A model generated the notes under the pieces. The model searched no databases. It saw only the letters and a list, made by a program, of their open reading frames with translations, and was not told the DNA's origin. A stretch of DNA of 64,000 bases. Origin: Chloroflexia bacterium (GTDB lineage: Bacteria; Chloroflexota; Chloroflexia; QHBQ01; JADMIH01). Location: the NCBI GenBank assembly GCA_035474135.1, contig DATINP010000044.1, forward strand, positions 4,295 through 68,294. Direction: 5' to 3'. Positions 1-64,000 of the stretch are shown here, piece by piece. The translations under genes were made by a program, and so were the position numbers. Within the stretch, counting starts at the first letter, position 1; every line of letters starts with the position of its first letter.

Positions 1-87
1 CCTGAGAGGCACAGAGTCTCTAAGAACGGTAGGGGACAATAATTCGTAGCTGAAGACAAAGAAGTATCAGCATAAATTCTCGGACAT

Positions 88-103
88 TTTTGTCGTGACA
101 AAA
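88..103. repeat. TTTTGTCGYGACAAAA palindrome (copy 1, CGTG centre) in aroF leader
   Basis: Near-perfect 16-bp palindrome about 20 nt upstream of aroF ATG. Confidence 0.8.
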
Positions 104-122
104 AAGAAAGGACGTACAAACC

Positions 123-1169
123 ATGATCATAGTAATGCGAATGGGGGCAGAGGCTCACGAAGTGGGCGGGGTCATACAGCGGATACAGGGGCTTGGGTAT
201 CGCCCGCACGTCTCCAGCGGGTCAGAGAGAGTAATCGTGGGCGTGATCGGCAACGTCAGGCCCCTCGACCCCGAGGACTTCCTGTCGCTGAGCGGTGTCG
301 AGAAGGTGATACCTATCCTCCAGCCCTACAAGCTGGCGAGCCGCGACTTTAAGCCCAGCGACACTGTCATCCGGGTGAACGACGCGCTGATCGGAGGAGA
401 TAACGTCACCTTTATGGCGGGGCCGTGCTCGGTGGAAAGCCGGGAACAAACGTTCGAGGTGGCGCGGCAGTTACGCGATATGGGCGTGAAGATCATGCGC
501 GGCGGTGCCTTCAAGCCTCGTACCTCGCCCTACAGCTTCCAGGGCATGGGCGAAGAGGGCCTCCAGATTCTGGCCGACGTACGTGACCAACTAGGCATGT
601 CGATAATCACCGAGGTCATGGCGCCCGACGAGGTGGGGCTCGTGGCACGCTACGCCGACATACTGCAGATCGGCACCCGCAATATGCAAAACTACAGGCT
701 CCTTGAAGAGGCCGGCAGGCAAAGCAAGCCGGTATTGCTGAAGCGGGGGATGAGTTCCACTATAGAGGAATTGTTGCTTGCCGCCGAATATATACTGGCG
801 CAAGGCAACACACAGGTGATGTTGTGCGAGCGTGGCATACGCACCTTCGAGAAGGCCACGCGCTCCACCTTCGACATTAACGCTATCCCTGTCCTCAAAG
901 GGCTGACCCATCTACCCGTGATAGCCGACCCCAGCCACGGTACTGGGCGCTGGGATCTCGTAACGCCCGTATCGCTGGCGGCGGTAGCAGCGGGCGCCGA
1001 CGGCATAATCATCGAGGTGCACAGCCACCCCGAACTGGCGATGTCGGATGGGGGACAATCACTGCGCCCTGAAAGATGCAACGTCTTGATAGAAGACATA
1101 CGCAGGGTTGCGCAGGCTATCGGACGTGGGCTTGATGTGGCCCACGGGGCTGGAGTGTATGCGGCTTAG
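123..1169 (+). CDS. aroF: DAHP synthase (3-deoxy-7-phosphoheptulonate synthase), type I-beta with N-terminal ferredoxin-like regulatory domain
   Basis: 348 aa, collinear with Thermotoga-type DAHPS (MIVV N-terminus, [40 protein letters not shown] motifs); AAGGA RBS upstream. Confidence 0.9.
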
Positions 1170-2016
1170 CGAGACCACTATCGCTATTGTGGGCCTGGGG
1201 CTGATGGGCGGCTCGCTTGCCATGTCGCTGCGCGGGCATTGTGCGCGGCTGGTGGGCGTAGCACGCGACTCTGCGGTGGGCCAGTGGGCATTAGAGCAGG
1301 GAGTGGTGGACGTTGTATGCGAGCTAGAGCAGGCGGCGAGCGAGGCCGATATAGTAGTGCTGGCAACACCTGTGCGCCACATCATCGCGACCATACCAGG
1401 CACGGCAGCACTGATGCATCCGGGCGCACTTCTGCTCGACCTGGGCAGCACGAAGGCAGAAGTGGTCGAGATGATGAACGCTATCCCGCATGAGTTGGGA
1501 GTGGCGGCCATAGGCGGGCATCCTATGTGCGGCAAAGAGGTGGGTGGTCTTGGCAGCGCGGATGCTACCCTCTACAATGGGGCGACCTTTGTGCTCACCC
1601 CCACGCTACGCACCACGCATGAAGCCCTGGTGCTGGCACGCGAGCTTGTGAGCGCGGTAGGAGCGCGAGCCGTAGTGCTGGAGGCTGAACAGCACGACAG
1701 GGCAGTGGCGGTTATCAGCCACCTCCCATATCTGTTGGCAAGCATGCTGGTGCAGGCCGAGGCAGAGGCAAGCATCAAGGACCCCGTTACGGGCACACTG
1801 GCGGCGAGCGGCTTCCGCGATACGAGCCGCCTTGCAGCCAGCCAGACCGGGATGATGTTGGACATACTACGCACCAACGGGCCGAGCGTGGAGGCAGCGC
1901 TTGACCTGTTTGAGGCGCAGTTGAGGCAGGTAAGGGCGCTATTGGGGAACGAAGACGAAGCAGGGCTGAAAGAGTGGATGGTAAAGGCCAGGAAGCGGCG
2001 AAGGGAGATGTTCTGA
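1159..2016 (+). CDS. tyrA: prephenate dehydrogenase
   Basis: Rossmann motif [12 protein letters not shown] and conserved HLPYLLA core; ORF opens at 1108 but ATG at 1159 overlaps aroF stop, so the shorter start is preferred. Confidence 0.8.
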
Positions 2017-3326
2017 TGGGCGCAACAGGAACGTCAAAGACGATGGTGATACAGGGCGGGAGAGAAAACCTTGTGGGAAGAGTCGAGGTGCCAGGCGACA
2101 AGTCAATCTCGCACCGGGCGACGATGCTGGGGGCGCTGGGCGAGGGTACAACGCGCATACGGAACTTCCTGCCCGCCAGCGACTGCCTGAGCACACTGGA
2201 AGTAGTGCGCGGGTTGGGAGTCGAAGTGGTGTATAGCCAGGACGAGGTGCTGGTGCGTGGGCTAGGGCTGAAGGGCTGGCGCCAACCCACGAGGTCGCTG
2301 GAGTGCGGCGGGTCGGGCACGACTATGCGTCTCATGGCGGGCCTACTGGCGGGATTGCCGTTGTACAGCATACTGGCTGGCAATACCCAATTGAGCCGTA
2401 GACCGATGGATAGGGTAGCTGTGCCCCTGCGGCAGATGGGCGCAACCATCCTCGGCGATGATGACGGCAAGTACCCGCCGTTGTCCATTCTCGGAGGCGA
2501 CCTGAGAGCGATCCGGTACGAGATGCCCATCGCCAGTGCGCAGGTGAAGTCTGCTGTTCTGCTGGCAGGACTGTTCGCGCAGGGGGTCACTTCGGTGGTA
2601 GAAGCGGCTGTCACGCGCGACCACACCGAGAGGATGCTGACCGCAATGGGCGTGCGAGTAGAGAGTGAGGCCGGCATGGTTCAGGTGCACCCGTCGCCGC
2701 ATTTGGAACCTCTGGACCTGCGCGTACCGGCGGACATGTCGTCGGCGGCGTTTCTGCTGGCAATAGCAGCAGTGGTGCCCGGTTCGCGTGTGATGGTGCC
2801 GGGCGTGGGCATTAACCCGGGCCGGGTGGGCATCTTGCACGTTCTGCGGAAGATGGGAGCCGAGGTGTGCCTTCACAACCAGCGTGTCGATGCAGGCGAA
2901 CCTGTGGCCGATATCGAGGTGAGGTATGGCACTCTCAGGGGCATTTCGATAGGGGCGGAGGACGTGCCCACAATGATAGACGAGTTGCCCGTGTTGGCGG
3001 TGATTGCGACCCAGGCCGAAGGGGTGACCGAGGTGCGGGGGGCAGCCGAATTGCGGGTAAAGGAGACCGACAGGATAGCTACCACGGTATCCGAACTGAG
3101 GCGCATGGGAGCGCGTATCGAAGCTCTGGAAGATGGGTTCGTGGTGGAAGGGCCAACGAGACTACACGGGGCACACGTCGAGAGTCACGACGACCACCGG
3201 CTTGCTATGTCGCTGGCGGTGGCGGCACTGGCGGCGAGCGGTGAAACGACGATAGAGGGCGCAGCTTGCCTTAGCGACAGCTTCCCGGGCTTTGAAGAGC
3301 AAGTTGCACAACTCATCGGTTATTGA
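2016..3326 (+). CDS. aroA: 3-phosphoshikimate 1-carboxyvinyltransferase (EPSP synthase)
   Basis: KSISHR, LGALGEGTT, GNTQLSRRPMDR, LAVIATQAEG motifs; ATG overlaps tyrA TGA (ATGA coupling); ORF-track start at 1974 is upstream of the likely start. Confidence 0.9.
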   Translation: MGATGTSKTMVIQGGRENLVGRVEVPGDKSISHRATMLGALGEGTTRIRNFLPASDCLSTLEVVRGLGVEVVYSQDEVLVRGLGLKGWRQPTRSLECGGSGTTMRLMAGLLAGLPLYSILAGNTQLSRRPMDRVAVPLRQMGATILGDDDGKYPPLSILGGDLRAIRYEMPIASAQVKSAVLLAGLFAQGVTSVVEAAVTRDHTERMLTAMGVRVESEAGMVQVHPSPHLEPLDLRVPADMSSAAFLLAIAAVVPGSRVMVPGVGINPGRVGILHVLRKMGAEVCLHNQRVDAGEPVADIEVRYGTLRGISIGAEDVPTMIDELPVLAVIATQAEGVTEVRGAAELRVKETDRIATTVSELRRMGARIEALEDGFVVEGPTRLHGAHVESHDDHRLAMSLAVAALAASGETTIEGAACLSDSFPGFEEQVAQLIGY

Positions 3327-3375
3327 GACGTGAAACGCAAAGATCGCAGAGAGCGCAAAGTTTTAAGAGGTCGGG

Positions 3376-3393
3376 TTTTTGTCGCGACAAAAA
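3376..3393. repeat. TTTTTGTCGCGACAAAAA perfect palindrome (copy 2)
   Basis: 18-bp perfect palindrome between aroA and aroE. Confidence 0.85.
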
Positions 3394-3394
3394 A

Positions 3395-3438
3395 GACGTA
3401 TGACGCATGACGCATGACGCATGACGCATGACGTATGA
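3395..3438. repeat. (GACGYAT)6 tandem heptamer array
   Basis: gacgtat gacgcat x4 gacgtat read directly. Confidence 0.9.
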
Positions 3439-3444
3439 GATACC

Positions 3445-4314
3445 ATGGCACCTGACGACCACCAAGACACATCAACTGTCACACATCACGTCGGCCTCAT
3501 CGGCTACCCCGTGGAGCACAGCCTGTCGCCCGCAATGCACAACGCAGCATTCACGCATTTGGGGTTGGAATACCGATATGTGCTATTGCCTACACCTCCT
3601 AGCGAGTTGGAGAGGCGCGTGAGAGAGTGCGTGGAGCGAGGGTTCGCGGGGTGGAACGTGACGGTACCCCACAAGGAGGGGATGGCACGAATGCTTGACG
3701 AGATGAGCGACGAGGTGAAGGCAACCGGCGCGTGCAACACTGTGCTGGTGGAGGGTGGCAAACTGCAGGGCTTCAATACTGACACAATAGGGTTTATACG
3801 AGGGCTAGAGGAAGCGGGCGGTATCTCGGCAGGCTCGAAGGCGGTCGTGCTGGGCGCAGGCGGGGCGGCGCGCGGCGTGGCGTGGGCATTGAGGCAAGCC
3901 GGGCACCGGGTGATTATTTTGTCGCGGAAGCCGGAGCAAGCGCGAGAGGTCGCCGAGGCTATAGGGGTAGAAGCCGGTCTGCTTGATGCGGAAACGCTAG
4001 AGGGCGAACTTGAAGTGGCGCAGCTACTCGTGAACTGCACGCCCGCGGGTATGTGGCCTCATGTGGAGGAGAGTCCTGTGCCGGACGGTGCGCGGATACC
4101 GGCAAACATGCTGGTGTACGACCTGGTGTACAGGCCAAGGCCGACATTGATGCTGCGGAAGGCGGCGGAGGCGGGCTGCCGTACGCAGAATGGGCTGGCG
4201 ATGCTGGTGTACCAGGGAGCAGCAGCGTTCGAAATATGGACGGGCCGTCCTGCCCCAATAGAGATGATGAGAAGGGCGTGCGTCAGGGGCGAGGGATTAG
4301 GGGTTAGGGGTTAG
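3445..4314 (+). CDS. aroE: shikimate dehydrogenase
   Basis: GLIGYPVEHSLSP, NVTVPHK, NTDTIGF, GAGGAARG motifs; C-terminal residues GLGVRG are encoded by the GGGGTTA heptamer repeat. Confidence 0.85.
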   Translation: MAPDDHQDTSTVTHHVGLIGYPVEHSLSPAMHNAAFTHLGLEYRYVLLPTPPSELERRVRECVERGFAGWNVTVPHKEGMARMLDEMSDEVKATGACNTVLVEGGKLQGFNTDTIGFIRGLEEAGGISAGSKAVVLGAGGAARGVAWALRQAGHRVIILSRKPEQAREVAEAIGVEAGLLDAETLEGELEVAQLLVNCTPAGMWPHVEESPVPDGARIPANMLVYDLVYRPRPTLMLRKAAEAGCRTQNGLAMLVYQGAAAFEIWTGRPAPIEMMRRACVRGEGLGVRG

Positions 4315-4368
4315 TAAGACGTCGTAAAACGCATAACTTCTAACACCTGACCCCTCACCCCTAACACC
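4287..4368. repeat. GGGGTTA-based composite inverted repeat
   Basis: ggggcgagggattaggggttaggggttag ... ctaacacctgacccctcacccctaacacc; left arm encodes the AroE C-terminus. Confidence 0.75.
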
Positions 4369-4389
4369 TACAGGAAGGATAACGCAACA

Positions 4390-5529
4390 ATGATACACAG
4401 GTTTCTTACGGGCGGAGAGTCACACGGGCCGGGGCTAACCACGATAGTGGAGGGGTTCCCGGCGGGGCTGGCATTGGACGTGGAGGCGATCAACCACGAG
4501 TTGACCCGTCGCCAAGGGGGCTATGGACGCAGCGGGCGCCAGCATATCGAGCGTGACGAGGTGCAGTTCTGGGGCGGAGTGGAGAATGGCGTCACCACAG
4601 GCGGGCCAATCGTCATGCAGATCGCCAACCGCGACTACGCCAACTTCATCAAGAAGGAGCACCCACGCCTCACCGCGCCACGGCCAGGCCACGCAGATCT
4701 CGTGGGGGCCATCAAGTATGGCTACAGCGACATGAGGACGGCGCTTGAACGCTCAAGCGCGCGGGAGACGGCGGCTCGAACAGCGACGGGCGCCCTCGCC
4801 AAGCAGTTGCTGGGGCAGTTCGGGGTGAAGGTGGGCAGTGTCGTCACAGAGATCGGGGGCGAACAGGCCGACGTGGACCTGTCGTCCCCGGAGTCGCTCC
4901 TGGAGGCCACAGAAGCCTCGCCCGTGCGGTGTCCTGATACGGAGGCCACGGAGCGAATGAAAGCGCGCATAGACTACGCCAGGCGCACCGGTGACACGTT
5001 GGGTGGGGTGTTCGTGGTGTGGGCGACAGGGCTTCCAATAGGGTTGGGAAGCTATGTGCACTGGGACCGCCGCCTCGACGGTCTGCTCGCGTGGGCGGTG
5101 ATGAGTATCCAGGCGATCAAGGGGGTGGAGATCGGCGAAGGCTTCGAGAACGCCCGCATGAACGGGCGGGACGTGCACGACCAGATTTATGTCGGCGAGC
5201 GGGGGTTGGAGAGGCACACGAACCGTGCGGGTGGGCTGGAAGGCGGCGTGACTAATGGGCAGCCGCTGATCGTGCGTGCCGCGATGAAGCCGATCTCTAC
5301 TACGATCAACCCGTTGCAGACGGTGGACGTGGCAACGGGCGAGGCGGCCAGCACGCAGTACCAGCGCTCGGACTTCTGCGCCGTGCCCGCAGCGGGCGTA
5401 GTGGGCGAGGCAATGGTGGCGTGGATACTGGCCGACGTGCTGCACGAGAAGCTGGGCGGCGACAGCCTGAGTGAGATGCGCGCACGGACGACGGACGACG
5501 GACGACCGACGACGGGCAGTGCCCGGTGA
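4390..5529 (+). CDS. aroC: chorismate synthase
   Basis: GESHGPGL, RRQGGYGRSGRQ, RPGHADL, SARETAART signatures; C-terminal TTDDGRPTTG is encoded by the left arm of a GGACGAC hairpin element. Confidence 0.9.
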   Translation: MIHRFLTGGESHGPGLTTIVEGFPAGLALDVEAINHELTRRQGGYGRSGRQHIERDEVQFWGGVENGVTTGGPIVMQIANRDYANFIKKEHPRLTAPRPGHADLVGAIKYGYSDMRTALERSSARETAARTATGALAKQLLGQFGVKVGSVVTEIGGEQADVDLSSPESLLEATEASPVRCPDTEATERMKARIDYARRTGDTLGGVFVVWATGLPIGLGSYVHWDRRLDGLLAWAVMSIQAIKGVEIGEGFENARMNGRDVHDQIYVGERGLERHTNRAGGLEGGVTNGQPLIVRAAMKPISTTINPLQTVDVATGEAASTQYQRSDFCAVPAAGVVGEAMVAWILADVLHEKLGGDSLSEMRARTTDDGRPTTGSAR

Positions 5530-5559
5530 CCAGCAGGCGTCGTCCGTCGTCCGTCGTCC
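5484..5559. repeat. (GGACGAC)n / (GTCGTCC)n hairpin element spanning the aroC-aroK junction
   Basis: Left arm acggacgacggacgacggacgaccgacgacgg, 22-nt loop, right arm cgtcgtccgtcgtccgtcgtcc. Confidence 0.85.
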
Positions 5560-6086
5560 GTCGTCCTACCAGGAATCTGGTGCTGGTAGGATTTATGGGC
5601 ACTGGCAAGACTACTGTGGGCGCGCTTGTGGCCGAGCGGCTGGGGTGGTCGTTCGTGGATACGGACGCACTGGTCAAGGTAGCGACGGGGATGTCCGTAG
5701 CCGAGATCTTCGCGACGCAAGGAGAGGTCGCGTTCCGAGCGCTGGAGAGAGAGGCGTGCCGGGAGGCAAGCGCACGCCAACACGTCGTTATAAGCGTGGG
5801 AGGCGGAGCCGTGATGGACCCGGAGAACAGGCGTGCGCTTGAAGCGAGCGGGATGCTTGTGCTGTTGACGTGCGAGCGCGACAGGCTGATCGAGCGATTG
5901 GAGGAGTCTGTGCGCCGAGGCGAGCGGCCCCTGCTTACCGGCGACATTGGGAAACGTATAGACACACTCGCCGCGAGCCGGGCGCAGGTGTATGGGTCAA
6001 TCGCGATGAAGGTGGACACTACGAGGCTGACGCCGGAAGAGGTTGTAGAGATTTTGGTCAGGGATTGTAACCCTTTACTCTCGTAA
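5526..6086 (+). CDS. aroK: shikimate kinase
   Basis: Walker A GFMGTGKTT and shikimate-kinase core; GTG start overlaps aroC stop; N-terminal [11 protein letters not shown] is encoded by the right arm of the hairpin element, so the true start is uncertain. Confidence 0.8.
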   Translation: MTSRRRPSSVVRRPTRNLVLVGFMGTGKTTVGALVAERLGWSFVDTDALVKVATGMSVAEIFATQGEVAFRALEREACREASARQHVVISVGGGAVMDPENRRALEASGMLVLLTCERDRLIERLEESVRRGERPLLTGDIGKRIDTLAASRAQVYGSIAMKVDTTRLTPEEVVEILVRDCNPLLS

Positions 6087-6097
6087 AAGGAAGCATT

Positions 6098-7234
6098 ATG
6101 CAGGACATACAAGCCGACACTATTCGAGTGCAGACGCTCGATGGAGGGTACGATATCGTGCTGGGGAACGGATTGCTTGAAAGTGTGGGAAGGCTGGCGA
6201 GCAAGTTGGGGCTGGGCCGGAGGGTGGTGGTCGCCAGCGACACAAATGTGGCTCCTCTGTATGCCGAGCGAGCTATCCAGCCGCTGAAAGGCGCTGGTTT
6301 CGACGCTACACTGGCGGTTATGCCTGCTGGCGAGAAGCATAAGCGGTGGCCGTCGGTCGAGATGTTCGTGGAGTCCTTTCTGGACGCTGGCCTCGACCGG
6401 GGAGGTTGGGTGGCGGCGCTGGGCGGGGGCGTGGTGGGCGACACTGCCGGGTTCGCCGCATCTGTCTACATGCGCGGGGTGGACTTTGTACAACTGCCAA
6501 CCAGCCTGCTGGCTATGGCCGATTCGAGCATCGGGGGCAAAGTGGGCGTGGACCACGAGCGTGGCAAGAACCTGCTTGGCGCGTTCAAACAGCCCCGACT
6601 GGTGGTGGCCGACCTGGACGTGCTGGCGACCCTGCCACAGAAAGAGGTCGCGTGCGGCATGGCCGAGGTGATCAAGGCAGAGGTGATAGGGGGAATTGAC
6701 GACGGACGACGGACGACAGACGACAGCAATCGACTAACGTCCTCGGTCGTCCGTCGTCCGTCGTCCGTCGTCTCTCCTACGATCTACGACTCGCTGCGCC
6801 GGGCTATCGAAGTGAAGCGAGGGATCGTGGAGCGCGACCCGCACGAGGCGGGGGAGAGGGCGCTGCTGAACCTGGGTCATACGTTCGGGCACGCTTTCGA
6901 GAAATGCACAGGGTATAATAGGCCTCACGGCTACGCGGTGGCGCAGGGGATGGTAGTGGCGTGCAGGCTGGCGGCGGCGCTCGGTATGTGCGACGAGGGG
7001 TTGGCTGAGAGCGTTGAGCGCGCGCTCGCAGCGTGGGACCTGCCCATCAGGTGGGGTGCGCCCGATCTTGAGGACGAGGGTGCTGTGGAGCGCGTGTGGG
7101 AGGCGATGAGGCTGGACAAGAAGCGCGTGGACGGGAGATTACGCTTGGTTTTGCCGGAGGCAATTGGCAGGGTGTGCATTGTTGACGATGCGCCCGAAGT
7201 TGTTATCAAGAGGGTATTGAGGGAGACGAAGTGA
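6098..7234 (+). CDS. aroB: 3-dehydroquinate synthase (carries an in-frame palindromic-repeat insertion)
   Basis: DHQS motifs [27 protein letters not shown]; residues DDGRRTTDD...[11 protein letters not shown] (nt 6698-6772) are encoded by a perfect heptamer hairpin element. Confidence 0.85.
6698..6772. repeat. (GGACGAC)n / (GTCGTCC)n perfect hairpin element inside aroB
   Basis: gacgacggacgacggacgacagacgac - 21-nt loop - gtcgtccgtcgtccgtcgtccgtcgtc; 75 nt, a multiple of 3. Confidence 0.9.
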
Positions 7235-7235
7235 A

Positions 7236-7703
7236 ATGGAGCTGAAGGACGACCGGAACGGGCGCACGAGGCTGCTGGTGCTGCACGGGCCGAACCTCAA
7301 TCTACTCGGGCTACGCGAACCGCACATCTACGGCACGCTGAGCCTGCCCGAAATAAACAGCGCGCTGAAGGAACAGGCAGCAGAAAATAAAGTGGAATTG
7401 CGGATTGTGCAGTCGAACCACGAGGGCGCGCTGATTGACGAGATACACTCGGCCAGAGATTGGGCAGCGGGGATATTGATCAACGCGGGCGCGTACACGC
7501 ACACCAGCTATGCCCTGCGCGATGCGATCTCGGCGGTGGGCCTACCCACGGTGGAGGTGCACCTGTCGAACATTTACGCGCGTGAGGAGTTCCGGCATCA
7601 CTCAGTGCTGGCAGCGGTGTGCAATGGGCAGATTTCGGGCTTCGGACAGGACAGCTACCTGCTGGGGTTGCAGGCGTTGTTAGGTGTAATTGACAGGCAA
7701 TAG
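7236..7703 (+). CDS. aroQ: 3-dehydroquinate dehydratase, type II
   Basis: [20 protein letters not shown] and [14 protein letters not shown] signatures. Confidence 0.9.
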
Positions 7704-7715
7704 GAGCTTCCCCGC

Positions 7716-8552
7716 TCAGAACGAGGTACGCACAGCGCGAATGAGGTTTATTGGAGAGGCGTGGGGTGTCGCTATCAGGTGAGCAAGTGCGCCGGCGTGC
7801 TCATCAATGCGGCGCATCACATCCGCTTCATCGTCTTCGCACGTACAGCCGACCAGGTCGAGACAGTGAGCCCAGGCAGATTCGCGCGCTCTGTCCACCA
7901 TCAAGCAGGAGAACTCCTCATCCCACTGACCGAAAATCTCGTCGAGAAATCGGAGGGCGGGAGAATAGAGGCGCTCCACATGCTCCTGTAGTGTGTTGGC
8001 AGTACGCTTGAGCACCTCGTTTACGCCTGTATGGTCGTCGTAGCGCATGGGACGATCCGGATCAATCCCGGAGCGCATGAGAGCGATTGCCAGGTCGTGG
8101 TTGATATGAGCATTGACGCCGAGCAGGAGATGTTGTATTGCCAGCCCCTCACCATTCGCGCTTAACTCAAATGCAACCCGCCAGGCAGTCGGCACGTGCT
8201 CCAGGTCTCCCCGCTCGAAGGCTCGGAAAGCCTCCATATAGAGTTGTGCAAAATTCACAAGATAGCTTTGCACCCATGGGCCGTCCCTGAACTCACCTGC
8301 CTCTATAGCCTCGTCCATAGCCGACGTGATCGTCAGATAAGCCCCAACAAATATTGCCCGCCGGTCATTCGCGGCTCGGAGTTCCTCTTCAAGAGCAGTA
8401 AAACCGGCTCGTGCCGCAGCCGGTGTGGAGTAGTCGCCGTCCATGTGGAAGGTGATACGCACCGTGCCGTCGGCGCCTGAAAGCAGGGGCTGATCCATAT
8501 CACCCATAGTGCTACTGTCGTCCTCGATTGGGAACTCAACAGAGTGGTTCAT
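7716..8552 (-). CDS. hypothetical protein (possibly DUF5995-like)
   Basis: 278-aa ORF convergent with aroQ; conserved-looking LLGVNAHINHDL stretch; function unknown. Confidence 0.4.
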   Translation of the reverse strand: MNHSVEFPIEDDSSTMGDMDQPLLSGADGTVRITFHMDGDYSTPAAARAGFTALEEELRAANDRRAIFVGAYLTITSAMDEAIEAGEFRDGPWVQSYLVNFAQLYMEAFRAFERGDLEHVPTAWRVAFELSANGEGLAIQHLLLGVNAHINHDLAIALMRSGIDPDRPMRYDDHTGVNEVLKRTANTLQEHVERLYSPALRFLDEIFGQWDEEFSCLMVDRARESAWAHCLDLVGCTCEDDEADVMRRIDEHAGALAHLIATPHASPINLIRAVRTSF

Positions 8553-8810
8553 CTAGGCTTCCTGCAGGAATACCGGCTCGTAAGCTCACCCGGGTATTGT
8601 AATGTTCGCTAAGAGTAGGCTGAACGGTGTCACTGAGTCGGCGGTCTAGCAACACTGTCTAAAGCAGACGGAAATACTATGTGTAATGGACGGCTGCACA
8701 TTCGCACAGCCTTATAGGTGGGCAAATTATACTGCCTGACCAACGCGTAAGTCAATGGTAGATTTCAGGGTAAGCGTTTGCATACCGCTGAGGATAATTG
8801 GGCGTGATGC

Positions 8811-8832
8811 CTTTTTTGCCGCGACAGAAATC
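8811..8832. repeat. degenerate copy of the TTTGTCGCGACAAA palindrome
   Basis: cttttttgccgcgacagaaatc downstream of cydB. Confidence 0.5.
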
Positions 8833-8986
8833 CACCGTCAGTTCTGATCAAGCCCGACCTCTTTACGCAGTTCGTCTGCGGTTTTGGGTTCGACCACGCC
8901 GTGCTCCGAACCTCCAGAGCCGGACGCAATCGGGCGGTTGGTAATGGGCGGAACATAGGTTCCGAGCGTCCGCATCCATCTGCGTT

Positions 8987-10018
8987 TTAGGCTTTGCCGT
9001 TCAAGTCCGCGGCTTCGGGGTTGTGCCCTTTGAACACAGTAAAAAGCAGCCACAACGATGGTATCAGCAGCAAAGCGCCTACCGGAGCGGTCGCCAGTAG
9101 GAAGCCGAGCGTGGCGTCGGGCGCAGCCGAGGCATCGATAGTTAGATCCGGGTAGATGAGATAAGGCCATTGCGCCAGCGCCCATCCCCAGAGTAGCATC
9201 ACCACCTCGGCCACGGCTGTGACGCGCGCCACTGCGAAGCGCCTGTTCAGCACAGCCCACAGCGATAAGAGCGCAAATACAACGCCGAGAGCGAGCACGG
9301 GCAACGCCCTCAAGCTCAACAGGTTCTCGGCCAACCTCGGAGCCTGCCACACAAGCAGGGGAATCAACAGCACCGAAATGGCCACCACCACGCCGCCCGA
9401 CACCAGTGTGCGCCGCCGGAAGTCCTCGCGCAAGTCACCTTCCGTTTCTAACGTAAGGTAGACCGCGGCGAGATAGGCGAACAGAGCCAGTGCCAGGGCG
9501 CCGCAGGCCCACGACAGTGGGGTGAGCCAGGCTGTAAAGTAGTTCACTTGTACGGTACCGCCCGCCGCAACCTTGATTTCGCCTGCGGACACTGCGCCGA
9601 GGCACATGCCAAGCAAGACAGGCGTAATAACACTCGCGCTCCCGAATGCACGCGCCCACACACGCTGCGGGCCAACTTCCTCCGATCCGTGTGCCCTGAA
9701 CACAAACGCCGCCCCGCGCAGAATGATCCCCAGCAACAATAAGTGGAACGGGATAAAGAAAGCCTCGCTCAAGGCCGAAAAGGCAATAGGAAAGGCCGTG
9801 AACAGAATCACAAGTAGAAAGATCAGCCAGACGTGGTTCGATTCCCAGACAGGCCCCATCGCATCGGAAATGGCGCGTCTTTGAGCGTTAGCTCGTGGGC
9901 CTCTCGCGAAGAAATCCCACACACCGCCACCAAAATCGGCTCCGGCGAGCACCGTATAGGCGGTGAGGGCGAGCAACGCCAGCCCTGCCGCCAGGGTACT
10001 AAGCGACAGCGACACCAC
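8987..10018 (-). CDS. cydB: cytochrome bd ubiquinol oxidase subunit II
   Basis: Multi-TM protein with CydB N-terminus (ADFGGGVWDFF...) immediately downstream of cydA. Confidence 0.85.
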   Translation of the reverse strand: MVSLSLSTLAAGLALLALTAYTVLAGADFGGGVWDFFARGPRANAQRRAISDAMGPVWESNHVWLIFLLVILFTAFPIAFSALSEAFFIPFHLLLLGIILRGAAFVFRAHGSEEVGPQRVWARAFGSASVITPVLLGMCLGAVSAGEIKVAAGGTVQVNYFTAWLTPLSWACGALALALFAYLAAVYLTLETEGDLREDFRRRTLVSGGVVVAISVLLIPLLVWQAPRLAENLLSLRALPVLALGVVFALLSLWAVLNRRFAVARVTAVAEVVMLLWGWALAQWPYLIYPDLTIDASAAPDATLGFLLATAPVGALLLIPSLWLLFTVFKGHNPEAADLNGKA

Positions 10019-11351
10019 CTACCTCCTTCCCGCCGCTCGCGGATGTTTTCTGGTCCTCGTCGTCAACAGGACGGCCCGTAGCAAGCCTGAGCAAAAGCCA
10101 TACCAGTGTTACAGCCAGTACGATATACAGCCCGATGAACCCGGCGAAAGTATACCAGACGCCAGGTGCCGGCGTCACCGCATCTGCCGTACGCATCACG
10201 TTGTAAATGATCCAGGGTTGGCGGCCCACCTCGGTAACGATCCATCCCGCTTCCAGCGCCGCCACGCCCAGGACGCCGCTCAGCACCAGGGCACGAAGGA
10301 TCCATTTCCCGTGCTCTCGCTTCCGCCACCGCACGAACCAGTAAATCAGAGCGAACAAAAGTATGGCGAGTCCGCTACCAACCATTACCTGGAACGATAT
10401 ATGCACCAGCCCAACCACAGGCCAATCGGTTCTCGGCACCGCATCCAGACCCTGTATCTCGGCATTCGGGTCGTGGGTCGCCAGGAAACTCAGACCATAA
10501 GGTATTTCTAAGGAGAAAGGCACAGTCTCGTTGTTGATGTCAGGTATGCCCCCGATCCGGAGAGGTGCGCCCTTTTCAGTTTTGAACTGCGACTCCATCG
10601 CTGCGAGCTTGACGGGCTGCGTCTGCGCCACCAGCCTTGCCGCAGCATCGCCACTAATTGGCTGTGCGACAGCGGTTATCGTGCCCAGTATCATCGCGAG
10701 CGCCAGCCCCACCTTGTGATAGGTGTCGCGCCTGCCCTTCAGCAGACCCCAGGCATACACGCCGGCCACCATAAACGCGGTTGCCATATAAGAGGCAAGA
10801 GTAAGGTGCACCGCCAGCACGGCCCAGGAGGGATTAATTAGCGCCTTCACGGGGTCAATGTTGGTGGCCTGTCCGTTTACGAGGTCGAAGCCGGTGGGAT
10901 CCTGCATCCAGGAGTTGGCCGACATGACCAGCACCCCTGACATCGCTCCGCTCACCGCCACGGGTATGCCGCAAAGCCAGTGGGCCGTGGGCTTTAGGCG
11001 CTTCCAGCCGTAGAGGTAGAGCCCCAGGAATATGGCCTCTATGAAGAAAGCGTATCCCTCAAGGGCGAAGGCCGGACCAATCAAAGGACCTGCGAGTTTC
11101 ATGAATGGCGGCCAGAGCAGGCCCAGTTCGAACGACAGAGCGGTGCCGCTGACAGCACCAATAGCGAACAGGATGCCCGTAGCTTTGGCCCACTTGTGTG
11201 CCAGATCGAGATAAACCGCCTTCTTCGTGCGCAGCCCTAGCCCCTCAGCCACCAGCATCAAGAGCGGCATGCCAATACCAAGCGCCGCAAAGACCATGTG
11301 AAATCCCAGAGAAATCGCCATCTGTAGTCGCGCAGCTATCAGATTTTCCAT
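9999..11351 (-). CDS. cydA: cytochrome bd ubiquinol oxidase subunit I
   Basis: CydA N-terminus and Q-loop region (GFHMVFAALGIGMP, WAKATGILFAIGAVSG, EGYAFFIEAIFLGLYLYGW). Confidence 0.9.
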   Translation of the reverse strand: MENLIAARLQMAISLGFHMVFAALGIGMPLLMLVAEGLGLRTKKAVYLDLAHKWAKATGILFAIGAVSGTALSFELGLLWPPFMKLAGPLIGPAFALEGYAFFIEAIFLGLYLYGWKRLKPTAHWLCGIPVAVSGAMSGVLVMSANSWMQDPTGFDLVNGQATNIDPVKALINPSWAVLAVHLTLASYMATAFMVAGVYAWGLLKGRRDTYHKVGLALAMILGTITAVAQPISGDAAARLVAQTQPVKLAAMESQFKTEKGAPLRIGGIPDINNETVPFSLEIPYGLSFLATHDPNAEIQGLDAVPRTDWPVVGLVHISFQVMVGSGLAILLFALIYWFVRWRKREHGKWILRALVLSGVLGVAALEAGWIVTEVGRQPWIIYNVMRTADAVTPAPGVWYTFAGFIGLYIVLAVTLVWLLLRLATGRPVDDEDQKTSASGGKEVGGVAVA

Positions 11352-11491
11352 CCAGTCACCCGACCTTTTCGGTTATGTCCTCGCCTATTTCCCGTATGGC
11401 AGTAAAATCTGTTCCCCTTTAATAGTACTCCTTGACCCATGTAAAGTGTAGAGGAATGTGATTAATTTCACATATATATTTGCCCTGTGCG

Positions 11492-12577
11492 TTAATCTCC
11501 AAGATCCTTTTCCACGCCGAACATGACGTATAGCTTACGGGCGATCACGCAAATGGTTGCAAGGTCAAGGCGCTCTTCGAGGGAGAGGTTGGCGTCGGCG
11601 TCCACGCTGTCGGCGAAGCTTTGCATCATAGCGGAAATGCGAGCCAACTTGGAGCGCCGCGCCCGACGGTTGGCACGCGCCATCAGCATCAGGCGGTGCA
11701 TCTGGCCTGCGGGAGTATCCTCTTTAGCCAAACGCTCAAGGTCGCGCTTCAGCTTGCGGTCGATCTGTACCTCTACGCCGTCCACCAGCACCGTCTCCAT
11801 GGTTGAGGTCGAAGAAGTGTCGCCTTCATCCTCGCCGACGAAGTCGGATTCGCCGCGCTTCTCTTTTAGCTGGCGGATGTACGTGGGGAGGTCGTCGGTG
11901 GTGATCTCGCCCGCGAGAAGCTGGCGGATCATATCTGCACGGTCGTCTGCGTCCGCCACTTTAATCAGGTTGGCGACAGCACGCAGGCTGTCGGGCTTGG
12001 CCTCGATCAGGGCCTGTATATCAGCGGGCGCTCTGGCGGCGCGTACCCTGTTGTAAACGTAGCCAAGCTTCTTGCCCACCTCGCGTGCGATCTGCTCCAG
12101 TGTGAAGCCCATCTCGGCGCTCATCAGCAGATAAATACGGCCTTCTTCGAGAGGCGAGAGGTCTTCGCGCTGGATATTCTCGGTGATGGCGAGAGTGACC
12201 ATCTCCTCGTCTGTGAGTTCCTTGACGATGACGGGCAGGGTAGAAAGACCGATCATGCGTGAGGCCTCACGCCTGCGGTGGCCGGCGGTAAGCTGGTAGT
12301 GGCCCTTGAGCTCGGGGTGAGGACGAGCGGTAAGGACGCCCTGAAAGCCCTGGGCGCGTATTACGGAGGCTAGTTCTTCGAGAGCCACACCACCTGTGCT
12401 GCTGCGAGGCTGGTAGGGGTTGTCGTGCAGGCGGTCGAGGGGCAACATGGTTGTACGGCGCTCGCCGTGTTGGCCCGAAGAGTCGGGCGAGAGGCTGGAC
12501 GCGAACAGCCGCGACATATCTTTGCCCGGCTCATCCAGGTCCAGTTCAACAGGTTTGAGAGTTCGTTTGCCGCTCAT
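11492..12577 (-). CDS. parB: ParB/Spo0J-family partition protein
   Basis: ParB N-terminal domain with LTAGHRRREAS (box II GHRR) and LPVIV motif; start chosen at MSGKRTL (ORF track extends to 12691). Confidence 0.8.
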   Translation of the reverse strand: MSGKRTLKPVELDLDEPGKDMSRLFASSLSPDSSGQHGERRTTMLPLDRLHDNPYQPRSSTGGVALEELASVIRAQGFQGVLTARPHPELKGHYQLTAGHRRREASRMIGLSTLPVIVKELTDEEMVTLAITENIQREDLSPLEEGRIYLLMSAEMGFTLEQIAREVGKKLGYVYNRVRAARAPADIQALIEAKPDSLRAVANLIKVADADDRADMIRQLLAGEITTDDLPTYIRQLKEKRGESDFVGEDEGDTSSTSTMETVLVDGVEVQIDRKLKRDLERLAKEDTPAGQMHRLMLMARANRRARRSKLARISAMMQSFADSVDADANLSLEERLDLATICVIARKLYVMFGVEKDLGD

Positions 12578-12861
12578 GTGTGCTCCGATCCGTTGATAGG
12601 TGTGAGAATTCGTCCTATGGTTGCCGGTGCCAATGCCGATTTTGGAAATGCTTGTGGGTGATAGTATAGCCCCACGTTGTTGCGGAGGCAAATCGTGCGG
12701 GTGTATTTTACTTCATAGCAAAGTCGCGCTGATTTTGCTTGCCGGGGGACCGATCTTCATGTGGAAGCGGACACCAGGTCTAACAAAATGGGCTAAAATG
12801 AATTACGTGTCGCCGATGAGCGCCGGCACTTTAGGGACTGAGCCGGAAAGGGGTAGCCAGG

Positions 12862-13773
12862 ATGAACGAGAAAGATATTAGCCTGCCTGTTGATGGAGGA
12901 GCACAGCGCCCCTCGCCTTTTGAGCAAATACGCCGTGAAACGGACGACGGCAGCGAGTTTTGGTCTGCCCGGGAACTGGCGAAGATACTTGGGTACACCG
13001 AGTTCGGCAAGTTCCGCAATGCACTTCAGAAGGCAGAGGTAGCCTGCGAGAACAGCGGACAGGAGATAGAGGATCATTTCGCCCATGTGAGCGATATGAT
13101 CACCATAGGCAAAGGCGGCAAGCGCAAGGTCGAGGATGTGAGGATGTCGCGCTATGCCTGCTATCTGGTCGTGCAAAACGCCGACCCTTCCAAAGAGATA
13201 GTAGCCATCGGGCAGACCTATTTCGCCGTACAGACCCGCAGGCAAGAACGCTCGGACGAGCTGGCGAGCCTCACCGCCGAGCAACGCCGTTTGTACCTGC
13301 GCGGCGAACTATCGAGCCATAACCGCAGGCTGGCCGAGGCCGCGAACCAGGCGGGCGTAGTAGAGCCGGTAGATTTTGCGGTATTTACCGACCACGGCTA
13401 CCAGGGTCTTTACGGAGGGCTGAAGCACCGCGACATCCACAAGCGCAAGGGTCTGAAGAAGTCACAGCACATACTCGATTACATGGATGGAGAAGAACTG
13501 GGCGCGAATATATTTCGCGTAACCCAGACAGAGGCCAAGCTAAGGCGCGAAGGCGTGCAGGGTAAGCAACAGGCCAACAAGGCTCACTTCGACGTGGGTA
13601 GGGAAGTTCGCGACACGATCGAACGGTTGGGAGGCACGATGCCAGAAGAACTTCCGACGCCCCAAGAGAGCGTGCAACAATTGCGCCGGAAGGAAGAGAA
13701 ACGCCTTGCGCAAGGGCCTCAGCTTTCGCTTATTGAAGGCGATACGGATGGAGACGATGACAGCGGCGAGTAG
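12862..13773 (+). CDS. dinD: DNA-damage-inducible protein D (DinD-like)
   Basis: Strong collinearity with E. coli DinD as recalled (EFWSARELA, RYACYLVVQNADP, QTYFAVQTRRQE). Confidence 0.75.
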   Translation: MNEKDISLPVDGGAQRPSPFEQIRRETDDGSEFWSARELAKILGYTEFGKFRNALQKAEVACENSGQEIEDHFAHVSDMITIGKGGKRKVEDVRMSRYACYLVVQNADPSKEIVAIGQTYFAVQTRRQERSDELASLTAEQRRLYLRGELSSHNRRLAEAANQAGVVEPVDFAVFTDHGYQGLYGGLKHRDIHKRKGLKKSQHILDYMDGEELGANIFRVTQTEAKLRREGVQGKQQANKAHFDVGREVRDTIERLGGTMPEELPTPQESVQQLRRKEEKRLAQGPQLSLIEGDTDGDDDSGE

Positions 13774-13814
13774 GCCTGGCGCTTAGCACAACATACGATA
13801 GAAAGAGATATAAC

Positions 13815-14273
13815 TTGGCTAACAAGAACGAAGAGATCATCGACAGCCCAACAGGGTGGGTCGCAAAGCATATTCGCACCTACGTCGAGAGCGGGGGCAC
13901 GGAAGGACAAAAGTACGCCGGCAGAGATTTACTGCTGCTGACTACGAGGGGTCGTAAGAGCGGCAAGCTTCGCCGTACCGCGCTCTACTATGGTGTTGAT
14001 AACGGACGCTACATACTCATAGCTTCAAATGGCGGCAGTCCGAAGCATCCGCTATGGTACCTGAACTTGCAAGAAGAGCCGAAAGTGGAGGTGCAGGTCG
14101 GCCCCGAAGTTTTCAGCGCGGTCGCACGTCCCGCAACGGAGAAGGAGAAGCCGCGCTTATGGGAGATGATGGTCAGTATATTCCCTAACTATGCAGCATA
14201 TCAAAAGAAAGCAACCAGAGATATCCCGGTGGTTGTCGTAGAGCGGAGTAACAAGCCGGGTTCGACTGAATAA
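13815..14273 (+). CDS. deazaflavin (F420)-dependent nitroreductase-family oxidoreductase (Ddn/DUF385-like)
   Basis: TTRGRKSGKLRRTAL and HPLWYLNL motifs typical of the Ddn family. Confidence 0.75.
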   Translation: MANKNEEIIDSPTGWVAKHIRTYVESGGTEGQKYAGRDLLLLTTRGRKSGKLRRTALYYGVDNGRYILIASNGGSPKHPLWYLNLQEEPKVEVQVGPEVFSAVARPATEKEKPRLWEMMVSIFPNYAAYQKKATRDIPVVVVERSNKPGSTE

Positions 14274-14346
14274 CCGGTGATCCCCTGTTTGGACACGAGG
14301 GATGGTTAAGAATCATTTCCCCCACGCCGGGGAAATGATCGTCTTG

Positions 14347-15015
14347 CTAGCTTTCTTCCGGCTCCATGAAGTTGCGAGCTACTCCGCAGGTGGTCGTCCA
14401 TACGATGGCGGCGAACCAACCCGCAAGCACATCTGTGGGATAATGCACCTCCAGGTACACACGACTTGCTCCTATGAGCGCGCAGAATGGCAGCACGGGC
14501 ACCCATACCAGCCGTGCGATCGGGTGCCCTGTCAGGTTACCCCGGCGGCTGACAATGTAGGCCAGGGTGCCGTAGGTAGCAAGCGTGGTCATCGCGTGAC
14601 CGCTGGGAAAGCTATAGCCTGTGGCGTGGGCACGGCGGAGCTTTAGAGCAGGACGCGCCCTGTGAAACCTGCGTTTCAGAAGTTCATTGAGAATTCCGCC
14701 CCCGATCAAACCGGACGCCCAGGTTACCAGGTCAGCCTTGCGGTCATGTGCCAGCAACGCCAGACCGACAAGCACTCCGGATGTGCCCAGAAACCAGGGC
14801 TCACCGAGAGCAGTAGCTGCCGACATGATCCTGTCGAGGGCAGGGCTGCGCATCTCGCGAGCCTCTTCAACCAGGCGTGTGTCGATGGCCATGGATTCGT
14901 TCTCAAGAATCTCGTCGGCAAGCTTACCGAACAGGAAGACGCTGCCCAGACTGACGCCAATGCCAGCGACCAGTACTGCCGGCACGGGCAGAACCTGCCC
15001 CCGCTTTCTACCCAT
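14347..15015 (-). CDS. PAP2-family phosphatase
   Basis: YSFPSGHAM and SRVYLEVHYPTDVLAG acid-phosphatase motifs; N-terminal TM helix. Confidence 0.85.
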   Translation of the reverse strand: MGRKRGQVLPVPAVLVAGIGVSLGSVFLFGKLADEILENESMAIDTRLVEEAREMRSPALDRIMSAATALGEPWFLGTSGVLVGLALLAHDRKADLVTWASGLIGGGILNELLKRRFHRARPALKLRRAHATGYSFPSGHAMTTLATYGTLAYIVSRRGNLTGHPIARLVWVPVLPFCALIGASRVYLEVHYPTDVLAGWFAAIVWTTTCGVARNFMEPEES

Positions 15016-15250
15016 AAATCCGCACCTCCCTGTTCACAATTGCGTTTTGCCCGCTGCGCTGACAAGGAAATGCTTACTCGCAAAATGCGTGCCAGGATCC
15101 GGCAGGGTAGGATAAATGTAGACACAGATCACGCCTCTATGATGGCATCGGACTCTGTGGAAGCGTATTATCGGAGGCGGACACGATGCATCCGCCAGGA
15201 CATAGCTGGACCGGTCTTGCGCCCGTCAGGTGACATACAGGAGTCCGTAG

Positions 15251-16336
15251 CTAATCGTCGCCGGTTGCTTCGGAGATTGGCACATTACTCCCAGCGTGAG
15301 GTGTGTTTGGTACAAGTTTTGAAATGCGGTCGAGGGCAGGCCCGCCTATTACGCGTAGAAGTTCTGCCAGCAGATTGCGGTAGGCCTGGGTGTGCTCGCT
15401 ACGGGGGTGGAGGGTGACCATCACCTGCCGCAGCATGGAGGCTTCGCCATATTTGGTGCTGCGCTTAATAGTGGTCTTGAAGGCGCGTATATTGCGCTTT
15501 TGGAGGGCTTGCCGCAGGCTCTCTTCCATTGCCCGGGCCACGTTGGTGCTGGACTGCACCATCATCGCCACCGCGCCAGCCACCTGCAAGCGCGGGTTGA
15601 AGTCTTTGCGCGTTTCGTCTACGCGCTTCAAGAGCAGTTGCAGACCCTTGAGGGAGAGCATCTCGAGTTCCGTAGGGATCACCAGGTAATCGGCAGCGTA
15701 CAGGGCGTTGATGGTGAGGGAGCTAAGGTTGGGGCCGGGATCGAGCAGGATGTAGTCGTAGCGACCGCGTATCCCGCGCATGGCGTTGGACAACCGGCTC
15801 CCCCAGTTGGGTTTGCCGCGCAGGTAGTCCTCGGCTTCACTGCTGACAATGTTGTTGGGCACGAGGTCGGGGCCGAAGGCGGTGTGCAGGATGACATCCT
15901 CTAGCTCACAATCGCCGATCATAGCGTCATAGACCGTGGCCTGGAGGCCCTCAGGGTTGTGACCCAGCGACCATGTGAGATGGCCCTGCGGGTCGAGGTC
16001 GACCGCCAGCACTCGCACCCCCAGCCCTGAGAGCAACACCGCAAGGTTGGCGGTGGCGGTGGTTTTGCCCACCCCTCCCTTCTGGTTGACGAGCGCGATC
16101 ACCACAGCGCCGTGGTTGCGGTCGAGCGACATGCCCGCGAGAAAGGCGTCCACATCGGCCTCGTAGACTCGGTAATGGCCGCCGGAGGTGGAGTTGGCAG
16201 GCAGGAGGCCTTCGCGGATGTACTGGGCCACAGTGCCTGTATGCACACCCAGGCGCTCGGCTACCTCGGAGGTTCGGAGCAGGCGGCTATGTTCCCTGGC
16301 GTCGCGGTTGTCGCGCGTATCGCGTGCGTCTCTCAT
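15251..16336 (-). CDS. parA: ParA/Soj-family ATPase with N-terminal MerR/excisionase-type HTH
   Basis: Deviant Walker A NQKGGVGKTT plus N-terminal HTH (LLRTSEVAERLGVHTGTVAQYIREG); N-terminus carries an (RDx) tripeptide repeat. Confidence 0.8.
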   Translation of the reverse strand: MRDARDTRDNRDAREHSRLLRTSEVAERLGVHTGTVAQYIREGLLPANSTSGGHYRVYEADVDAFLAGMSLDRNHGAVVIALVNQKGGVGKTTATANLAVLLSGLGVRVLAVDLDPQGHLTWSLGHNPEGLQATVYDAMIGDCELEDVILHTAFGPDLVPNNIVSSEAEDYLRGKPNWGSRLSNAMRGIRGRYDYILLDPGPNLSSLTINALYAADYLVIPTELEMLSLKGLQLLLKRVDETRKDFNPRLQVAGAVAMMVQSSTNVARAMEESLRQALQKRNIRAFKTTIKRSTKYGEASMLRQVMVTLHPRSEHTQAYRNLLAELLRVIGGPALDRISKLVPNTPHAGSNVPISEATGDD

Positions 16337-16631
16337 CGTCGTCCTTTCAGTTGGAGAGCAGCCCAGATGTCCCCTTGTAGTACAGTGGTGGAAGACCCTT
16401 CTCCTGCACCATTCATACTCTACGTGCGTTACGACCGATTATTGCGTTTCGTGCGTTAGATGGGTAATATATCATGAAATCGTGTAAGTGCGAAGTTTAT
16501 CCACAATCGAAACCAGGATGACTTCCTGGTGAAACGTAACACAAACAGCGATTGATACGTATGATCTGGTAGACTGGATGGTGTAGTCCGGTATCACAGC
16601 CTGGGAGTTTACAGGCAAAGGCGATAAAGCA

Positions 16632-17048
16632 ATGTTAATAGCGTTACATCCACCTGCGTTCTTGTGGTTTTTCAGCGGGTTCCGTGGGAACTGGACCTTC
16701 ATTATAGGGTTCATCGTTATCATGCTGGTGTTGCGGGTTGCATTACGCAGCTTCTTCCCTAGAGGGGGCATGAGGCGCGGCGGGGGGCCTCGTTATAACA
16801 AGTACAACCAACCGCAACCACCGAAACCTGATCAAGGCCAAATCACCGACAAACCCTACTACGGAGCGCCGGGAACCAATAGCGAAGGACAGGGTACGGG
16901 AGCAGAAACTGTGCGCACCGGCGGGGTCGACACGCGCCGCGTGGATAACTGGAGCAGTGAAACGCCCTCGGCCTACGGCGAGCCTACCCGCCCGCTGGAG
17001 AGCAAATCTGAGATGCCGAGAGAAGATACCGACCAGACCTCTTCTTAA
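16632..17048 (+). CDS. hypothetical small membrane protein with disordered C-terminus
   Basis: 138-aa ORF with two predicted TM helices then a G/P/Q-rich tail; sits in an AT-richer intergenic block. Confidence 0.35.
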   Translation: MLIALHPPAFLWFFSGFRGNWTFIIGFIVIMLVLRVALRSFFPRGGMRRGGGPRYNKYNQPQPPKPDQGQITDKPYYGAPGTNSEGQGTGAETVRTGGVDTRRVDNWSSETPSAYGEPTRPLESKSEMPREDTDQTSS

Positions 17049-17058
17049 TCTCGGGCAA

Positions 17059-18762
17059 CTATGTGATCTTCGGTACTGAGCGGCGCAGACACGCGAAGAA
17101 GTAGGCCATTTTATTCGTCAGGCCTATCGCGCCGTGCTTGCCCTGTCCTTCGCGCGTGGTACGCTTCGCAGTGTACATGAGGTCCACGAACGCCTCGGCT
17201 TGCAGCCCCGACGTGCGCCATAACCGCATTGCTTGGCCTACATTTTCCAGCACGTGATCAGCATCTCCCAGTTCGTATGAGAAGTCTGCAACTACCCTCG
17301 AGATAAAGGGCGAATAGGCCGGGTCGCGAGCTTCTCCGGGTTCGTTCCCAGAAGCCTTTTTGACCAAGTTATGACTCGAGTCAGCCTTCATAATTTGTTC
17401 TGGATGATCTGCTTCTATTTCGTGTTCACCGCGCGTCACCGGGGGCTGTGCACTGCCTGTCATGGGACGCGGTGTCTTCCGCTTTACAGGGGCTAGCAAC
17501 TGCGCGTCACCTGGGCGTGCATACTGTACGTCGTTGGGGCCTGTCAACTGTGCGTCACTACCCACCTTATACTGTACGTCACTGGTGGCAATAAACTGGG
17601 TGTCACCGGGAAGAGGATACTGTATGTCACCAGGGGGTGTATACTGCGCGTCACCGGGATGCGCATACCCGCCGTCACGACCCATTGTATGTATCTGTGC
17701 GCCTGCACGGTCGCGTCGAGCCTGTGCCGCGAGGCTGCCGCGACGGGCTTTCTTGACTGGAAGGGTCGTGCTTGCTTCCTGCAAAGCTCCTGCTGTAGCG
17801 TCGGCTTCTGTGTCGTCTCCGGTTGGGGTTTGTCCGTTCTTCCCCGGTTTGAGCAGGTTGCGGATCTCGTCCAAGAGGGGGCTGAAGTCGTAGGCGTTCG
17901 AGTCTTGCCCGCCGTCGCTCTTGGTGCGGCGTACCAGCCGAAGCGAGCCGCGCTCGACCAGTCCCGTCTTGATGCGGTGCAGATAGGCGGCTGTGTAACC
18001 CGTCTGCAAGGCCATACGCACTATGCTGGGATAGGGCAGGGATGTGTCCCACTGGTATGAGAAAATGTAGGCCACGAACCACACCTGCTGTGGGGTCATG
18101 TCCAGTTCTTTACTGTATGTAAACAGGGCGCGTGGCACCGCTGCCACTCCGTAGCGGGTCAGTACCCTGCCGTAGCGGGCCACAAAGCTTGGGTCGTGCT
18201 GGGCGCGCTCGATCTCTTCGATGCCGCGCTCGTACCCGTTCTCATGCCCGTTGCGTTGGGGGAAATCTGGGACGCGTGTGGGGTCGTAAATCGAGCTTAT
18301 GGGATTGCTGTTGATCCTGCTTTTGACGTGCTCGGTAATGCACGATTCGAGCCTCTCGAACAGGGCGGCGAAGTCGTAGTAGTTCGACTCTTGCCCGCGC
18401 TCCTGCGACCTCCTGGGCAGGACCAGCAGGTAGCCCATGCCCTGTAGCTCGTCGCTGTATCGTTGTAACTGCCTCTTGCTCATGCCCGATGCGCGGGACA
18501 TCACGCCCAGGCTGGGGTAGGGGAGGTCTTCGTCCCATTTATGTGACAGGATGTAGGAGATGAACCATACATGCTGGGCGTAGAGGTCGAGCTTACCACC
18601 GAAGTGGTACAGCGCCGACGGCAGGGCCGCGATCCCGTGTTGCAGGATCACTCTGCCGAAACGCGCCGCGAAGCTATTGCCTGTCCCGGCAAAGGTGCCC
18701 GGGTTGACCTCTATATCGCCGTTTTGTCCTACCCTGCCCCTCTGTTCTATATTTTTGGGCAT
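17059..18762 (-). CDS. putative replication-initiator-like DNA-binding protein with tandem winged-helix domains and an octapeptide repeat
   Basis: Two roughly 110-aa paralogous domains (ARFGRVILQHGIAALP... and ARYGRVLTRYGVAAVP..., each ending SN.YDF); 8 x (xGDxQYxx) repeat; GGAGG RBS 8 nt upstream of ATG at 18762. Confidence 0.45.
   Translation of the reverse strand: MPKNIEQRGRVGQNGDIEVNPGTFAGTGNSFAARFGRVILQHGIAALPSALYHFGGKLDLYAQHVWFISYILSHKWDEDLPYPSLGVMSRASGMSKRQLQRYSDELQGMGYLLVLPRRSQERGQESNYYDFAALFERLESCITEHVKSRINSNPISSIYDPTRVPDFPQRNGHENGYERGIEEIERAQHDPSFVARYGRVLTRYGVAAVPRALFTYSKELDMTPQQVWFVAYIFSYQWDTSLPYPSIVRMALQTGYTAAYLHRIKTGLVERGSLRLVRRTKSDGGQDSNAYDFSPLLDEIRNLLKPGKNGQTPTGDDTEADATAGALQEASTTLPVKKARRGSLAAQARRDRAGAQIHTMGRDGGYAHPGDAQYTPPGDIQYPLPGDTQFIATSDVQYKVGSDAQLTGPNDVQYARPGDAQLLAPVKRKTPRPMTGSAQPPVTRGEHEIEADHPEQIMKADSSHNLVKKASGNEPGEARDPAYSPFISRVVADFSYELGDADHVLENVGQAMRLWRTSGLQAEAFVDLMYTAKRTTREGQGKHGAIGLTNKMAYFFACLRRSVPKIT
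17487..17680. repeat. 8 x 24-bp tandem repeat inside the Rep-like gene (iteron-like; encodes xGDxQYxx)
   Basis: Each unit ends ACTG(Y)(R)(Y)GTCAC with exact 24-bp period (GTCAC ends at 17510, 17534, ... 17678). Confidence 0.8.
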
Positions 18763-18781
18763 AGAAAACCTCCTGTACCCC

Positions 18782-18810
18782 TTGACAGGAGGATGGCCCG
18801 GTGCTACAAT
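18782..18810 (+). promoter_or_regulatory. consensus sigma70-type promoter (TTGACA-17-TACAAT)
   Basis: TTGACA 18782-18787, 17-nt spacer, TACAAT 18805-18810; points away from the Rep-like gene. Confidence 0.55.
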
Positions 18811-18816
18811 GCTTTT

Positions 18817-18909
18817 GAGCATACATTGTGCCGGTGATCCTCCTCCCAAGAGGGCCACACCGACGGAATCTTCAAAGCCTGACTGTTACCAGCAGTCGGG
18901 TTTTTATTT
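18817..18909 (+). ncRNA. putative small RNA of about 90 nt (promoter plus terminator defined), divergent from the Rep-like gene
   Basis: Consensus promoter at 18782-18810 and an 8-bp-stem hairpin followed by TTTTTATTT at 18878-18909; no ORF in between. Confidence 0.4.
18878..18909 (+). terminator. rho-independent terminator
   Basis: CCTGACTG/CAGTCGGG stem (one G-U pair), 7-nt loop, then TTTTTATTT. Confidence 0.6.
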
Positions 18910-19131
18910 GTCCGTCGTAAGTTCACCTGTGATGTGGAAGCCATTGAACCGGGCTGCCTTGTGTGCCTCGTGGGCTGAGCTGTCGCGTTCCCAGGCGCTC
19001 TTGCTCGTTCCCCGCACACCTCCCGATCTCTGTACTTCCATCATTGTCTGATTGCTAGGTCATCGTGTTATTCCTCCCGCGTAACCCGAAAAAACGGCTC
19101 GAAAAAAGGATACAAAAATGCTCCATGCCTA

Positions 19132-19160
19132 TTGACAGGGAGTTGGTAGTCTGGTATATT
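19132..19160 (+). promoter_or_regulatory. consensus sigma70-type promoter (TTGACA-17-TATATT) with upstream A-tracts
   Basis: TTGACA 19132-19137, 17-nt spacer, TATATT 19155-19160; preceded by GAAAAAACGGCTCGAAAAAAGG A-tracts. Confidence 0.45.
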
Positions 19161-19428
19161 GAGGTTACGCAATCGAATATACAGCTACAACACCCCTGCA
19201 AGGGTCCTTGTGGCGGAACCTGAAGCCTCTTAGACTGCAATCTTCGAGGTTTCGATATTTAAGCCGCCCCTTTGTATTTATGTCGGAGCAAGTTCGCTCC
19301 CGGTTGTTGGTTTATTAGTGCGGTCTGTTTTCTCCCTGTTGCATGTGGCTCATGGTTGCTCTTTGGCCTGTATCATGGCGTGGGTCGCTGCGTCTCCACG
19401 GTCTGCAAACCAGGAGACACATCATACC

Positions 19429-19674
19429 CTAGCCCTCTGTACCCGTGCGCTGTTGCGCCGGCACCTGGATGGTGTCGCGGCCTCTTTGCAACTGCTCAAG
19501 CTGTTCGAGGCGCTCGACGATATCGTCGTAGCTGTCGGCGTCCAACACCACGAACCTCTGCCTCCCCTTGACCACCAGCACAGGCCGCCCATTGGACGCC
19601 TGTTCCAGCTGTGGGCCGGGATTCATCCTGAAGCTCTTGTAGTCCACCACATCTCTCAACTGTATCTTCGCCAT
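19429..19674 (-). CDS. Phd/YefM-family type II antitoxin (orphan)
   Basis: MAKIQLRDVVDYKSF...VVLDADSYDDIVERLEQLEQLQ matches the Phd/YefM fold; GGAGG RBS; no toxin ORF detected downstream. Confidence 0.6.
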   Translation of the reverse strand: MAKIQLRDVVDYKSFRMNPGPQLEQASNGRPVLVVKGRQRFVVLDADSYDDIVERLEQLEQLQRGRDTIQVPAQQRTGTEG

Positions 19675-20045
19675 GAGCGACCTCCGTTCGTCTGAGCTTT
19701 CCAGTATCTGGCTTGAGATGCTATGCTGTATCTGCAATATTACTACTTAACGTATGCGCGAAGCACATATCTACGTAGAAATCTCCAACTTTCTTACGCA
19801 CAGAATCTCCAACCTACCGGATGATAGCGGATGTTGCGCCGGATAGCAATAGGTTTTTACACATCCTTTGGTTTCTCGGCCCGTCTCTTGCTTACATTCT
19901 AGTATGCCAGGGATCCTTGTCGCGAGAAAAAAATGGACATAGGACTCGGGGACGGAACACGGATCACGAAGATAACCAGGAAGCCTATGAGAGCGAGTAA
20001 GAGAACTCCAAGATATTCAAGGATCAAGCGTTTGAACTACGACTT

Positions 20046-21494
20046 ATGACTTACGATCCACGACTCCCCATGACTATCGTGGGCGCGGGGCCGAACGGGC
20101 TGGCTGCCGCCATCACGCTGGCTCGCGCCGGGCGGCAGGTGCTGGTGGTCGAGGCCAACCATGACATTGGTGGTGGCGTACGCTCGTCTGAACTGACCTT
20201 GCCCGGATTCGTGCACGACGTATGCTCGGCCATCCATCCTCTCGGCGTGGCCTCTCCCTTCTTCCGCGCCCAGCCTCTACAGAACTTCGGCTTGGAGTGG
20301 ATACAGCCTCCCGCCTGTATGGCGCACCCCCTGGACGACGGCACCGCAGTCATGCTCTACCGCTCGATAGGCAAGACGGCCAGGGGACTGGGGGGTGACG
20401 GCACGGCCTACCGCAGGCTGATATCGCCCATCGTGCGCAACTGGCGAGGGATCGAGCGATACGTGCTGGGTCCCTTCCGTCTACCGTTGCGTCTGGACCG
20501 GCTACTGGCGCTCGCGTGGTTCGGTGTGTGCGCGTTGCCGCCCACCCGCCTGGTGGCCTCTATTGCCTTCAGGGGCGAGAAGGCACGTGCGCTATGGGCG
20601 GGCTGTGCCGCGCACTCGATGCTGCCTCCCGACCGCCTCGCCAGTTCAGCCGCCGCTACTCTGCTCACCACTCTGGCTCATGTCGCGGGGTGGCCTATGG
20701 CGCGGGGAGGGTCGCAGCAGATCGCCAACTCGATGTCGGCCTACCTGCGTAGTATGGGGGGCGAGATTCGGACCGATACGCGCATTGACAGTATGAGCGA
20801 CTTGCCCGCGTCGGAGGCTGTGCTGTTCGATGTTAGTCCGCAGCAGTTATTAGGAATAGCGGGCGATGCCCTGCCGGATCGCTACAGGCGGCAGTTGAAG
20901 AAGTATCGGTATGGACCGGGCGTGTTCAAGATAGACTACGCGCTGAACGGCCCGGTGCCCTGGCGCGCCGAGGAGTGCAAGCAGGCGGGTACGCTCCACC
21001 TGGGGGGCACGTTCGAGGAGATCGCGCACAGCGAGAGCCAGGTGGGTAGAGGTATTCCCGCCGACCGCCCCTTCGTGCTGGCCGCGCAACAGAGCCTGTT
21101 CGACCCCACGCGCGCCCCGGCAGGCAAGCATACCTTCTGGGCCTACTGCCACGTGCCCAACGGCTCGACATTCGACATGACCGAGCGCATCGAGGCCCAG
21201 ATCGAGCGGTTCGCGCCCGGCTTCCGCGAGCGTGTGCTGGCCCGACACATTACCACGCCCGCCCAATTCGAGGCGCATGACGCGAACTACATCGGCGGCG
21301 ACATCAACGGCGGCATACAGGACATCCGCCAGCTTTTCACGCGTCCCGTGCCGTCGCTGAACCCTTACAGGACGCCCGCGCCCGGCATCTATATTTGCTC
21401 GGCGTCCACCCCTCCCGGCGGCGGCGTACATGGCATGTGCGGCCTCCACGCGGCTCGCGTGGCGCTACGCGAGCATAGATCTACGACTCGCTGA
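20046..21494 (+). CDS. NAD(P)/FAD-dependent oxidoreductase, phytoene-desaturase (CrtI)-like amine-oxidase family
   Basis: N-terminal dinucleotide-binding motif IVGAGPNGLAAAITLARAG and CrtI-like length and architecture. Confidence 0.65.
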   Translation: MTYDPRLPMTIVGAGPNGLAAAITLARAGRQVLVVEANHDIGGGVRSSELTLPGFVHDVCSAIHPLGVASPFFRAQPLQNFGLEWIQPPACMAHPLDDGTAVMLYRSIGKTARGLGGDGTAYRRLISPIVRNWRGIERYVLGPFRLPLRLDRLLALAWFGVCALPPTRLVASIAFRGEKARALWAGCAAHSMLPPDRLASSAAATLLTTLAHVAGWPMARGGSQQIANSMSAYLRSMGGEIRTDTRIDSMSDLPASEAVLFDVSPQQLLGIAGDALPDRYRRQLKKYRYGPGVFKIDYALNGPVPWRAEECKQAGTLHLGGTFEEIAHSESQVGRGIPADRPFVLAAQQSLFDPTRAPAGKHTFWAYCHVPNGSTFDMTERIEAQIERFAPGFRERVLARHITTPAQFEAHDANYIGGDINGGIQDIRQLFTRPVPSLNPYRTPAPGIYICSASTPPGGGVHGMCGLHAARVALREHRSTTR

Positions 21495-22401
21495 GGCTGA
21501 TCACACCACGCGAGGAGAGCCGCCACAGCAGTAGGTGGTAATAGAGCATCCCACGCCAGGGTCCAAGCGCCTCCAGGATCGCGGCCCCTTCCGAGTCGGG
21601 GCCGGCGGCTTCTGTGCCGAACAGCCCCCTCATGTTGCGCTGCGCACCACTATCCCCTGCGGGAAACACTTCAAGCCTGCCCAGCCCCCGCAACATCACC
21701 ACGGCTGCCGTCCAGGGTCCGATCCCACGCAGCCGGGTAAGCACGGCCATTGCGTCTGCTGTGGGCAGAGCGTCCAATTCCGCCTCGGTCAGCCGCTCCT
21801 CCAATATTGCGCGGGCGGCCTCCTGTAGCGTTCTTACCTTCGCGGCGCTCAGCCCCAGCGAACGCAGGGTATCAGGATCAGCTTCCAGTACTTGCTCTGC
21901 CGAGGGGAAAGGGTAGAGCGTGACCTCGCCGAACGCGAGCGGCGTGCCGAAGTGGGCGATCACTCTTCTAATGATGGACATGGCCGACTCCAGGCTCACC
22001 TGCTGGAAAGTGACCGCCATGCATAGGGCCTCCCACATGGAGGCGTGCCGTGGAGGCTTTACCCCACGTGCCCGCGCCACCAGCGCCCCCATCTCGGGCA
22101 CTTTCTCGGCGGCGGCGTAAAAGCCCCCAAGCTCCACTCGCGCGCCCAGCATCAGGGGGATTCGCGTAGTGAGCTTTGCATCCGTCCTCTCGTTCTGCTT
22201 ACTGTCCACCGGGCGGTAGAGCGCGACCTCCAGCGTGTCTGTGCCTGCAGGCTGGCGGGCCACGCACACTCTTATATCTTCCCCATTAACAAAGGCCCTC
22301 ATATAGAGGCCGTCCTGAGTGAGCAGGTCTACCAGGTTGCTGGGGATGCGCCGCAATACAGTGGCGGTCAGGTCGAGCCGGTAGGGCGGGGCGCATTGCA
22401 C
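21481..22401 (-). CDS. alkA: DNA-3-methyladenine glycosylase II (AlkA-like, HhH-GPD)
   Basis: AlkA N-terminal domain plus HhH-GPD segment (LRGIGPWTAAVVMLRGLG, catalytic-Asp region). Confidence 0.7.
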   Translation of the reverse strand: MQCAPPYRLDLTATVLRRIPSNLVDLLTQDGLYMRAFVNGEDIRVCVARQPAGTDTLEVALYRPVDSKQNERTDAKLTTRIPLMLGARVELGGFYAAAEKVPEMGALVARARGVKPPRHASMWEALCMAVTFQQVSLESAMSIIRRVIAHFGTPLAFGEVTLYPFPSAEQVLEADPDTLRSLGLSAAKVRTLQEAARAILEERLTEAELDALPTADAMAVLTRLRGIGPWTAAVVMLRGLGRLEVFPAGDSGAQRNMRGLFGTEAAGPDSEGAAILEALGPWRGMLYYHLLLWRLSSRGVISLSES

Positions 22402-22469
22402 GACGAAGCGCTCGATTTGTATCCAGCCGGGCGGCGTGGCAATTGACGCTACAGGCTTTATGATCTTGC

Positions 22470-22952
22470 CTACCCTTCCTGCGATGCGACGCTCAACTGT
22501 GCGGCCATGTCGAGCAGGGCCGCTTCGGGCACGGCGCTCTCTATCAGTGGGAAGACCACGTCCTCCTCGTAGCGGATGTGCGCCCGGAATAGCTCGGCCA
22601 GAGCCTGCATGGTATCAACTGACGGCCCGTCACCCCTGGCCTGACGGCTCAGGTCGTCCACCATGCGGCGAATCTGCACGTGCTCCATTAGCATACGTAT
22701 AATGGGTTCCGCCGAGGGGTCGCCGTAGCGCGAGAAGGCGGGCAGCATGATCTCCTCCTCCTCGCGAAAGTGGCGCACGGTGTGTTCCGCCCAGAAGGCG
22801 AGGAACTCGGTCACTATTTGCTCGGTGTTGATGGACTTTGCACCTTCCCCACCGCCCAGGGTTTCGGCGCCCTGCTTCAGGTGGCGGGCGTGCACCAACC
22901 CCTGGTGGTGGTCGGAAGAGAGGTCGCGCAGGGCGGGGTGGCGCTTGACCAT
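22470..22952 (-). CDS. hemerythrin HHE cation-binding domain protein
   Basis: HH..G, H..EE and FP.IE spacing typical of hemerythrin-like domains. Confidence 0.55.
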   Translation of the reverse strand: MVKRHPALRDLSSDHHQGLVHARHLKQGAETLGGGEGAKSINTEQIVTEFLAFWAEHTVRHFREEEEIMLPAFSRYGDPSAEPIIRMLMEHVQIRRMVDDLSRQARGDGPSVDTMQALAELFRAHIRYEEDVVFPLIESAVPEAALLDMAAQLSVASQEG

Positions 22953-23281
22953 TAGCGCCCCCCCGTTTCAGCCAGCCCCTTTTGGCTCATTACGAGGTCG
23001 CGTCCTGAGGGCGTGATGCGGTAGATGGGCAGGTTCGCCAGGTTGGGTATCTGCACGATCAGGGGCTTGTCAAACGGTTTGTTGTGGGCTACCGGGTCGA
23101 GCAGGCTTATTACAGCAGCGCGTATCTGCTCCTCGGTATGCTCCACAGCCAGGTAGCGCAGTTCGCTGAAGCTAAGCGTCATCTTGCGCAGTTGGTCCAA
23201 TGCGTCGTACAGGAGATAAAGTACCTCCCACTCTGCCGCTGTGAGGCCGCCTACAGATTGTGCCGAGTAGTATCTGTCCAT
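22952..23281 (-). CDS. hypothetical protein
   Basis: 109-aa ORF translationally coupled to the hemerythrin gene. Confidence 0.4.
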   Translation of the reverse strand: MDRYYSAQSVGGLTAAEWEVLYLLYDALDQLRKMTLSFSELRYLAVEHTEEQIRAAVISLLDPVAHNKPFDKPLIVQIPNLANLPIYRITPSGRDLVMSQKGLAETGGR

Positions 23282-23295
23282 GGTGGGGTCCTTGG

Positions 23296-23350
23296 GAGTT
23301 CTGAGTTCTGAGTTCTAGGGTAAACTTCTTTGTCGCTACAGAAATCGCGT
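23296..23350. repeat. (GAGTTCT)3 array plus degenerate TTTGTCGCTACAGAAA palindrome
   Basis: gagttctgagttctgagttct aggg taaacttctttgtcgctacagaaatcgcg. Confidence 0.75.
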
Positions 23351-23596
23351 TTATGGCTTATCTGGTGGCGGGGTTGTTCCGCGGCTCTTGACGAATGCGA
23401 ACGCTATCACGCCTGCGGCGATCAGCAGGCAGACGAACGATATACCCACGTAGAGCCAAGTTTGATCGAACTCAAGCGAGAGGGTGCTGTTGATGGTGGC
23501 TTGCAGGAGCACCAGTTGTATGCCGTTGAGCACCATTAGCCCTATGATCAGCCAGCGCATGACGCCATGTGGTACCCTGGGTACACGTCCCAACAT
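23351..23596 (-). CDS. hypothetical small membrane protein
   Basis: 81 aa with two TM helices; 1-nt overlap with the Rieske gene. Confidence 0.4.
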   Translation of the reverse strand: MLGRVPRVPHGVMRWLIIGLMVLNGIQLVLLQATINSTLSLEFDQTWLYVGISFVCLLIAAGVIAFAFVKSRGTTPPPDKP

Positions 23597-24168
23597 CAGG
23601 CTTCCCTCCCCACGGCGAAGATCTCGGTGCCGCGTATCTCAAGCTTGATCTTGTTGAGGGGGCGCGGTGGCGGACCTGCCAGCCGTTCGCCGGTGGCCGG
23701 CTCGAACACGCCGTCGTGGCAGGGACAGTAGATGCGCCCCTTGTCGCCCTGGTAGAGCACGGGGCATAGCAGATGGGTACAGCGCTGTTCGTAGGCCACG
23801 AAGTCGCCGCCGGGCAAATGGATCAGGATGGCAGGATAGTCGCCCTCCGGATAGTGGAAATTGAGGGACTGCCCCTCGGCCACGTCGCCCACCGAGGCGA
23901 CCCGCATTTCGGGCAGGTCTACCGTGCGTTGTTGCTCGTAGGCCCCCTTGAGTGCCACGCCCAGCGTGCCCGTGAAGAAGGCGAGCGAGGTCAGCCCCAG
24001 GAACTTGAGGAACTGCCGCCTGCTGTTGTCCATTTCCTCTGACCTGTTGATCGGGAAGTCCTGCTGCCATAGGGGGTCGCCGTCCTTGGGCGGGATCTTG
24101 ATTGCTTCGCCCGCCTGGCTGGCCGTGATCGCGTCTTTCTCACTTGATCTGCTATCGCTCTGAGTCAT
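23596..24168 (-). CDS. Rieske [2Fe-2S] protein with Tat signal
   Basis: RRQFLKF twin-arginine motif; CTHLLC and CPCH Rieske boxes. Confidence 0.85.
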   Translation of the reverse strand: MTQSDSRSSEKDAITASQAGEAIKIPPKDGDPLWQQDFPINRSEEMDNSRRQFLKFLGLTSLAFFTGTLGVALKGAYEQQRTVDLPEMRVASVGDVAEGQSLNFHYPEGDYPAILIHLPGGDFVAYEQRCTHLLCPVLYQGDKGRIYCPCHDGVFEPATGERLAGPPPRPLNKIKLEIRGTEIFAVGREA

Positions 24169-24203
24169 GTATGGCCTCCGTACTTGCCGTGTCTACCTGG
24201 CTC

Positions 24204-24912
24204 CTACTTGGCTCCATTGTAGCCCTCCAGGGCGCTCCAACCTTCCCAATCGCGGTTCTCCCAGCCTTCCCACACGTCCTCTGCGCTCTCGCCCTTGATT
24301 TCCTCTTGGCCGCCAGCCAGCCCAGCATCGGACGAGTAGCCCGCTTCTTCGCGGTAGTTGAACAGGTGCAGGACCTCGAACTTGGGGGTCTGGGGAGGGG
24401 CGAACACGTGCACGTTGGTCTCAAGCACCTGGTCACCGAACTGCCACTGGTTGATCGCCTGGCCGGGGTGGCGTTGGATCACCTCGTCGTACTCGCCGTA
24501 GTCGAGTGCGCCCGTGGGGCAGGCGGTCACGCACCACGGCTTCTTACCCTGGCTGGTGCGGTCGTAGCACTGGTCGCACTTGATCATAAGTGCCTGCTTG
24601 GCCTGGTATTTGGGGATGCCGAAGGGGCAGGCGTAGAGGCAATTGCGGCAGTAGATGCACCTGTCGGCGAGTGCCATCAGCACAATTCCCTCGACGGTCA
24701 GCTTGATGGCGTCGGCGGGGCAAACATTGGCGCAAGGCGGATTGACACAGTGCATGCACACGGTGGGGCTGGTTTGGGGCGACCAGAATGTATCAAGCGT
24801 ATCTATGTAGATCATTGACACTCCCCGGTGGGTGTCGCACTCCTGACAGGCCGCCACGCAGGCGCGACAGCCGATGCATCTCTGTGGGTCCATGAAGTAT
24901 TTTCGTGCCACT
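24204..24912 (-). CDS. 4Fe-4S dicluster ferredoxin-type subunit (CISM beta-subunit-like)
   Basis: Four Cys clusters (CIGCRACVAAC, CMHCVNPPC, CIYCRNCLYACP, CDQC...CVTACP); GTG start at 24912 preceded by GGAGG. Confidence 0.75.
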
Positions 24913-24983
24913 ATTTGCCTCCTTTTAGCAGTGCCTACATCCGGCCAAGGCACTCCCGCGCGCCCCATCCGCATATGCCGGTT

Positions 24984-25391
24984 CTATCGGTGCTCCGCGC
25001 TGTTAATCAGGCACACGGTCAGCAGCATCGCGCTCTTCTTTGCAGCTTCTACGCTGTGCCTCACGTTGGGTGCCAGCATTACCATCATGTCGGCGTCAAG
25101 CTTGTACTCCTGCGCATCGGTGCGCACAACCAATTCGCCTTCTATGGCATGGATGGTCACGACACCGTCGGCTTTGTGGTCCTTGAGGGCGCCGCCCTCG
25201 TCGAATGCGAACAGCACCACGGTAACAGGCCCGTACTGGTCGAGCGTGATCTGCTTGTGGCCTGCCCGCTCAGGCGAGTCCTCGTGCCGCAGCTTGCGCA
25301 GCGCGTCCTTCATATCGAACATGTTCTCGGCTGCTCCGAACCGCATTTTGGGGCTTTCGCGAAGTCGTTCTTCTTCCGGCCTGTTGTTCAT
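24984..25391 (-). CDS. cupin-domain protein
   Basis: Cupin beta-barrel signature (HKADGVVTIHAIEGE...); GGAGG RBS. Confidence 0.55.
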   Translation of the reverse strand: MNNRPEEERLRESPKMRFGAAENMFDMKDALRKLRHEDSPERAGHKQITLDQYGPVTVVLFAFDEGGALKDHKADGVVTIHAIEGELVVRTDAQEYKLDADMMVMLAPNVRHSVEAAKKSAMLLTVCLINSAEHR

Positions 25392-25401
25392 GTGTACCTC
25401 C

Positions 25402-25495
25402 GGAGTTCTGAGTTTTGAGTTCTGAGGGATTAGGGGTTAGTGATTCGTTATGCGTGGTCGGTCGTCGGTCGTCGGTCGTCCTCCTAACCCCTACG
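25402..25495. repeat. composite heptamer element: (GAGTTCT)3 + (GGGGTTA)2 + (GGTCGTC)3-4 + CCTAACCCCTAC
   Basis: Read directly between the cupin and Mo-subunit genes. Confidence 0.8.
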
Positions 25496-27733
25496 TCACG
25501 TGAGTTGTTCCCCTGAAGTGGCCCTGGGGAGGGGCATCTCGCGCATCACGTCCAGGGTGAGGGGAGTGCCTTCGGGGGCTAGCTCTACCTGTACTGCGCA
25601 CACCTTGTATTCCGGTATACGGCTCAGTGGGTCGAATGCGCGGATCGTTAGCTGGTTGGCTGACTGCTTGCCGCCCCAGTGATAGGGGATGAAGACGGTG
25701 TCGGGGCGAATGGCGCGGGTGATCTTGCCCGGCACCACTATCTCGCCACGGCGGCTGCGCACGCGCACGGGGTCGCCGGCCTTGATGCCGAGCTTCTTCG
25801 CCGTCAGAGGGTGAAGCTCCACGTACGGCTCAGGCGCGTTCTCTACCAGCGTACCGATGCGCCGCGTCTGGTTGCCGCTCAGGTAGTGGAAGATCAGGCG
25901 TCCGGTCGTGTAGAAGAAGGGGTACTCCTCGTCGGGCACCTCGGCGGGGGGCTTGTAGGGCAGGGCGTGGAAGACAGCTTTGCCGTCGGGGTGGTAGAAG
26001 CGGTCCTCGAACAGGCGCGGGGTGCCTTTGCTCTCCAGTGTAGGGCAAGGCCAGAATACGCCGTCCTGCTCGTCTATCTTCTCGTAGGTAATGCCGTAGT
26101 AATCAGCCTTGCCCCCCTTTGAGGCCAACCGAAGCTCGTCCCAGATATCGCGGGCCGACTTGTAGGGGAACTGCTCGGCGTGGCCCAGGCGAGCCGCCAA
26201 GTCGCAGATGATCTCCCAGTCTACTCGCGCCTCGCCGGGAGGATCGGAGGCCTTATTGATCTTGATCACGCGCCCCTCGACGTTGGTGGTTGTGCCTTCA
26301 TCCTCGGCCCACACGCTGCCCGGCAGTACGATGTCGGCCAACTGCGCGCTCTCCGACATAAAGAAGTCGATCACAGCATACATATCGAGCGACAACAGTG
26401 CCTTCTTGATCGTGCCGATGTCGGGCAGAGACACCATGGGGTTACTGCAGATCTGCAACATGGCGCGGATCTCGCCCTTAAGGATAATGCCTATCTGGTC
26501 GGTGATGGCGTAGCCTGCCGGGGGGAAGTCTTCGGGCTTGAGACCCCAGATGCCGCCCACGTACTCACGCGCTTCGGGGTCGTCGTACTTGCGCTGGCCG
26601 GGCAGTTGGTCGGCCTTCTGGCCGTGTTCGCGTCCTCCCTGCCCGTTGCCCTGTCCCGTGAGCGTGCCGTAGCCGCAACCCGGCCTGCCGATGCGCCCAC
26701 TCGCGAGCACCATGTTGATATAGGAGAGGACGTTGTTCACTCCGTTGGTCGAGTGCTCAATGCCACGGGCGTGCATAAGGAAGCTGGTTTTGGCAGTGCC
26801 CCAAAGCTCAGCGGCCTCCTCGATACGCGCCGCCGGGATGCCGCACAGCACGGCCACCTTCGCGGGGGTGTACGCGCTCACCAGCGCGGCTAGTTCGTCG
26901 AAGCCGTTGGTGCGCGTGTTGATAAAGTCGTGGTCCAGCCAGTCGTGCTTCACCATCTCGTGTACGATGGCGTTGCCGAGGGCCGTGTCGGTGCCGGGCC
27001 TGATCTGGAGGTGTATGTCGGCTGTGCGGGCCGCGGGGGTCACTCGCGGGTCTACCATGATCAGTTTGCCGCCGCGGTCACGCGCTTCCCAGATGTAGGG
27101 CATGGTGAGTGGGTGGCACTCTGCCGTGTTGGTGCCCGCGGCGAAGATCACCTCGGCCAGCGCAATGTCGCTCCAGGGGTTGGCGGCGCGGTCCACACCG
27201 AAAGCCTTGTTGTTACCATAGGCTGCGCTCACCATGCACAGCCGCCCATTATAGTCCACGTTGCCCGTTCCCACCGCCACGCGAGCAAACTTGCCCATCA
27301 GGTAGGTCTTCTCGGTGGTAAGCGAGCTTCCTGAGTAGATGCTCACCGCGTTCTGGCCATACTTGGCGCGGGTCTCGCGGAAACTGCGTGCTATGGCGTC
27401 CAGAGCCTCGTCCCAGGTACAGCGTTCGAGTGGACTGTTCTTACCGCCCTTGCGCATCATGGGGTAGGTGAGGCGCTGAGGGTGGTTGACCTGCTGGTAA
27501 GCGGTGACCCCTTTGGGACACATCCGTCCCTTGTTTACCGGGAAGTCGCGCGCCTCAACCCCGAACACCTTTCCTTCGGCATCCACCTTCAGGTACATGC
27601 CACATTGCATCCCGCAGTAGGAACAATGGGTGGGCACCAACCTGATGCTTTCCGTGGTGCTCCACTCGGCAGTAGGCGCGTCGTACACCGACGTCAATTC
27701 GCCTTCGTCGGTTCTCTTCATAACGTCAGTCAT
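25496..27733 (-). CDS. molybdopterin (Mo-bisPGD) oxidoreductase catalytic subunit, cytoplasmic NasA/NarB/Fdh-like
   Basis: N-terminal C-x2-C-x3-C-x27-C FeS motif (CSYCGMQCG...CPKG), MGD-binding domains, no Tat signal. Confidence 0.7.
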
Positions 27734-27744
27734 GTCAATACCTC

Positions 27745-27840
27745 AATTCTGAGTGCTGAGTGACCAGTGCGTCATACGTTGTCAGTCGTCGGTCGTCCCG
27801 ACTTACGATCTAAGATCTATGATCTAAGATCTTAGACTCC
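27745..27840. repeat. composite element: GAGTGCT/GAGTGAC, GTCGTCG units and (GATCTAA)-type palindromic array
   Basis: ctgagtgctgagtgaccagtgcgtcatacgttgtcagtcgtcggtcgtcccgacttacgatctaagatctatgatctaagatcttagac. Confidence 0.75.
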
Positions 27841-28994
27841 CCCTCGTCAGCCTCGGGCACAGGGGATGTGGGACGGGCGAAGGGGCTTTGGCTGACATGG
27901 TTGGGGCCGGGATTCACCCAGTCGCGGCCTGCCAGCGCTACGTAGGCCTCTGCCCGGATTACGCGTTTACAGCGGGCGCAGTAGTCCTGCCAGTGGTGAC
28001 CTTCTCTGGGCAGCCAGAAGTTGTAGCCCACTCCGTTCAGCGCACTCTTCACGTCCTCTACATGCAGTTGCATACCGAAGGGACGGCCACAGCGCGCGCA
28101 GTTCTTCATTCCCTGCTCGGTGCCTACGGCGTAATAAAGTTCTACACCCAGGCTGGCGGGACGCTCGATGATGTGGAACAGCTTGCCGAAGGGCAGATAC
28201 AGGATCAGCATGATCACCACGAACTGGTGCGTCAGCGTGATCGGCCAGTGCTGCCACCCCTCGAAGAAGACGTCCACTATAGTCAACATGATGCCCGTGA
28301 TCGAGACGGCCATCAGCAAGTGGAGGGGGAGCATATCGAACAGCACGCGCTGGATGGGCTTCACGGCTCTGTCATTTAGGCGCCGCCAGTATGCGATGCT
28401 GACGCCTATGATCACCAGGACGGCCGTGTAGTCGAGCGCGTGGAAGGTGTTGAAGCCGATAGGGCCGAGGGCGTCGAACTCGGCTACGGGGAAGCCAAAG
28501 AAGTAGGCTCGGTAGTGGTTAGCGGCGAGAGCATCAAAGTAGATCCAGCCGAAGGTGAGGGGGAGGGTAATAGCGAAGCTGAGGATGACACCCCAGAAGA
28601 GGCATTGGTGCATGACCCAGCGCAGAGTAGAGCGCTGGCGGATAAAAGTCTGGAAGAGCAGGTTGCGCACGAACGTAACCGGGATCACCCAGAAGTAGCG
28701 CTTGAAGTTCTTCCAGGAGAGGAAGAATTGCCAGCTCCGCCGCCACATAATGCGCGTGCTGGGCCGCATGAGCCAGGTGCCGTAGTGGAAGCCGATGGCA
28801 AACGCCGAGAAGAGGGTGGCGATGGCATAGCCCGTGAGCGCGGGGTCGAAGTGCGCCAACATCCGCGACCCGATCATGATGAGGAGCGCCAACCCGACCA
28901 TACACGCCAGCCCTATCAATGATGAGCGTAGAGCAGTGCTTCGTCGCGAGTAGACAGTGGTAATGGGTCGAGTGTGTATGTTGGTACTTTGCAT
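27810..28994 (-). CDS. NarI/DsrM-like membrane cytochrome b subunit with C-terminal Cys-rich domain
   Basis: Multi-TM with LYLPFGKLFHII (NarI-like) and a C-terminal CARCGRPF...CARCKR cluster. Confidence 0.5.
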   Translation of the reverse strand: MQSTNIHTRPITTVYSRRSTALRSSLIGLACMVGLALLIMIGSRMLAHFDPALTGYAIATLFSAFAIGFHYGTWLMRPSTRIMWRRSWQFFLSWKNFKRYFWVIPVTFVRNLLFQTFIRQRSTLRWVMHQCLFWGVILSFAITLPLTFGWIYFDALAANHYRAYFFGFPVAEFDALGPIGFNTFHALDYTAVLVIIGVSIAYWRRLNDRAVKPIQRVLFDMLPLHLLMAVSITGIMLTIVDVFFEGWQHWPITLTHQFVVIMLILYLPFGKLFHIIERPASLGVELYYAVGTEQGMKNCARCGRPFGMQLHVEDVKSALNGVGYNFWLPREGHHWQDYCARCKRVIRAEAYVALAGRDWVNPGPNHVSQSPFARPTSPVPEADEGESKILDHRS

Positions 28995-29032
28995 ACTGCC
29001 CCCTTTTGACCGGCGGTCATGCGTGATAGGTC

Positions 29033-29100
29033 AAGCGCTGTCGCGACAATAAAGTGATTGTCAGCCGACCAGTTGGTCACGTATCACCTGTGACCCATTG
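29033..29100. repeat. GCTGTCGCGACAATAAAG palindrome copy plus GGTCAC-N9-GTGACC inverted repeat in divergent promoter region
   Basis: tgtcgcgaca core at 29036-29045; ggtcacgtatcacctgtgacc at about 29076-29096. Confidence 0.6.
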
Positions 29101-29368
29101 CGTGCGCGTTCCGCGTCTGGCCACAGGCCGCTAACCAGCGTACGATGGCCCTATTATACTTAGCTAAGGGTGAATTACAAGGTAAAACCAGGTGAACAAG
29201 CATTAATATAAGCGCTATTTGTGTGTGAACGCGCCTGTGTGTCGAGTTTTCACCTTTCTTTTACCTACTGCAACGCTCCCGTTGACAACTCTCCTGTAGA
29301 CTGGCATAGTGCTTGCAATTCTTACCGCGACCTGTCTGCTTCTATGACCATGGCGTTCCTTCCATCCT

Positions 29369-30511
29369 ATGCTCAGTGATATTCTCATTTCGCCGATAAC
29401 CCAGTTACTGCTCTTGTTGACCGTCTCATTGTTGGTGCGCCGGCTGTGGCTTCAGCCTGCCGAGCCTCCCACCGCAGCAGGCGCGCCCGTCATGGCTGTG
29501 GGCATCTTTGCGCTTGCCGCCCTTCAGAAGTTACCGGGGCCTGTCGAGCCGGTTACCCGTCTGCTGTGCCTCGAACTGGTACTGGTCTGGCTCTATATAG
29601 GCGGTGGCCTGCTGGCATCGTATCGTCGCGGCACTTTTCACGTTCACACCGATGACCCGGTCGGCCTCTTCGCTATAGGCACATGGGTGGCCGCCACATC
29701 GACTCTGGGCACCCTCGTGGGCATGGCCTTCCCCGAGTGGGACGTGCTTGTGGCGTTCATGGGCGTGCTCATGGTGGCAATGTGGGTCTGGTATATCACG
29801 TTGATCATGCCCGCGTTTCGACAGTTGTTCACCCCTGGCGGCAATCGCCCTGTTACCGGGCGTATCCTCCTCGCCACTGTCGCCACGCAGTCTCTGATTG
29901 TGCTGTGGGCGGCGGTCTATCCTCATACGGTTATAACGTGGCTGGCGCAAGGCGTAATAGCTCTAGGCATCCTGTTCTATCTGCTCGGCTTCGTGCTGCT
30001 CGTCCGGCGGTATGTTGGCATGCGCGGCTGGAGCCTGGCCACCGACTGGGATAACACCAACTGCATCATCCACGGCGCGATGTCTATCACGGGCAATGCG
30101 GCACTCCGCAGTGGTGTCCTCCCACCCGAGATCGTGATCGCCATCTGGCTGTGGACCGCTCTCATGTTCGTGCTGGTGGAGGGGGTAGAGATTGTGCGGC
30201 TGGTCGTGCGCGTGAGACAGTATGGGTGGGGGCAGGGCGTGTTCAGCTACAACGTCTCCCAGTGGGCGCGCAACTTCACCTTCGGTATGTTCTATATTTT
30301 CACTCTCCTTTTGCAGTCGCACCTGGGCGCACACGAGGTGGGCCTGCCTTTGCTCGTAGCGATACAGGACGTCATAGTAGCCTGGGGCCAGTATGTGGTG
30401 CTATTCATGCTGGCAGTAGAGGTATTCATCTTTCTACTCCGTAGCGCTGGTCTGAGGCTCCAGGCGAGGGCGTCCAGCAACAGACAACGAACCGTGGCGC
30501 CGACCGTCTAG
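29369..30511 (+). CDS. polytopic membrane protein (TDT/TehA-like transporter?)
   Basis: 380 aa, about 10 TM helices; weak resemblance only. Confidence 0.35.
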   Translation: MLSDILISPITQLLLLLTVSLLVRRLWLQPAEPPTAAGAPVMAVGIFALAALQKLPGPVEPVTRLLCLELVLVWLYIGGGLLASYRRGTFHVHTDDPVGLFAIGTWVAATSTLGTLVGMAFPEWDVLVAFMGVLMVAMWVWYITLIMPAFRQLFTPGGNRPVTGRILLATVATQSLIVLWAAVYPHTVITWLAQGVIALGILFYLLGFVLLVRRYVGMRGWSLATDWDNTNCIIHGAMSITGNAALRSGVLPPEIVIAIWLWTALMFVLVEGVEIVRLVVRVRQYGWGQGVFSYNVSQWARNFTFGMFYIFTLLLQSHLGAHEVGLPLLVAIQDVIVAWGQYVVLFMLAVEVFIFLLRSAGLRLQARASSNRQRTVAPTV

Positions 30512-31698
30512 CTTTGAGCGTCGCCTGTTTGGCTGGTTTCGTGCGCGATGAAAGTTTGCTTGCGGCCGGTGGCGGCGCGTGCGCCCGACAGTACGGCGAG
30601 GCCCGTGTTGCCCATGAACAACAACAGGGCGAACACACTCAAGAGGCCGCCCCACTGTCTGCCGTCCACCCAACCCAGCAAGTCGCTTGCCACGCGCAAG
30701 GCTAGAGCGGTATGCAGAAGCGCGAGGTGCGCGTAGAAGGCTTGTCTGTAAGGGACGCTCAGCCCGGTCACTGCGGGCAATATAATGGGAGCGTGAGCGA
30801 AGATCATAGACATTACGAAGCCCAGGAAGATCGAGTGCAGGAGGGCATCGTAGCGCGGACCTGCCGTGACCGCGCCGAACGCCAGAGCCAGCCCTCCCGC
30901 CACCAGCATCCAGGCGTAGCCCGCCAGCAGTCCTGTCGCGATGTAGCGGGTGAGGCCCTGGCCGCGCACGGTGCGGCGCGCGATATCGTAGCGCCCCAGC
31001 CACAGCGCCAGCGCCACCAACCCTACGCTCATAAGCCGGGTGCCCGCGTCCTGCCAGGGTACAGAGGTCGCCAATCCCCCTAAGAACACCGCTATTGCGG
31101 CCATGAACAGGGGACTGCTCGCGAGCGACCGTGGCAGCATCCGCGTCAGTTCCAGCCGCTCGCCTGCTATCGTTAGGATCAGGAAGCCCGCCCACCAGAG
31201 CGAGGTCTGGTAGATGGGCAGCCACACCAGCCACAGGATGTTACCGCACGCCCACACTACCGCGCCCAGAGCCATGGTCGCGATAAAGAGGGTGGGCTGT
31301 ACACGCAGCACCGACACATAAAGGACCACCAGCGTGATACTGCTCAGAGTAAGCAGCACAGGTCCGACGATCCCCAGTGGGTAAGGCATACCGAGCAGAA
31401 CCAGGAGCGCCACCACGCCTAGAGCACTCAACGCCGGTGCGACATATCCCCAGCCCTTACGCAGGGCCACAGCCCTCTCAAGGCCGATCACAGTGCCGAG
31501 AAAGCCGCCCACCATGAGCGCGCCATGCGCCCCGGGCAGAGTCGGGTTCAGCATGGGCAGGCTAAAGCCGAGCCGCATCAACCCGGCCCACATGGCCGCT
31601 ACCAGGGCGATCATGCCAAGTCCCATGAGTGGGAACCGCAAATGTGAAACGGTCATTGAAGTCCTTCTGGGGGAGAGGGGCGAGACATGATGCGTCAT
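30508..31698 (-). CDS. nnrS: NnrS-family membrane protein (NO-response)
   Basis: About 390 aa and 12 TM with conserved His; positioned directly downstream of nirK as in many denitrifiers. Confidence 0.5.
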   Translation of the reverse strand: MTHHVSPLSPRRTSMTVSHLRFPLMGLGMIALVAAMWAGLMRLGFSLPMLNPTLPGAHGALMVGGFLGTVIGLERAVALRKGWGYVAPALSALGVVALLVLLGMPYPLGIVGPVLLTLSSITLVVLYVSVLRVQPTLFIATMALGAVVWACGNILWLVWLPIYQTSLWWAGFLILTIAGERLELTRMLPRSLASSPLFMAAIAVFLGGLATSVPWQDAGTRLMSVGLVALALWLGRYDIARRTVRGQGLTRYIATGLLAGYAWMLVAGGLALAFGAVTAGPRYDALLHSIFLGFVMSMIFAHAPIILPAVTGLSVPYRQAFYAHLALLHTALALRVASDLLGWVDGRQWGGLLSVFALLLFMGNTGLAVLSGARAATGRKQTFIAHETSQTGDAQS

Positions 31699-31735
31699 GC
31701 GCTATGCGTCATGCGTCGTCTTAGTAACCCCTCGC
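31684..31735. repeat. (ATGCGTC)n array (reverse orientation of the GACGCAT family) plus TAACCCC unit
   Basis: gacatgatgcgtcatgcgctatgcgtcatgcgtcgtcttagtaacccctcgcc. Confidence 0.75.
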
Positions 31736-31747
31736 CTTCTCCTCTAC

Positions 31748-33208
31748 TTAAGGCTGAAACAGGTCTGGTCTCGGGCCGCCCTCTACGATAAGGTAGCCAG
31801 ACAGACCTCGGTCGGCTCGCGAGAGAGAGTGATCTACCAGCATGTACTTGCCCGGCACCTCGACCTTCATTTCGACCACAGTCGAGCCGCCCGCGGGCAC
31901 GAGCGTGGTTTGCACATCGGTCAGCGGAGGCGAGGTGAGTGACCCCTGGTTATACACCCTATCGAAGATCTCGCCGATCATGTGGAAGGACGACGTGAAG
32001 TTGGGGCCTCCCACCCCGAAGAAGATGCGTACTGTTTGCCCTGCCGTCGCCTGCAGCGGGTGCTCGTTGGTCAGCGCGCCCACAGCGCCGTTGAACACGA
32101 AGTACTCAGGCTTTTCGTCGAACAGCTTTTCGTCGCTGGGCGCGAGCAGGCCCGTGGAACCGAACGGTTGTTGGGTATACACCTCGCCCTGCATCACGTA
32201 GAACTCGCGGTCCACAGGAGGTAGGCCGCCCTCAGGTTCAACCAGGATCATGCCATACATACCGCTGGCTATATGCTGGGCGATCAGAGGCGTGGCGCAA
32301 TGATACACGAACAGGCCCGGACTAAGCGCCTTGAAAGTGAAGCTCTTCTCTTCGCCCGGCGCTACCTGCGTCACGGTCGCGCCCCCGCCAGGCCCGGTCA
32401 CGGCGTGCAGGTCAATCGAGTGGGTCATGGCGCTATCTGCGCGGTTTTTGAGCGTGACCTGTACGGTGTCGCCCACCCGCACCCGGATGAAGGGGCCGGG
32501 CACCGTGCCGTTAAAGGTCATGTACTTATAAGTCGCGCCGTCGGCCAGCCGTCCCTCTACCTCCACGGCCTCGAGGCTGATCTTCATAAGCTGGGGCGGA
32601 CGATTGCCTATGGGCGGTGGCAGATCGTCGGGCGCGTGCACGATACTCACTCCCTGTGCGGTCGGTGTTCCCGACGCGGCGGTTGTGGCTGTGTCGCCCA
32701 CGACGACTATACCCTCCATGCCCGCCATGCGATGCCCCGATATGGTGCAGTAGTAGGGGAACTGGCCGCTCTTGGTGGCGATGAACTGCACCATTGTCTG
32801 CGACCCAAGACCGCGCAGGTGGTCGGAATGCGCGTCGAAGTCGGGGAAGGTGATGTCGTGCTCGGACGGCTCCTCATTTACGAGCTTCACTACTACCAGG
32901 TCGCCCACTGCCGCGTGTAGCGAAGGATTGACTTGTCCGTCTATGTCCCCGCCCACGCCCACGAAGTCGAGGCCGCCATTCCGCGCCACGGTACGGAGAT
33001 CGTACGTCACGGTCGCCCCGTGGTCAGACATAGCCATGCCCGCATGATGCTCGTGGGGGTTGGTGGTTTGGCCCGTTTGGACAGAGACCATATCGGCGCA
33101 GCCCACGAGCAACAGCAGGCACAGCACTACAGGCAGTGCAGAGGTGCAGGTACGTATACCGATAGTGATGCGCCTGCTGTTGCTCGCGGTTCGACGCTCC
33201 CGGTTCAC
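31748..33208 (-). CDS. nirK: copper-containing nitrite reductase with N-terminal cupredoxin extension (three-domain NirK), lipoprotein signal
   Basis: HSIDLHAV, VYHCATP type-1/type-2 Cu ligands; extra N-terminal cupredoxin (YYCTISGHRMAGM); LLVGC lipobox. Confidence 0.85.
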   Translation of the reverse strand: MNRERRTASNSRRITIGIRTCTSALPVVLCLLLLVGCADMVSVQTGQTTNPHEHHAGMAMSDHGATVTYDLRTVARNGGLDFVGVGGDIDGQVNPSLHAAVGDLVVVKLVNEEPSEHDITFPDFDAHSDHLRGLGSQTMVQFIATKSGQFPYYCTISGHRMAGMEGIVVVGDTATTAASGTPTAQGVSIVHAPDDLPPPIGNRPPQLMKISLEAVEVEGRLADGATYKYMTFNGTVPGPFIRVRVGDTVQVTLKNRADSAMTHSIDLHAVTGPGGGATVTQVAPGEEKSFTFKALSPGLFVYHCATPLIAQHIASGMYGMILVEPEGGLPPVDREFYVMQGEVYTQQPFGSTGLLAPSDEKLFDEKPEYFVFNGAVGALTNEHPLQATAGQTVRIFFGVGGPNFTSSFHMIGEIFDRVYNQGSLTSPPLTDVQTTLVPAGGSTVVEMKVEVPGKYMLVDHSLSRADRGLSGYLIVEGGPRPDLFQP

Positions 33209-33939
33209 AGTGACGGGGTCTCCCGCCGGCCGATCTTCACCCTCCAGGTTGCCGGACCTTTTTCAAGGTAGTCCCAGGTGAACTCGCCGGGGTGTTCGGC
33301 GCTGAACTGGTAGTAAAGGGGCTTGGGGTCGTGGTCGTTGACCAGTACGAAGGTTTCGCCCGTTCCCAGCGCGGCGTAAGTATCGAAGATCAATTCGTGC
33401 CGTTCCCGAGGAGCTATCACACGTACGTCAAGCTGTAGCTCTGACGTTTCGTCATATGCATCGTGCATGCCGTTGAGGATGCGCTCCTGCTCGCTGGCGA
33501 GCATATACTTCTCGAGCAGAGGAATGTACACGCGCTCCTCTTTATCGAGATGGGGCACCAGCACGGCCTCCAGTTGCAGGCAGAGTCGCTGCAAAGTGGC
33601 CTGCAGGGCTGGTTTTTCTTCCGCGTTCGCCGCGCTCAGTGTCCTAACGACCCTCTCGATTTCCTCTATGTATCTGGTTATGTATTCGTGGTCTATTACC
33701 ATCGTTGCGGTGGCACTGCCGTGCTTTTTCACGAGGTGGTCAATCGCCGGATAGAGGTGTGCTTCTTCGCCCTGAGCGTGGGGCAGCAGGTCACCCTTGA
33801 GGAAGGTGACTAGGCCGGTGGGATCAGCCTGTGTGCCGGCTACTATTGCATTCACGTATCCGGCAAATGTGTCCAGGATCTCCTGATGGTGGCTGTGGAT
33901 CGCTTCGGCCACGTTGGTGTGTTCCATAGTATCTTCCAT
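33205..33939 (-). CDS. hemerythrin-like domain / DUF2249 fusion protein
   Basis: N-terminal HHE-type helices; C-terminal FVLVNDHDPKPLYYQF...WRV matches DUF2249; 4-nt overlap with nirK. Confidence 0.6.
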   Translation of the reverse strand: MEDTMEHTNVAEAIHSHHQEILDTFAGYVNAIVAGTQADPTGLVTFLKGDLLPHAQGEEAHLYPAIDHLVKKHGSATATMVIDHEYITRYIEEIERVVRTLSAANAEEKPALQATLQRLCLQLEAVLVPHLDKEERVYIPLLEKYMLASEQERILNGMHDAYDETSELQLDVRVIAPRERHELIFDTYAALGTGETFVLVNDHDPKPLYYQFSAEHPGEFTWDYLEKGPATWRVKIGRRETPSL

Positions 33940-33984
33940 GTTGTTTGTCCCTCCATTGTCTTTGCTTGCTTCTTTACCTGTGTG

Positions 33985-34332
33985 TCACCAGCCTAGTTGG
34001 TACTTGGCCCGGCCCGACATCATATCGGGGTTCCAGGGGGGTTTGAATGTCAGGTCTACCTCGACATCGCGTATAGCGGGCATGGCCTCACGGATGGCAT
34101 CCGTAACGCCGGTGGTCATGTAGGTGTGCAGGGGGCAGGCGGGCGTGGTCATCGTCATCTCGACCCTTGCTACATCGCCCTCTATGTCGAGACTGTACAC
34201 CAGGCCGAGGTCCACTATGTTCACGCCCAACTCGGGATCTATGACCGAGTAGAGACATTCCAGCGCCTGCAAATGGTCGTCGCTGGCCTCGCCCATGTCC
34301 ATCGGGTCGAGCAATGCGTTGCTGATTTTCAC
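33985..34332 (-). CDS. DUF59 (MIP18/SufT-like) Fe-S cluster assembly-associated protein
   Basis: VIDPELGVNIVDLGLVY...MTTPACPL signature. Confidence 0.75.
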   Translation of the reverse strand: MKISNALLDPMDMGEASDDHLQALECLYSVIDPELGVNIVDLGLVYSLDIEGDVARVEMTMTTPACPLHTYMTTGVTDAIREAMPAIRDVEVDLTFKPPWNPDMMSGRAKYQLGW

Positions 34333-34586
34333 CCTGTGACGTTCCTGTTTGTATGCTTGTTGGTGGCCGCATATGGAACATCGCCATCCTGGGCAGTTTC
34401 GATTGACCGGCGCAGCTTTTGTAGGAAGCCGTCTGGGTCAAGCCCGTAGCTGGACACCACCTCAGAGATGCTCTCAAAGCGGGAAAGAGGGCAGCCGATA
34501 CATGCTAACCGGTAGCTCAGGAAGACCGAGGCTGTGCTGGGCCATCGAGATAGGACGTCGCCTACGGTCCGGTCGATGATAGCCAT
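34329..34586 (-). CDS. DUF1858 domain protein (hybrid-cluster-protein-associated redox disulfide)
   Basis: LACIGC motif; roughly 85 aa from internal Met; 4-nt overlap with the DUF59 gene. Confidence 0.55.
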   Translation of the reverse strand: MAIIDRTVGDVLSRWPSTASVFLSYRLACIGCPLSRFESISEVVSSYGLDPDGFLQKLRRSIETAQDGDVPYAATNKHTNRNVTG

Positions 34587-34729
34587 TGTCGCTTGCTCGG
34601 TTTGTAGTATCAACTGCCCCAAGACTTTCCCTCCTTCACTATCAAATGTACAGCAGACGGCGAGGGGGAAGTGTGCGCAACCGCAACTTGTGGGGGATTC
34701 GTTACTTATACAATGGTGATAGGTGGCGA

Positions 34730-35473
34730 CTAGACTGATCCGGCAGGGGGAAGGTCTTCCGCAATCACCACCAGGTCGTGGGGCTGCTTGATCAGCACGC
34801 GTCCCCGGCCTGCCTTGACGAGGCCGCGCTGTTCCCACTCGCTCAACATGCGGCTGATCGTGTAGCGGGTGGTGCCGGTCATCTCGGCGAGATCCTGCTG
34901 GGTGAGCGCGACGTCGATCAATATGCCGTCTGCCGACCTGCGTCCGACCTGGTTCGCCAGCCTCAGCATGGCGCGGGCCACTCTGCGCTCGACGCGCTCG
35001 GTCGCGAGTTCGCGATAGCGGTCCTGGAACTCGATTACGTGGGCCGACACGACGCGCAGCATGTTGAGCGCCAGATGGGGGAAGCGCAGCATGAGTGCAA
35101 GCATTGAGTCGCTATCCCACGCCAGTAACCGGCATTCGTCCGCCGCCTGTGCCGTGGCGGGGTAGAGTGCCTTATCCACGACAGCGATAGCCCCGATGGT
35201 CTCGCCGGGACTGGCCACGCGCAGGAGCACCTGATGGCCTTCGGGCGTGATCTGTGTCATCTTGATCTGCCCTGCGACCAGTACGTAGAGGGTGGTGGCG
35301 GGGGCGCCCTGTCGGAAGAGGTAGGCGTTGGGCTTCAATCGCCGCGTGCGCCCCGCCCGCGCTACGCCCTCCAATTCGCTCGGCTCAAGTCCCTTGAACA
35401 GGTCGTTGCTCTCCAAATAGCCGACGTCTTGCAATCCGGGCCGAGTAGGGTTCATACTTGAATTGTACACCAA
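34730..35473 (-). CDS. Crp/Fnr-family transcriptional regulator (NnrR/Dnr-like by context)
   Basis: cNMP-binding beta-roll and C-terminal HTH (QQDLAEMTGTTRYTISRML); heads the NO-metabolism cluster. Confidence 0.8.
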   Translation of the reverse strand: MVYNSSMNPTRPGLQDVGYLESNDLFKGLEPSELEGVARAGRTRRLKPNAYLFRQGAPATTLYVLVAGQIKMTQITPEGHQVLLRVASPGETIGAIAVVDKALYPATAQAADECRLLAWDSDSMLALMLRFPHLALNMLRVVSAHVIEFQDRYRELATERVERRVARAMLRLANQVGRRSADGILIDVALTQQDLAEMTGTTRYTISRMLSEWEQRGLVKAGRGRVLIKQPHDLVVIAEDLPPAGSV

Positions 35474-35493
35474 AGAGGAGGAGGTTATCTCGC

Positions 35494-36039
35494 ATGGAAC
35501 AGGGTACGCTGTTCAACCAGCGGCTGGCCGAGGCGATTGCCTGGTGCAACATCCATGCTTCCATCGATAAGCCCGCCACGAGTTTGCGCTCGCCTGAATT
35601 GAATCCTATCGCTCCGGGGAGCGAGGTCGAGGTGGGCGCCAAGTGGGAGGGTGAGCAGGGGCCGGTCGAAACACTGGTTGCCCTGAGAAGCCGCCGCCTT
35701 CGTGAGATGGAGATATATCCTACTCTGCCCGCAGCACCACTAAATGATGGCCGTCTGCTGGTGTATTTCCCCTATGCAAATCTGACGGATGGGACCGCCG
35801 CCGATGTCAGCATGGGTTTCCTGGATGGTCTGGACGCGCCTCCATGGGATACCTGGGTCTGGTTTGGCTATGACCCTGGCCGGGTGGAACCTAGCGGCGA
35901 TTATTCCGACGCATACTATCTGGTGGCCTGGATACCGCAAATGTTCGTTGCGCTCGTTGATGCAGGCATCCGAGTCAGCTTGTACGATCTATTCTGGCTA
36001 TCCGATATGCCGGATCTGGCCCTGCCCATTCCCCATTAG
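35494..36039 (+). CDS. hypothetical protein
   Basis: ORF with AGGAGGAGG RBS 9 nt upstream of ATG 35494. Confidence 0.45.
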   Translation: MEQGTLFNQRLAEAIAWCNIHASIDKPATSLRSPELNPIAPGSEVEVGAKWEGEQGPVETLVALRSRRLREMEIYPTLPAAPLNDGRLLVYFPYANLTDGTAADVSMGFLDGLDAPPWDTWVWFGYDPGRVEPSGDYSDAYYLVAWIPQMFVALVDAGIRVSLYDLFWLSDMPDLALPIPH

Positions 36040-36167
36040 GCCGGTTGCTGTCTATCCGTTCCCCTCCCCTCGCGTACTCGTTGTCGGTCACGAGCCGTAT
36101 ACGGTACCATTAATGGAGTAGTAGTGAGCTTTCCGATGCTCAGGACTTTGAAGGAAATTCATACGCA

Positions 36168-37052
36168 ATGCTGAAAACTGACGCCACACCGCAGGCGGCA
36201 CGACGGGACGACCGGCTATACCTGGGTGCGCCACCAATACCCGACGATCATGGTGCCTACGCCATGCTTCTCCTGCCCATGGTGATAGGCTTCATACTGG
36301 GCATCGTGCGCGGCGTCGCGCCTTCAGCCGGAGCGTTGGAAGTGGCCATGGCCTGCGTGCTGTTCGCGGTGGCGCTGGTGGCGCTCTTCTTCGCCAGTGA
36401 GCCTCTTAGCGTGGCGTTCAAGCCAAAGGCGAGCACGGGTGCCCGACGTAGGGCCGCGCGCTGGCTGGCGATCTACCTCGCGGTAGCAGCGTGTGCGGGC
36501 GCACCTCTGCTGTTCGTGTGGGGGTTGTGGGGGTTGCGCTGGTTCCTGGTGGTGGCGGGCGTATTGATGCTGGCGTTCCTGGTTGCCGTGAAGATGCGGA
36601 AACAGCGCAGTATGGCCCTGCGCCTGCCCGGCATCCTCTGCCTGACGTTAAGCGGTCCCGCCGCCTATTACGTCACGACGGGCAGGCTCGACGCCCAGGC
36701 ATGGGGGCTGGGAGTGGCGTGCGCGGTGTACTTCGTGGGCACGATCTTCAACGTGCGCGCCTGGTTTGAGATCAACCGCCAGAAGAAAAGTGGCATATCG
36801 CCCACACGTCTACCTGGCTGGCTCGTCACTGCGATCTGGCTGTACCTCGCGGGCGGAGCGCTTGCGGTCGCACTCACCGTATTGGCGGACGCGCTCCCGT
36901 GGGCCGCTTACATCGCGCTGGTGCCCTCGCTGCTCCGCGCCATCTGGACTCTATGGAGCACCCCCGCCCACATCCCTATCAAGCGCATCGGCCTGATAGA
37001 GTTCGCACAGAGCTTTGCCTTTGCCATTCTGCTGGTGGCTGTGATGGCTTAG
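36168..37052 (+). CDS. hypothetical membrane protein (YwiC-like?)
   Basis: 294 aa, about 8 TM helices. Confidence 0.4.
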   Translation: MLKTDATPQAARRDDRLYLGAPPIPDDHGAYAMLLLPMVIGFILGIVRGVAPSAGALEVAMACVLFAVALVALFFASEPLSVAFKPKASTGARRRAARWLAIYLAVAACAGAPLLFVWGLWGLRWFLVVAGVLMLAFLVAVKMRKQRSMALRLPGILCLTLSGPAAYYVTTGRLDAQAWGLGVACAVYFVGTIFNVRAWFEINRQKKSGISPTRLPGWLVTAIWLYLAGGALAVALTVLADALPWAAYIALVPSLLRAIWTLWSTPAHIPIKRIGLIEFAQSFAFAILLVAVMA

Positions 37053-37075
37053 GGATCTTAGATCTTAGATCGTAA
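37050..37075. repeat. (GATCTTA)n palindromic array
   Basis: agggatcttagatcttagatcgtaag. Confidence 0.7.
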
Positions 37076-37088
37076 GTTGTGGTAAGAA

Positions 37089-38945
37089 TTAGCGGTTCGG
37101 GAGGCGCAGCACCTTCAGATGCAGCACTCTCTCTCGTGTGCGCTCCTCCGCGAGGTTGCGCTCCCTGGCCTTGAGCAGGTCGTTTAGCGACACCATGCCC
37201 TCCAACCTGGGGTCGCTGCCTCTGCTCACAACGGGGAAGCGGGTGAGGCCGCTCTCGGCCATCCTATATACGACCGCGCGTAGTGGCTCGTCGGGGTAGG
37301 CCACTACGGGGTCGTGCTTCACCACGTCGGCCAGCGTTTGCGCCTTGCCTTCCGTGTTAATATGCTTACCCGCCAGCCTCAATAAGTCCTGTCGCGTTAC
37401 GACACCCTGCAAAATACCTTGCTCGTCCACAATAGGGTAGAGGTGTTGCCCGCGTGAGATGCGCGCTCCGTCGGCGCCCATGATCTCCTCCTGCGTAAGA
37501 CGGGGCAGGGGCAGTCCGGCGGGCAGAGCTATCACGTTGGTGCGCATCACCTCGCGCACCGCCAGAATCTCCAGCGGGTCCACCGCGTACTCGCGGCTCA
37601 GGTGGAAGCCACGGCGGCTCACCTTCTCGGTCAGGATCGAGCGGCGCAGGGTCAGCACCGTGAAGCTGTGAGCAATGAACACCGCCACCACCAGGGGTAG
37701 CAGCATATTCACATCATGGGTGAGTTCGAGCGCGAATAACACCCCCGTGAAAGGCGAGCGCATCGTGCCGCCCAGGATCGCGCCCATACTCACGAGAGGC
37801 CAGAAACCTGCACCCTCGTTGGGTAGGAACGTGGCCTCCAGCCCGCCGAGCGCCCCGCCTATCATTAGCAGAGGCGCGAGCACGCCGCCCGACGTGCCCG
37901 AACCGAGGGACACGGCCCAGATTATGGACTTCACCAGCAGAATGCCCAGGATCATTTGGCTGGGCACCGCACCCTGCAACAGGTCGCCGATGGTGTCGTA
38001 GCCCACGCCCAGGGCCTGCGGGAAGATCAGGCCGCCGATGCCAATCACCAACCCACCAATGGCGGGCCACCACATCCAGTGGATGGGCAATTTGTGGAAC
38101 GCGTCTTCGGACAGATACACCATCTGGGTCAGCACAATGGAGAGCGCGCCCGCCAGCAAACCCACCAGCACGCAGCTAAGCACGCCTGCGAAGCCAATGT
38201 AGGCGGGGTGGGGCGGGGTCGGGAAGAGGGGGCCAAGACCCAGGATGTTGTTGCGCACGACCGTGGCAGCCACACTAGCCATCGCTACGGGCACCACGCT
38301 GCGCGGCCTCCACTCAAAAAGCAGTAGCTCGACCGCGAGCAGGATCGCCGCCACAGGTGTGGCAAAAGTAGCCGCCATGCCGCCCGCCGCGCCCGCCACG
38401 AGCAGGGTCTTGCGTTCGTTGCTGGTAAGGTGGAAGAACTGGGCGATCATAGAGCCGAATGCGCCGCCCGTCATGATAATAGGGCCTTCCGCTCCGAAAG
38501 GCCCGCCCGTACCTATAGAGATCGCCGATGCGAGCGGTTTCAGGAATGCTACGCGGGGCTGCACTTTGCTGCCGTTGATCAGGATGGCCTCGATGGCTTC
38601 GGGTATGCCGTGGCCTCGTATGCGCTCTGAGCCGTAGCGCGCCATCAGACCGATGATTATGCCGCCGATTATGGGTACGATCAGCAGAAAGGGGCCGAGT
38701 TGGTTGTTGGCGGGCGACACCAGCGTCAGGTCGATACGCTGGTAAAAGAAGAGGTTGGTGAAGAAGCCGATCATCCTGAGCAGTATTAGCGCCACGAATG
38801 CGCTTAGCACGCCCACCACTACCGCCAGTAGCGAGATCACTATGACCCTGGGGTTGGATATGAAGTCGCCCAGCTTGTTTGTGGCTCCCGGGTTCGACCC
38901 ACTATCCAGCGCGTTCACGACGCGCGAACCAATGCCTGCCCTCAT
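37089..38945 (-). CDS. ClC-family voltage-gated chloride channel with C-terminal CBS pair
   Basis: GSERIRGHGIPE, GTGGPFGAEGP, GGAFG ClC selectivity motifs; two CBS domains. Confidence 0.85.
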   Translation of the reverse strand: MRAGIGSRVVNALDSGSNPGATNKLGDFISNPRVIVISLLAVVVGVLSAFVALILLRMIGFFTNLFFYQRIDLTLVSPANNQLGPFLLIVPIIGGIIIGLMARYGSERIRGHGIPEAIEAILINGSKVQPRVAFLKPLASAISIGTGGPFGAEGPIIMTGGAFGSMIAQFFHLTSNERKTLLVAGAAGGMAATFATPVAAILLAVELLLFEWRPRSVVPVAMASVAATVVRNNILGLGPLFPTPPHPAYIGFAGVLSCVLVGLLAGALSIVLTQMVYLSEDAFHKLPIHWMWWPAIGGLVIGIGGLIFPQALGVGYDTIGDLLQGAVPSQMILGILLVKSIIWAVSLGSGTSGGVLAPLLMIGGALGGLEATFLPNEGAGFWPLVSMGAILGGTMRSPFTGVLFALELTHDVNMLLPLVVAVFIAHSFTVLTLRRSILTEKVSRRGFHLSREYAVDPLEILAVREVMRTNVIALPAGLPLPRLTQEEIMGADGARISRGQHLYPIVDEQGILQGVVTRQDLLRLAGKHINTEGKAQTLADVVKHDPVVAYPDEPLRAVVYRMAESGLTRFPVVSRGSDPRLEGMVSLNDLLKARERNLAEERTRERVLHLKVLRLPNR

Positions 38946-38998
38946 TCTCGGATTCCTCCTGGTTTTCGATGTTGCCTGGATGTTATCGGTGTTGTGAC

Positions 38999-39451
38999 TT
39001 AGCGTTGTTCGAGGTCCTGGCTCTCATTCTCTCGACGTACCTGAAACAGCTTGGTCAATGAGCGCACCAGCGCCGGGCCGTTCGACCTCAACTCCTCAAG
39101 GTGGTGTATCGAAAGCTCGCGCAACACTTTTTCGCCCCGCTCTGTCAGGCGCACATACACATGCCTGCGGTCGTCCTCTGCGCGTGCGCGCTCCACCAGC
39201 CCGCTGGCTTCAGCGCGGTTGACAAGCTCCCCGGCGCTGTGGTGGCGGACCTTCAGCCTCTTGGCCAGTTCGCCTATAGTTAGTCTTCCATCGTGGCCGA
39301 AGCCCTCGACGATCAGCAGTAATTGGTGCTGCTGCGGCTCTAGCCCGATAGCGTGTGCGCTCTGCTCGCTGAACGAGAGAAAGGCACGAATCCGGTAGCG
39401 GAACTCGGCCAAAGCCTGGTAATCGTTCTTGTCTAGCTTGTGCGATTGCAT
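38999..39451 (-). CDS. MarR-family transcriptional regulator
   Basis: Winged-helix MarR core (LTIGELAKRLKVRHHSAGELVNRAEASGLVER). Confidence 0.8.
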   Translation of the reverse strand: MQSHKLDKNDYQALAEFRYRIRAFLSFSEQSAHAIGLEPQQHQLLLIVEGFGHDGRLTIGELAKRLKVRHHSAGELVNRAEASGLVERARAEDDRRHVYVRLTERGEKVLRELSIHHLEELRSNGPALVRSLTKLFQVRRENESQDLEQR

Positions 39452-39725
39452 ATGTTCTCTTGCCCTTCTTTATATCGTAGCACGATATTCCTTCAATAGC
39501 ATACAGGACGAATACCTGCCTTGTCAACGTGGCCGGGATGGTTCGTAGCATGTAAGTCACCAGTCGTGCCTCACCTTAGGCATCGCCGCCGGTCGCCCGA
39601 AACTGTGCCCGAAAGGACTACACAAAATATGTCCCGTTTTGCCTACCATACGTCATTAAGATAGTAGAACACTTATCAAGCACGACGTATGACGTATTAC
39701 GTCCCGCCCCTGTTATAATGTCCCC

Positions 39726-40268
39726 ATGAAACGCATGATCGCTTTTCTGCGCGCCATCAATGTTGGCGGGCACACCGTCAAGATGGACCGCCTGCGAGCA
39801 CTTTTCGAGGAAATGGGGTTTTCTAATGTGGAGACCTTCATCGCGAGTGGTAACGTTATTTTCGAGGCTCCCTCGGGGGATGCACGTACGCTTGAAGAGA
39901 GGATCGAGAAGCACCTGAACGAGGCGCTGGGATACAAGGTGGCGACTTTCCTGCGCACCTCAACCGAACTGGTCGCCGTCGCAGACCATCATCCCTTCCC
40001 CGACGAGGATGCTTCGCAAGAGGGTACGATCTACGTGGCGTTTCTACCGAGCGCACCCAACAAAGAGGCCCAAGAAAAGCTGATGGCCTTACGGACACCT
40101 GCCGACGACTTCCACGTCCACGAGCGCGAGATCTACTGGCTGTGTCGCACGAGGATGAGCGAGTCGGCGTTCTCGGGTGGCCTGCTCGAAAAGACTATAG
40201 GTCTGCCCGCGACTATGCGCAACATCAGCACAGTCAGCAAGTTGGCCGCGAAGTATGGTGAGGGGTAG
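39726..40268 (+). CDS. DUF1697-domain protein
   Basis: MIAFLRAINVGGHTVKM N-terminus typical of DUF1697. Confidence 0.7.
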   Translation: MKRMIAFLRAINVGGHTVKMDRLRALFEEMGFSNVETFIASGNVIFEAPSGDARTLEERIEKHLNEALGYKVATFLRTSTELVAVADHHPFPDEDASQEGTIYVAFLPSAPNKEAQEKLMALRTPADDFHVHEREIYWLCRTRMSESAFSGGLLEKTIGLPATMRNISTVSKLAAKYGEG

Positions 40269-40294
40269 GCGCATTCGCAAAGGAGGGAGACTAG

Positions 40295-40630
40295 ATGGGA
40301 GTGAGCCAGGCATATCGAGAGCGCGTTATGGAACAGTTAGCCCCAGTGGGTACAATTCGCGCACGGAGTTTGTTCGGGGAGGTAGCGCTGTATGCCGATG
40401 ACCAGCTTTTTGGCATGATCGTGGACGATGGAGTCTACTTCAAGGTAGATGACACGAACCGGGCGACCTACGAGGCCGAGGGCATTGGGCCTTTTGTCGC
40501 GCCCTGGACGGGCAAGCCCACGTCGTACTACGGTGTACCCGAAGCTGTGCTTGCGGACCCTGCGCGGCTGGGAGAGTGGGTTGAGCAGGCAGTGGCCGTA
40601 GCGGAACGCAAGCCGAAGAAAAAGAAGTAG
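40295..40630 (+). CDS. TfoX/Sxy N-terminal-domain protein
   Basis: LFGEVALYADDQLFGMIVDDGVYFKVDD signature. Confidence 0.65.
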   Translation: MGVSQAYRERVMEQLAPVGTIRARSLFGEVALYADDQLFGMIVDDGVYFKVDDTNRATYEAEGIGPFVAPWTGKPTSYYGVPEAVLADPARLGEWVEQAVAVAERKPKKKK

Positions 40631-40646
40631 CAGGGGACGTAATCTT

Positions 40647-41240
40647 ATGGCAACAGACCAACCAAAGCCCGACAACCCCTGGCTCGCGAGGGCGGGTGTC
40701 TCGGGTGATGATTACGACAAGACCTATGAGACAAGGGCTGAGGCAGGTGAGAATGTGCATGGCGAGGCCGACTTCGTAGAGGCTTTTGCTCCCGCTTCAG
40801 TGCTGGACGCGGGCTGTGGCACGGGACGCATAGCTATTGAGCTTGCGCGGCGCGGTATGGACGTGGCGGGCGTTGACCTCGATACGAGACTGTTGGACAG
40901 GGCACGCTTCAAAGCCCCGCACCTGGCGTGGTATCTGGACGACCTGGCGACGGTGGATCTGGGCCGGCAGTTCGACGTGGTGCTGATGGCAGGCAACGTG
41001 ATGATATTCCTCACACCCGGCACGTAAGGCGCTGTGTTGAAGAATATGGCCCACCACCTGGCACCGGATGGGCATCTTGTGGCTGGCTTCCAACTGGGTG
41101 CGGACCGTCTCTCTCTTAGCGAATACGACCGTCTGGCCTCGGAGGCCGGGCTGAAGCTTGATACGCGCTATGCCACCTGGGAGCGCGACCCCTGGTACGC
41201 GGAGAGTGGCTACGCAGTATCTGTGCATAGCCACTCCTGA
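40647..41240 (+). pseudogene. class I SAM-dependent methyltransferase interrupted by a single in-frame TAA (41025-41027)
   Basis: ORFs 40647-41027 and 41034-41240 are in the same frame; TAA sits where MTase post-motif Glu (GAA) is expected (FLTPGT*GAVLKNMAHHLAPDGHLV). Confidence 0.6.
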
Positions 41241-41256
41241 CCTTAGCAAACGGTAA

Positions 41257-42270
41257 CTATGGCTTGCCGGGCGCAGATGGGGGATCCGGGGTTGGAGTTT
41301 GTTCTTCGACCAGGACCGCCCCCTCCGGCAACTTGAAGGTGAAGAAGTCCGCCGGGAAATTGCTCCTTGGGAGCAGTTCGTCCAGCGCGATCTTGTTCAC
41401 AACCGTATCTTTAAGCCCATCTTGCGTGCCACCTATCGTCGTAGTTTCTGCCGAATATTTAAGTAGCTGGTTGGCTTCGTGGTCTATCCAGTAGGTGACG
41501 ACAACGTGCTTGTATGATGTGAGGTCCTTTGGCGTTGGGCTGGGGGTGACATCGTTTTCCGTCGTAATGACCACGACAGGGCGGCCATCAAGCGTGTCAT
41601 TGCCGACGAGATGGGCGTTTTCCAGCCGCAGCGTCCTGGTGATTATGTTGGGGTCGGGAAGAAGGCTTACAACTAATCGCGGATCATATTCAGATCGGTT
41701 GATCATGTTGCCGTTCGCAGGGTCGTACTCGTAGTAGCCGCTGTCGTCCAGCCAGTTTGTCATGCTGACCGGCACGGTGACAACATCCTTCATCAGTGGG
41801 TGGTTCTGGCCTTGCGTGAGCCAGAACTCCTCGTTGTGCTCTTCTGTGGTCGTAACAGGCCCGCCGAGGGCAGTGCCGTCGGTTGTAAGACTGCCCGTGA
41901 GCACCATATGGCGTACCATGCCTGCCGGCAGGAATTCTCTGCCTGTTGGCGTTGGTACTCCCATCATGGGTAGAGGGTCGGCGATGGGTCGGTTCATGAC
42001 GACTAATGAGATAGTTAGTCCGGCGAGCACCACCAACGCGACCAGGGCCATCGCGGCATTGACCCTGAACTTGCGTGCACCCGGTTGGATGCGTGCCTGT
42101 GGCGGCTTCGCGATCATACTCTCGGCGGTGCGCCCGAGCGTGGGCGTCGTTGCGTGCTCCGCGCTACCTTCCGGCAGCATTGCCCTGATTATGGGCCAGG
42201 GGTCTTTCTTGTCGGGCATATCGCCCTCTATATATTCCTTCAATACGCTTCGCACAACGTCATCTTTCAT
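41257..42270 (-). CDS. putative anti-sigma factor (membrane-anchored, extracytoplasmic beta-rich domain)
   Basis: Downstream of the ECF sigma gene; N-terminal cytoplasmic helix, one TM, extracellular domain. Confidence 0.5.
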   Translation of the reverse strand: MKDDVVRSVLKEYIEGDMPDKKDPWPIIRAMLPEGSAEHATTPTLGRTAESMIAKPPQARIQPGARKFRVNAAMALVALVVLAGLTISLVVMNRPIADPLPMMGVPTPTGREFLPAGMVRHMVLTGSLTTDGTALGGPVTTTEEHNEEFWLTQGQNHPLMKDVVTVPVSMTNWLDDSGYYEYDPANGNMINRSEYDPRLVVSLLPDPNIITRTLRLENAHLVGNDTLDGRPVVVITTENDVTPSPTPKDLTSYKHVVVTYWIDHEANQLLKYSAETTTIGGTQDGLKDTVVNKIALDELLPRSNFPADFFTFKLPEGAVLVEEQTPTPDPPSAPGKP

Positions 42271-42353
42271 GATTGTTCTCCTTTTCGGGCTGGCCTTTCC
42301 AGCCGTTGGGTCGTGCTCTGGTGGGCACGTTTATGGCTTTACAAGGGGGCGGG

Positions 42354-42902
42354 CTATTCGGAGCCTCCGGTGGGCAGAAGCTTTCTCAGCCGCTCGCGGG
42401 CATCGTGCAGACGCCGTCTGACTGTGCCGGGCGGCACCTCTAGCCGCCTCGACGCCTCGGCATCGCTGATGTCCAGGTAATACTTCATGAACACGGCTGC
42501 ACGCTGGGCGGGCGACAGTTTGTGGAGGGCGGCCAGCACTTCTTCCCTGGTTTCTGCGGCTTCCAGCGCCGCGACCACGTCCAGTTCGGGTCCGGCGATC
42601 TCAGAGTGGGCCACGCCGTCCTGTGTATCGAGAGATAGGTCGTGTCTGCCTGCGGCCACCTTGAGCGCGCTGTTTATCACGCTGCGCAGAAACCAGGGGC
42701 CAAAGGGTCGCGAGCTATCGAAGCCGCCTATTCGCTCGTAAGCGTTCAGGAAAGCCGACTGGGCCACGTCCTCGGCCAGCGACCAATCGTCCAGTACGAG
42801 GTAGGCCGACTTCGCCGCCTGCGTGTAATAGCGATGCACGAGCGCTTCCAGCCCGCTTATGTCCTTTGCCTTGAGCCGTGCGATGGCTTCCTGCTCGGTC
42901 AT
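42354..42902 (-). CDS. ECF-subfamily RNA polymerase sigma-70 factor
   Basis: Region 2 (FLNAYERIGGFD) and region 4 (LSPAQRAAVFMKYYLDISDAEASRRLEVPPGTVRRRL). Confidence 0.9.
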   Translation of the reverse strand: MTEQEAIARLKAKDISGLEALVHRYYTQAAKSAYLVLDDWSLAEDVAQSAFLNAYERIGGFDSSRPFGPWFLRSVINSALKVAAGRHDLSLDTQDGVAHSEIAGPELDVVAALEAAETREEVLAALHKLSPAQRAAVFMKYYLDISDAEASRRLEVPPGTVRRRLHDARERLRKLLPTGGSE

Positions 42903-43026
42903 GTTTCCTCCGCGTGTTTGTGTGATTGCCGGGTGAAGGTCCCTTCGCTATACAATATCCGCAAGCAGGCGATTCTGTTCGGGTTAAGCCGGTCCAAGAC
43001 CACGATTGTGGTAGAATTAAAGCTCA

Positions 43027-43308
43027 ATGAAGGAGCACACCATGATCCCTGACGAAATTAGAGAACGGCTGGACGAGAACGAACTCGAGTTCCTTGAGGC
43101 TGCGCTTGAACTCTATGGCGAGCAGGCAGACCACAGCCAACCCCTCCTTGCCGGGGGCATTGCACGTTCGCTGCGCTGGCGCATGTCACCAGCCGAGCTG
43201 AACAAATTTGTACGCAGGCTCTACAGCCGGTCTTTTGTCCTCAGCCCCAAGAACGTAAGTGGCGGCCCCGCATTCTATCTCGTCCCGCAAATAACAGGCG
43301 AGGAGTAA
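43027..43308 (+). CDS. hypothetical protein
   Basis: 93-aa ORF with no recognisable motifs. Confidence 0.35.
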   Translation: MKEHTMIPDEIRERLDENELEFLEAALELYGEQADHSQPLLAGGIARSLRWRMSPAELNKFVRRLYSRSFVLSPKNVSGGPAFYLVPQITGEE

Positions 43309-43352
43309 CCATCGCCTGTAGGCTTAGTAGTGACCTTCCTCTGGGGTTGAGA

Positions 43353-43673
43353 CTAATCCAGGTTCAGCAACGGTACACCGGGAATACCCAATCCATCCGA
43401 GCCTGGCAATTCGTTGCTCGGACCGTACACAATTGCCCAACGTTTCCCGAAATCTCGCTGCGTAGTCTGATATGCGCCCCCGGACACCACATAGGTCATC
43501 CGCTCGTGAACTAACTGCCGTACTCGAGCATGCAGAATCTCCAGATTTGGCTGCTCCTGCCTCAGTGCCATGGTAATGTCGTAGGCGGTAAAGTCCGCTT
43601 CGGCGAGGATGTGGGCCTCCAATTGCTTTTCCACCAGTGCCGTTAGCAGTTCTTCGGTGATTGGGATACGCAT
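43353..43673 (-). CDS. hypothetical protein (co-operonic with the PARP-like gene)
   Basis: 106-aa ORF 42 nt downstream of the PARP-like gene on the same strand. Confidence 0.4.
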   Translation of the reverse strand: MRIPITEELLTALVEKQLEAHILAEADFTAYDITMALRQEQPNLEILHARVRQLVHERMTYVVSGGAYQTTQRDFGKRWAIVYGPSNELPGSDGLGIPGVPLLNLD

Positions 43674-43715
43674 GAGTTTCTCCTTTTGCTATGAGGTACG
43701 CTGGAAGCCTGGGCG

Positions 43716-44942
43716 CTAGCGGTCAAACGTCACAAGGTATCGAATAGTCTGCTGCGCGGGCGAGTAAATTACGAATTCATCGTTTAGAAGTGTCTGCTGC
43801 GCCTGCGCTGCAAGCCGGGTGTGTCCAGCCTTGCCCCACACCGAATCATATCCTCGCGGCGGCTCCTTCACTTGCGCTGTGGGCGCTTCGTATCGCTTGC
43901 CCAGGGCGGCCTCCACGACCAGCAGCATTTTCGGCACGTCCCGCTTGCTTGACGAGCAGTAGTTGGTGCTCTTGGTAGATTTGTTGGCTAGATAGATACC
44001 ATTGCCCAGCATGCGCCCGTTAGAAGGGGCTTTGGGGCAGATCAGCCCTGAGCGCAGGATATGGCGCACGTTGCGCGTATGTGTGCCGTGAAAGAGTAAC
44101 TCGCGGTGGGATGTGCCGCGCTTGTTCGCCTCGTAAGCGCTGCGCTCGGCCGGTATCTCCACCTCGAACACGTCGCGCACTTTTATTTCGTAGCCGTGGG
44201 CCTGTGTGCGCTTGATGTAGTCGAGGAGGGATACGCGCACCTCATCCTCTGCACTGAGCACGGCCAGCCGCGCCCCCAGCATCTGGTAGCGAGTGTGGTT
44301 GGGGTGCAGGCGCTTCTCCTTCAAGGTAGAGATAGCGGCCTCCAACTGGTTGAGGCGCTCTTCCTGCTCGGAGAACTCGTTGCAGAAGCGCTTCACGACC
44401 TCCTCGCGGTCAATACGCGCGGGAAGGCGCGTGGGTATCGAATTATAGTAGGCCTGGATGGTGGCGGACAATGACTCCAGATTCTGTTCGCGCCTGAACG
44501 GGTTGATGCGATAGTGGAGGAGTTGGTTCTGCGCCTGCGCGAGCAACCTTCTCCCTTCAGCCACTTGCGCCTGGCTGAGCGCGTCGACAGGCACCGCCAG
44601 GTATGATTGGATGTGCTCACCCGCTTCCGAGAACACCCATTCCACCAACTGTGAAATAGTAGGGTGGATCTGTGGGACGTTCGCGTCCGGCTGGCTTCCC
44701 GCCGTGCTATCGGAGTCTGCCGCAGGTTCGTGTAGCTCTACCCGGCGATAGCCCTTGCGCACCTTCTCGCCGATTTGCCGCTCTACCTCGCGCCTTGTAG
44801 CCGACTTTTCCTTAACCTGCGGTTTGGTGCCCACCCGGCCCCACGTGGCACGAAAGAGTACACTGCCGTCCTGTTGTGGCCAAAGCTCGACCATGTAGAA
44901 CTTGTTGTGGTTGTCCGTAAGGTCCGTTAGCTGGTACATCAT
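43716..44942 (-). CDS. bacterial poly(ADP-ribose) polymerase homolog (WGR domain plus PARP catalytic domain)
   Basis: WGR signature NKFYMVELW...ATWGRVGT; catalytic H-Y-E positions (LLFHGTHTRNV, GNGIYLANKSTKSTNYC, LNDEFVIYSPAQQTIRYL) align with PARP1; ORF track extends to 45068, MMYQL start preferred. Confidence 0.75.
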   Translation of the reverse strand: MMYQLTDLTDNHNKFYMVELWPQQDGSVLFRATWGRVGTKPQVKEKSATRREVERQIGEKVRKGYRRVELHEPAADSDSTAGSQPDANVPQIHPTISQLVEWVFSEAGEHIQSYLAVPVDALSQAQVAEGRRLLAQAQNQLLHYRINPFRREQNLESLSATIQAYYNSIPTRLPARIDREEVVKRFCNEFSEQEERLNQLEAAISTLKEKRLHPNHTRYQMLGARLAVLSAEDEVRVSLLDYIKRTQAHGYEIKVRDVFEVEIPAERSAYEANKRGTSHRELLFHGTHTRNVRHILRSGLICPKAPSNGRMLGNGIYLANKSTKSTNYCSSSKRDVPKMLLVVEAALGKRYEAPTAQVKEPPRGYDSVWGKAGHTRLAAQAQQTLLNDEFVIYSPAQQTIRYLVTFDR

Positions 44943-45198
44943 ACGCTCGGCGGGCGCGTCGGTATTCGGCGAGGTAGAGATCGCGTCGGGTTGGGTGGGA
45001 TCACTGCCCGTCTGTTGCGTGGTCACAAGGCCTCCTTTGTGGCGATTGCTTGGTGGCGGATGTGGCACAGGGTTCTGCTGATTACCTCTATATTTTACTC
45101 GATTTTTTGATTGACGGGGCGAACCGCGCGTGCTACGATATTGTTGTGTGAAGCATCAATAGCGTGGGTGCGCGTTCATCCAGCAGCCCAGGAGAGAC

Positions 45199-46038
45199 AT
45201 GGTAACTATCATTAAAGAGCAGACAGAGCTTCGGCAGAGAGTGATACCGGTGGGGGTTGTAGAGCAACTCAACAGGTATCCGGTCAAGTCGATGCTGGCG
45301 GAGCCGCTGACCGAGGCCGATGTCAACCTGCACGGGGTGGTGGGCGACCGCCGTTTCGCCTTCATACAGAGCGGCAATCACACCCGGTTCCCCTGGCTGA
45401 CCGCGCGCGAGGTTCCGCGTATGATGCTGTACAGGGCCGAACATGTTGACCCCTCCGACCCAGACATTTCCGGGGTACTCGTGACGACGCCCGAAGGCAG
45501 GCAGTTGGACCTGTTCAGCGCCGAGCTACTCGATGAACTGCGGGAGCAGTTGAAGCCGAGATTGCGCAAACACCCGATCTTCCCTGTGCACTTGAGCAGT
45601 GCGTTTGACTCGGCTCACATTTCGATCTTGACCCCACACGCTGTGCAGAAGCTATCAGACCTGATGGGCGGTGACGTCGAGCCGCGGCGCTTCCGGTCCA
45701 ACCTCTACGTCAATACAGACGGCAGCGAACAGCCCGATGAGCAGACATGGATCGGCAGCCAGGTAGTGATAGGCGATGGCGATCAGGCAACGGTGGTGGC
45801 GATCACCAAGGGTATTCCGCGCTGTATGATGCCCAATCTGCACCCCGATACCGCCGTGCAAGACCCCCGCATCCTGCGCACTATCGCCCGTAAGCAGGAT
45901 AATTTGATGGGCATATACGGCACCGTGGTAAAGCGAGGCAGGATCCATGTGGGCGACACAGTGCGCCTGTTGGTCGACGAAGGGCGGCAGGTAATCGACG
46001 ACCAACCGCACGTGAAGAGTGTGATGCGGTTGAAGTAA
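45199..46038 (+). CDS. MOSC-domain protein (YcbX-like) with N-terminal beta-barrel
   Basis: MOSC core (RFRSNLYV, IPRCMMPNL) and N-terminal MOSC_N region. Confidence 0.7.
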   Translation: MVTIIKEQTELRQRVIPVGVVEQLNRYPVKSMLAEPLTEADVNLHGVVGDRRFAFIQSGNHTRFPWLTAREVPRMMLYRAEHVDPSDPDISGVLVTTPEGRQLDLFSAELLDELREQLKPRLRKHPIFPVHLSSAFDSAHISILTPHAVQKLSDLMGGDVEPRRFRSNLYVNTDGSEQPDEQTWIGSQVVIGDGDQATVVAITKGIPRCMMPNLHPDTAVQDPRILRTIARKQDNLMGIYGTVVKRGRIHVGDTVRLLVDEGRQVIDDQPHVKSVMRLK

Positions 46039-46157
46039 GGCTACGTCATGCGTGGTAGATCTCTCTACTGATGGCTGCATCTCAGATGTTGTCTGGGTGA
46101 AGTCGGCGCTCCGGCTACAACTTGCATCGCTAAACGCAGAGTGATACAGGTATTACC

Positions 46158-46832
46158 ATGAGCAGAACTTACACTTATATTGCGGCACTCATTGGCGTGG
46201 TATGCGCCTATTTCATCATCCGCTCATTCATCTTTGGCAACTTCTTTGACAACACGAGAACGGTGCCTAGTGACGTGGTGCAGGGCATTCTCATCGGCTT
46301 CGGACTGGCGTTTGTCACGGCCCAGGTTTACGCGAGGATCAAGGCCACGAGGGTCAACGGGTGGATCACTATGTTTGGATTGGGCGAGCCTGGCAACGGC
46401 ATGTTGCTGCGCGCCGCGCACGCCCAATTATTTCCCGGCCCGGTGAACGTTCCGCAAGAGGCCATGTATTGGTGGACGAACGCGGATGGCGCAGGCCATA
46501 CGCTCTCCGGAGATAGCGACTATATCATGCACTTTCCGCCAGGTGGGCTTCCGCCGAACAATGCATTCTGGTCGCTAACTATGGGTACTTCGAAGAATCA
46601 TTTTGTGCCAAATCCGATCAATCGCTACAGCGTCAGCGATCGTTCCGGCCTCGCGCAAAACCCGGACGGTTCGGTCGACATTTACCTTCAGCACGCTGCC
46701 CCGGCCGGTCACGAGTCCAACTGGCTGCCGGCCTCTTCGGACAATTTCATACTCTGGCTGCGCGTGTACATACCCGGCGAGGCCATTCTCCGTGGCGAGT
46801 ACAAAGTGCCGCCGGTTGCCAAAGTGAGATGA
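46158..46832 (+). CDS. DUF1214-domain membrane-anchored protein
   Basis: FWSLTMG...NPINRYS...NWLP...LRVYIP pattern; N-terminal TM. Confidence 0.55.
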   Translation: MSRTYTYIAALIGVVCAYFIIRSFIFGNFFDNTRTVPSDVVQGILIGFGLAFVTAQVYARIKATRVNGWITMFGLGEPGNGMLLRAAHAQLFPGPVNVPQEAMYWWTNADGAGHTLSGDSDYIMHFPPGGLPPNNAFWSLTMGTSKNHFVPNPINRYSVSDRSGLAQNPDGSVDIYLQHAAPAGHESNWLPASSDNFILWLRVYIPGEAILRGEYKVPPVAKVR

Positions 46833-46836
46833 TGTA

Positions 46837-47415
46837 ATGAACTACGAACATTTGCTTATCTTCGGTGGGCTTTGTGTCGCGACATGGTGCCTTGTTATCT
46901 ACTTTTGGCCACGCATGCTTCTGTTCGTGTACAAGAGGGCGATCCTCGTTAAAGGGTTCGGTGACGGCCCTATCCCGGTCAATACGCTCTATACAGAGCC
47001 CCAGAAGCTCTTTGCAGAACCTCTCGCTTCGCAAACCGTCTCGAGCTCGAATTTAATGACTGTTGGCGTGAACCACGACACGCTCCCTACGGTCGGCTGG
47101 CTTGATCTCTCCAACGGACCGCAGGTCCTGCACGTCCCGGATATGTCAAATCGCTACTACAGCGTGCAATTTACGAATCCGTCGAAAAACACTACGTTTG
47201 CCTACGTCGGCACACGCACCACGGGAACCGCGGCCGGCGACTACCTCGTGAGCGGCCCCGGCTGGAAAGGAGTCATGCCGCAGGGAATGGCCCAGATCTC
47301 CGCACCGAATAATTCCGTGCTCGTCCTCGGCCGCGTGCTCGTGTACAACGACCAGGATCTCCCGACCGCCTATGGTCTCGCAAAGCAGATACAGCTGAGT
47401 AAGTTTGCTGCATGA
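46837..47415 (+). CDS. DUF1254-domain membrane-anchored protein
   Basis: NRYYSVQF...YVGTRTTG...SGPGWKG pattern; N-terminal TM; 4 nt after the preceding gene. Confidence 0.55.
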   Translation: MNYEHLLIFGGLCVATWCLVIYFWPRMLLFVYKRAILVKGFGDGPIPVNTLYTEPQKLFAEPLASQTVSSSNLMTVGVNHDTLPTVGWLDLSNGPQVLHVPDMSNRYYSVQFTNPSKNTTFAYVGTRTTGTAAGDYLVSGPGWKGVMPQGMAQISAPNNSVLVLGRVLVYNDQDLPTAYGLAKQIQLSKFAA

Positions 47416-47629
47416 GCAACATGACTAGCCTCTCCAAGCCGCCGGCGCGTCTGCGGCATAAGTACTACGCACACCAAGACTGCCTCGCTCAGTGTGCATG
47501 AGAACACTACCAACCATCTATGCAGCACCCAGTAACTTAATGACGTAAGCAGACCAAAATTGGACAGCTTTTGTGTAGTCCATTCGGGTATATTTGGGGA
47601 GCACACGGATGCCCCCTACTAACCAACCA

Positions 47630-47715
47630 ATCCTTCTGCTTCCTTCGTGTGCTTCGTGCCCTTCGTGATCCTCGTGTCCCATATTCACTTGCCACGCGTG
47701 ACGCATGACGTAAGA
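47630..47715. repeat. (CTTCGTG)4 array plus GACGCAT units
   Basis: ccttcgtgtgcttcgtgcccttcgtgatcctcgtg ... cacgcgtgacgcatgacgtaag. Confidence 0.75.
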
Positions 47716-47729
47716 GATCGTGAGGCTAT

Positions 47730-48362
47730 ATGACCTACCTGGTAATCGAGGGCGTGATAGGCGTAGGGAAGACGGCCCTGACCCGCTTGCTGGGTGAGCA
47801 GTTTGGTGTGCCCACGCTGTTCGAGCAGTTCGAGGAGAATCCGTTTCTCGGGAAGTTCTACGCCGACCGCGAACAGTATGCGTTCCAGACCGAGGTGTTC
47901 TTCCTGCTAAACCGCTACCGCCAGCAGGAGGCAGTAGTTAAGCATGCTCTCGCCGGGGGCGATGGGCACTCTCTTGTGGGCGATTATTTGTTTGCCAAGA
48001 CGCGTCTGTTCGCGGGGTTGAATCTGCGGGGAGCCGAACTGGCGCTGTTCGACGAGATATACGAGGCGTTGTCGCGGCAGGTGGCCGTCCCCGACCTCGT
48101 GGTCTACCTGACCGCGTCGGTAGATACTCTCATGTCGCGCATCTACCAGCGCGATCGATCGATCGAGCGCGCCATGCAGCGCGAATATATAGCAGACCTG
48201 GCGCGCCTGTACGACTCGTTCTTCGATGGGTACCAAGACACGCCCCTGGCCAAGATCGACACTGACAGCCTCGACTTTATGCGTAGTACTGCGGCTTTGC
48301 AGGAAGTTGTCAGAACGATCTTGCAGGCGGCGGGGGTCGGTAGTTTACGGTCAAAGAGATAG
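47730..48362 (+). CDS. deoxynucleoside kinase (dCK/dGK family)
   Basis: P-loop IEGVIGVGKT, ERS-like and LID motifs of dNK family. Confidence 0.8.
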   Translation: MTYLVIEGVIGVGKTALTRLLGEQFGVPTLFEQFEENPFLGKFYADREQYAFQTEVFFLLNRYRQQEAVVKHALAGGDGHSLVGDYLFAKTRLFAGLNLRGAELALFDEIYEALSRQVAVPDLVVYLTASVDTLMSRIYQRDRSIERAMQREYIADLARLYDSFFDGYQDTPLAKIDTDSLDFMRSTAALQEVVRTILQAAGVGSLRSKR

Positions 48363-48370
48363 GGTGGAAA

Positions 48371-48804
48371 TGAATTTGGGTAAGACGGTGAGAGACAAAA
48401 TATCGCGCGATGGAGATATAATCACACTAGGAGATATACAAGTTCTAGTCCAAGAAATTTGGTATGTGGAGGTGGTTTTTCGTCCTCCAAGGGGCTTCAT
48501 TGTCCTTAGTACTATCGCAGTAATATTATTTGCTGTAGTGCTGCTAGCCATGATCGTGGGAGCAGTAGGCAGTATTTTCTACTGGGACGCTAATTCTCCG
48601 GTTGTCGGACGGATAATAGGCATTATATTCGCAGTGGGAATGGTTGGTTGCTTTGGTACGTTCGCGTTCGCAATGATTGCCTATCGCGTGGAGTGGCAAG
48701 TAGAGATTGCCACTCCCTCCGGGACACATGTTGTTCACAGCGAACCAAGCAGAATGGGTGCGAATATCTATGCCAAGCGTTTGAGGCGTGTAATAGGTAT
48801 ATAG
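48371..48804 (+). CDS. hypothetical membrane protein on an AT-rich islet
   Basis: 144 aa with 2-3 TM; visibly AT-richer (roughly mid-40s % GC by eye) than the surrounding >60% GC. Confidence 0.45.
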
Positions 48805-48869
48805 CCGCGAGAGCTTCAACAGAATTGAGTTTCTAACAGTTAGCCTACTAAAACTCATATACCAACGAA

Positions 48870-49589
48870 CTAAGCGCCATTCCTCCGCGCCGCTCTGCCA
48901 GGACGCTTGGGGCTGATCTCTATCCCAAACTGCTGTAGCCACGACAGGTCGAGTGTCCACTCGTGCTGGGAGCGGCGCGACCACTGCTCGAACTCGGCTT
49001 CGAGGTATAGCTCGACGCTGTCCATGCTCCAGCCGTTGATATGGGCGAGGTGGGTGCGGGCCTGGCTCGACCTGCCCGTGCTCGTTGCGTAGCCGATGTG
49101 CTTGCTTTCGTGGCAGGCAGGGCACAGAGCGACGAGCCCCGCCAGTCGCTGCACGTGGTGAACGTCGTCGTATTCCCACACCTCGTGGCACTCGACAGGG
49201 TGCGCGCTCCCTCTTTGGCCGCACACCTCACAGCGTTGGCCTGCGCGCTCGTAGGTGGCATGCCTGAGGCGATCCCAGTCCTGCTGGCTCAGTTCGGAGC
49301 GCAGGTTGGAGAACCAGCAGGTGCTTGGCACAAGTTCAACCGTGAGCCGTGTGCGGGGCAGGAGGATCTCGCCGTCCTCGCCGATCTCCATTTCGTGAAT
49401 GGCACGAGGGGATGCGTCAAGGCTGGGTGCTTCGCCTACCAGCCCGGCCAGTTGAAGTTCTTGCAGTTCGTTGGCGAGGCCTTTTTCGCGACAGAGGTGG
49501 TAGAGCCAGCCTTCGCGGTAGCCGCGCTTGCGCCGCAGGTTCTCCAGCGAGAGCACCTGGCGGTGACGGGCGGTCAATTCGATGTCCAT
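48870..49589 (-). CDS. HNH-type nuclease domain protein
   Basis: C-x2-C ... ECHEVWEYDD ... LCPACHESKH fits the HNH (C-x2-C/H-H/N/C-x2-C-H) layout. Confidence 0.5.
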   Translation of the reverse strand: MDIELTARHRQVLSLENLRRKRGYREGWLYHLCREKGLANELQELQLAGLVGEAPSLDASPRAIHEMEIGEDGEILLPRTRLTVELVPSTCWFSNLRSELSQQDWDRLRHATYERAGQRCEVCGQRGSAHPVECHEVWEYDDVHHVQRLAGLVALCPACHESKHIGYATSTGRSSQARTHLAHINGWSMDSVELYLEAEFEQWSRRSQHEWTLDLSWLQQFGIEISPKRPGRAARRNGA

Positions 49590-49602
49590 GCCTAATTATA
49601 GC

Positions 49603-49950
49603 TTAGATACGCCCCTCCAGGTACTCCTTCAGGGCGAGGGCGGCGTTGTGCTCGGTGTCGTGGGCACTGTAGAGGAGAGTGACCGTGCCCTTGCGGGCGG
49701 CATCGAGGATAGGCTGCCAGGCGTCGGGGTGGGAGTCCAGTTCGGCGTGATAGCGTTGCTGGAACTCGGCCCATTTCGCGGGGTCGTGCGCGAACCATTT
49801 ACGGAGGTCCGTGCTGGGAGCTACGTCCTTCAGCCAGCCGTCAAGCACCAGCGTCTCTTTGCGCATCCCTCTCGGCCACAGCCTCTCCACCAGGAATCGG
49901 GTGCCGTCCGAGGGGTCGGCGGGTTCGTATGCGCGCTTGGTTGTGATCAT
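49603..49950 (-). CDS. DUF488-family protein
   Basis: YEPADPSDGTRFLVERLWPRG...TLLYSAHD pattern. Confidence 0.65.
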   Translation of the reverse strand: MITTKRAYEPADPSDGTRFLVERLWPRGMRKETLVLDGWLKDVAPSTDLRKWFAHDPAKWAEFQQRYHAELDSHPDAWQPILDAARKGTVTLLYSAHDTEHNAALALKEYLEGRI

Positions 49951-49969
49951 GTCGTTGCCTCCGAGTGAC

Positions 49970-50059
49970 GAGGGGCGAGGGGTTAGGGGTTAGCAGAGAT
50001 ATGATGCGTCATACGCGTTTCGTCGGTCGTCGTACTAACCCCCAACCTCTCGCCCCTCG
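49970..50059. repeat. large composite palindrome: GGGGTTA arms enclosing GACGCAT and GTCGTCG units
   Basis: gaggggcgaggggttaggggttag ... atgatgcgtcatacgcgtttcgtcggtcgtcgtac taacccccaacctctcgcccctc. Confidence 0.8.
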
Positions 50060-50346
50060 TTAGCGAAGCGCCACCATCTCTCGAAGCGGGCTTGGTCCCA
50101 GGGGTCGAACACGATGGCTTGCATGTGGTATACGAGCGTGGGGGTGATCTGATAGCCGCCCGTCACGAACTCGACACCCTGTGCTGCCGCTTCGTCCTGC
50201 TCGATGTCCACCTCTTCGTATTCTATCTGCTCGGCCTTGAAATAGGCCACTGCCGCATCGCTGTCCTCGCACCATGAGCGCCTGTAAATTACTATCGGTC
50301 CCGACTGCATTTCTTCTCCCTGGTTGGTCGTGATTAGTGACGACAC
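50035..50346 (-). CDS. glutaredoxin-like (monothiol C-x2-S) protein
   Basis: IVIYRRSWCEDSDAAVAYF thioredoxin-fold N-terminus. Confidence 0.5.
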   Translation of the reverse strand: MSSLITTNQGEEMQSGPIVIYRRSWCEDSDAAVAYFKAEQIEYEEVDIEQDEAAAQGVEFVTGGYQITPTLVYHMQAIVFDPWDQARFERWWRFANEGREVGG

Positions 50347-50429
50347 GCGTCATGCGTCATCGCCTCGTAATCCCACGTGAACTTCATGATCCATCTTCGT
50401 TCGCCATGCATGACCCGTCACGCCGTCCA

Positions 50430-51902
50430 TCAAACGCTGACCACCGGCTCGAAGTTCTGGATGTCTTCTCGCGATCCGCCCTGTCCCTCGCCGTAGTGGG
50501 CATAGCTCTCTATGAAGTCAATGGATTGCAGCCATTTTACCATCTTGAAGCCTACCTGCGTCTCCACGCGCAGACGTAAAGGCGCGCCGTGGGGAACGGA
50601 TAGCGGCTCGTAGTTCATCTCGTAGGCCAGAATAGTCTGAGGCAGCCGCGCCATCTCAATGGGGAGCGACTCGTGGAAGGGACGGCCACGCGCGTCGAGG
50701 CCGATGGACACGAACATCATGTAGCGCGCGCCCGCCTTTGGGTGACAGCGGTTAAGGATGTCGCTCAACGCCACGCCTCCCCACTGGGCTGTACCTGTCC
50801 AGCCCTGAATGCAGTGGTGCTTGGTTATCTGTGTATGCTTGGTCATGGCTTGCAGGTCGGCCAGGGTCAGGTGCAGGGGCTTGTCCACGAGGCCCTTTAC
50901 TTCAAGTGCCCAGTCCTTGTATTCACTGTCTACCAACTGTTGGTACTGGGCGGTCTCGGGTGGGTAGCCGTTGAGGATCAAGGTAGGCGAGATTTCGTCG
51001 GGGCGGTAGGTCTGGCGCGAACGCATGCGAAGCGACAGCAACCGCAGGCCAGGCCTGATAATCCAGCCCAGGATGTGCTGTACGGTGCGAGGGGATTTGC
51101 GCGAGTACCAGGTCGTGATGCCCCAGATAACAATGCCTGCGGCGATGATTCCCAGGCCGATAGCGATAGCCAGACCCTGATCGTGGTCATGTTGGCCCAG
51201 CACGATGTTGCCCATGTTGTTGCCGAACCCCGTCAGCACGACCAGTGTGACGTGGATGGCGATAAAGACCAGGAAGGCCACCAGTCCAATGAAGTGGAGG
51301 CTGCGCGCGGTTTGCCTGCCGCCGAACAACCGGGCATACCAGGGGAATTGCGCCTCGACCGCGGGCGACTGGGCCGCGCCTGTCAATATCAGGAAGGGCG
51401 CGAGGATGAATATCACCCCGGCGTAGGCCAATTGCTGGAGCGGGTCGAAGGGCTGGAACGCATCGGGAGGCGGTACGCGGAAGCTCACGTAGCCCACGAG
51501 GGTGTCCCACGCCTCGGGGATGACCGACCACGAGGTGGGGATCAGGCGCGTCCAGCCGCCAGTAGCGAAAAGGAGGACGACGTAAATCAACCCGTTGAGC
51601 ACCCAGAAACCGAGCGCCGCGAAGTGCCAATGGCGACCCAACCCCAGGCTATTGCCAGGCTGGGCGATCAGGGGCGACCAGTCCTCCTCCTGTTCGCGAG
51701 CGATCCATGGTCGTTCAGGGTGGATCACTTTCTTAGTGAACTTGGCCCACTCTGTGCCAGGTATGCAGTGGTCATTCCAGTAGAGGCGGGGGTAGGCCGC
51801 CAATATCTGTATGCCCGCCCTGATGACGAAGCCTATCAGCAGAAAGTTCACCCAGTGGGCCATGCGTATCCATAGTGGGAAACCTTGTGCTGCATCGTTC
51901 AT
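50430..51902 (-). CDS. fusion of membrane cytochrome b-type domain (MsrQ/YedZ-like) with sulfite-oxidase-family molybdopterin oxidoreductase (MsrP/YedY-like)
   Basis: N-terminal 5-6 TM with conserved His; C-terminal HHCIQGWTG and NYEPLSVPHGAPLRLRV Moco-binding signatures. Confidence 0.7.
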   Translation of the reverse strand: MNDAAQGFPLWIRMAHWVNFLLIGFVIRAGIQILAAYPRLYWNDHCIPGTEWAKFTKKVIHPERPWIAREQEEDWSPLIAQPGNSLGLGRHWHFAALGFWVLNGLIYVVLLFATGGWTRLIPTSWSVIPEAWDTLVGYVSFRVPPPDAFQPFDPLQQLAYAGVIFILAPFLILTGAAQSPAVEAQFPWYARLFGGRQTARSLHFIGLVAFLVFIAIHVTLVVLTGFGNNMGNIVLGQHDHDQGLAIAIGLGIIAAGIVIWGITTWYSRKSPRTVQHILGWIIRPGLRLLSLRMRSRQTYRPDEISPTLILNGYPPETAQYQQLVDSEYKDWALEVKGLVDKPLHLTLADLQAMTKHTQITKHHCIQGWTGTAQWGGVALSDILNRCHPKAGARYMMFVSIGLDARGRPFHESLPIEMARLPQTILAYEMNYEPLSVPHGAPLRLRVETQVGFKMVKWLQSIDFIESYAHYGEGQGGSREDIQNFEPVVSV

Positions 51903-51920
51903 GTTTGTATCTCCAGGAGT

Positions 51921-52043
51921 GGGTGATCGGTGACCGGTGAGCGGTGACCAGGGACCAGTGACCAGTGACCAGTGACCAGGGTTAGTAGGACAACAGATGA
52001 CGTATCACGTATCACTACTGGCCACTGGTCACTGGTCACTCAC
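51921..52043. repeat. (GTGACCR)n / (TGGTCAC)n long hairpin element
   Basis: About 8 GTGACC-type heptamers at 51921-51979, 40-nt centre, (CTGGTCA)3 at 52019-52043. Confidence 0.85.
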
Positions 52044-53722
52044 ATCTCCCCCAGCCTCATATTCTCGGCGTTGTCTATCGGCACCTCGATCAGGGTGGGT
52101 TCGTCCATGTCGAGGGCGCGGCGGAGCAGGGGTGCGAAGTCCTCTGCCTGTTCCACTCGCCAGGCGGGGATGCCGAACGAGCTTGCATATTGCACCAGAT
52201 CGGGGTTGGTGAAGTCTACACCAAAGGTGCGTCCGAAGCGGCGCTTCTGGTTTAGCTCGATCACGCCGTAATGTCCGTCGGTCCACACCACGTTCACGTA
52301 GGGCAGGCGGAGGCGGTGGGCCGTCTCCAACTCCTGAGAGTTCATCATGAAGCCGCCGTCGCCGCTCACCGCCACCACCTTGCGGTCCGGCAGAGCGAGT
52401 TTCGCCGCCAACCCACCAGGCACCGCGATGCCCATCGTGGCGAAGCCGTTGGAGATGATCACGGTGTTGGGGCGGGCGGCGGGGTAGAGGAGGGACAGCC
52501 ATAACTTGTGCGCGCCCACGTCGCTTACCAGGATGTCATCGTCGCCGAGCGCCTGCCTGATCTCCCACACCACTCTTTGCGGCTTCACGGGCATACTGCT
52601 GTCCGTTGCGTAGCTTTGCAGGCCGGATAGTGCGCTCTCTTCGCCCTGCTCGGGCTGACTGTTGGCCCCTTTCCACCACGAATGTGCGCGTTCCCGGCAC
52701 AGGCCGGCCAGGGCTTGCAGAGCATGAGCGATCTCGCCCACTACTTCCAGCGCGGGCAGGTAATGGCCATCGATCTCGGCAGGGGTGCTGTCAACGTGGA
52801 TGATTTCTTTGTCGCGGTGCGGGTTCCATAGCACGGGTGACCACTCCACAAGGTCGTACCCTACGGTCATCACGAGGTCGGCTTCGGCCAGTTGGGGAAC
52901 GGCGGCCAGGTCAGCGCCGGGTCTTTGCAGACCTACGGTGGCGAGGGAGTGGGGGTCGCGGTAGTCGATGCACCCCTTGCCCATGTAGGTATGGGCTACG
53001 GGCAAATCGAGCGCGTGGATCATGGCGACGAGGGCGTCGGCGGCCCCATGCCCGCTGGCCTGCCTGCGCACGACCCCGTTGCCCACCAGCACAAGGGGGC
53101 GTTTTGCACGACATAGGAGTTCCGCCGCCTTTTCCAACACGGCAGGCCCCGCCTGCGGGTAGGTAGTGCGGCGTATGGGCATTGGCTCGGTATCGGGTGG
53201 GACTGGAGTGGAGGCCACGTCCTCGGGCAGTTCGAGGTGGGTGGCGCCCGGCTTTTCGAGCCGCGCCAGCCGGAAGGCCTTGCGCACCATCTCGGGTACG
53301 GCTTCAGGTTGTTCTATGCGGGCGTTCCACTTGGTGATGGGCCGGAGCATCTGCACCACGTCAATGTACTGGTGCGACTCTTTATACACGCGCTCGAGGC
53401 CCGCCTGCCCTGTGATCGCCACGAGGGGGGCGCGGTCGAGGTTGGCGTCTGCTATGCCCGTAATGAGGTTGGTCGCGCCCGGGCCGAGAGTCGCCAGGCA
53501 CACGCCGGGGTAGGTGGTAAGGCGTCCGTACACATCGGCCATGAATGCGGCACCCTGCTCGTGGCGGGTGGTAATGAACTTGATACTTTTGCTGTGCGAA
53601 AGGGCGTCGAGCAGGTCGAGAATTTCCTCGCCCGGCACGCCGAAGACGTACTTGACGCCTTCGTTTTCAAGGCAGCGCACCAAAAGTTCGGCGGCGTTGG
53701 TAGGATCTTTCATAAGGGTCAT
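52040..53722 (-). CDS. alsS: acetolactate synthase-type thiamine-diphosphate enzyme
   Basis: TPP-enzyme N-terminal (YVFGVPGEEILDLLDAL), central and C-terminal TPP-binding (GDGGFMMN) domains; start at MTLMKDP. Confidence 0.65.
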   Translation of the reverse strand: MTLMKDPTNAAELLVRCLENEGVKYVFGVPGEEILDLLDALSHSKSIKFITTRHEQGAAFMADVYGRLTTYPGVCLATLGPGATNLITGIADANLDRAPLVAITGQAGLERVYKESHQYIDVVQMLRPITKWNARIEQPEAVPEMVRKAFRLARLEKPGATHLELPEDVASTPVPPDTEPMPIRRTTYPQAGPAVLEKAAELLCRAKRPLVLVGNGVVRRQASGHGAADALVAMIHALDLPVAHTYMGKGCIDYRDPHSLATVGLQRPGADLAAVPQLAEADLVMTVGYDLVEWSPVLWNPHRDKEIIHVDSTPAEIDGHYLPALEVVGEIAHALQALAGLCRERAHSWWKGANSQPEQGEESALSGLQSYATDSSMPVKPQRVVWEIRQALGDDDILVSDVGAHKLWLSLLYPAARPNTVIISNGFATMGIAVPGGLAAKLALPDRKVVAVSGDGGFMMNSQELETAHRLRLPYVNVVWTDGHYGVIELNQKRRFGRTFGVDFTNPDLVQYASSFGIPAWRVEQAEDFAPLLRRALDMDEPTLIEVPIDNAENMRLGEM

Positions 53723-53988
53723 AGATCTTAGGTCTAAGTCATGAGCTATGCATGACTTGTCCTGTATTGAAGGTTGGGTAGTTGATACTAACAGTATACA
53801 TCCGTTGGGGATGGCGAACGAGGAAGGGGAGGTCAGAGACCCGGCTATACGTTGACGTGACCACATCGTCTGGTGTGAAGTGGGCCTTTCTGTTATGATT
53901 TTGCTGACTAGTGGATCACTTGTGGCGTATGACGCATGACATACGAGCTGCGGCTTCTATTTTCTCCCAGAAAGACAGGTACAACTAC

Positions 53989-56019
53989 ATGGCTGACAAT
54001 GTGACTACCAAGATTATCAAGTCCCACTTGATGGGGGGCGATCTCGTGCCGGGACAAGAGATAGCATTGAGGGTAGATCAGACCCTGCTGCAGGACGCCA
54101 CGGGCACGATGGCCTCTTTACAGTTCGAAGAGCTGGGGATCCAGCGCGTATCGGTACCGCTCGCGGTGCAATACGTGGATCACAACATGATCGCGCTCGA
54201 CTTCAAGAACCCCGACGATCATCGCTTCTTGCAGTCCTTTGCGGCCAGATACGGTCTGCACTTTTCGCACCCCGGCAACGGCATCTCGCACTATGTCCAC
54301 CTGGAGCGTTTCGGCAAGCCGGGAGCCGTGATGGTCGGAGCCGACAGCCACACCACCACCGCGGGCGCTCTCGCTATGATCGCTATCGGGGCGGGGGGTC
54401 TCGATGTGGCCGTGTGCATGTCGGGCCAGGCCTTCGAGTTCGAGAGCCCCCTTATCGTGGGGGTCGAGTTGCGCGGCCACCTGTCGCCGTGGGTGCAGGC
54501 CAAGGACGTGATCCTCGAACTGCTGAGGCGGCGCGGGGTGCGTAACGGCCTGGGCCGCATATTCGAGTTCTATGGCGAGGGCGTCGCCACTCTGAACGTG
54601 ACCCAGCGCGGCACGATCTGCAATATGATTGTCGAGATGGGCGCGACCACAGGCCTGTTCCCCTCGGACGAGCAAACCCGCGAATGGCTCGAGTTCCAGC
54701 AGAGGCCCGGCGACTGGACAGAGCTCGTGGCCGACGAAGGCGCCACCTACGACGAGTACGAGTTGATAGAATTGGACAAACTGGAACCCCTGATCGCCAA
54801 ACCTTCCAGCCCCGGCAACGTGGTGCCCGTACGTGAAGTGGCCGGAATCCCGGCGGCGCAGGTGTGCGTCGGCTCGTCGGTCAATTCGGGTTACCAGGAC
54901 CTGGCGATAGTGGCGGCGGTGTTGCGTGACAAGTCGGTGGCCGAAAGTGTGGTGATGACGGTTACTCCCGGCTCGCGCCAGATCCTCTCTACGTTGACCC
55001 GGAGCGGCATTTACAACGACCTGATGGTGGCGGGCGGACGTATGCTCGAGCCGGCGTGCGGGCCGTGCGTAGGCATGGGGCAGGCGCCGCCCTCGGGTGC
55101 TGCTTCGGTGCGCACCTTCAACCGCAATTTCCCGGGACGCAGCGGCACACAGAACGACCAGGTTTACCTGTGCAGTCCGGCTACCGCGGCGGCCACTGCC
55201 CTCTATGGCGTGATTACCGACCCTCGCGACCTGGGAGTGGAGGAGCCTACATTCCCACCGCCGGTGTTCGACCCCGCAGCGGGCGCACGCCAGATCACCC
55301 CGCCCATACCGGCGGAAGAGGCTCGGTCTATCGTGATCTCGCGCGGGCCGAACATCAAGCCACCCCCGGCGGAGACTCCCCTATCCGAATCGCTGGAAGG
55401 GTGCGTACTGATCGTCGTTGGCGATGATATATCAACTGGCGACCTGTCGCCCGATGGGGCTGAGGTGATGGCCTTCAGGTCGAACGTGGCCGCTATGTCG
55501 AAGTTCGTATTCCGCCGTATTGACCCAGATTTCGCGTCGCGGGCGCAAGAGTGGGGAGGCGGATTTATCGTGGGAGGGCACAATTACGGGCAAGGGTCTT
55601 CACGCGAGCATGCAGCGCTGGCTCCCAAGCAGTTGGGGGTGCGGGCCGTGATAGCCCGGAGCTTTGCGCGCATCCATCGCCGTAACCTGATAGCCCAGGG
55701 CATACCACCACTCAGCTTTGTTGACGACGCCGGCTATGATCTGGCGTGTCAGGGCGACAGGTGGGAGATCCCGGGCATCCGAGAGGCACTGGCAAATGGG
55801 CGTGAGGAGATCACTGTTCGGATTGCCGAACGAGGGGTGGAATTCAAGCTACAACTTCACTTCTCGCCGCGAGAGCGCGAGGTGCTGCTGAGCGGGGGCT
55901 TGCTGGCGCACATCCGCGAGGGTGGCGGCAATCTCAGTGCAGGCCAGGCGGTCAGCGCCGCCGTAGATCAGGGCTCGCCCTTCAATAATCCCCTGCCGCA
56001 AGAGCCTCCTGTGGCTTAA
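53989..56019 (+). CDS. aconitase-family hydratase/dehydratase
   Basis: GADSHTTTAGA, CGPCVGMGQ, SGTQND and swivel-domain GHNYGQGSSREHAAL motifs; start at MADNVTT. Confidence 0.65.
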   Translation: MADNVTTKIIKSHLMGGDLVPGQEIALRVDQTLLQDATGTMASLQFEELGIQRVSVPLAVQYVDHNMIALDFKNPDDHRFLQSFAARYGLHFSHPGNGISHYVHLERFGKPGAVMVGADSHTTTAGALAMIAIGAGGLDVAVCMSGQAFEFESPLIVGVELRGHLSPWVQAKDVILELLRRRGVRNGLGRIFEFYGEGVATLNVTQRGTICNMIVEMGATTGLFPSDEQTREWLEFQQRPGDWTELVADEGATYDEYELIELDKLEPLIAKPSSPGNVVPVREVAGIPAAQVCVGSSVNSGYQDLAIVAAVLRDKSVAESVVMTVTPGSRQILSTLTRSGIYNDLMVAGGRMLEPACGPCVGMGQAPPSGAASVRTFNRNFPGRSGTQNDQVYLCSPATAAATALYGVITDPRDLGVEEPTFPPPVFDPAAGARQITPPIPAEEARSIVISRGPNIKPPPAETPLSESLEGCVLIVVGDDISTGDLSPDGAEVMAFRSNVAAMSKFVFRRIDPDFASRAQEWGGGFIVGGHNYGQGSSREHAALAPKQLGVRAVIARSFARIHRRNLIAQGIPPLSFVDDAGYDLACQGDRWEIPGIREALANGREEITVRIAERGVEFKLQLHFSPREREVLLSGGLLAHIREGGGNLSAGQAVSAAVDQGSPFNNPLPQEPPVA

Positions 56020-56025
56020 TACAGT

Positions 56026-57220
56026 CTAGAGCGTGTTATGAACTATGAGCAATGAAATGGGCGAGTTGAACGAAACGAGCAGCCGTCAGAATAGCGAAGG
56101 CAACCAAATCAACCCTGCCAGCGTTTCGGGCAACCGCTCGTAGTCACGCTCCAGCCGCCGAAAGCGTGCCGCCCACGCGAAACTGCGCTCTGCCACCCAC
56201 CTACGGGGCAGCAGCACGAACCCTCTCTTTGCCCCGCCGGCTATCCGGCCCCGGCCAGGTGCTCCAGCCGGGAAACCATCATGTGATCGAGATCCGTCGG
56301 GTAGACCACGCCGTGGGCCTGGGCTAGCTCAGACGCCAATTCCCGGTAGAAGTCGACGATGAGACCGGCTGCCTTAAGCATGGCGCTTCGTTCCAACGGA
56401 CACAAGGTCGATGCCAACGGCGCCAGTTGACTGACGGGAAGTGCGTATTCCACCTTTTCATAACCATCGAGCGCCGCCGCGGGGTTGTGACGCAGGCGAG
56501 CCAGATCCACACAGGTGCGCCGCATTTCATCCAGATATCCGTAGGCGCCCCATAGTTCGCCGCGGGCCAACGGTGTGATGAAATGGTGGGACAGGTCATG
56601 CCAGAACCAGTAGATCTGGCGGTGTACCGTCGCGCGCTGCGCCGCGGGGTCCACGGTGGGCTCGGGGAACACGGCGCTCGCCAGTATACCCTGCTTGTCC
56701 AGCAGGACCCGATACGGGCCGGTATGGATATGCGCGAAGTGGCTCTCCTGGCCCAGCGCAAGCTCGCCCTCAACCCCATCGGGAAAGATGAAGAAAAGCA
56801 CATCGGCGCCGGAACCGTTCCAGTCTTCCAGGAACAGTGGGACGCCCAGCACGCGGATAAAAGCCTCGCGCTCGGCGAAGAAGTCGGCATAGGCCGCGTC
56901 GGTGGTGATCAGGCCGAGATCCAGGTCTGAGTAGGCGTCGGCCGTGCCCCGCGCATAGGAGCCACCAAGAAAGGCCGCCACCACTCGCGCATCGGCCCGG
57001 CACGCGGCGACAAAGCGATTCAGGACCTCCTGGTAGTTCGGCGGCAGGGCTGCTTCGGGTGCATCCATGATATGGGTTCTCCTCTGGCTATTCTTTAGTC
57101 GCCGTGCCGCCGGCAAAGGCATCTCGCTCCGTGGCTATGCTTTCGACACTTTCATTGTAATGGCTGGGCGTTTCGTTCAACTTGCTCGCCTACTTGCCGA
57201 ATGTTCATAACACGCTCTAG
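56026..57220. mobile_element. inverted-repeat-flanked cassette (non-autonomous) carrying a nucleotidyltransferase gene
   Basis: Perfect 18-bp terminal inverted repeats CTAGAGCGTGTTATGAAC (56026-56043) and GTTCATAACACGCTCTAG (57203-57220), extended imperfectly to about 50 bp (shared GGCGAG..TTGAACGAAACG); no transposase inside. Confidence 0.45.
56241..57068 (-). CDS. nucleotidyltransferase (Pol-beta superfamily; ANT/Lnu-like)
   Basis: [21 protein letters not shown] nucleotidyltransferase motif; start at MDAPEAAL. Confidence 0.6.
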
Positions 57221-58770
57221 GGCTCGTTGTCCTTGGGTTGCACGAACGTGCCGTCTTTGTAGATCAGCCTGTGCCGGGATGTCGGGTGAGCACGCTGTTG
57301 TTCGGCGTGTCGTTCGCGCTGGGCGCGGCTGCTGCGGAGCAGTTGCTTGATGAAGCGCTGCGCCCAGGGGGTCACGTCGTATTCCCTCAGCCTGTTCTGC
57401 ATCGACCTGTTGCGGCGAATCTGCTCACTGGTGGGCGTTTCCAGCGCGGTAAGCAGGGCTTCGGCGATTTCCTCTTTGCTGTTGGGGTTGATCTGCACTG
57501 CCTCGGTTAATTCGTTAGCCGCGCCCGCGAAGATGCTAAGGACGAGCACACCCGTGCTGTCGGTACGGCAGGCGAGATACTCTTTCGAGATCAGGTTCAT
57601 GCCGTCGCGCAGGGGAGTGACCAGCGCCACGTCGCCCATGCTGTACAGGGTCACAAGAGGCACGAGCGGGATGAAGGCGTACTGGTATCGTATGGGTACC
57701 CAGCCGATGTTGCCGAATTCGCCGTTGATCTGGCCCACCATAGTCTCGATCTGCGTCTTAGTCTCAGAATAGTGTTGCACACCTACTCTGGAAGGGGTCA
57801 CCACCAGCGCAAGCACTACCTTCTCATGCCAGTTGGGGTTCTGCTCCAGAAACAACTCGTACCCGCGCAGACGGTTGACTATGCCCTTGGTGTAATCGAG
57901 CCTGTCTATGGAGAGGACGAGCCTGCAGCCTTGCAGGGTGCTCTTGAGGTCGGCCTTGGCCCGCTGCACTTCGTCGCTAACGGCGGCCTGGGCGTACTTC
58001 TCGTAGTCGATGCCCATCGGGTAGGTGCCCGCGCTCACGATGCGGTCGCCCACGCTGATACCCGCTTCTGAGTGCTTGTATCCGAGCATGCGCGTCACGG
58101 TATCGATGAAGTGGTCGGTGTAGTCTTTCGAGTGGAAACCGACCACGTCCGATCCCAGCAGGCCGTTGAGTATCTGTTGTCCCCAGGTGCGGGGCATCAT
58201 CCTGAAAAGCTCGTAGCCGGGGAAGGGGATGTGGAGGAAGAAGCCGATGGGCGTATCGGGTAGTTGCTCACGCAGGAGGCCGGGCAACAGCATCAGGTGG
58301 TAATCGTGCACCCACACGATGTCGCCCGGCTTTACGACCTTCATGACCGCGTCGCAGAACTGGCGGTTCACCTCTTTGTAGACAGACCAATACTCCTCGT
58401 CGTAGGCCACATAGGCCTGAAAATAGTGGAATAGAGGCCAGATGGTCCTGTTGCAAAAGCCCTGGTAGAACTGGTTCATCTCCTCGTCAGTGAGGTAGAC
58501 GGGGTGGGCGTTAAAGCGCGTCTCTGCAACGCTTTCCAGTTCCCCCCGCAACTCGGACGGCACCGAAATGCCGGGCCACCCGATCCAGGCATAGCTGTAT
58601 GTGCGGCGCGATCCGAGCGTGGCGAGCCAGGCACTTAATCCCGAAACCAATCCGCCCCCGCTCTGCTCGAAACTGAGCACATCACCATCTCTGCTTACCG
58701 TGAAAGGCAGCCTGTTGGACACTATGATGACCCGTTGTTCGGCGGGTTGTTGCTCGGGTTGAGCAGGCAT
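57217..58770 (-). CDS. otsA: alpha,alpha-trehalose-phosphate synthase
   Basis: GT20 OtsA signatures (VVSNRLP, IWPLFHY, VWVHDYHLMLLP, GFFLHIPFP). Confidence 0.9.
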   Translation of the reverse strand: MPAQPEQQPAEQRVIIVSNRLPFTVSRDGDVLSFEQSGGGLVSGLSAWLATLGSRRTYSYAWIGWPGISVPSELRGELESVAETRFNAHPVYLTDEEMNQFYQGFCNRTIWPLFHYFQAYVAYDEEYWSVYKEVNRQFCDAVMKVVKPGDIVWVHDYHLMLLPGLLREQLPDTPIGFFLHIPFPGYELFRMMPRTWGQQILNGLLGSDVVGFHSKDYTDHFIDTVTRMLGYKHSEAGISVGDRIVSAGTYPMGIDYEKYAQAAVSDEVQRAKADLKSTLQGCRLVLSIDRLDYTKGIVNRLRGYELFLEQNPNWHEKVVLALVVTPSRVGVQHYSETKTQIETMVGQINGEFGNIGWVPIRYQYAFIPLVPLVTLYSMGDVALVTPLRDGMNLISKEYLACRTDSTGVLVLSIFAGAANELTEAVQINPNSKEEIAEALLTALETPTSEQIRRNRSMQNRLREYDVTPWAQRFIKQLLRSSRAQRERHAEQQRAHPTSRHRLIYKDGTFVQPKDNEP

Positions 58771-58789
58771 TTGGTTGCTCCGAGGGGCG

Positions 58790-58880
58790 TAGGTCGTGCG
58801 TCATGAGTAATTCTCTTTTGTCGCGACAAAAGAGCGCCTAGCTTATACAGAACAAGTTCTCATGACATATGACGTATGGC
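58790..58880. repeat. composite: GACGCAT-type units flanking a perfect 22-bp palindrome CTCTTTTGTCGCGACAAAAGAG
   Basis: Palindrome at 58813-58834; flanks cgtcatgag ... ctcatgacatatgacgtatg. Confidence 0.85.
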
Positions 58881-58887
58881 CGCGCAC

Positions 58888-61392
58888 TCACGGCCCGTAA
58901 ATCTGCCGGTATAGCTGTGTACCTAGAAGGCCGAGTTGTACCTCGAAGGGGGTGCCTGCCTGCTCCGGGTGTAGCTCAAAGCGATTGCGCTCGAAGTATT
59001 GCACGGTGTAGTCTTTGCCGTCTATGGGGTTGGTCTCGGTGCGTTCCTCGGTTATGGGGTAGCCGAACACCGGCAGGCCGCCGGTGGCGTTCCAGTATGC
59101 GAGGAAGGTGGGTGACACGTTATGTCCGGTCTCGGTGAAGAAGGTGTAGCCCTCTTTCTGCTGGGCCGGCGGCTCAGGTTCCTGCACGAGCGCGCCCAGC
59201 CTACCCAGCACCACCTGGTTGCCTGTTGATGGGTGCTGCTCGAAACGCGCCCGCTCGAAGTACTGGGCGGTATATGTCTCGCCTGTGTCCTTGTTTGTCT
59301 CCTGCACGAGGTCAGAGATAGGGTAACCAAACAAGCCCAACGCGCCGTTATCCTGCCAGTACTTCAGGAAGGGCTGGCTCACGAAGTAACCCGTTTCGGG
59401 AAAGTAGACGTGGTCAGCATCGGGCGCTATGGCCGAGAAGGTCCACTGCGACGAATGTGTGCTCGAGTCAGCCCTCACGAGGTCGAGGCGCAGGGTATGT
59501 GGTCCGGCAGCGACGGCGGGCGATGTGGCGCTGGCCCTGAACCTGTTCTCGGCATCGCTCACGGGCGCTATCTGTGTGTCCAGCGCCTTGCCGTCGAGCA
59601 TGATGGTGGCGCTAAGGGGAGATTGCGTGTCGGTAATGTCCACGCTCACCGCGACCTCACCCGCACCGGCCTGCACCAGGCCACCGGGAGAGGGGCGCAT
59701 GCGGGCGGTGTCCACGGGCGCGGCGGGTGGTGGCTGTGAGGTGGGTTGTGCGCCTGCCACAAGGGTGGGAGTGGGCGCAACAGCACGCGAATCGACGTTG
59801 AACCTCCACTGGGTACTCTTACGATCGCCGCTTTCTGTGACCGCGTTGATGCGGGCGGTGTGCGCGCCCAACGTCAGCCCGGTTACGTTCGCGGTGGCGG
59901 TCTGGGTCATGGGCGATGCACCGCTCAGTGTGGTTTCGAGCACGTTGCCGTCGAGGGTAATAGTGGCGCTGACGACGGGGCTGTTGGATGCGATCTGCAC
60001 GCTGATCGTCTGTGCGCCCAGCCCAATTATGTCTCCGTCGGCTGGGGTGAAGTTGTTGAAGGTGATAACCGCCTCGGGCGCGGTGGGTGGCTCCTGTAGG
60101 TCTACGGGGTCGGTGTGCAGAGCGATATTGCCCAGAATTGCCATACCGGCCAGCACAAGCACGACGGGTATGAGCGACGCCAACCAGCCGACCCAGCTTG
60201 CTCGTTTCTCGCCGGAGGCGGGGCCAAGCGCCTCCTCTACCTGGAACTGGCGGCCCGTATCCTCGAATAGCTGGAGTCGGGTGGGATTTATACTGCCCAC
60301 GAGGGTCTTATCATCTATCACCGCGATGTTCGGTACGTCGCCGGACGGCAGAGCGCTGCTCGCCATGTGCTTTTGTGCAACAGCCAGCACGTCCACCAGC
60401 GGTGTGTTGGGGCCAACCGAGTCGAGCGCATTGACAGGGGTGGTTATTGAGCGAACGGGAGTAGTGGGCCAGTTGCCTTGCAAGAGGGCATCGGTGGCGG
60501 CCAGTGTGGTAACGCCGTTGAGGTTCCCCTTGGTGTCCACAACAGCGAGGGGAGTATTGGGTGGGAAGCGTGGGTGGGCCTTGACCATCTGGGCTACAGT
60601 TTGCGACTCGTCGACAATATCGTCGGGCCTGCTGGTTTCCATCAGGTCGGTGGCTTTCAGTTGTAAGAATAGTTCGCGGAGGGCTTTGCGCTGGGTGCCG
60701 GCGGTGGCGGCTTCATTGGCGGCCCACGCTGCCACCACGAGGGCCAAGGCTTGCAGCCACACGTTGCTGGTGAGGCCGCGCCATGCCCCTGCAAGCACGA
60801 GCAGGAGAGTAGCGATCCTGCCTATAGACTGAGCGGCGCTCAACGCGGCTTCGCGGTCGTTCGAGAAGAAGTAGAGGGCCGCAGACAACGCCATGCCGCC
60901 ATCGAAGGGGCTGCCAGGTATGAGGTTGATCAGGCCCACCCAGATGTTGAGCCAGCCCAGTGGCACAAGCACGGCGGCCAGCCAGGCAAGCGCGTTGCCG
61001 GGACTCATGAGGGCGTTGCCCCCCAGCACGAGTATTCCACCCAATGCAAGGTTGAATATGGGCGCGGCCAGGGCCGCTACGATGGCGCGTACCAGCGTTA
61101 TGTCTTGCATCCTGAAGGAGGGTGCCGCGCCGAAGGGGAAGAAGGTTACATGGTGGGGAGATGTAGGGGCTATCAGTTCGTGTATAAACTCATGCGCGAT
61201 GACGCAGACCACGTAGAGCAAGACCACGATCACGGCAACCAGCCAGTAGAAATTGGATGCCCAACTGGGGAAGTTTTCGGGCAGCCAGAGCAGCGCCACC
61301 CACCATAGCACCAGTATGGAAGCAAAAATCCAGGTGTAGTGCAGACTGATTGTTAACGGTCCGATTCGTCCTAGCCTTAGCCCCGGTCGCAT
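58888..61392 (-). CDS. site-2 protease (M50) family metalloprotease with CBS pair and C-terminal Ig-like / LGFP-type repeats
   Basis: HEFIHEL HExxH in TM3, second zinc site PFDGG, CBS region, repeated GYP...QYFER LGFP-like units. Confidence 0.7.
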   Translation of the reverse strand: MRPGLRLGRIGPLTISLHYTWIFASILVLWWVALLWLPENFPSWASNFYWLVAVIVVLLYVVCVIAHEFIHELIAPTSPHHVTFFPFGAAPSFRMQDITLVRAIVAALAAPIFNLALGGILVLGGNALMSPGNALAWLAAVLVPLGWLNIWVGLINLIPGSPFDGGMALSAALYFFSNDREAALSAAQSIGRIATLLLVLAGAWRGLTSNVWLQALALVVAAWAANEAATAGTQRKALRELFLQLKATDLMETSRPDDIVDESQTVAQMVKAHPRFPPNTPLAVVDTKGNLNGVTTLAATDALLQGNWPTTPVRSITTPVNALDSVGPNTPLVDVLAVAQKHMASSALPSGDVPNIAVIDDKTLVGSINPTRLQLFEDTGRQFQVEEALGPASGEKRASWVGWLASLIPVVLVLAGMAILGNIALHTDPVDLQEPPTAPEAVITFNNFTPADGDIIGLGAQTISVQIASNSPVVSATITLDGNVLETTLSGASPMTQTATANVTGLTLGAHTARINAVTESGDRKSTQWRFNVDSRAVAPTPTLVAGAQPTSQPPPAAPVDTARMRPSPGGLVQAGAGEVAVSVDITDTQSPLSATIMLDGKALDTQIAPVSDAENRFRASATSPAVAAGPHTLRLDLVRADSSTHSSQWTFSAIAPDADHVYFPETGYFVSQPFLKYWQDNGALGLFGYPISDLVQETNKDTGETYTAQYFERARFEQHPSTGNQVVLGRLGALVQEPEPPAQQKEGYTFFTETGHNVSPTFLAYWNATGGLPVFGYPITEERTETNPIDGKDYTVQYFERNRFELHPEQAGTPFEVQLGLLGTQLYRQIYGP

Positions 61393-61406
61393 TTGTTAGT
61401 CCTCCC

Positions 61407-61475
61407 GTGTGAGTGAGTCGTAGATCTTCGATCGCAGATCGTAAGTCATGAGTGATGAGTGGCGAGTGATACGCC
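61407..61475. repeat. composite: GAGTGAT-type units plus GATCT palindromic stretch
   Basis: gtgtgagtgagtcgtagatcttcgatcgcagatcgtaagtcatgagtgatgagtggcgagtgatacgcc. Confidence 0.65.
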
Positions 61476-61689
61476 ATTCAATGAAGCGCTTCCGCTGTAT
61501 AGCGCCTTGCACGTTGCGTGCCAGTCAGTGGTACCATTATAACCGTAACGGGGATTATGACCAGAAAAGTAGGCGGGCTTCTATATGTGTCGTGCGACGA
61601 TTGGGACCATTTAGTCTTGATGAAAAAGCTATAACTGATACCTGGTTGGCATATTACTTACTAATCAGAACACCGAAGAGAGGGTAACG

Positions 61690-62175
61690 ATGATGTCTAT
61701 TCGTATTGGGAAGCCAAAACGCGCCCTGAGGTTCGCGCTGCGATTGCCTATTTCCCTGTATCACGCGGGGTTGGGCTTTCTACTTGACCACCGCTTTTTG
61801 CTCTTGACGCACCGGGGGCGCAAGTCGGGGAAACTTTATGAGACCGTACTAGAGGTGGTTGTGTACGACCGCGCCACGAACACCGGCTACGTGGTATCCG
61901 GTTGGGGGAACAAGGCCGACTGGTATCGTAATCTTGAGGTTGAGTCTGCGGTTCGGGTTCAGATGGGGCGGCAGGACTACGCGCCTGTACACCACTTCCT
62001 CACGCAGGAGGAGGCTGTGAGGGTGTGGACATCATTCCGCCACAAGCACCCCGTCGAGGAGCGCCTGGCGCTACGTCTCTTTTCACGCCCCGGCAGGACG
62101 TACAAGAACGCGGCCGATCGCCGCAAGGAGTTCCTGAGCGACGTGCTGATGGTGTCGTTCCGGCCCAAGGGGTGA
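61690..62175 (+). CDS. deazaflavin (F420)-dependent nitroreductase-family oxidoreductase (second paralog)
   Basis: THRGRKSGKLYETVL and ADWYRNL motifs of the Ddn/DUF385 family. Confidence 0.7.
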   Translation: MMSIRIGKPKRALRFALRLPISLYHAGLGFLLDHRFLLLTHRGRKSGKLYETVLEVVVYDRATNTGYVVSGWGNKADWYRNLEVESAVRVQMGRQDYAPVHHFLTQEEAVRVWTSFRHKHPVEERLALRLFSRPGRTYKNAADRRKEFLSDVLMVSFRPKG

Positions 62176-62243
62176 GCGGCATATTATTGCGTGCTGGTAG
62201 TGCCCCGACCCTTGGACAGAGGAGATCCTCTGTCAACCAATCC

Positions 62244-62280
62244 TAATACGCAAAAAAAGAACCCTGCTCAATAGCGGGGT
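62244..62280 (-). terminator. rho-independent terminator for csbD (bidirectional with upstream gene)
   Basis: Minus strand reads AGAACCCCGC-loop-AGGGTTCTTTTTTT; a 9-bp palindrome GACAGAGGAGATCCTCTGTC lies just upstream at 62210-62233. Confidence 0.55.
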
Positions 62281-62310
62281 TCTTCTCAAGTGTGTAGAAT
62301 TGGAGTAATT

Positions 62311-62532
62311 CTAGTTTGTTGCGTCGTCAATCGCGTTCTCGACGTTCCTCTTGGCATGGCCGAGTGCGCCCTCAACGTTGCCTTTGGCCTCGTTGAAATG
62401 CCCTGCTGCTTGCTTGCCCTCGCCTCTGGCCTCCTGGTCAACGTCGCCTGTTGCGCGGCCCACTTCTTCCTCGGCCTTACCGGCTGCCTGCTGAGCCTTG
62501 CCCTTCAGCTTGTCACCTAATCCGTCGGTCAT
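62311..62532 (-). CDS. CsbD-family general stress protein
   Basis: Lys/Gly/Ala/Glu-rich CsbD repeats (KGKAQQAAGKAEE...). Confidence 0.7.
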   Translation of the reverse strand: MTDGLGDKLKGKAQQAAGKAEEEVGRATGDVDQEARGEGKQAAGHFNEAKGNVEGALGHAKRNVENAIDDATN

Positions 62533-62863
62533 TGTTTTTCTCCTTTTGGTGATATGTCAGGCTAATACGTTAATCGCCGATCGACGGCTGTCGATCTGAA
62601 CTACGATACGGACAGGAAGCAACTTCCGTGCCTCGGCTTTGTGCGCGGCAAGCAATTCCTGCGTGTGGGACTATTGTCAACCCCCACAATAGGCCAAATG
62701 GGTCTATTCAAATGCGCCTGCCTGGGAGTATTATGCCTGCAAGGTGTCATAGTGACCCCTCTTTGATGCGTGTCATATACAGCGTGACCCATGTCTATGA
62801 CAACCGGATGTGTGCAAAGTTTCTAAACATTATACGTTCGAGCCTTCTTTGCGAATGTTTCAG

Positions 62864-64000
62864 ATGACTCTACAAAAGAAAACGCTACTTATTATCGCCC
62901 TAACCCTCGGCGTTCCGATCCTGGTCCTCTATTTTACTTCCCAGGCAATCGTGTTAGGGCGCTTTTCGAGCATCGAAAACGACGAGGCCGTCCAGAACAT
63001 CCAGCGCGTGCAAAGCGCCCTGGACGATGACCTGACCGCGTTGGAGAGCACTACCCGCGATTGGTCGATGTGGGATGACACTTTCCAGTTCATTGCCGAC
63101 CGCAACCAGGACTACATCGAGTCGAACCTTACTGGCTCCCTCGCAATGGACAATAATCGTCTGGACGTCATGCTCTTCTACGACGCACAGGGTAACGAGG
63201 TCTTTGCGAAAGCATCGGATTACCAGGGTGGGTCACAGACGCCTCAACCCACAAGCCTGCTGAGTCGGATTGGGCCGGACAGCCCCCTCTTGCAGCACAC
63301 GTCAGCCGCCAGTAGCATCAAAGGCCTGATTTCTCTGCCCGAAGGTGCTATGCTGCTTGCCTCGGAGCCGATCATGCACAGTTCGGGCGAGGGCGAAATA
63401 GGCGGCACACTTATCTTCGGGCGCTTTCTAAATACAGATGCCATCGAGCATCTGGCCAAGACCACCCTGATTGGTCTGTCACTTACGCCCCTCTCCTCTC
63501 TGTCAGCGAGCGAGGACCCTGAGGGTCCTGTACCCCAGCTGTCTGTGGAAGCGCCTATGCAACTCATAGCAAGAAGTGATGATAAGCTGGACGGCTACTA
63601 TTTACTCACCGACGTGTTAGGGAATCCGGCACTGGTACTTGAGGCCGAAATGCCTCGAGTGGTCTATAACAAGGGCGTGCAAAATCTGTACTCGTACTTG
63701 CTGATCCTGCTGACTGTAGGGATCTTGCTGGGAGTGGTCATGACGCTCCTTATGAAGCGGCTGGTGCTGTCCAGACTGGCGCTGCTCAGGCACGAAATGG
63801 GCAAAATCAGCCTCAGCAGCGACATATCCCACAGGGTCAACATGCCGGGCAAGGACGAGTTTTCCGACCTGTCTATATCAATCAACGATATGCTGGCGGC
63901 ACTGCATCGCTCGCGCGAGGAACAGTGGGAGAGCGAACAGCGCTACAAGGCAGTGGTCGAACAAACGCGAGAGGCAATCTTCCTCGTTGACGCGGTAACA
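62864..64000 (+). CDS. sensor signalling protein, N-terminal CHASE4-like periplasmic domain plus HAMP/PAS (3'-truncated by window end)
   Basis: TM1, periplasmic domain (DWSMWDDTFQFI...), TM2, HAMP-like linker, start of PAS (EQRYKAVVEQTREAIFLVD); open to end of window. Confidence 0.6.
   Translation, partial: MTLQKKTLLIIALTLGVPILVLYFTSQAIVLGRFSSIENDEAVQNIQRVQSALDDDLTALESTTRDWSMWDDTFQFIADRNQDYIESNLTGSLAMDNNRLDVMLFYDAQGNEVFAKASDYQGGSQTPQPTSLLSRIGPDSPLLQHTSAASSIKGLISLPEGAMLLASEPIMHSSGEGEIGGTLIFGRFLNTDAIEHLAKTTLIGLSLTPLSSLSASEDPEGPVPQLSVEAPMQLIARSDDKLDGYYLLTDVLGNPALVLEAEMPRVVYNKGVQNLYSYLLILLTVGILLGVVMTLLMKRLVLSRLALLRHEMGKISLSSDISHRVNMPGKDEFSDLSISINDMLAALHRSREEQWESEQRYKAVVEQTREAIFLVDAVT

Follow-up and report, generated by a model that had tools for sequence, protein, structure and literature searches.

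The window, by which we mean the whole 64-kb stretch of DNA analyzed here, contains STRR-like tandem arrays of heptanucleotide units that are strongly non-random, combined in modules and often palindromic, as the first-pass annotation had proposed. The best reading is that they represent a heptanucleotide family of the STRR or long SSR type, specific to one lineage of soil Chloroflexia known from uncultured members.

A lag-identity scan found 13 period-7 arrays in the window, or 16 at a slightly lower cut-off, while 20 dinucleotide-preserving shuffles gave a mean of 0.1. Every other period from 3 to 14 gave 0–2 arrays each in the same scan. Counts of unit dimers with at most two mismatches also exceeded expectation, with 13 found versus 0.9 expected for GACGCAT, 16 versus 0.66 for GGACGAC and 8 versus 0.54 for GTGACCA. 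As a negative control, 80 unrelated bacterial aroB loci, mostly from Proteobacteria (1.33 Mb), held four period-7 arrays (about 3 per Mb), making the window roughly 70-fold richer per base. None of the 63 loci in a metagenome scan with the Mo-oxidoreductase carried a period-7 array. One match from that scan (L083, 83% identical) is not syntenic with the showcase region described below.

Elements occupy 16 of the 63 gene junctions in our own ORF-based gene map, plus one site inside the aroB coding sequence. The number agrees with an earlier count of at least 15 gaps, but the elements are not purely intergenic: several arrays overlap gene ends, and one palindrome (6698–6772) lies within aroB. 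At least eight distinct units occur in this single 64-kb window. All of the units listed by the first-pass annotation are present, but CTTCGTG is not a heptamer repeat, its true period being 9 nt.

The aroB product matches, at 100% identity, a protein from a MAG annotated as Chloroflexia bacterium, and close homologs of two window genes all come from Chloroflexota/Chloroflexia MAGs or soil metagenomes. GC content is about 60%. A cyanobacterial origin was rejected, with a HIP1 octamer count of 0 and homologs in Chloroflexia. The neighboring genes are ordinary: a shikimate operon, a Mo-oxidoreductase/Fe-S/Rieske operon, and genes for a TPP enzyme, aconitase, glutaredoxin and a GT20 glycosyltransferase. 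The window has no tRNA genes, and Rfam gave no matches at gathering thresholds over its whole length.

Units, arrays and palindromes

The simplest elements consist of one array, and the most complex are composites in which as many as five unit types are combined; many arrays stand alone and lack an inverted partner. GACGYAT units account for several of the small elements. A (GACGYAT)x6.3 array (3395..3438, +) lies in sense orientation 6 nt 5' of the aroE start and is preceded by the palindrome TTTTTGTCGCGACAAAAAA. Sense (GACGCAT)x4 (31690..31717, −) adjoins the predicted start of gene 30508–31698, (GACGTAT)x2.7 (39684..39702, +) sits beside a TGTTATAAT box 23 nt 5' of gene 39726–40268, and two sense GACGCAT units (50345..50360, −), absent in the relatives L150 and L151, lie about 45 nt 5' of the likely glutaredoxin start. 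Two sense GRCGYAT units are found at the 5' end of the aconitase ORF (53924..53937, +). Upstream of a deoxynucleoside kinase gene, a CCTTCGTGN array with a 9-nt period is followed by two GACGCAT units (47642..47713, +). Other small elements are a sense (CAGAACT)x3 array in a minus-strand operon, 14 nt 5' of the next gene's start (23296..23316, −), and two without assigned strand: (GATCTTA)x2.6 between convergent genes (37045..37075), whose degenerate first unit contains the TAG stop of gene 36168–37052, and a mixed set of degenerate units (GAGTGAT and TACGATC) that lies upstream of an 834-aa gene, in a divergent region (61393..61470).

Five elements are near-perfect long palindromes (4283–4375, 5478–5570, 6690–6795, 49962–50065 and 51903–52043), with folding energies between −41 and −67 kcal/mol and z-scores between −5.2 and −8.1; none of 200 shuffles was as stable. 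Between aroC and aroK, (GGACGAC)x4 and (GTCGTCC)x4 flank a 23-nt loop (5478..5570, +; −67.2 kcal/mol, z −7.0). The loop holds the overlapping predicted aroC stop and aroK GTG start (GTGA), and in the predicted ORFs the arms code for the C-terminal tail of aroC and the N-terminal tail of aroK. An in-frame palindrome in aroB (6690..6795, +; −61.6 kcal/mol, z −6.8) consists of (GACGACG)x4, a loop and (CGTCGTC)x4.5, followed by (TACGATC)x2. The composite hairpin at 4283..4375 (+; −41.4 kcal/mol, z −5.2) runs from GGGGCGA, GGGATTA and (GGGGTTA)x2 through GACGTCG and ACGCATAAC to a degenerate TAACCCC arm, with the aroE stop TAG (4312–4314) within its 5' arm. At 49962..50065 (−; −57.3 kcal/mol, z −8.1), GGGGCGA/GGGGTTA arms surround GACGACC and GTATGACGCAT, and one arm contains the final codons and TAG stop of the glutaredoxin gene.

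The fifth palindrome is the showcase locus of the first-pass annotation (51903..52043, −; −62.6 kcal/mol, z −5.3). On the sense strand it reads (GTGACCA)x3, a 42-nt center with two ACGTGAT units, (TGGTCAC)x8, an SD and the ATG of a cytochrome b561/Mo-oxidoreductase gene; the TGA stop of the TPP-enzyme gene (52040–52042) lies inside (GTGACCA)x3. TRF reported (GTGACCA)x7.1 at 51930–51979, (ACGTATC)x2.3 at 52000–52015 and inverse (ACTGGTC)x3.4 at 52017–52040, in agreement with the earlier description of an array and its inverse. A further hairpin, at 58771..58887 (−), is imperfect, with ATGACGT-type arms that are 71% complementary around a TTTTGTCGCGACAAAA core.

Two more composites lie on the minus strand. 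The element between the Mo-oxidoreductase and cupin genes (25392..25497, −) has the sense order GGGGTTA, (GACGACC)x3, ACGCATAAC, TAACCCC, (TCAGAAC)x3 and SD, and its fold is not significant (z −1.2). The element at 27734..27840 (−) has the sense order (TTAGATC)x4, two GACGACC, GACGTATGACGCA, TGGTCAC and two TCAGNAC, and its first unit contains the TAA stop of the upstream gene (27810–27812). The first-pass annotation had offered 25402–25495 and 49970–50059 as examples of composites, and the units there are as it stated. Its more general view, that inverted arrays pair into long hairpins, is borne out with significance at the five palindromes but not at 25392–25497. Units are combined in a modular way but are not freely shuffled: the elements starting at 4283, 25392 and 49962 keep one sense-strand order and orientation, GGGGTTA – GACGACC – ACGCAT(AAC) – TAACCCC, and the core of the 27734 element resembles this order.

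Turnover among relatives and copies within genes

Two syntenic relatives, L150 and L151, have TPP enzymes 88–89% identical to that of the window. In both, the spacer between the TPP-enzyme and Mo-oxidoreductase genes is a unique, non-repetitive sequence of 134 nt, conserved between the two. The spacer between the 834-aa and GT20 genes is 16–22 nt in these relatives versus 117 nt in the window, where the 58771 element fills it. A comparison of relatives for presence or absence at orthologous loci, which had been proposed with the first description, thus finds both the showcase and 58771 elements missing in L150 and L151. The only window element with an ortholog in L150 is the GGGGCGA/GGGGTTA element at the glutaredoxin 3' end, and the L150 contig ends inside it. 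In a 98% relative, the TPP-to-Mo-oxidoreductase spacer measures 116 nt versus 137 nt in the window, a difference of 21 nt or three units as judged from gene coordinates only.

Loci from six further relatives were compared (L001, L002, L146, L147, L148 and L149; NCBI MAGs and JGI samples, aroB 62–78% identical). All show enrichment specific to period 7, with 2–9 arrays per 8–21 kb, and L149 has 8-nt-period arrays as well. Their unit sets overlap that of the window only partly, and include AGTGATA, GACGACA, GATTTTG, AGTACCG, GAATTGC and others. The aroA and aroE genes overlap by 4–8 nt in L002, L146 and L147, whereas they are separated by heptamer-filled spacers with different units in the window (118 nt) and L149 (160 nt). 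In L148 the spacer is 317 nt, with AGTGATA/CACTTAT arrays at its flanks and an unrelated inverted-repeat element within. At one orthologous position in the aroE–aroC spacer, L002 has (CACGTAT)3 and L148 has (CACTTAT)3, a concerted change that affects every copy. Together, these comparisons show fast turnover: arrays have been gained, lost, resized in multiples of 7 and switched in unit over short evolutionary distances.

Arrays inside genes use only units and orientations without stop codons. The aroB palindrome (6698–6772) is 75 nt long, in frame and covers approximately residues 201–226. At this site, GACGACG is present twice in L002, compared with four copies and an inverted array in the window, whereas in L001 and P0002, 89–93% identical to the window protein, it is replaced by a GTCATRC array together with an enlarged TACGATC array; the copy numbers of TACGATC in aroB are 2 versus 3.5. 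An AlphaFold2 model of aroB (pLDDT 82.9, pTM 0.83 overall) predicts residues 201–226 as coil with pLDDT below 50, between confident helices 181–198 and 227–246. The EPSP synthase (aroA) of L149 carries (GATTTTG)4-loop-(AATCCAA)4.5, an in-frame segment of 69 nt adding 23 residues, and in L148 an array lies within the linker of an aroK–aroB fusion.

Relation to described repeats

The STRR of heterocystous cyanobacteria, reportedly described by Mazel et al. in 1990, are tandem 7-nt units, with several types per genome, dispersed and mostly intergenic. The consensus units of STRR1–3 are CCCCAGT, TTGGTCA and CAACAGT. The window arrays resemble STRR in being tandem heptamers of several unit types, with many dispersed and mainly intergenic copies. 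However, no window unit equals those of STRR1–3 (the nearest is TGGTCAC, which resembles TTGGTCA), the host is a member of the Chloroflexia rather than a heterocystous cyanobacterium, palindromic pairing is common and in-frame copies occur in genes. The report of STRR in Calothrix is cited in PMC4692102.

Heptanucleotide long SSRs are a described class in prokaryotes and are over-represented in many bacterial genomes (Mrazek et al. 2007, per PMC4679880 and PMC4692102). Like the window arrays, they show an intergenic excess of period 7 and differ in length among close relatives, and slippage is the explanation given for them. The window likewise has over-represented units within the 5–11 nt range, with 7 nt dominant and a mostly non-coding location, and copy number changes between close relatives (the 21-nt spacer difference, from coordinates only, and the aroB copies). 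The description of long SSRs is statistical and does not include composite palindromes, conserved module order or coding insertions. Accordingly, the statement that the elements cannot be assigned to a described family needs to be narrowed: the class is described, but we did not find the palindromic, modular, multi-unit form described.

Several heptamer systems come closer in individual features. Chloroflexus aurantiacus, a member of the same class (Chloroflexia), is reported to have 22 scattered satellites derived from (GATAGRA)n (PMC6749651), a heptamer repeat at many loci. However, one unit is reported there versus at least eight here, together with inverted pairing and composites, and no unit is common to both. 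TAACTGA direct repeats occur in marine Beggiatoaceae, cyanobacteria and Bacteroidetes, and are mixed with other heptamers in Microcystis (PMC4679880). Like the window arrays, they are heptamers in fixed orientation just upstream of starts, with stop codons inside the unit; some genomes combine them with further heptamers, and neighboring relatives lack the repeats. Unlike the window arrays, they have a single dominant unit and almost no inverted copies, with one indirect repeat in 170 sets. Mixed heptamer assemblages and inverted pairs are known from Microcystis, Elizabethkingia and Xanthomonas. The GGGAATC repeats of Xanthomonas and GGGGA(C/T)T repeats of Nostoc form occasional inverted pairs (PMC4692102), are G-rich like GGGGTTA and vary greatly in length and sequence between close relatives. 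The focus there is on G-quadruplexes, whereas most units here cannot form G4.

Palindromic elements of other kinds offer partial parallels. REP/BIME and REPIN elements are also intergenic inverted doublets forming long hairpins, often within operons (PMC3116915), but REPIN arms are conserved, non-repetitive (~16–35 nt) and RAYT-linked, whereas here the unit and copy number vary by locus. Inverted arms of the kind found in MITEs are present, but no duplication was seen at the strongly diverged filled-versus-empty junctions. Rickettsia palindromic elements also lie in frame in unrelated housekeeping genes, where they are tolerated as peptide segments (PMC10969869); they differ in being dispersed elements of ~150 bp with a conserved peptide rather than 7-nt tandem units. 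A literature search joining tandem, heptanucleotide and Chloroflex* found no paper. As far as we found, routine long palindromes with conserved module order, a large unit set per genome, and in-frame copies in essential genes and fusion linkers have not been described for heptamer repeats.

Origin, possible roles and meaning

The explanation we consider likeliest, at a little better than an even chance, is that SSR arrays driven by slippage undergo DNA-level inverted duplication, and that selection then acts as a filter where they meet gene boundaries or protein loops, any effects being incidental. Arrays would grow and shrink by slipped-strand mispairing in replication, and the inverted partner would come from DNA-level inverted duplication, by template switching or fold-back synthesis. 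Selection would merely filter which elements persist, namely those in untranslated spacers, at gene termini where the unit gives a stop or start, and in surface loops if the length is a multiple of 3. The elements would be mostly neutral or selfish, with incidental effects that probably include REP-like decay barriers, lost translational coupling, gene fusions and new disordered loops.

The first-pass annotation had suggested that the elements may act as terminators, which the data do not bear out. No element has a T-run after its stem, a terminator scan of the window picks up none of them, and convergent junctions are not preferred: elements are found at 11 of 39 co-directional (28%), 3 of 12 divergent (25%) and 2 of 12 convergent junctions (17%). 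The elements might instead be functional mRNA elements, selected to set differential mRNA stability or the translation of adjacent cistrons, in the manner of REP/BIME or of the role suggested for TAACTGA repeats. A GACGCAT array, for instance, could act as a series of 5-codon mini-ORFs, each overlapping the next at ATGA, along which ribosomes would be passed to the following start. We consider this unlikely overall, but several observations fit it. The hairpins are very stable, 11 of the 16 elements at junctions lie between co-directional genes, at least 12 arrays contain the actual stop codon of the upstream gene, and a similar proposal exists for Beggiatoaceae (PMC4679880). Units supplying stop codons also occur in L002, L146, L147, L148, L149 and L150. 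GACGYAT arrays are in sense orientation and within ~50 nt of a predicted start at all seven loci; some of this proximity is an artifact of how ORFs are called, as ATG is part of the unit. Units containing [AGT]TGA are enriched on the sense strand (16 of 49 arrays, versus 8 of 49 for the antisense strand and a chance expectation of 6%).

Against a conserved role of this kind, elements are missing at orthologous junctions of the 88–89% relatives, other units take their place in closer ones, and the same palindromes occur within coding sequences. The antisense strand forms stems at least as stable as those of the sense strand, with no G.U signature, and the aroB stem has a mismatch that reads A.C in the sense direction; these features speak for a palindrome at the DNA level and against selection on RNA. 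Both a conserved terminator and a structured-RNA function are thus argued against.

Arrays may be seeded where the stop and start of coupled genes overlap in RTGA, since duplicating 7 nt there would leave both proteins unharmed, and a universal preference for RTGA-containing units would favor this idea. Exact 21-mers of GTGACCA occur 20 times in viral contigs (about 9 of them apparently in one group of related contigs), with ATGACCG 3, CTGACAG 6, GAGTCCA 4, GACTGCA 2 and GACGCAT 1, and this small composition-matched test of triplets shows no clear RTGA preference. Since every heptamer triplet tested occurs 1–20 times in viral contigs, heptamer arrays are widespread, and the viral contigs carrying them often have several unit types on one contig. 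A search with the translated (GACGACG)n peptide yielded no more than 15 very small ‘hypothetical proteins’, apparently spurious ORFs called across arrays; long GACGACG arrays are thus rare in public data.

Purely local slippage, taken alone, fails to account for the recurrence of units at unlinked loci and from one genome to another. GACGCAT is found at six window loci and in L001, and GACGACN, GGGGTTA and AGTGATA also recur in this way. Local slippage also leaves unexplained the common module order of the three composites and the sense-strand bias, which extends to the palindromes: in all seven whose arms differ in G/C, the arm richer in G takes the 5' position on the sense strand. Because units are shared among dispersed loci and orientation is biased, a mobile or enzymatic mechanism stays in play, though as an outside chance.

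One such mechanism would be a non-autonomous mobile family, MITE- or REPIN-like, in which a trans-acting enzyme copies composites to new junctions and slippage remodels them afterwards. The single module order and shared sense orientation of the three composites speak for it, as do the identical units at unlinked loci and across genomes, presence and absence at orthologous sites, and coding-sequence insertions that resemble Rickettsia palindromic elements. Furthermore, a GACGACG...CGTCGTC palindrome is annotated as a ‘hypothetical protein’ in another Chloroflexia MAG. We nevertheless regard a mobile family as improbable. There is no transposase or RAYT among the ~65 ORFs of the 64-kb window, the highly diverged filled-versus-empty junctions show no target-site duplication, the arms consist of SSRs that vary in copy number instead of conserved termini, unpaired arrays are numerous, and changes in copy number and unit are directly visible in situ.

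A more radical version would be a new type of self-propagating repeat, in which composites built from a small genome-specific set of heptamers are written or copied in transcriptional orientation by a trans-acting activity, seeding from RTGA overlaps and colonizing operon junctions and protein loops. Like the mobile family, we hold a self-propagating type to be improbable. If true, it would mean that such repeats have created gene fusions and new peptide segments in soil Chloroflexia.

It is very unlikely that the arrays serve as binding platforms (one unit per protein that binds single-stranded or duplex nucleic acid, cold-shock-like) or as non-B DNA (G-quadruplexes for GGGGTTA arrays): the unit set is limited and recurring, four G-runs occur at 4283–4314, and comparable ideas have been put forward for the GGGAATC and GGGGAYT repeats and for heptamers bound by CspB (PMC4692102, PMC4679880), but at least eight unrelated units in 64 kb and other sets in relatives would need many specificities, most GGGGTTA arrays have fewer than four G-runs, and sites are not conserved at orthologous positions.

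In practice, arrays of this kind break assemblies, as where the L150 contig ends inside one, and cause spurious small ORFs and wrong start and stop calls. They could also serve as strain-typing markers. Period-7 repeats are the commonest class of long SSR in bacteria, and this clade is unusually clear material for the question of their origin and purpose. It combines many units per genome, palindromic partners and strict sense-strand orientation with both filled and empty orthologous junctions at 88–98% relatedness. It also has translated copies, according to predicted ORFs, in essential shikimate-pathway genes and in an aroK–aroB fusion linker. The clade could therefore be used to test slippage alone against a dispersal mechanism, and to study how repeats make new protein segments.

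Palindrome beside the heptamer arrays

A perfect palindrome, consisting of a T-run, GTCGCGAC and an A-run (TTTTTGTCGCGACAAAAA), recurs between genes in the window and in three of the relatives whose aroB is 62–78% identical to that of the window. Copies lie at 3375–3394 and 58811–58832 of the window, with a partial copy at 29036–29052, and in the relatives at ~5724–5742 (L001), ~3228–3246 and ~5457–5475 (L002), and ~275–293, ~1972–1990 and ~9991–10009 (L148). The palindrome is often adjoined by heptamer arrays and often positioned 3′ of aroQ. Its core, TGTCGCGACA, occurs a single time in 1.3 Mb of control DNA from unrelated bacterial aroB loci. The palindrome may serve as an operator or as a terminator-like site that acts in both directions.

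Repeats in aro-operon spacers

The architecture of the heptamer elements also occurs with an 8-nt unit: the 233-nt aroC–aroKB spacer of relative L149 (9768–10000) is composed of (AACGTTRG)x11, closed by an inverse AACGTTCT array. Aro-operon spacers of two relatives (L148, 5298–5614; L147, 7992–8400) hold an element with terminal inverted repeats of ~25 nt (GTCATYCTGARCGWAGYGAAGRATC and its reverse complement); this is a true MITE-like element, distinct from the heptamer arrays.

Other features of the window

A gene block at ~11492–19700 has a lower GC content (0.55–0.58). It encodes ParB, a ParA-like ATPase that carries an HTH, and a Bro-N protein, and several of its ORFs lack a Pfam match. 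The block may be an integrated mobile element. Period-7 arrays were scored nowhere from ~7.7 to 23 kb; a tandem repeat of 24-nt period lies at 17595–17668, inside ORF 17059–18858. On the reverse strand, 43716–45068 encodes a bacterial protein for which Pfam matches (E-values 1e-10 and 7e-33) show a WGR domain and the catalytic domain of a poly(ADP-ribose) polymerase. At 39703–39728, 7 nt separate the end of an extended -10-like box (TGTTATAAT) from the downstream ATG of a DUF1697 gene, a spacing that suggests a leaderless transcript.

Arrays in viral contigs and coding sequence

Exact (GTGACCA)x3 was found in 20 viral or proviral IMG/VR contigs (L154–L173) ranging from 32 to 74% GC. Several carry many different heptamer arrays (10 on L158), and L159 and L169 have inverted array pairs. 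About nine of the 20 share a GAATTCC array ~200 nt from (GTGACCA)x3; these contigs appear to form a single related group.

Publicly annotated ‘hypothetical proteins’ of 47–74 aa (P0241–P0255) lie over GACGACG arrays, one of them (P0243, from a Chloroflexia MAG) covering both palindrome arms; these are probably spurious genes. Several relatives have an aroK–aroB type fusion of shikimate kinase and 3-dehydroquinate synthase (L148, 7766–9490; L149, 10001–11746; proteins P0004, P0006–P0009 and P0011). The linker of the L148 fusion contains a CCGTGGT/CCGTCGT heptamer array, which suggests that adjacent genes can become fused through stop-free arrays.

Follow-up and report, generated by a model that had tools for sequence, protein, structure and literature searches.

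Composite transposons of the Tn5/Tn10 type consist of two inverted copies of an insertion sequence (IS) that bracket a cargo, often a resistance gene, and the equivalent outer ends of the two copies act together. In mobile insertion cassettes (MICs), IS-type inverted repeats (IRs) flank a passenger gene, there is no transposase, and the direct repeat is of the type of the parent IS; examples are MIC231 of Bacillus cereus, which belongs with IS231 of the IS4 family, and the qnrS2 cassette of Aeromonas plasmids (PMC3129680, PMC3281130, PMC5444012). The IS427 group of the IS5 family comprises elements of 832-865 bp with IRs of 13-21 bp, a direct repeat of 2 bp and one or two open reading frames (ORFs) (PMC3281130 Table 2), among them IS1248 and the ISPa/ISPaes elements of Paracoccus (PMC3281130).

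The segment described here, positions 56029-57217 of a 64-kb window (the whole stretch of DNA that was analysed), is in our judgement quite probably a decayed composite transposon, or mobile insertion cassette, derived from ISs of the IS5 family, IS427 group. Similar to Tn5- and Tn10-type transposons, it has a cargo bracketed by what appear to be two IRR-type IS fragments in inverted orientation, with equivalent ends facing outward; in contrast to them, both IS copies are truncated, to 204 and 64 bp, no transposase is left, and the copies are diverged rather than near-identical. The likeness to MICs lies in the IS-type IRs at both ends, the passenger gene unrelated to transposition, the lack of a functional transposase between the ends and a direct repeat such as the parent IS would leave; movement, as is presumed for MICs, would need a cognate IS in trans. 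Here, however, the parent would be an IS of the IS5 family, IS427 group, and not of the IS4 family, both arms appear to be right ends with transposase codons, and one location is known. With the ISs of the IS5/IS427 type the cassette shares the 15-nt IR, the TA duplication and a DDE_Tnp_1_2 C-terminus, the probable parents being ~860-890 bp long with one ORF or two overlapping ORFs, but it measures 1189 bp, is without the DUF4096 N-terminal domain and without two of the three catalytic acidic residues, and has a foreign gene aboard. This kind of element, IS ends with a passenger and without a transposase, is already known, and the cassette is a further example.

Terminal repeats, target site and flanking genes

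The preliminary description, made from the sequence of the window, had placed the segment between the convergent stop codons of an aconitase-family gene and otsA, and the ORFs confirm both stops (Table 1). Nothing but cassette DNA lies between them. Elsewhere the window contains tandem arrays of heptamers, at 3395-3438, 5484-5566, 6698-6781, 23296-23316, 25403-25480, 27807-27836, 31690-31717 and 51925-52040, in which, for example, (GACGACG)n faces (CGTCGTC)n and (GTGACCA)n faces (TGGTCAC)n. Several of these arrays are long perfect hairpins at gene ends, and we take them to resemble the STRR heptamer repeats of cyanobacteria.

Table 1. Features of the cassette and of the genes on either side (positions in the window)
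Feature	Position	Strand	Basis or remark
Aconitase-family gene	53911/53989-56019, stop 56017-56019		PF00330/PF00694
Left TA target-site duplication	56027..56028	.	sequence; 56026 = C of CTAG target
Left terminal 15-nt inverted repeat, GAGCGTGTTATGAAC	56029..56043	+	identical to tips of intact IS copies
Putative IS right-end fragment A (204 bp: IRR + last 63 transposase codons)	56029..56232	-	translation, Pfam, NCBIfam, homologues
Intact nucleotidyltransferase gene, 275 aa, predicted ANT(6)/Lnu(B) fold	56241..57068	-	PF04439, AlphaFold/Foldseek
Native upstream region of cargo gene (RBS AGGAG, probable own promoter), moved along with it	57069..57153	-	homology to nucleotidyltransferase loci elsewhere
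Putative IS right-end fragment B (64 bp: last ~19 transposase codons, FIVMAGRFVQLARLLAECS, + terminal IR)	57154..57217	+	codon alignment
Right terminal inverted repeat	57203-57217		within fragment B
Right TA target-site duplication	57218..57219	.	sequence; 57220 = G of CTAG target
otsA	57217-58770, stop 57217-57219	-	PF00982

The perfect 18-bp terminal IR that had been reported is present: CTAGAGCGTGTTATGAAC at 56026-56043 recurs in reverse complement, without a mismatch over its 18 nt, at 57203-57220. When the window was shuffled 40 times by a first-order Markov model, no inverted pair of 18-mers within 3 kb occurred (mean 0.0), and for 15-mers the mean number of such pairs in the same shuffles was 0.2. 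A longer, imperfect repeat had been proposed as well, and a repeat search extends the arms to 56026-56092 and 57154-57220, which is 67 nt at 76% complementarity. Both inner blocks to which the proposal referred, GGCGAG and TTGAACGAAACG, occur in both arms.

Arms of this kind might also belong to a structural palindrome, whether a terminator, a REP-like sequence or a product of chance, or to an integron-type cassette moved by site-specific recombination. Hairpin-forming heptamer arrays are indeed numerous in the window, and a tyrosine recombinase gene adjoins the nucleotidyltransferase gene at one other locus (L001). Such an explanation is nonetheless exceedingly improbable, given that IS ends and transposase codons can be recognised by homology in the arms, that the chance expectation from the Markov shuffles is essentially zero, and that neither the locus nor the window as a whole gave an Rfam match. 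The attC site of an integron gene cassette (RYYYAAC ... GTTRRRY) was looked for specifically; the hairpin that follows the gene in relatives, GTTAG...CTAAC, has the opposite order, and the copy in the window has lost it. The repeats are those of a transposon family, and a palindromic family unrelated to mobility, which the preliminary description had raised as a counter-reading, was not seen.

The 18-nt repeat can be resolved into the 15-nt IS tip GAGCGTGTTATGAAC, a TA target duplication and the outer C or G of a CTAG, because the tip matches the ends of intact ISs. The absence of a target-site duplication, as first described, is therefore not upheld: TA stands on both sides of the element, at 56027-28 and 57218-19, inside a CTAG target. 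Both this 2-bp duplication (TA/TA) and the length of the IR (15 nt) are those of the IS427 group, and the related elements L014, L004, L005 and L027 (see below) are all flanked by TA, usually in a CTAG context and also in GTAG or TTAA.

The right IR overlaps the otsA stop, as had been stated, the repeat running from 57203 to 57220 and the stop occupying 57217-57219. This minus-strand TAG is made up of the TA at 57218-57219 and base 57217, the first base of the element. In-silico removal of 56029-57219, i.e. the element and one TA, restores ...TAAtacagtCTAGggctc and leaves the otsA stop unchanged, and the convergent stops of the aconitase-family gene and otsA would have stood 6 nt apart before insertion. 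OtsA is unaltered, since its TAG consists of the duplicated TA and the first base of the element, and the original CTAG supplies a TAG without the element. The CTAG target of the putative insertion is thus the otsA stop codon, kept intact. OtsA of the window is a synthase-only protein of 517 aa, as are its closest relatives (517-524 aa); most other OtsA homologues are synthase-phosphatase fusions of ~735 aa. The insertion is not the cause of the short form.

Transposase remnants and related insertion sequences

According to the preliminary description the segment contained only a nucleotidyltransferase gene, but both arms also hold transposase codons. In the left arm (fragment A), 56036-56232(-) encodes the 63 C-terminal codons of a transposase, with a TAA stop at 56036-56038 inside the terminal repeat and a frameshift caused by a 1-nt deletion near 56100. 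The remnant matches Pfam DDE_Tnp_1_2 (PF13586) at 3.5e-10 and NCBIfam transpos_IS5_3 at 1e-10, the latter over model positions 210-257 of 258. It is 69-85% identical in amino acids to other transposase C-termini, including those of Ktedonobacterales and Anaerolineales metagenome-assembled genomes (MAGs), which are its nearest named relatives, and 75-77% identical in nucleotides to the IS copies on two metagenome contigs, L027 and L028. The best 120 protein matches to the remnant are all 61-112 aa long, and right-end fragments of this IS427-group lineage seem to be common. A search of plasmids with the cassette matched the transposase remnant only (query 6-222), annotated as 'IS5 family transposase', and found no cargo gene.

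The right arm (fragment B) reads as transposase codons at 57154-57210(+), with a stop at 57208-57210. It can be aligned to fragment A codon by codon without indels; the 22 codons compared comprise 8 identical ones, 3 with synonymous differences and 11 replacements, mostly conservative. In a search of the window with a profile of 116 transposase C-termini, the frame of the right arm came third among 2266 six-frame segments (E 0.23, weak alone), preceded only by the two frames of the left remnant. The cassette does not encode a complete DDE transposase (DUF4096 + DDE_Tnp_1_2) but only the 63 frameshifted codons and the other ~19; it is a non-autonomous derivative and not an IS, because only C-terminal transposase codons remain. 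Neither a cognate transposase nor a further copy of the ends was found in the 64-kb window.

The arms could instead be the two ends of a single IS (IRL...IRR) at the otsA stop, in which the central ~600 bp of the transposase gene were replaced by the nucleotidyltransferase module, for example in an abortive gap repair with template switching. This was our first model. It takes the right arm to be an IRL, so that the IRL of the parent would carry the GTTGAACGAAACG block. The right arm does have TTCGG..AGTA..AGTTG in common with the IRL of L027, its ..GAA.CG.CCCAGC resembles the first codons of the L027 transposase, and a microhomology of 2-4 nt can be read at both junctions. Against this, the right arm aligns with the IRR of L027 at a score of 18 and with its IRL at 7; its scores with the IRR of L028 and with the left arm are 10 and 15, and no IRL end of any element exceeds 7. 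Beyond nt 15 the two arms are 63% identical without gaps, compared with 31-38% between IRL and IRR of four intact family members, whose resemblance is confined to the first 15-36 nt. The right arm can also be translated, in one frame and with no indels, as the C-terminus of a transposase that ends at a stop inside the IR. The IRR scores, the inner identity of 63% and the in-frame codons led us to drop the model, which we now consider very unlikely.

Taken together, these comparisons suggest that the arms are the outward-facing right ends of two related, diverged IS copies. Two IRR ends would therefore explain the unusually long, imperfect repeat of ~67 nt.

Parent-like elements were sought with the tip pattern in 185,579 species genomes. 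An intact element of 874 bp in Paracidovorax cattleyae (L014), with a transposase of 270 aa and TA flanks, carries the tip GAGCGTGTTATGAAC at both ends, as does a degenerate copy of 862 bp with TA flanks in Noviherbaspirillum humi (L005). An element of 886 bp in an Armatimonadaceae MAG (L004), with a transposase of 263 aa, has the identical tip at its IRR and one mismatch at its IRL. A closer relative than these was found by a protein search with the transposase remnant, namely the element on L027, ~860 bp long with two overlapping ORFs that have the DUF4096 and DDE domains, and a tip with one mismatch. Overall the parent-like elements are 862-886 bp long and encode DDE transposases of 263-270 aa or in two ORFs. 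Since size, IR length, 2-bp direct repeat and number of ORFs agree with those tabulated for the group (PMC3281130), we assign the ends to the IS5 family, IS427 group.

The scan also gave MITEs and solo ends in other taxa. Two MITE-like elements with the same tips lie in Chloroflexota MAGs, one of 175 bp with TA flanks and one tip identical to GAGCGTGTTATGAAC (L011 4258-4432), the other of 123 bp with TA on one side only (L012 275-397). The copy on L028 (150-533) has lost its 5' part, so that only ~390 bp from the 3' end of the IS are left. The Chloroflexota elements and the Ktedonobacterales and Anaerolineales relatives of the transposase remnant hint at a host among the Chloroflexota.

The nucleotidyltransferase gene in the cassette and elsewhere

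The cargo was first described as a Pol-beta-superfamily nucleotidyltransferase (NTase) with the motif GGSYARG...DLDL, and both the ORF and the Pfam search bear this out. The 275-aa protein matches PF04439 over positions 4-277 of 279 (1.1e-11; 44.8 bits, cut-off 22), and the motif has the G-S-x11-D-x-D pattern. The AlphaFold model (pLDDT 85), for which 23 homologues were used, is by Foldseek closest to ANT(6)-Ib (8vxb, E 1.3e-10), LinB (3jyy, TM 0.68-0.70) and the ANT(6) of B. subtilis (2pbe). The protein thus has in common with the ANT(6) streptomycin adenylyltransferases and Lnu(B)/LinB the Pol-beta motif, the full-length PF04439 match and, as predicted, the two-domain fold. It differs from them in being only 15-19% identical to the solved enzymes, in falling below the family cut-offs and in belonging to a large environmental family.

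With the curated models of antimicrobial resistance (AMR) families the protein scored 33 bits for Lnu(F) (cut-off 450), 15.5 for Lnu(B) (525), 14.8 for ANT(6) (420) and 18.9 for ANT(4')-II (350), below every cut-off by a wide margin. Because all of these failed, the relation to resistance is a fold-level resemblance only: of the resemblance to aminoglycoside and lincosamide nucleotidyltransferases that had been proposed, the fold (8vxb, 3jyy) and the motif stand, and membership of a curated family does not. A sequence search of the PDB with the protein gave marginal matches only (E 0.05), and an exact look-up returned no identical record. Metagenomes hold 1169 matches to the family, and of the 120 listed most are 59-69% identical and ~277 aa long; a separate metagenome scan with the protein returned only relatives at 43-53%. 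PADLOC gave only weak matches to the NTase core, which lend no support to a role in a defence system.

The gene is under purifying selection, as judged from a dN/dS of about 0.3 against its relatives (0.28-0.30; 0.28-0.38 among copies), to which the window copy is no exception. Its expression is plausible, even probable on the layout of the locus, because the gene follows otsA in the same orientation and has retained its own RBS together with 85 nt of the DNA native to its upstream side. The promoter scan found no sigma-70 consensus site, and there is no predicted terminator between otsA and the NTase gene.

The gene also occurs outside the cassette. Positions 56230-57150 of the window are 88-89% identical in nucleotides to NTase loci in at least four other genomic contexts, and the gene itself occurs in them at 88-92%: L001 (9833-11018), beside a contractile-injection-system cluster and the gene of a tyrosine recombinase; L002 (9828-10961), with L021-23, where its neighbours are an MFS transporter gene on one side and a DinB-family gene on the other; L020 (2830-4011); and L024 (894-1761), with L025. 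Their flanks are unrelated and their homology breakpoints differ and are nested. Around the NTase gene in these four contexts neither IS ends nor inverted repeats were found. The first ~22 nt of the L001 tyrosine recombinase gene are present in L020 as well.

Homology to these loci spans 56230-56235 to 57150, and the junctions between IS and gene module are sharp, at 56232/56233 and ~57153/57154, each resolved to ~5 nt. The module between them, 56233-57153, comprises 921 bp, of which 85 nt precede the gene and 8 nt follow it. In relatives, a hairpin with a 16-nt stem, GGCCAAGGGCGGTTAG / CTAACCGCCCTTGCCC, lies at the end of the gene and overlaps the NTase stop codon (L002 10819-10872; also L001 and L020); in the window copy it is truncated by the IS junction.

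Divergence at synonymous sites sets the NTase gene apart from its hosts. Between the window and contig SRR21359886_39, of which L002 and L029 are two parts and which is syntenic with window 50035-64000, dS is 0.26 for the NTase gene and 1.75 for a syntenic GGDEF gene; for otsA against MAG GCA_040004735.1 it is 1.58. Across at least five contexts the NTase dS is 0.12-0.31, and host genes are saturated. A dS of 0.26, against ~1.7 in host genes, implies that the NTase gene was exchanged much later than the hosts diverged, and thus moved horizontally.

The site in relatives and the origin of the cassette

The preliminary description had suggested comparing the region between the aconitase-family gene and otsA among relatives. 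In both SRR21359886_39 and GCA_040004735.1, whose OtsA is 76% identical, a TPP-enzyme gene follows otsA directly, and window 53699-57325, a span that besides the cassette takes in the aconitase-family gene and the diverged 3' end of otsA, has no counterpart. A structure fixed at the orthologous site in all relatives, which had been named as possible counter-evidence, is accordingly not seen. The NTase gene of SRR21359886_39 is on the same contig but on the other side of otsA, at a distance of ~15 kb. By their gene tables, contigs of JGI sample 3300048101 encode an OtsA at 99% and an NTase at 95% identity in the same gene order, with one spacing equal (148 nt) and another of 222 versus 221 nt. 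This gene order and spacing indicate that the cassette is common to close strains. Absent from the syntenic relatives and shared by close strains, it is neither ancient and fixed nor private to one genome. The exact empty site (aconitase-TAAtacagtCTAG-otsA) was not recovered among the syntenic relatives, because these are also without the aconitase-family gene.

This aconitase-family gene (window 53699-56025; 676-702 aa), missing from both syntenic relatives, has no IS ends around it; it was either gained in this lineage or lost from the relatives. A further indel lies nearby: L029 2507-7169 compared with window 61410-62249 has ~4.7 kb extra, which encode an ABC transporter pair, a member of the beta-lactamase family and an acetyltransferase.

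The TA duplication is no proof of a single insertion, because a preference for CTAG/TA would give two independent insertions the same outer C-TA...TA-G. The NTase gene may have arrived by another route, two IS copies then inserting independently at flanking CTAGs and being truncated from inside, so that the segment never moved as a unit. Besides the outer flanks, this is in keeping with the divergence of the arms (63% inner identity), which on this account were never identical copies, with the one genomic location known for the cassette (no second copy at a different location was found among the NTase relatives) and with the occurrence of the NTase gene elsewhere without IS ends. It requires, however, two oriented insertions that exactly bracket the gene, two deletions and an earlier arrival of the gene that is left unexplained; syntenic relatives are without the gene at the site; only cassette DNA lies between the stops; and excision gives a single CTAG, which then stands 6 nt away from the stop of the aconitase-family gene. 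We consider this account unlikely. Insertion as a unit is favoured because it explains the arrival of the gene, the presence of cassette DNA alone between the stops and the restoration of a single CTAG on excision.

A composite-transposon origin of the cassette is, from the structure of its ends, the most likely. Two diverged IS copies would once have bracketed the NTase gene in inverted orientation, with their right ends outward, and illegitimate deletions would then have taken the inner parts of both, leaving 204 bp and 64 bp of right ends around the 921-bp gene module. The DDE transposase of a cognate IS, acting in trans, would recognise the 15-nt tips, cut there and insert the cassette at TA, usually in CTAG, duplicating the TA. 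The cassette would in this way have entered the CTAG that holds the otsA stop, 6 nt from the convergent stop of the aconitase-family gene. The order of these events, transposition as a unit, mobilisability at the present day and the substrate of the enzyme are what we infer from the structure of the locus. The original proposal of a non-autonomous transposable cassette or relic transposon, MITE-like with cargo, is retained, on the strength of IS427-type tips, the lack of a functional transposase and the NTase cargo, and is amended to include the TA duplication, the transposase remnants, two right ends and a resemblance to resistance enzymes at the level of fold.

A further reading goes beyond the origin of the element: the NTase family might be an unnamed aminoglycoside or lincosamide resistance determinant, shuffled among soil bacteria (probably Chloroflexota/Ktedonobacteria-like) and caught in becoming transposable through IS427-group ends. 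The occurrence in at least five contexts at dS 0.12-0.31, purifying selection and the ANT(6)/LinB fold make this compatible with the evidence, and we hold it to be doubtful. If true, an environmental resistance gene would here be seen early in its mobilisation. Should the enzyme modify antibiotics, the locus would be a record of how a resistance gene from the environment is mobilised in phyla other than the usual clinical ones; failing that, the cassette would be an ordinary transposon relic. Such cassettes are rarely annotated as what they are, because gene callers give 'nucleotidyltransferase' and perhaps 'partial transposase'. The locus offers a clean, dissected case in which a chromosomal accessory gene appears to have been packaged between IS ends with the host protein unchanged.
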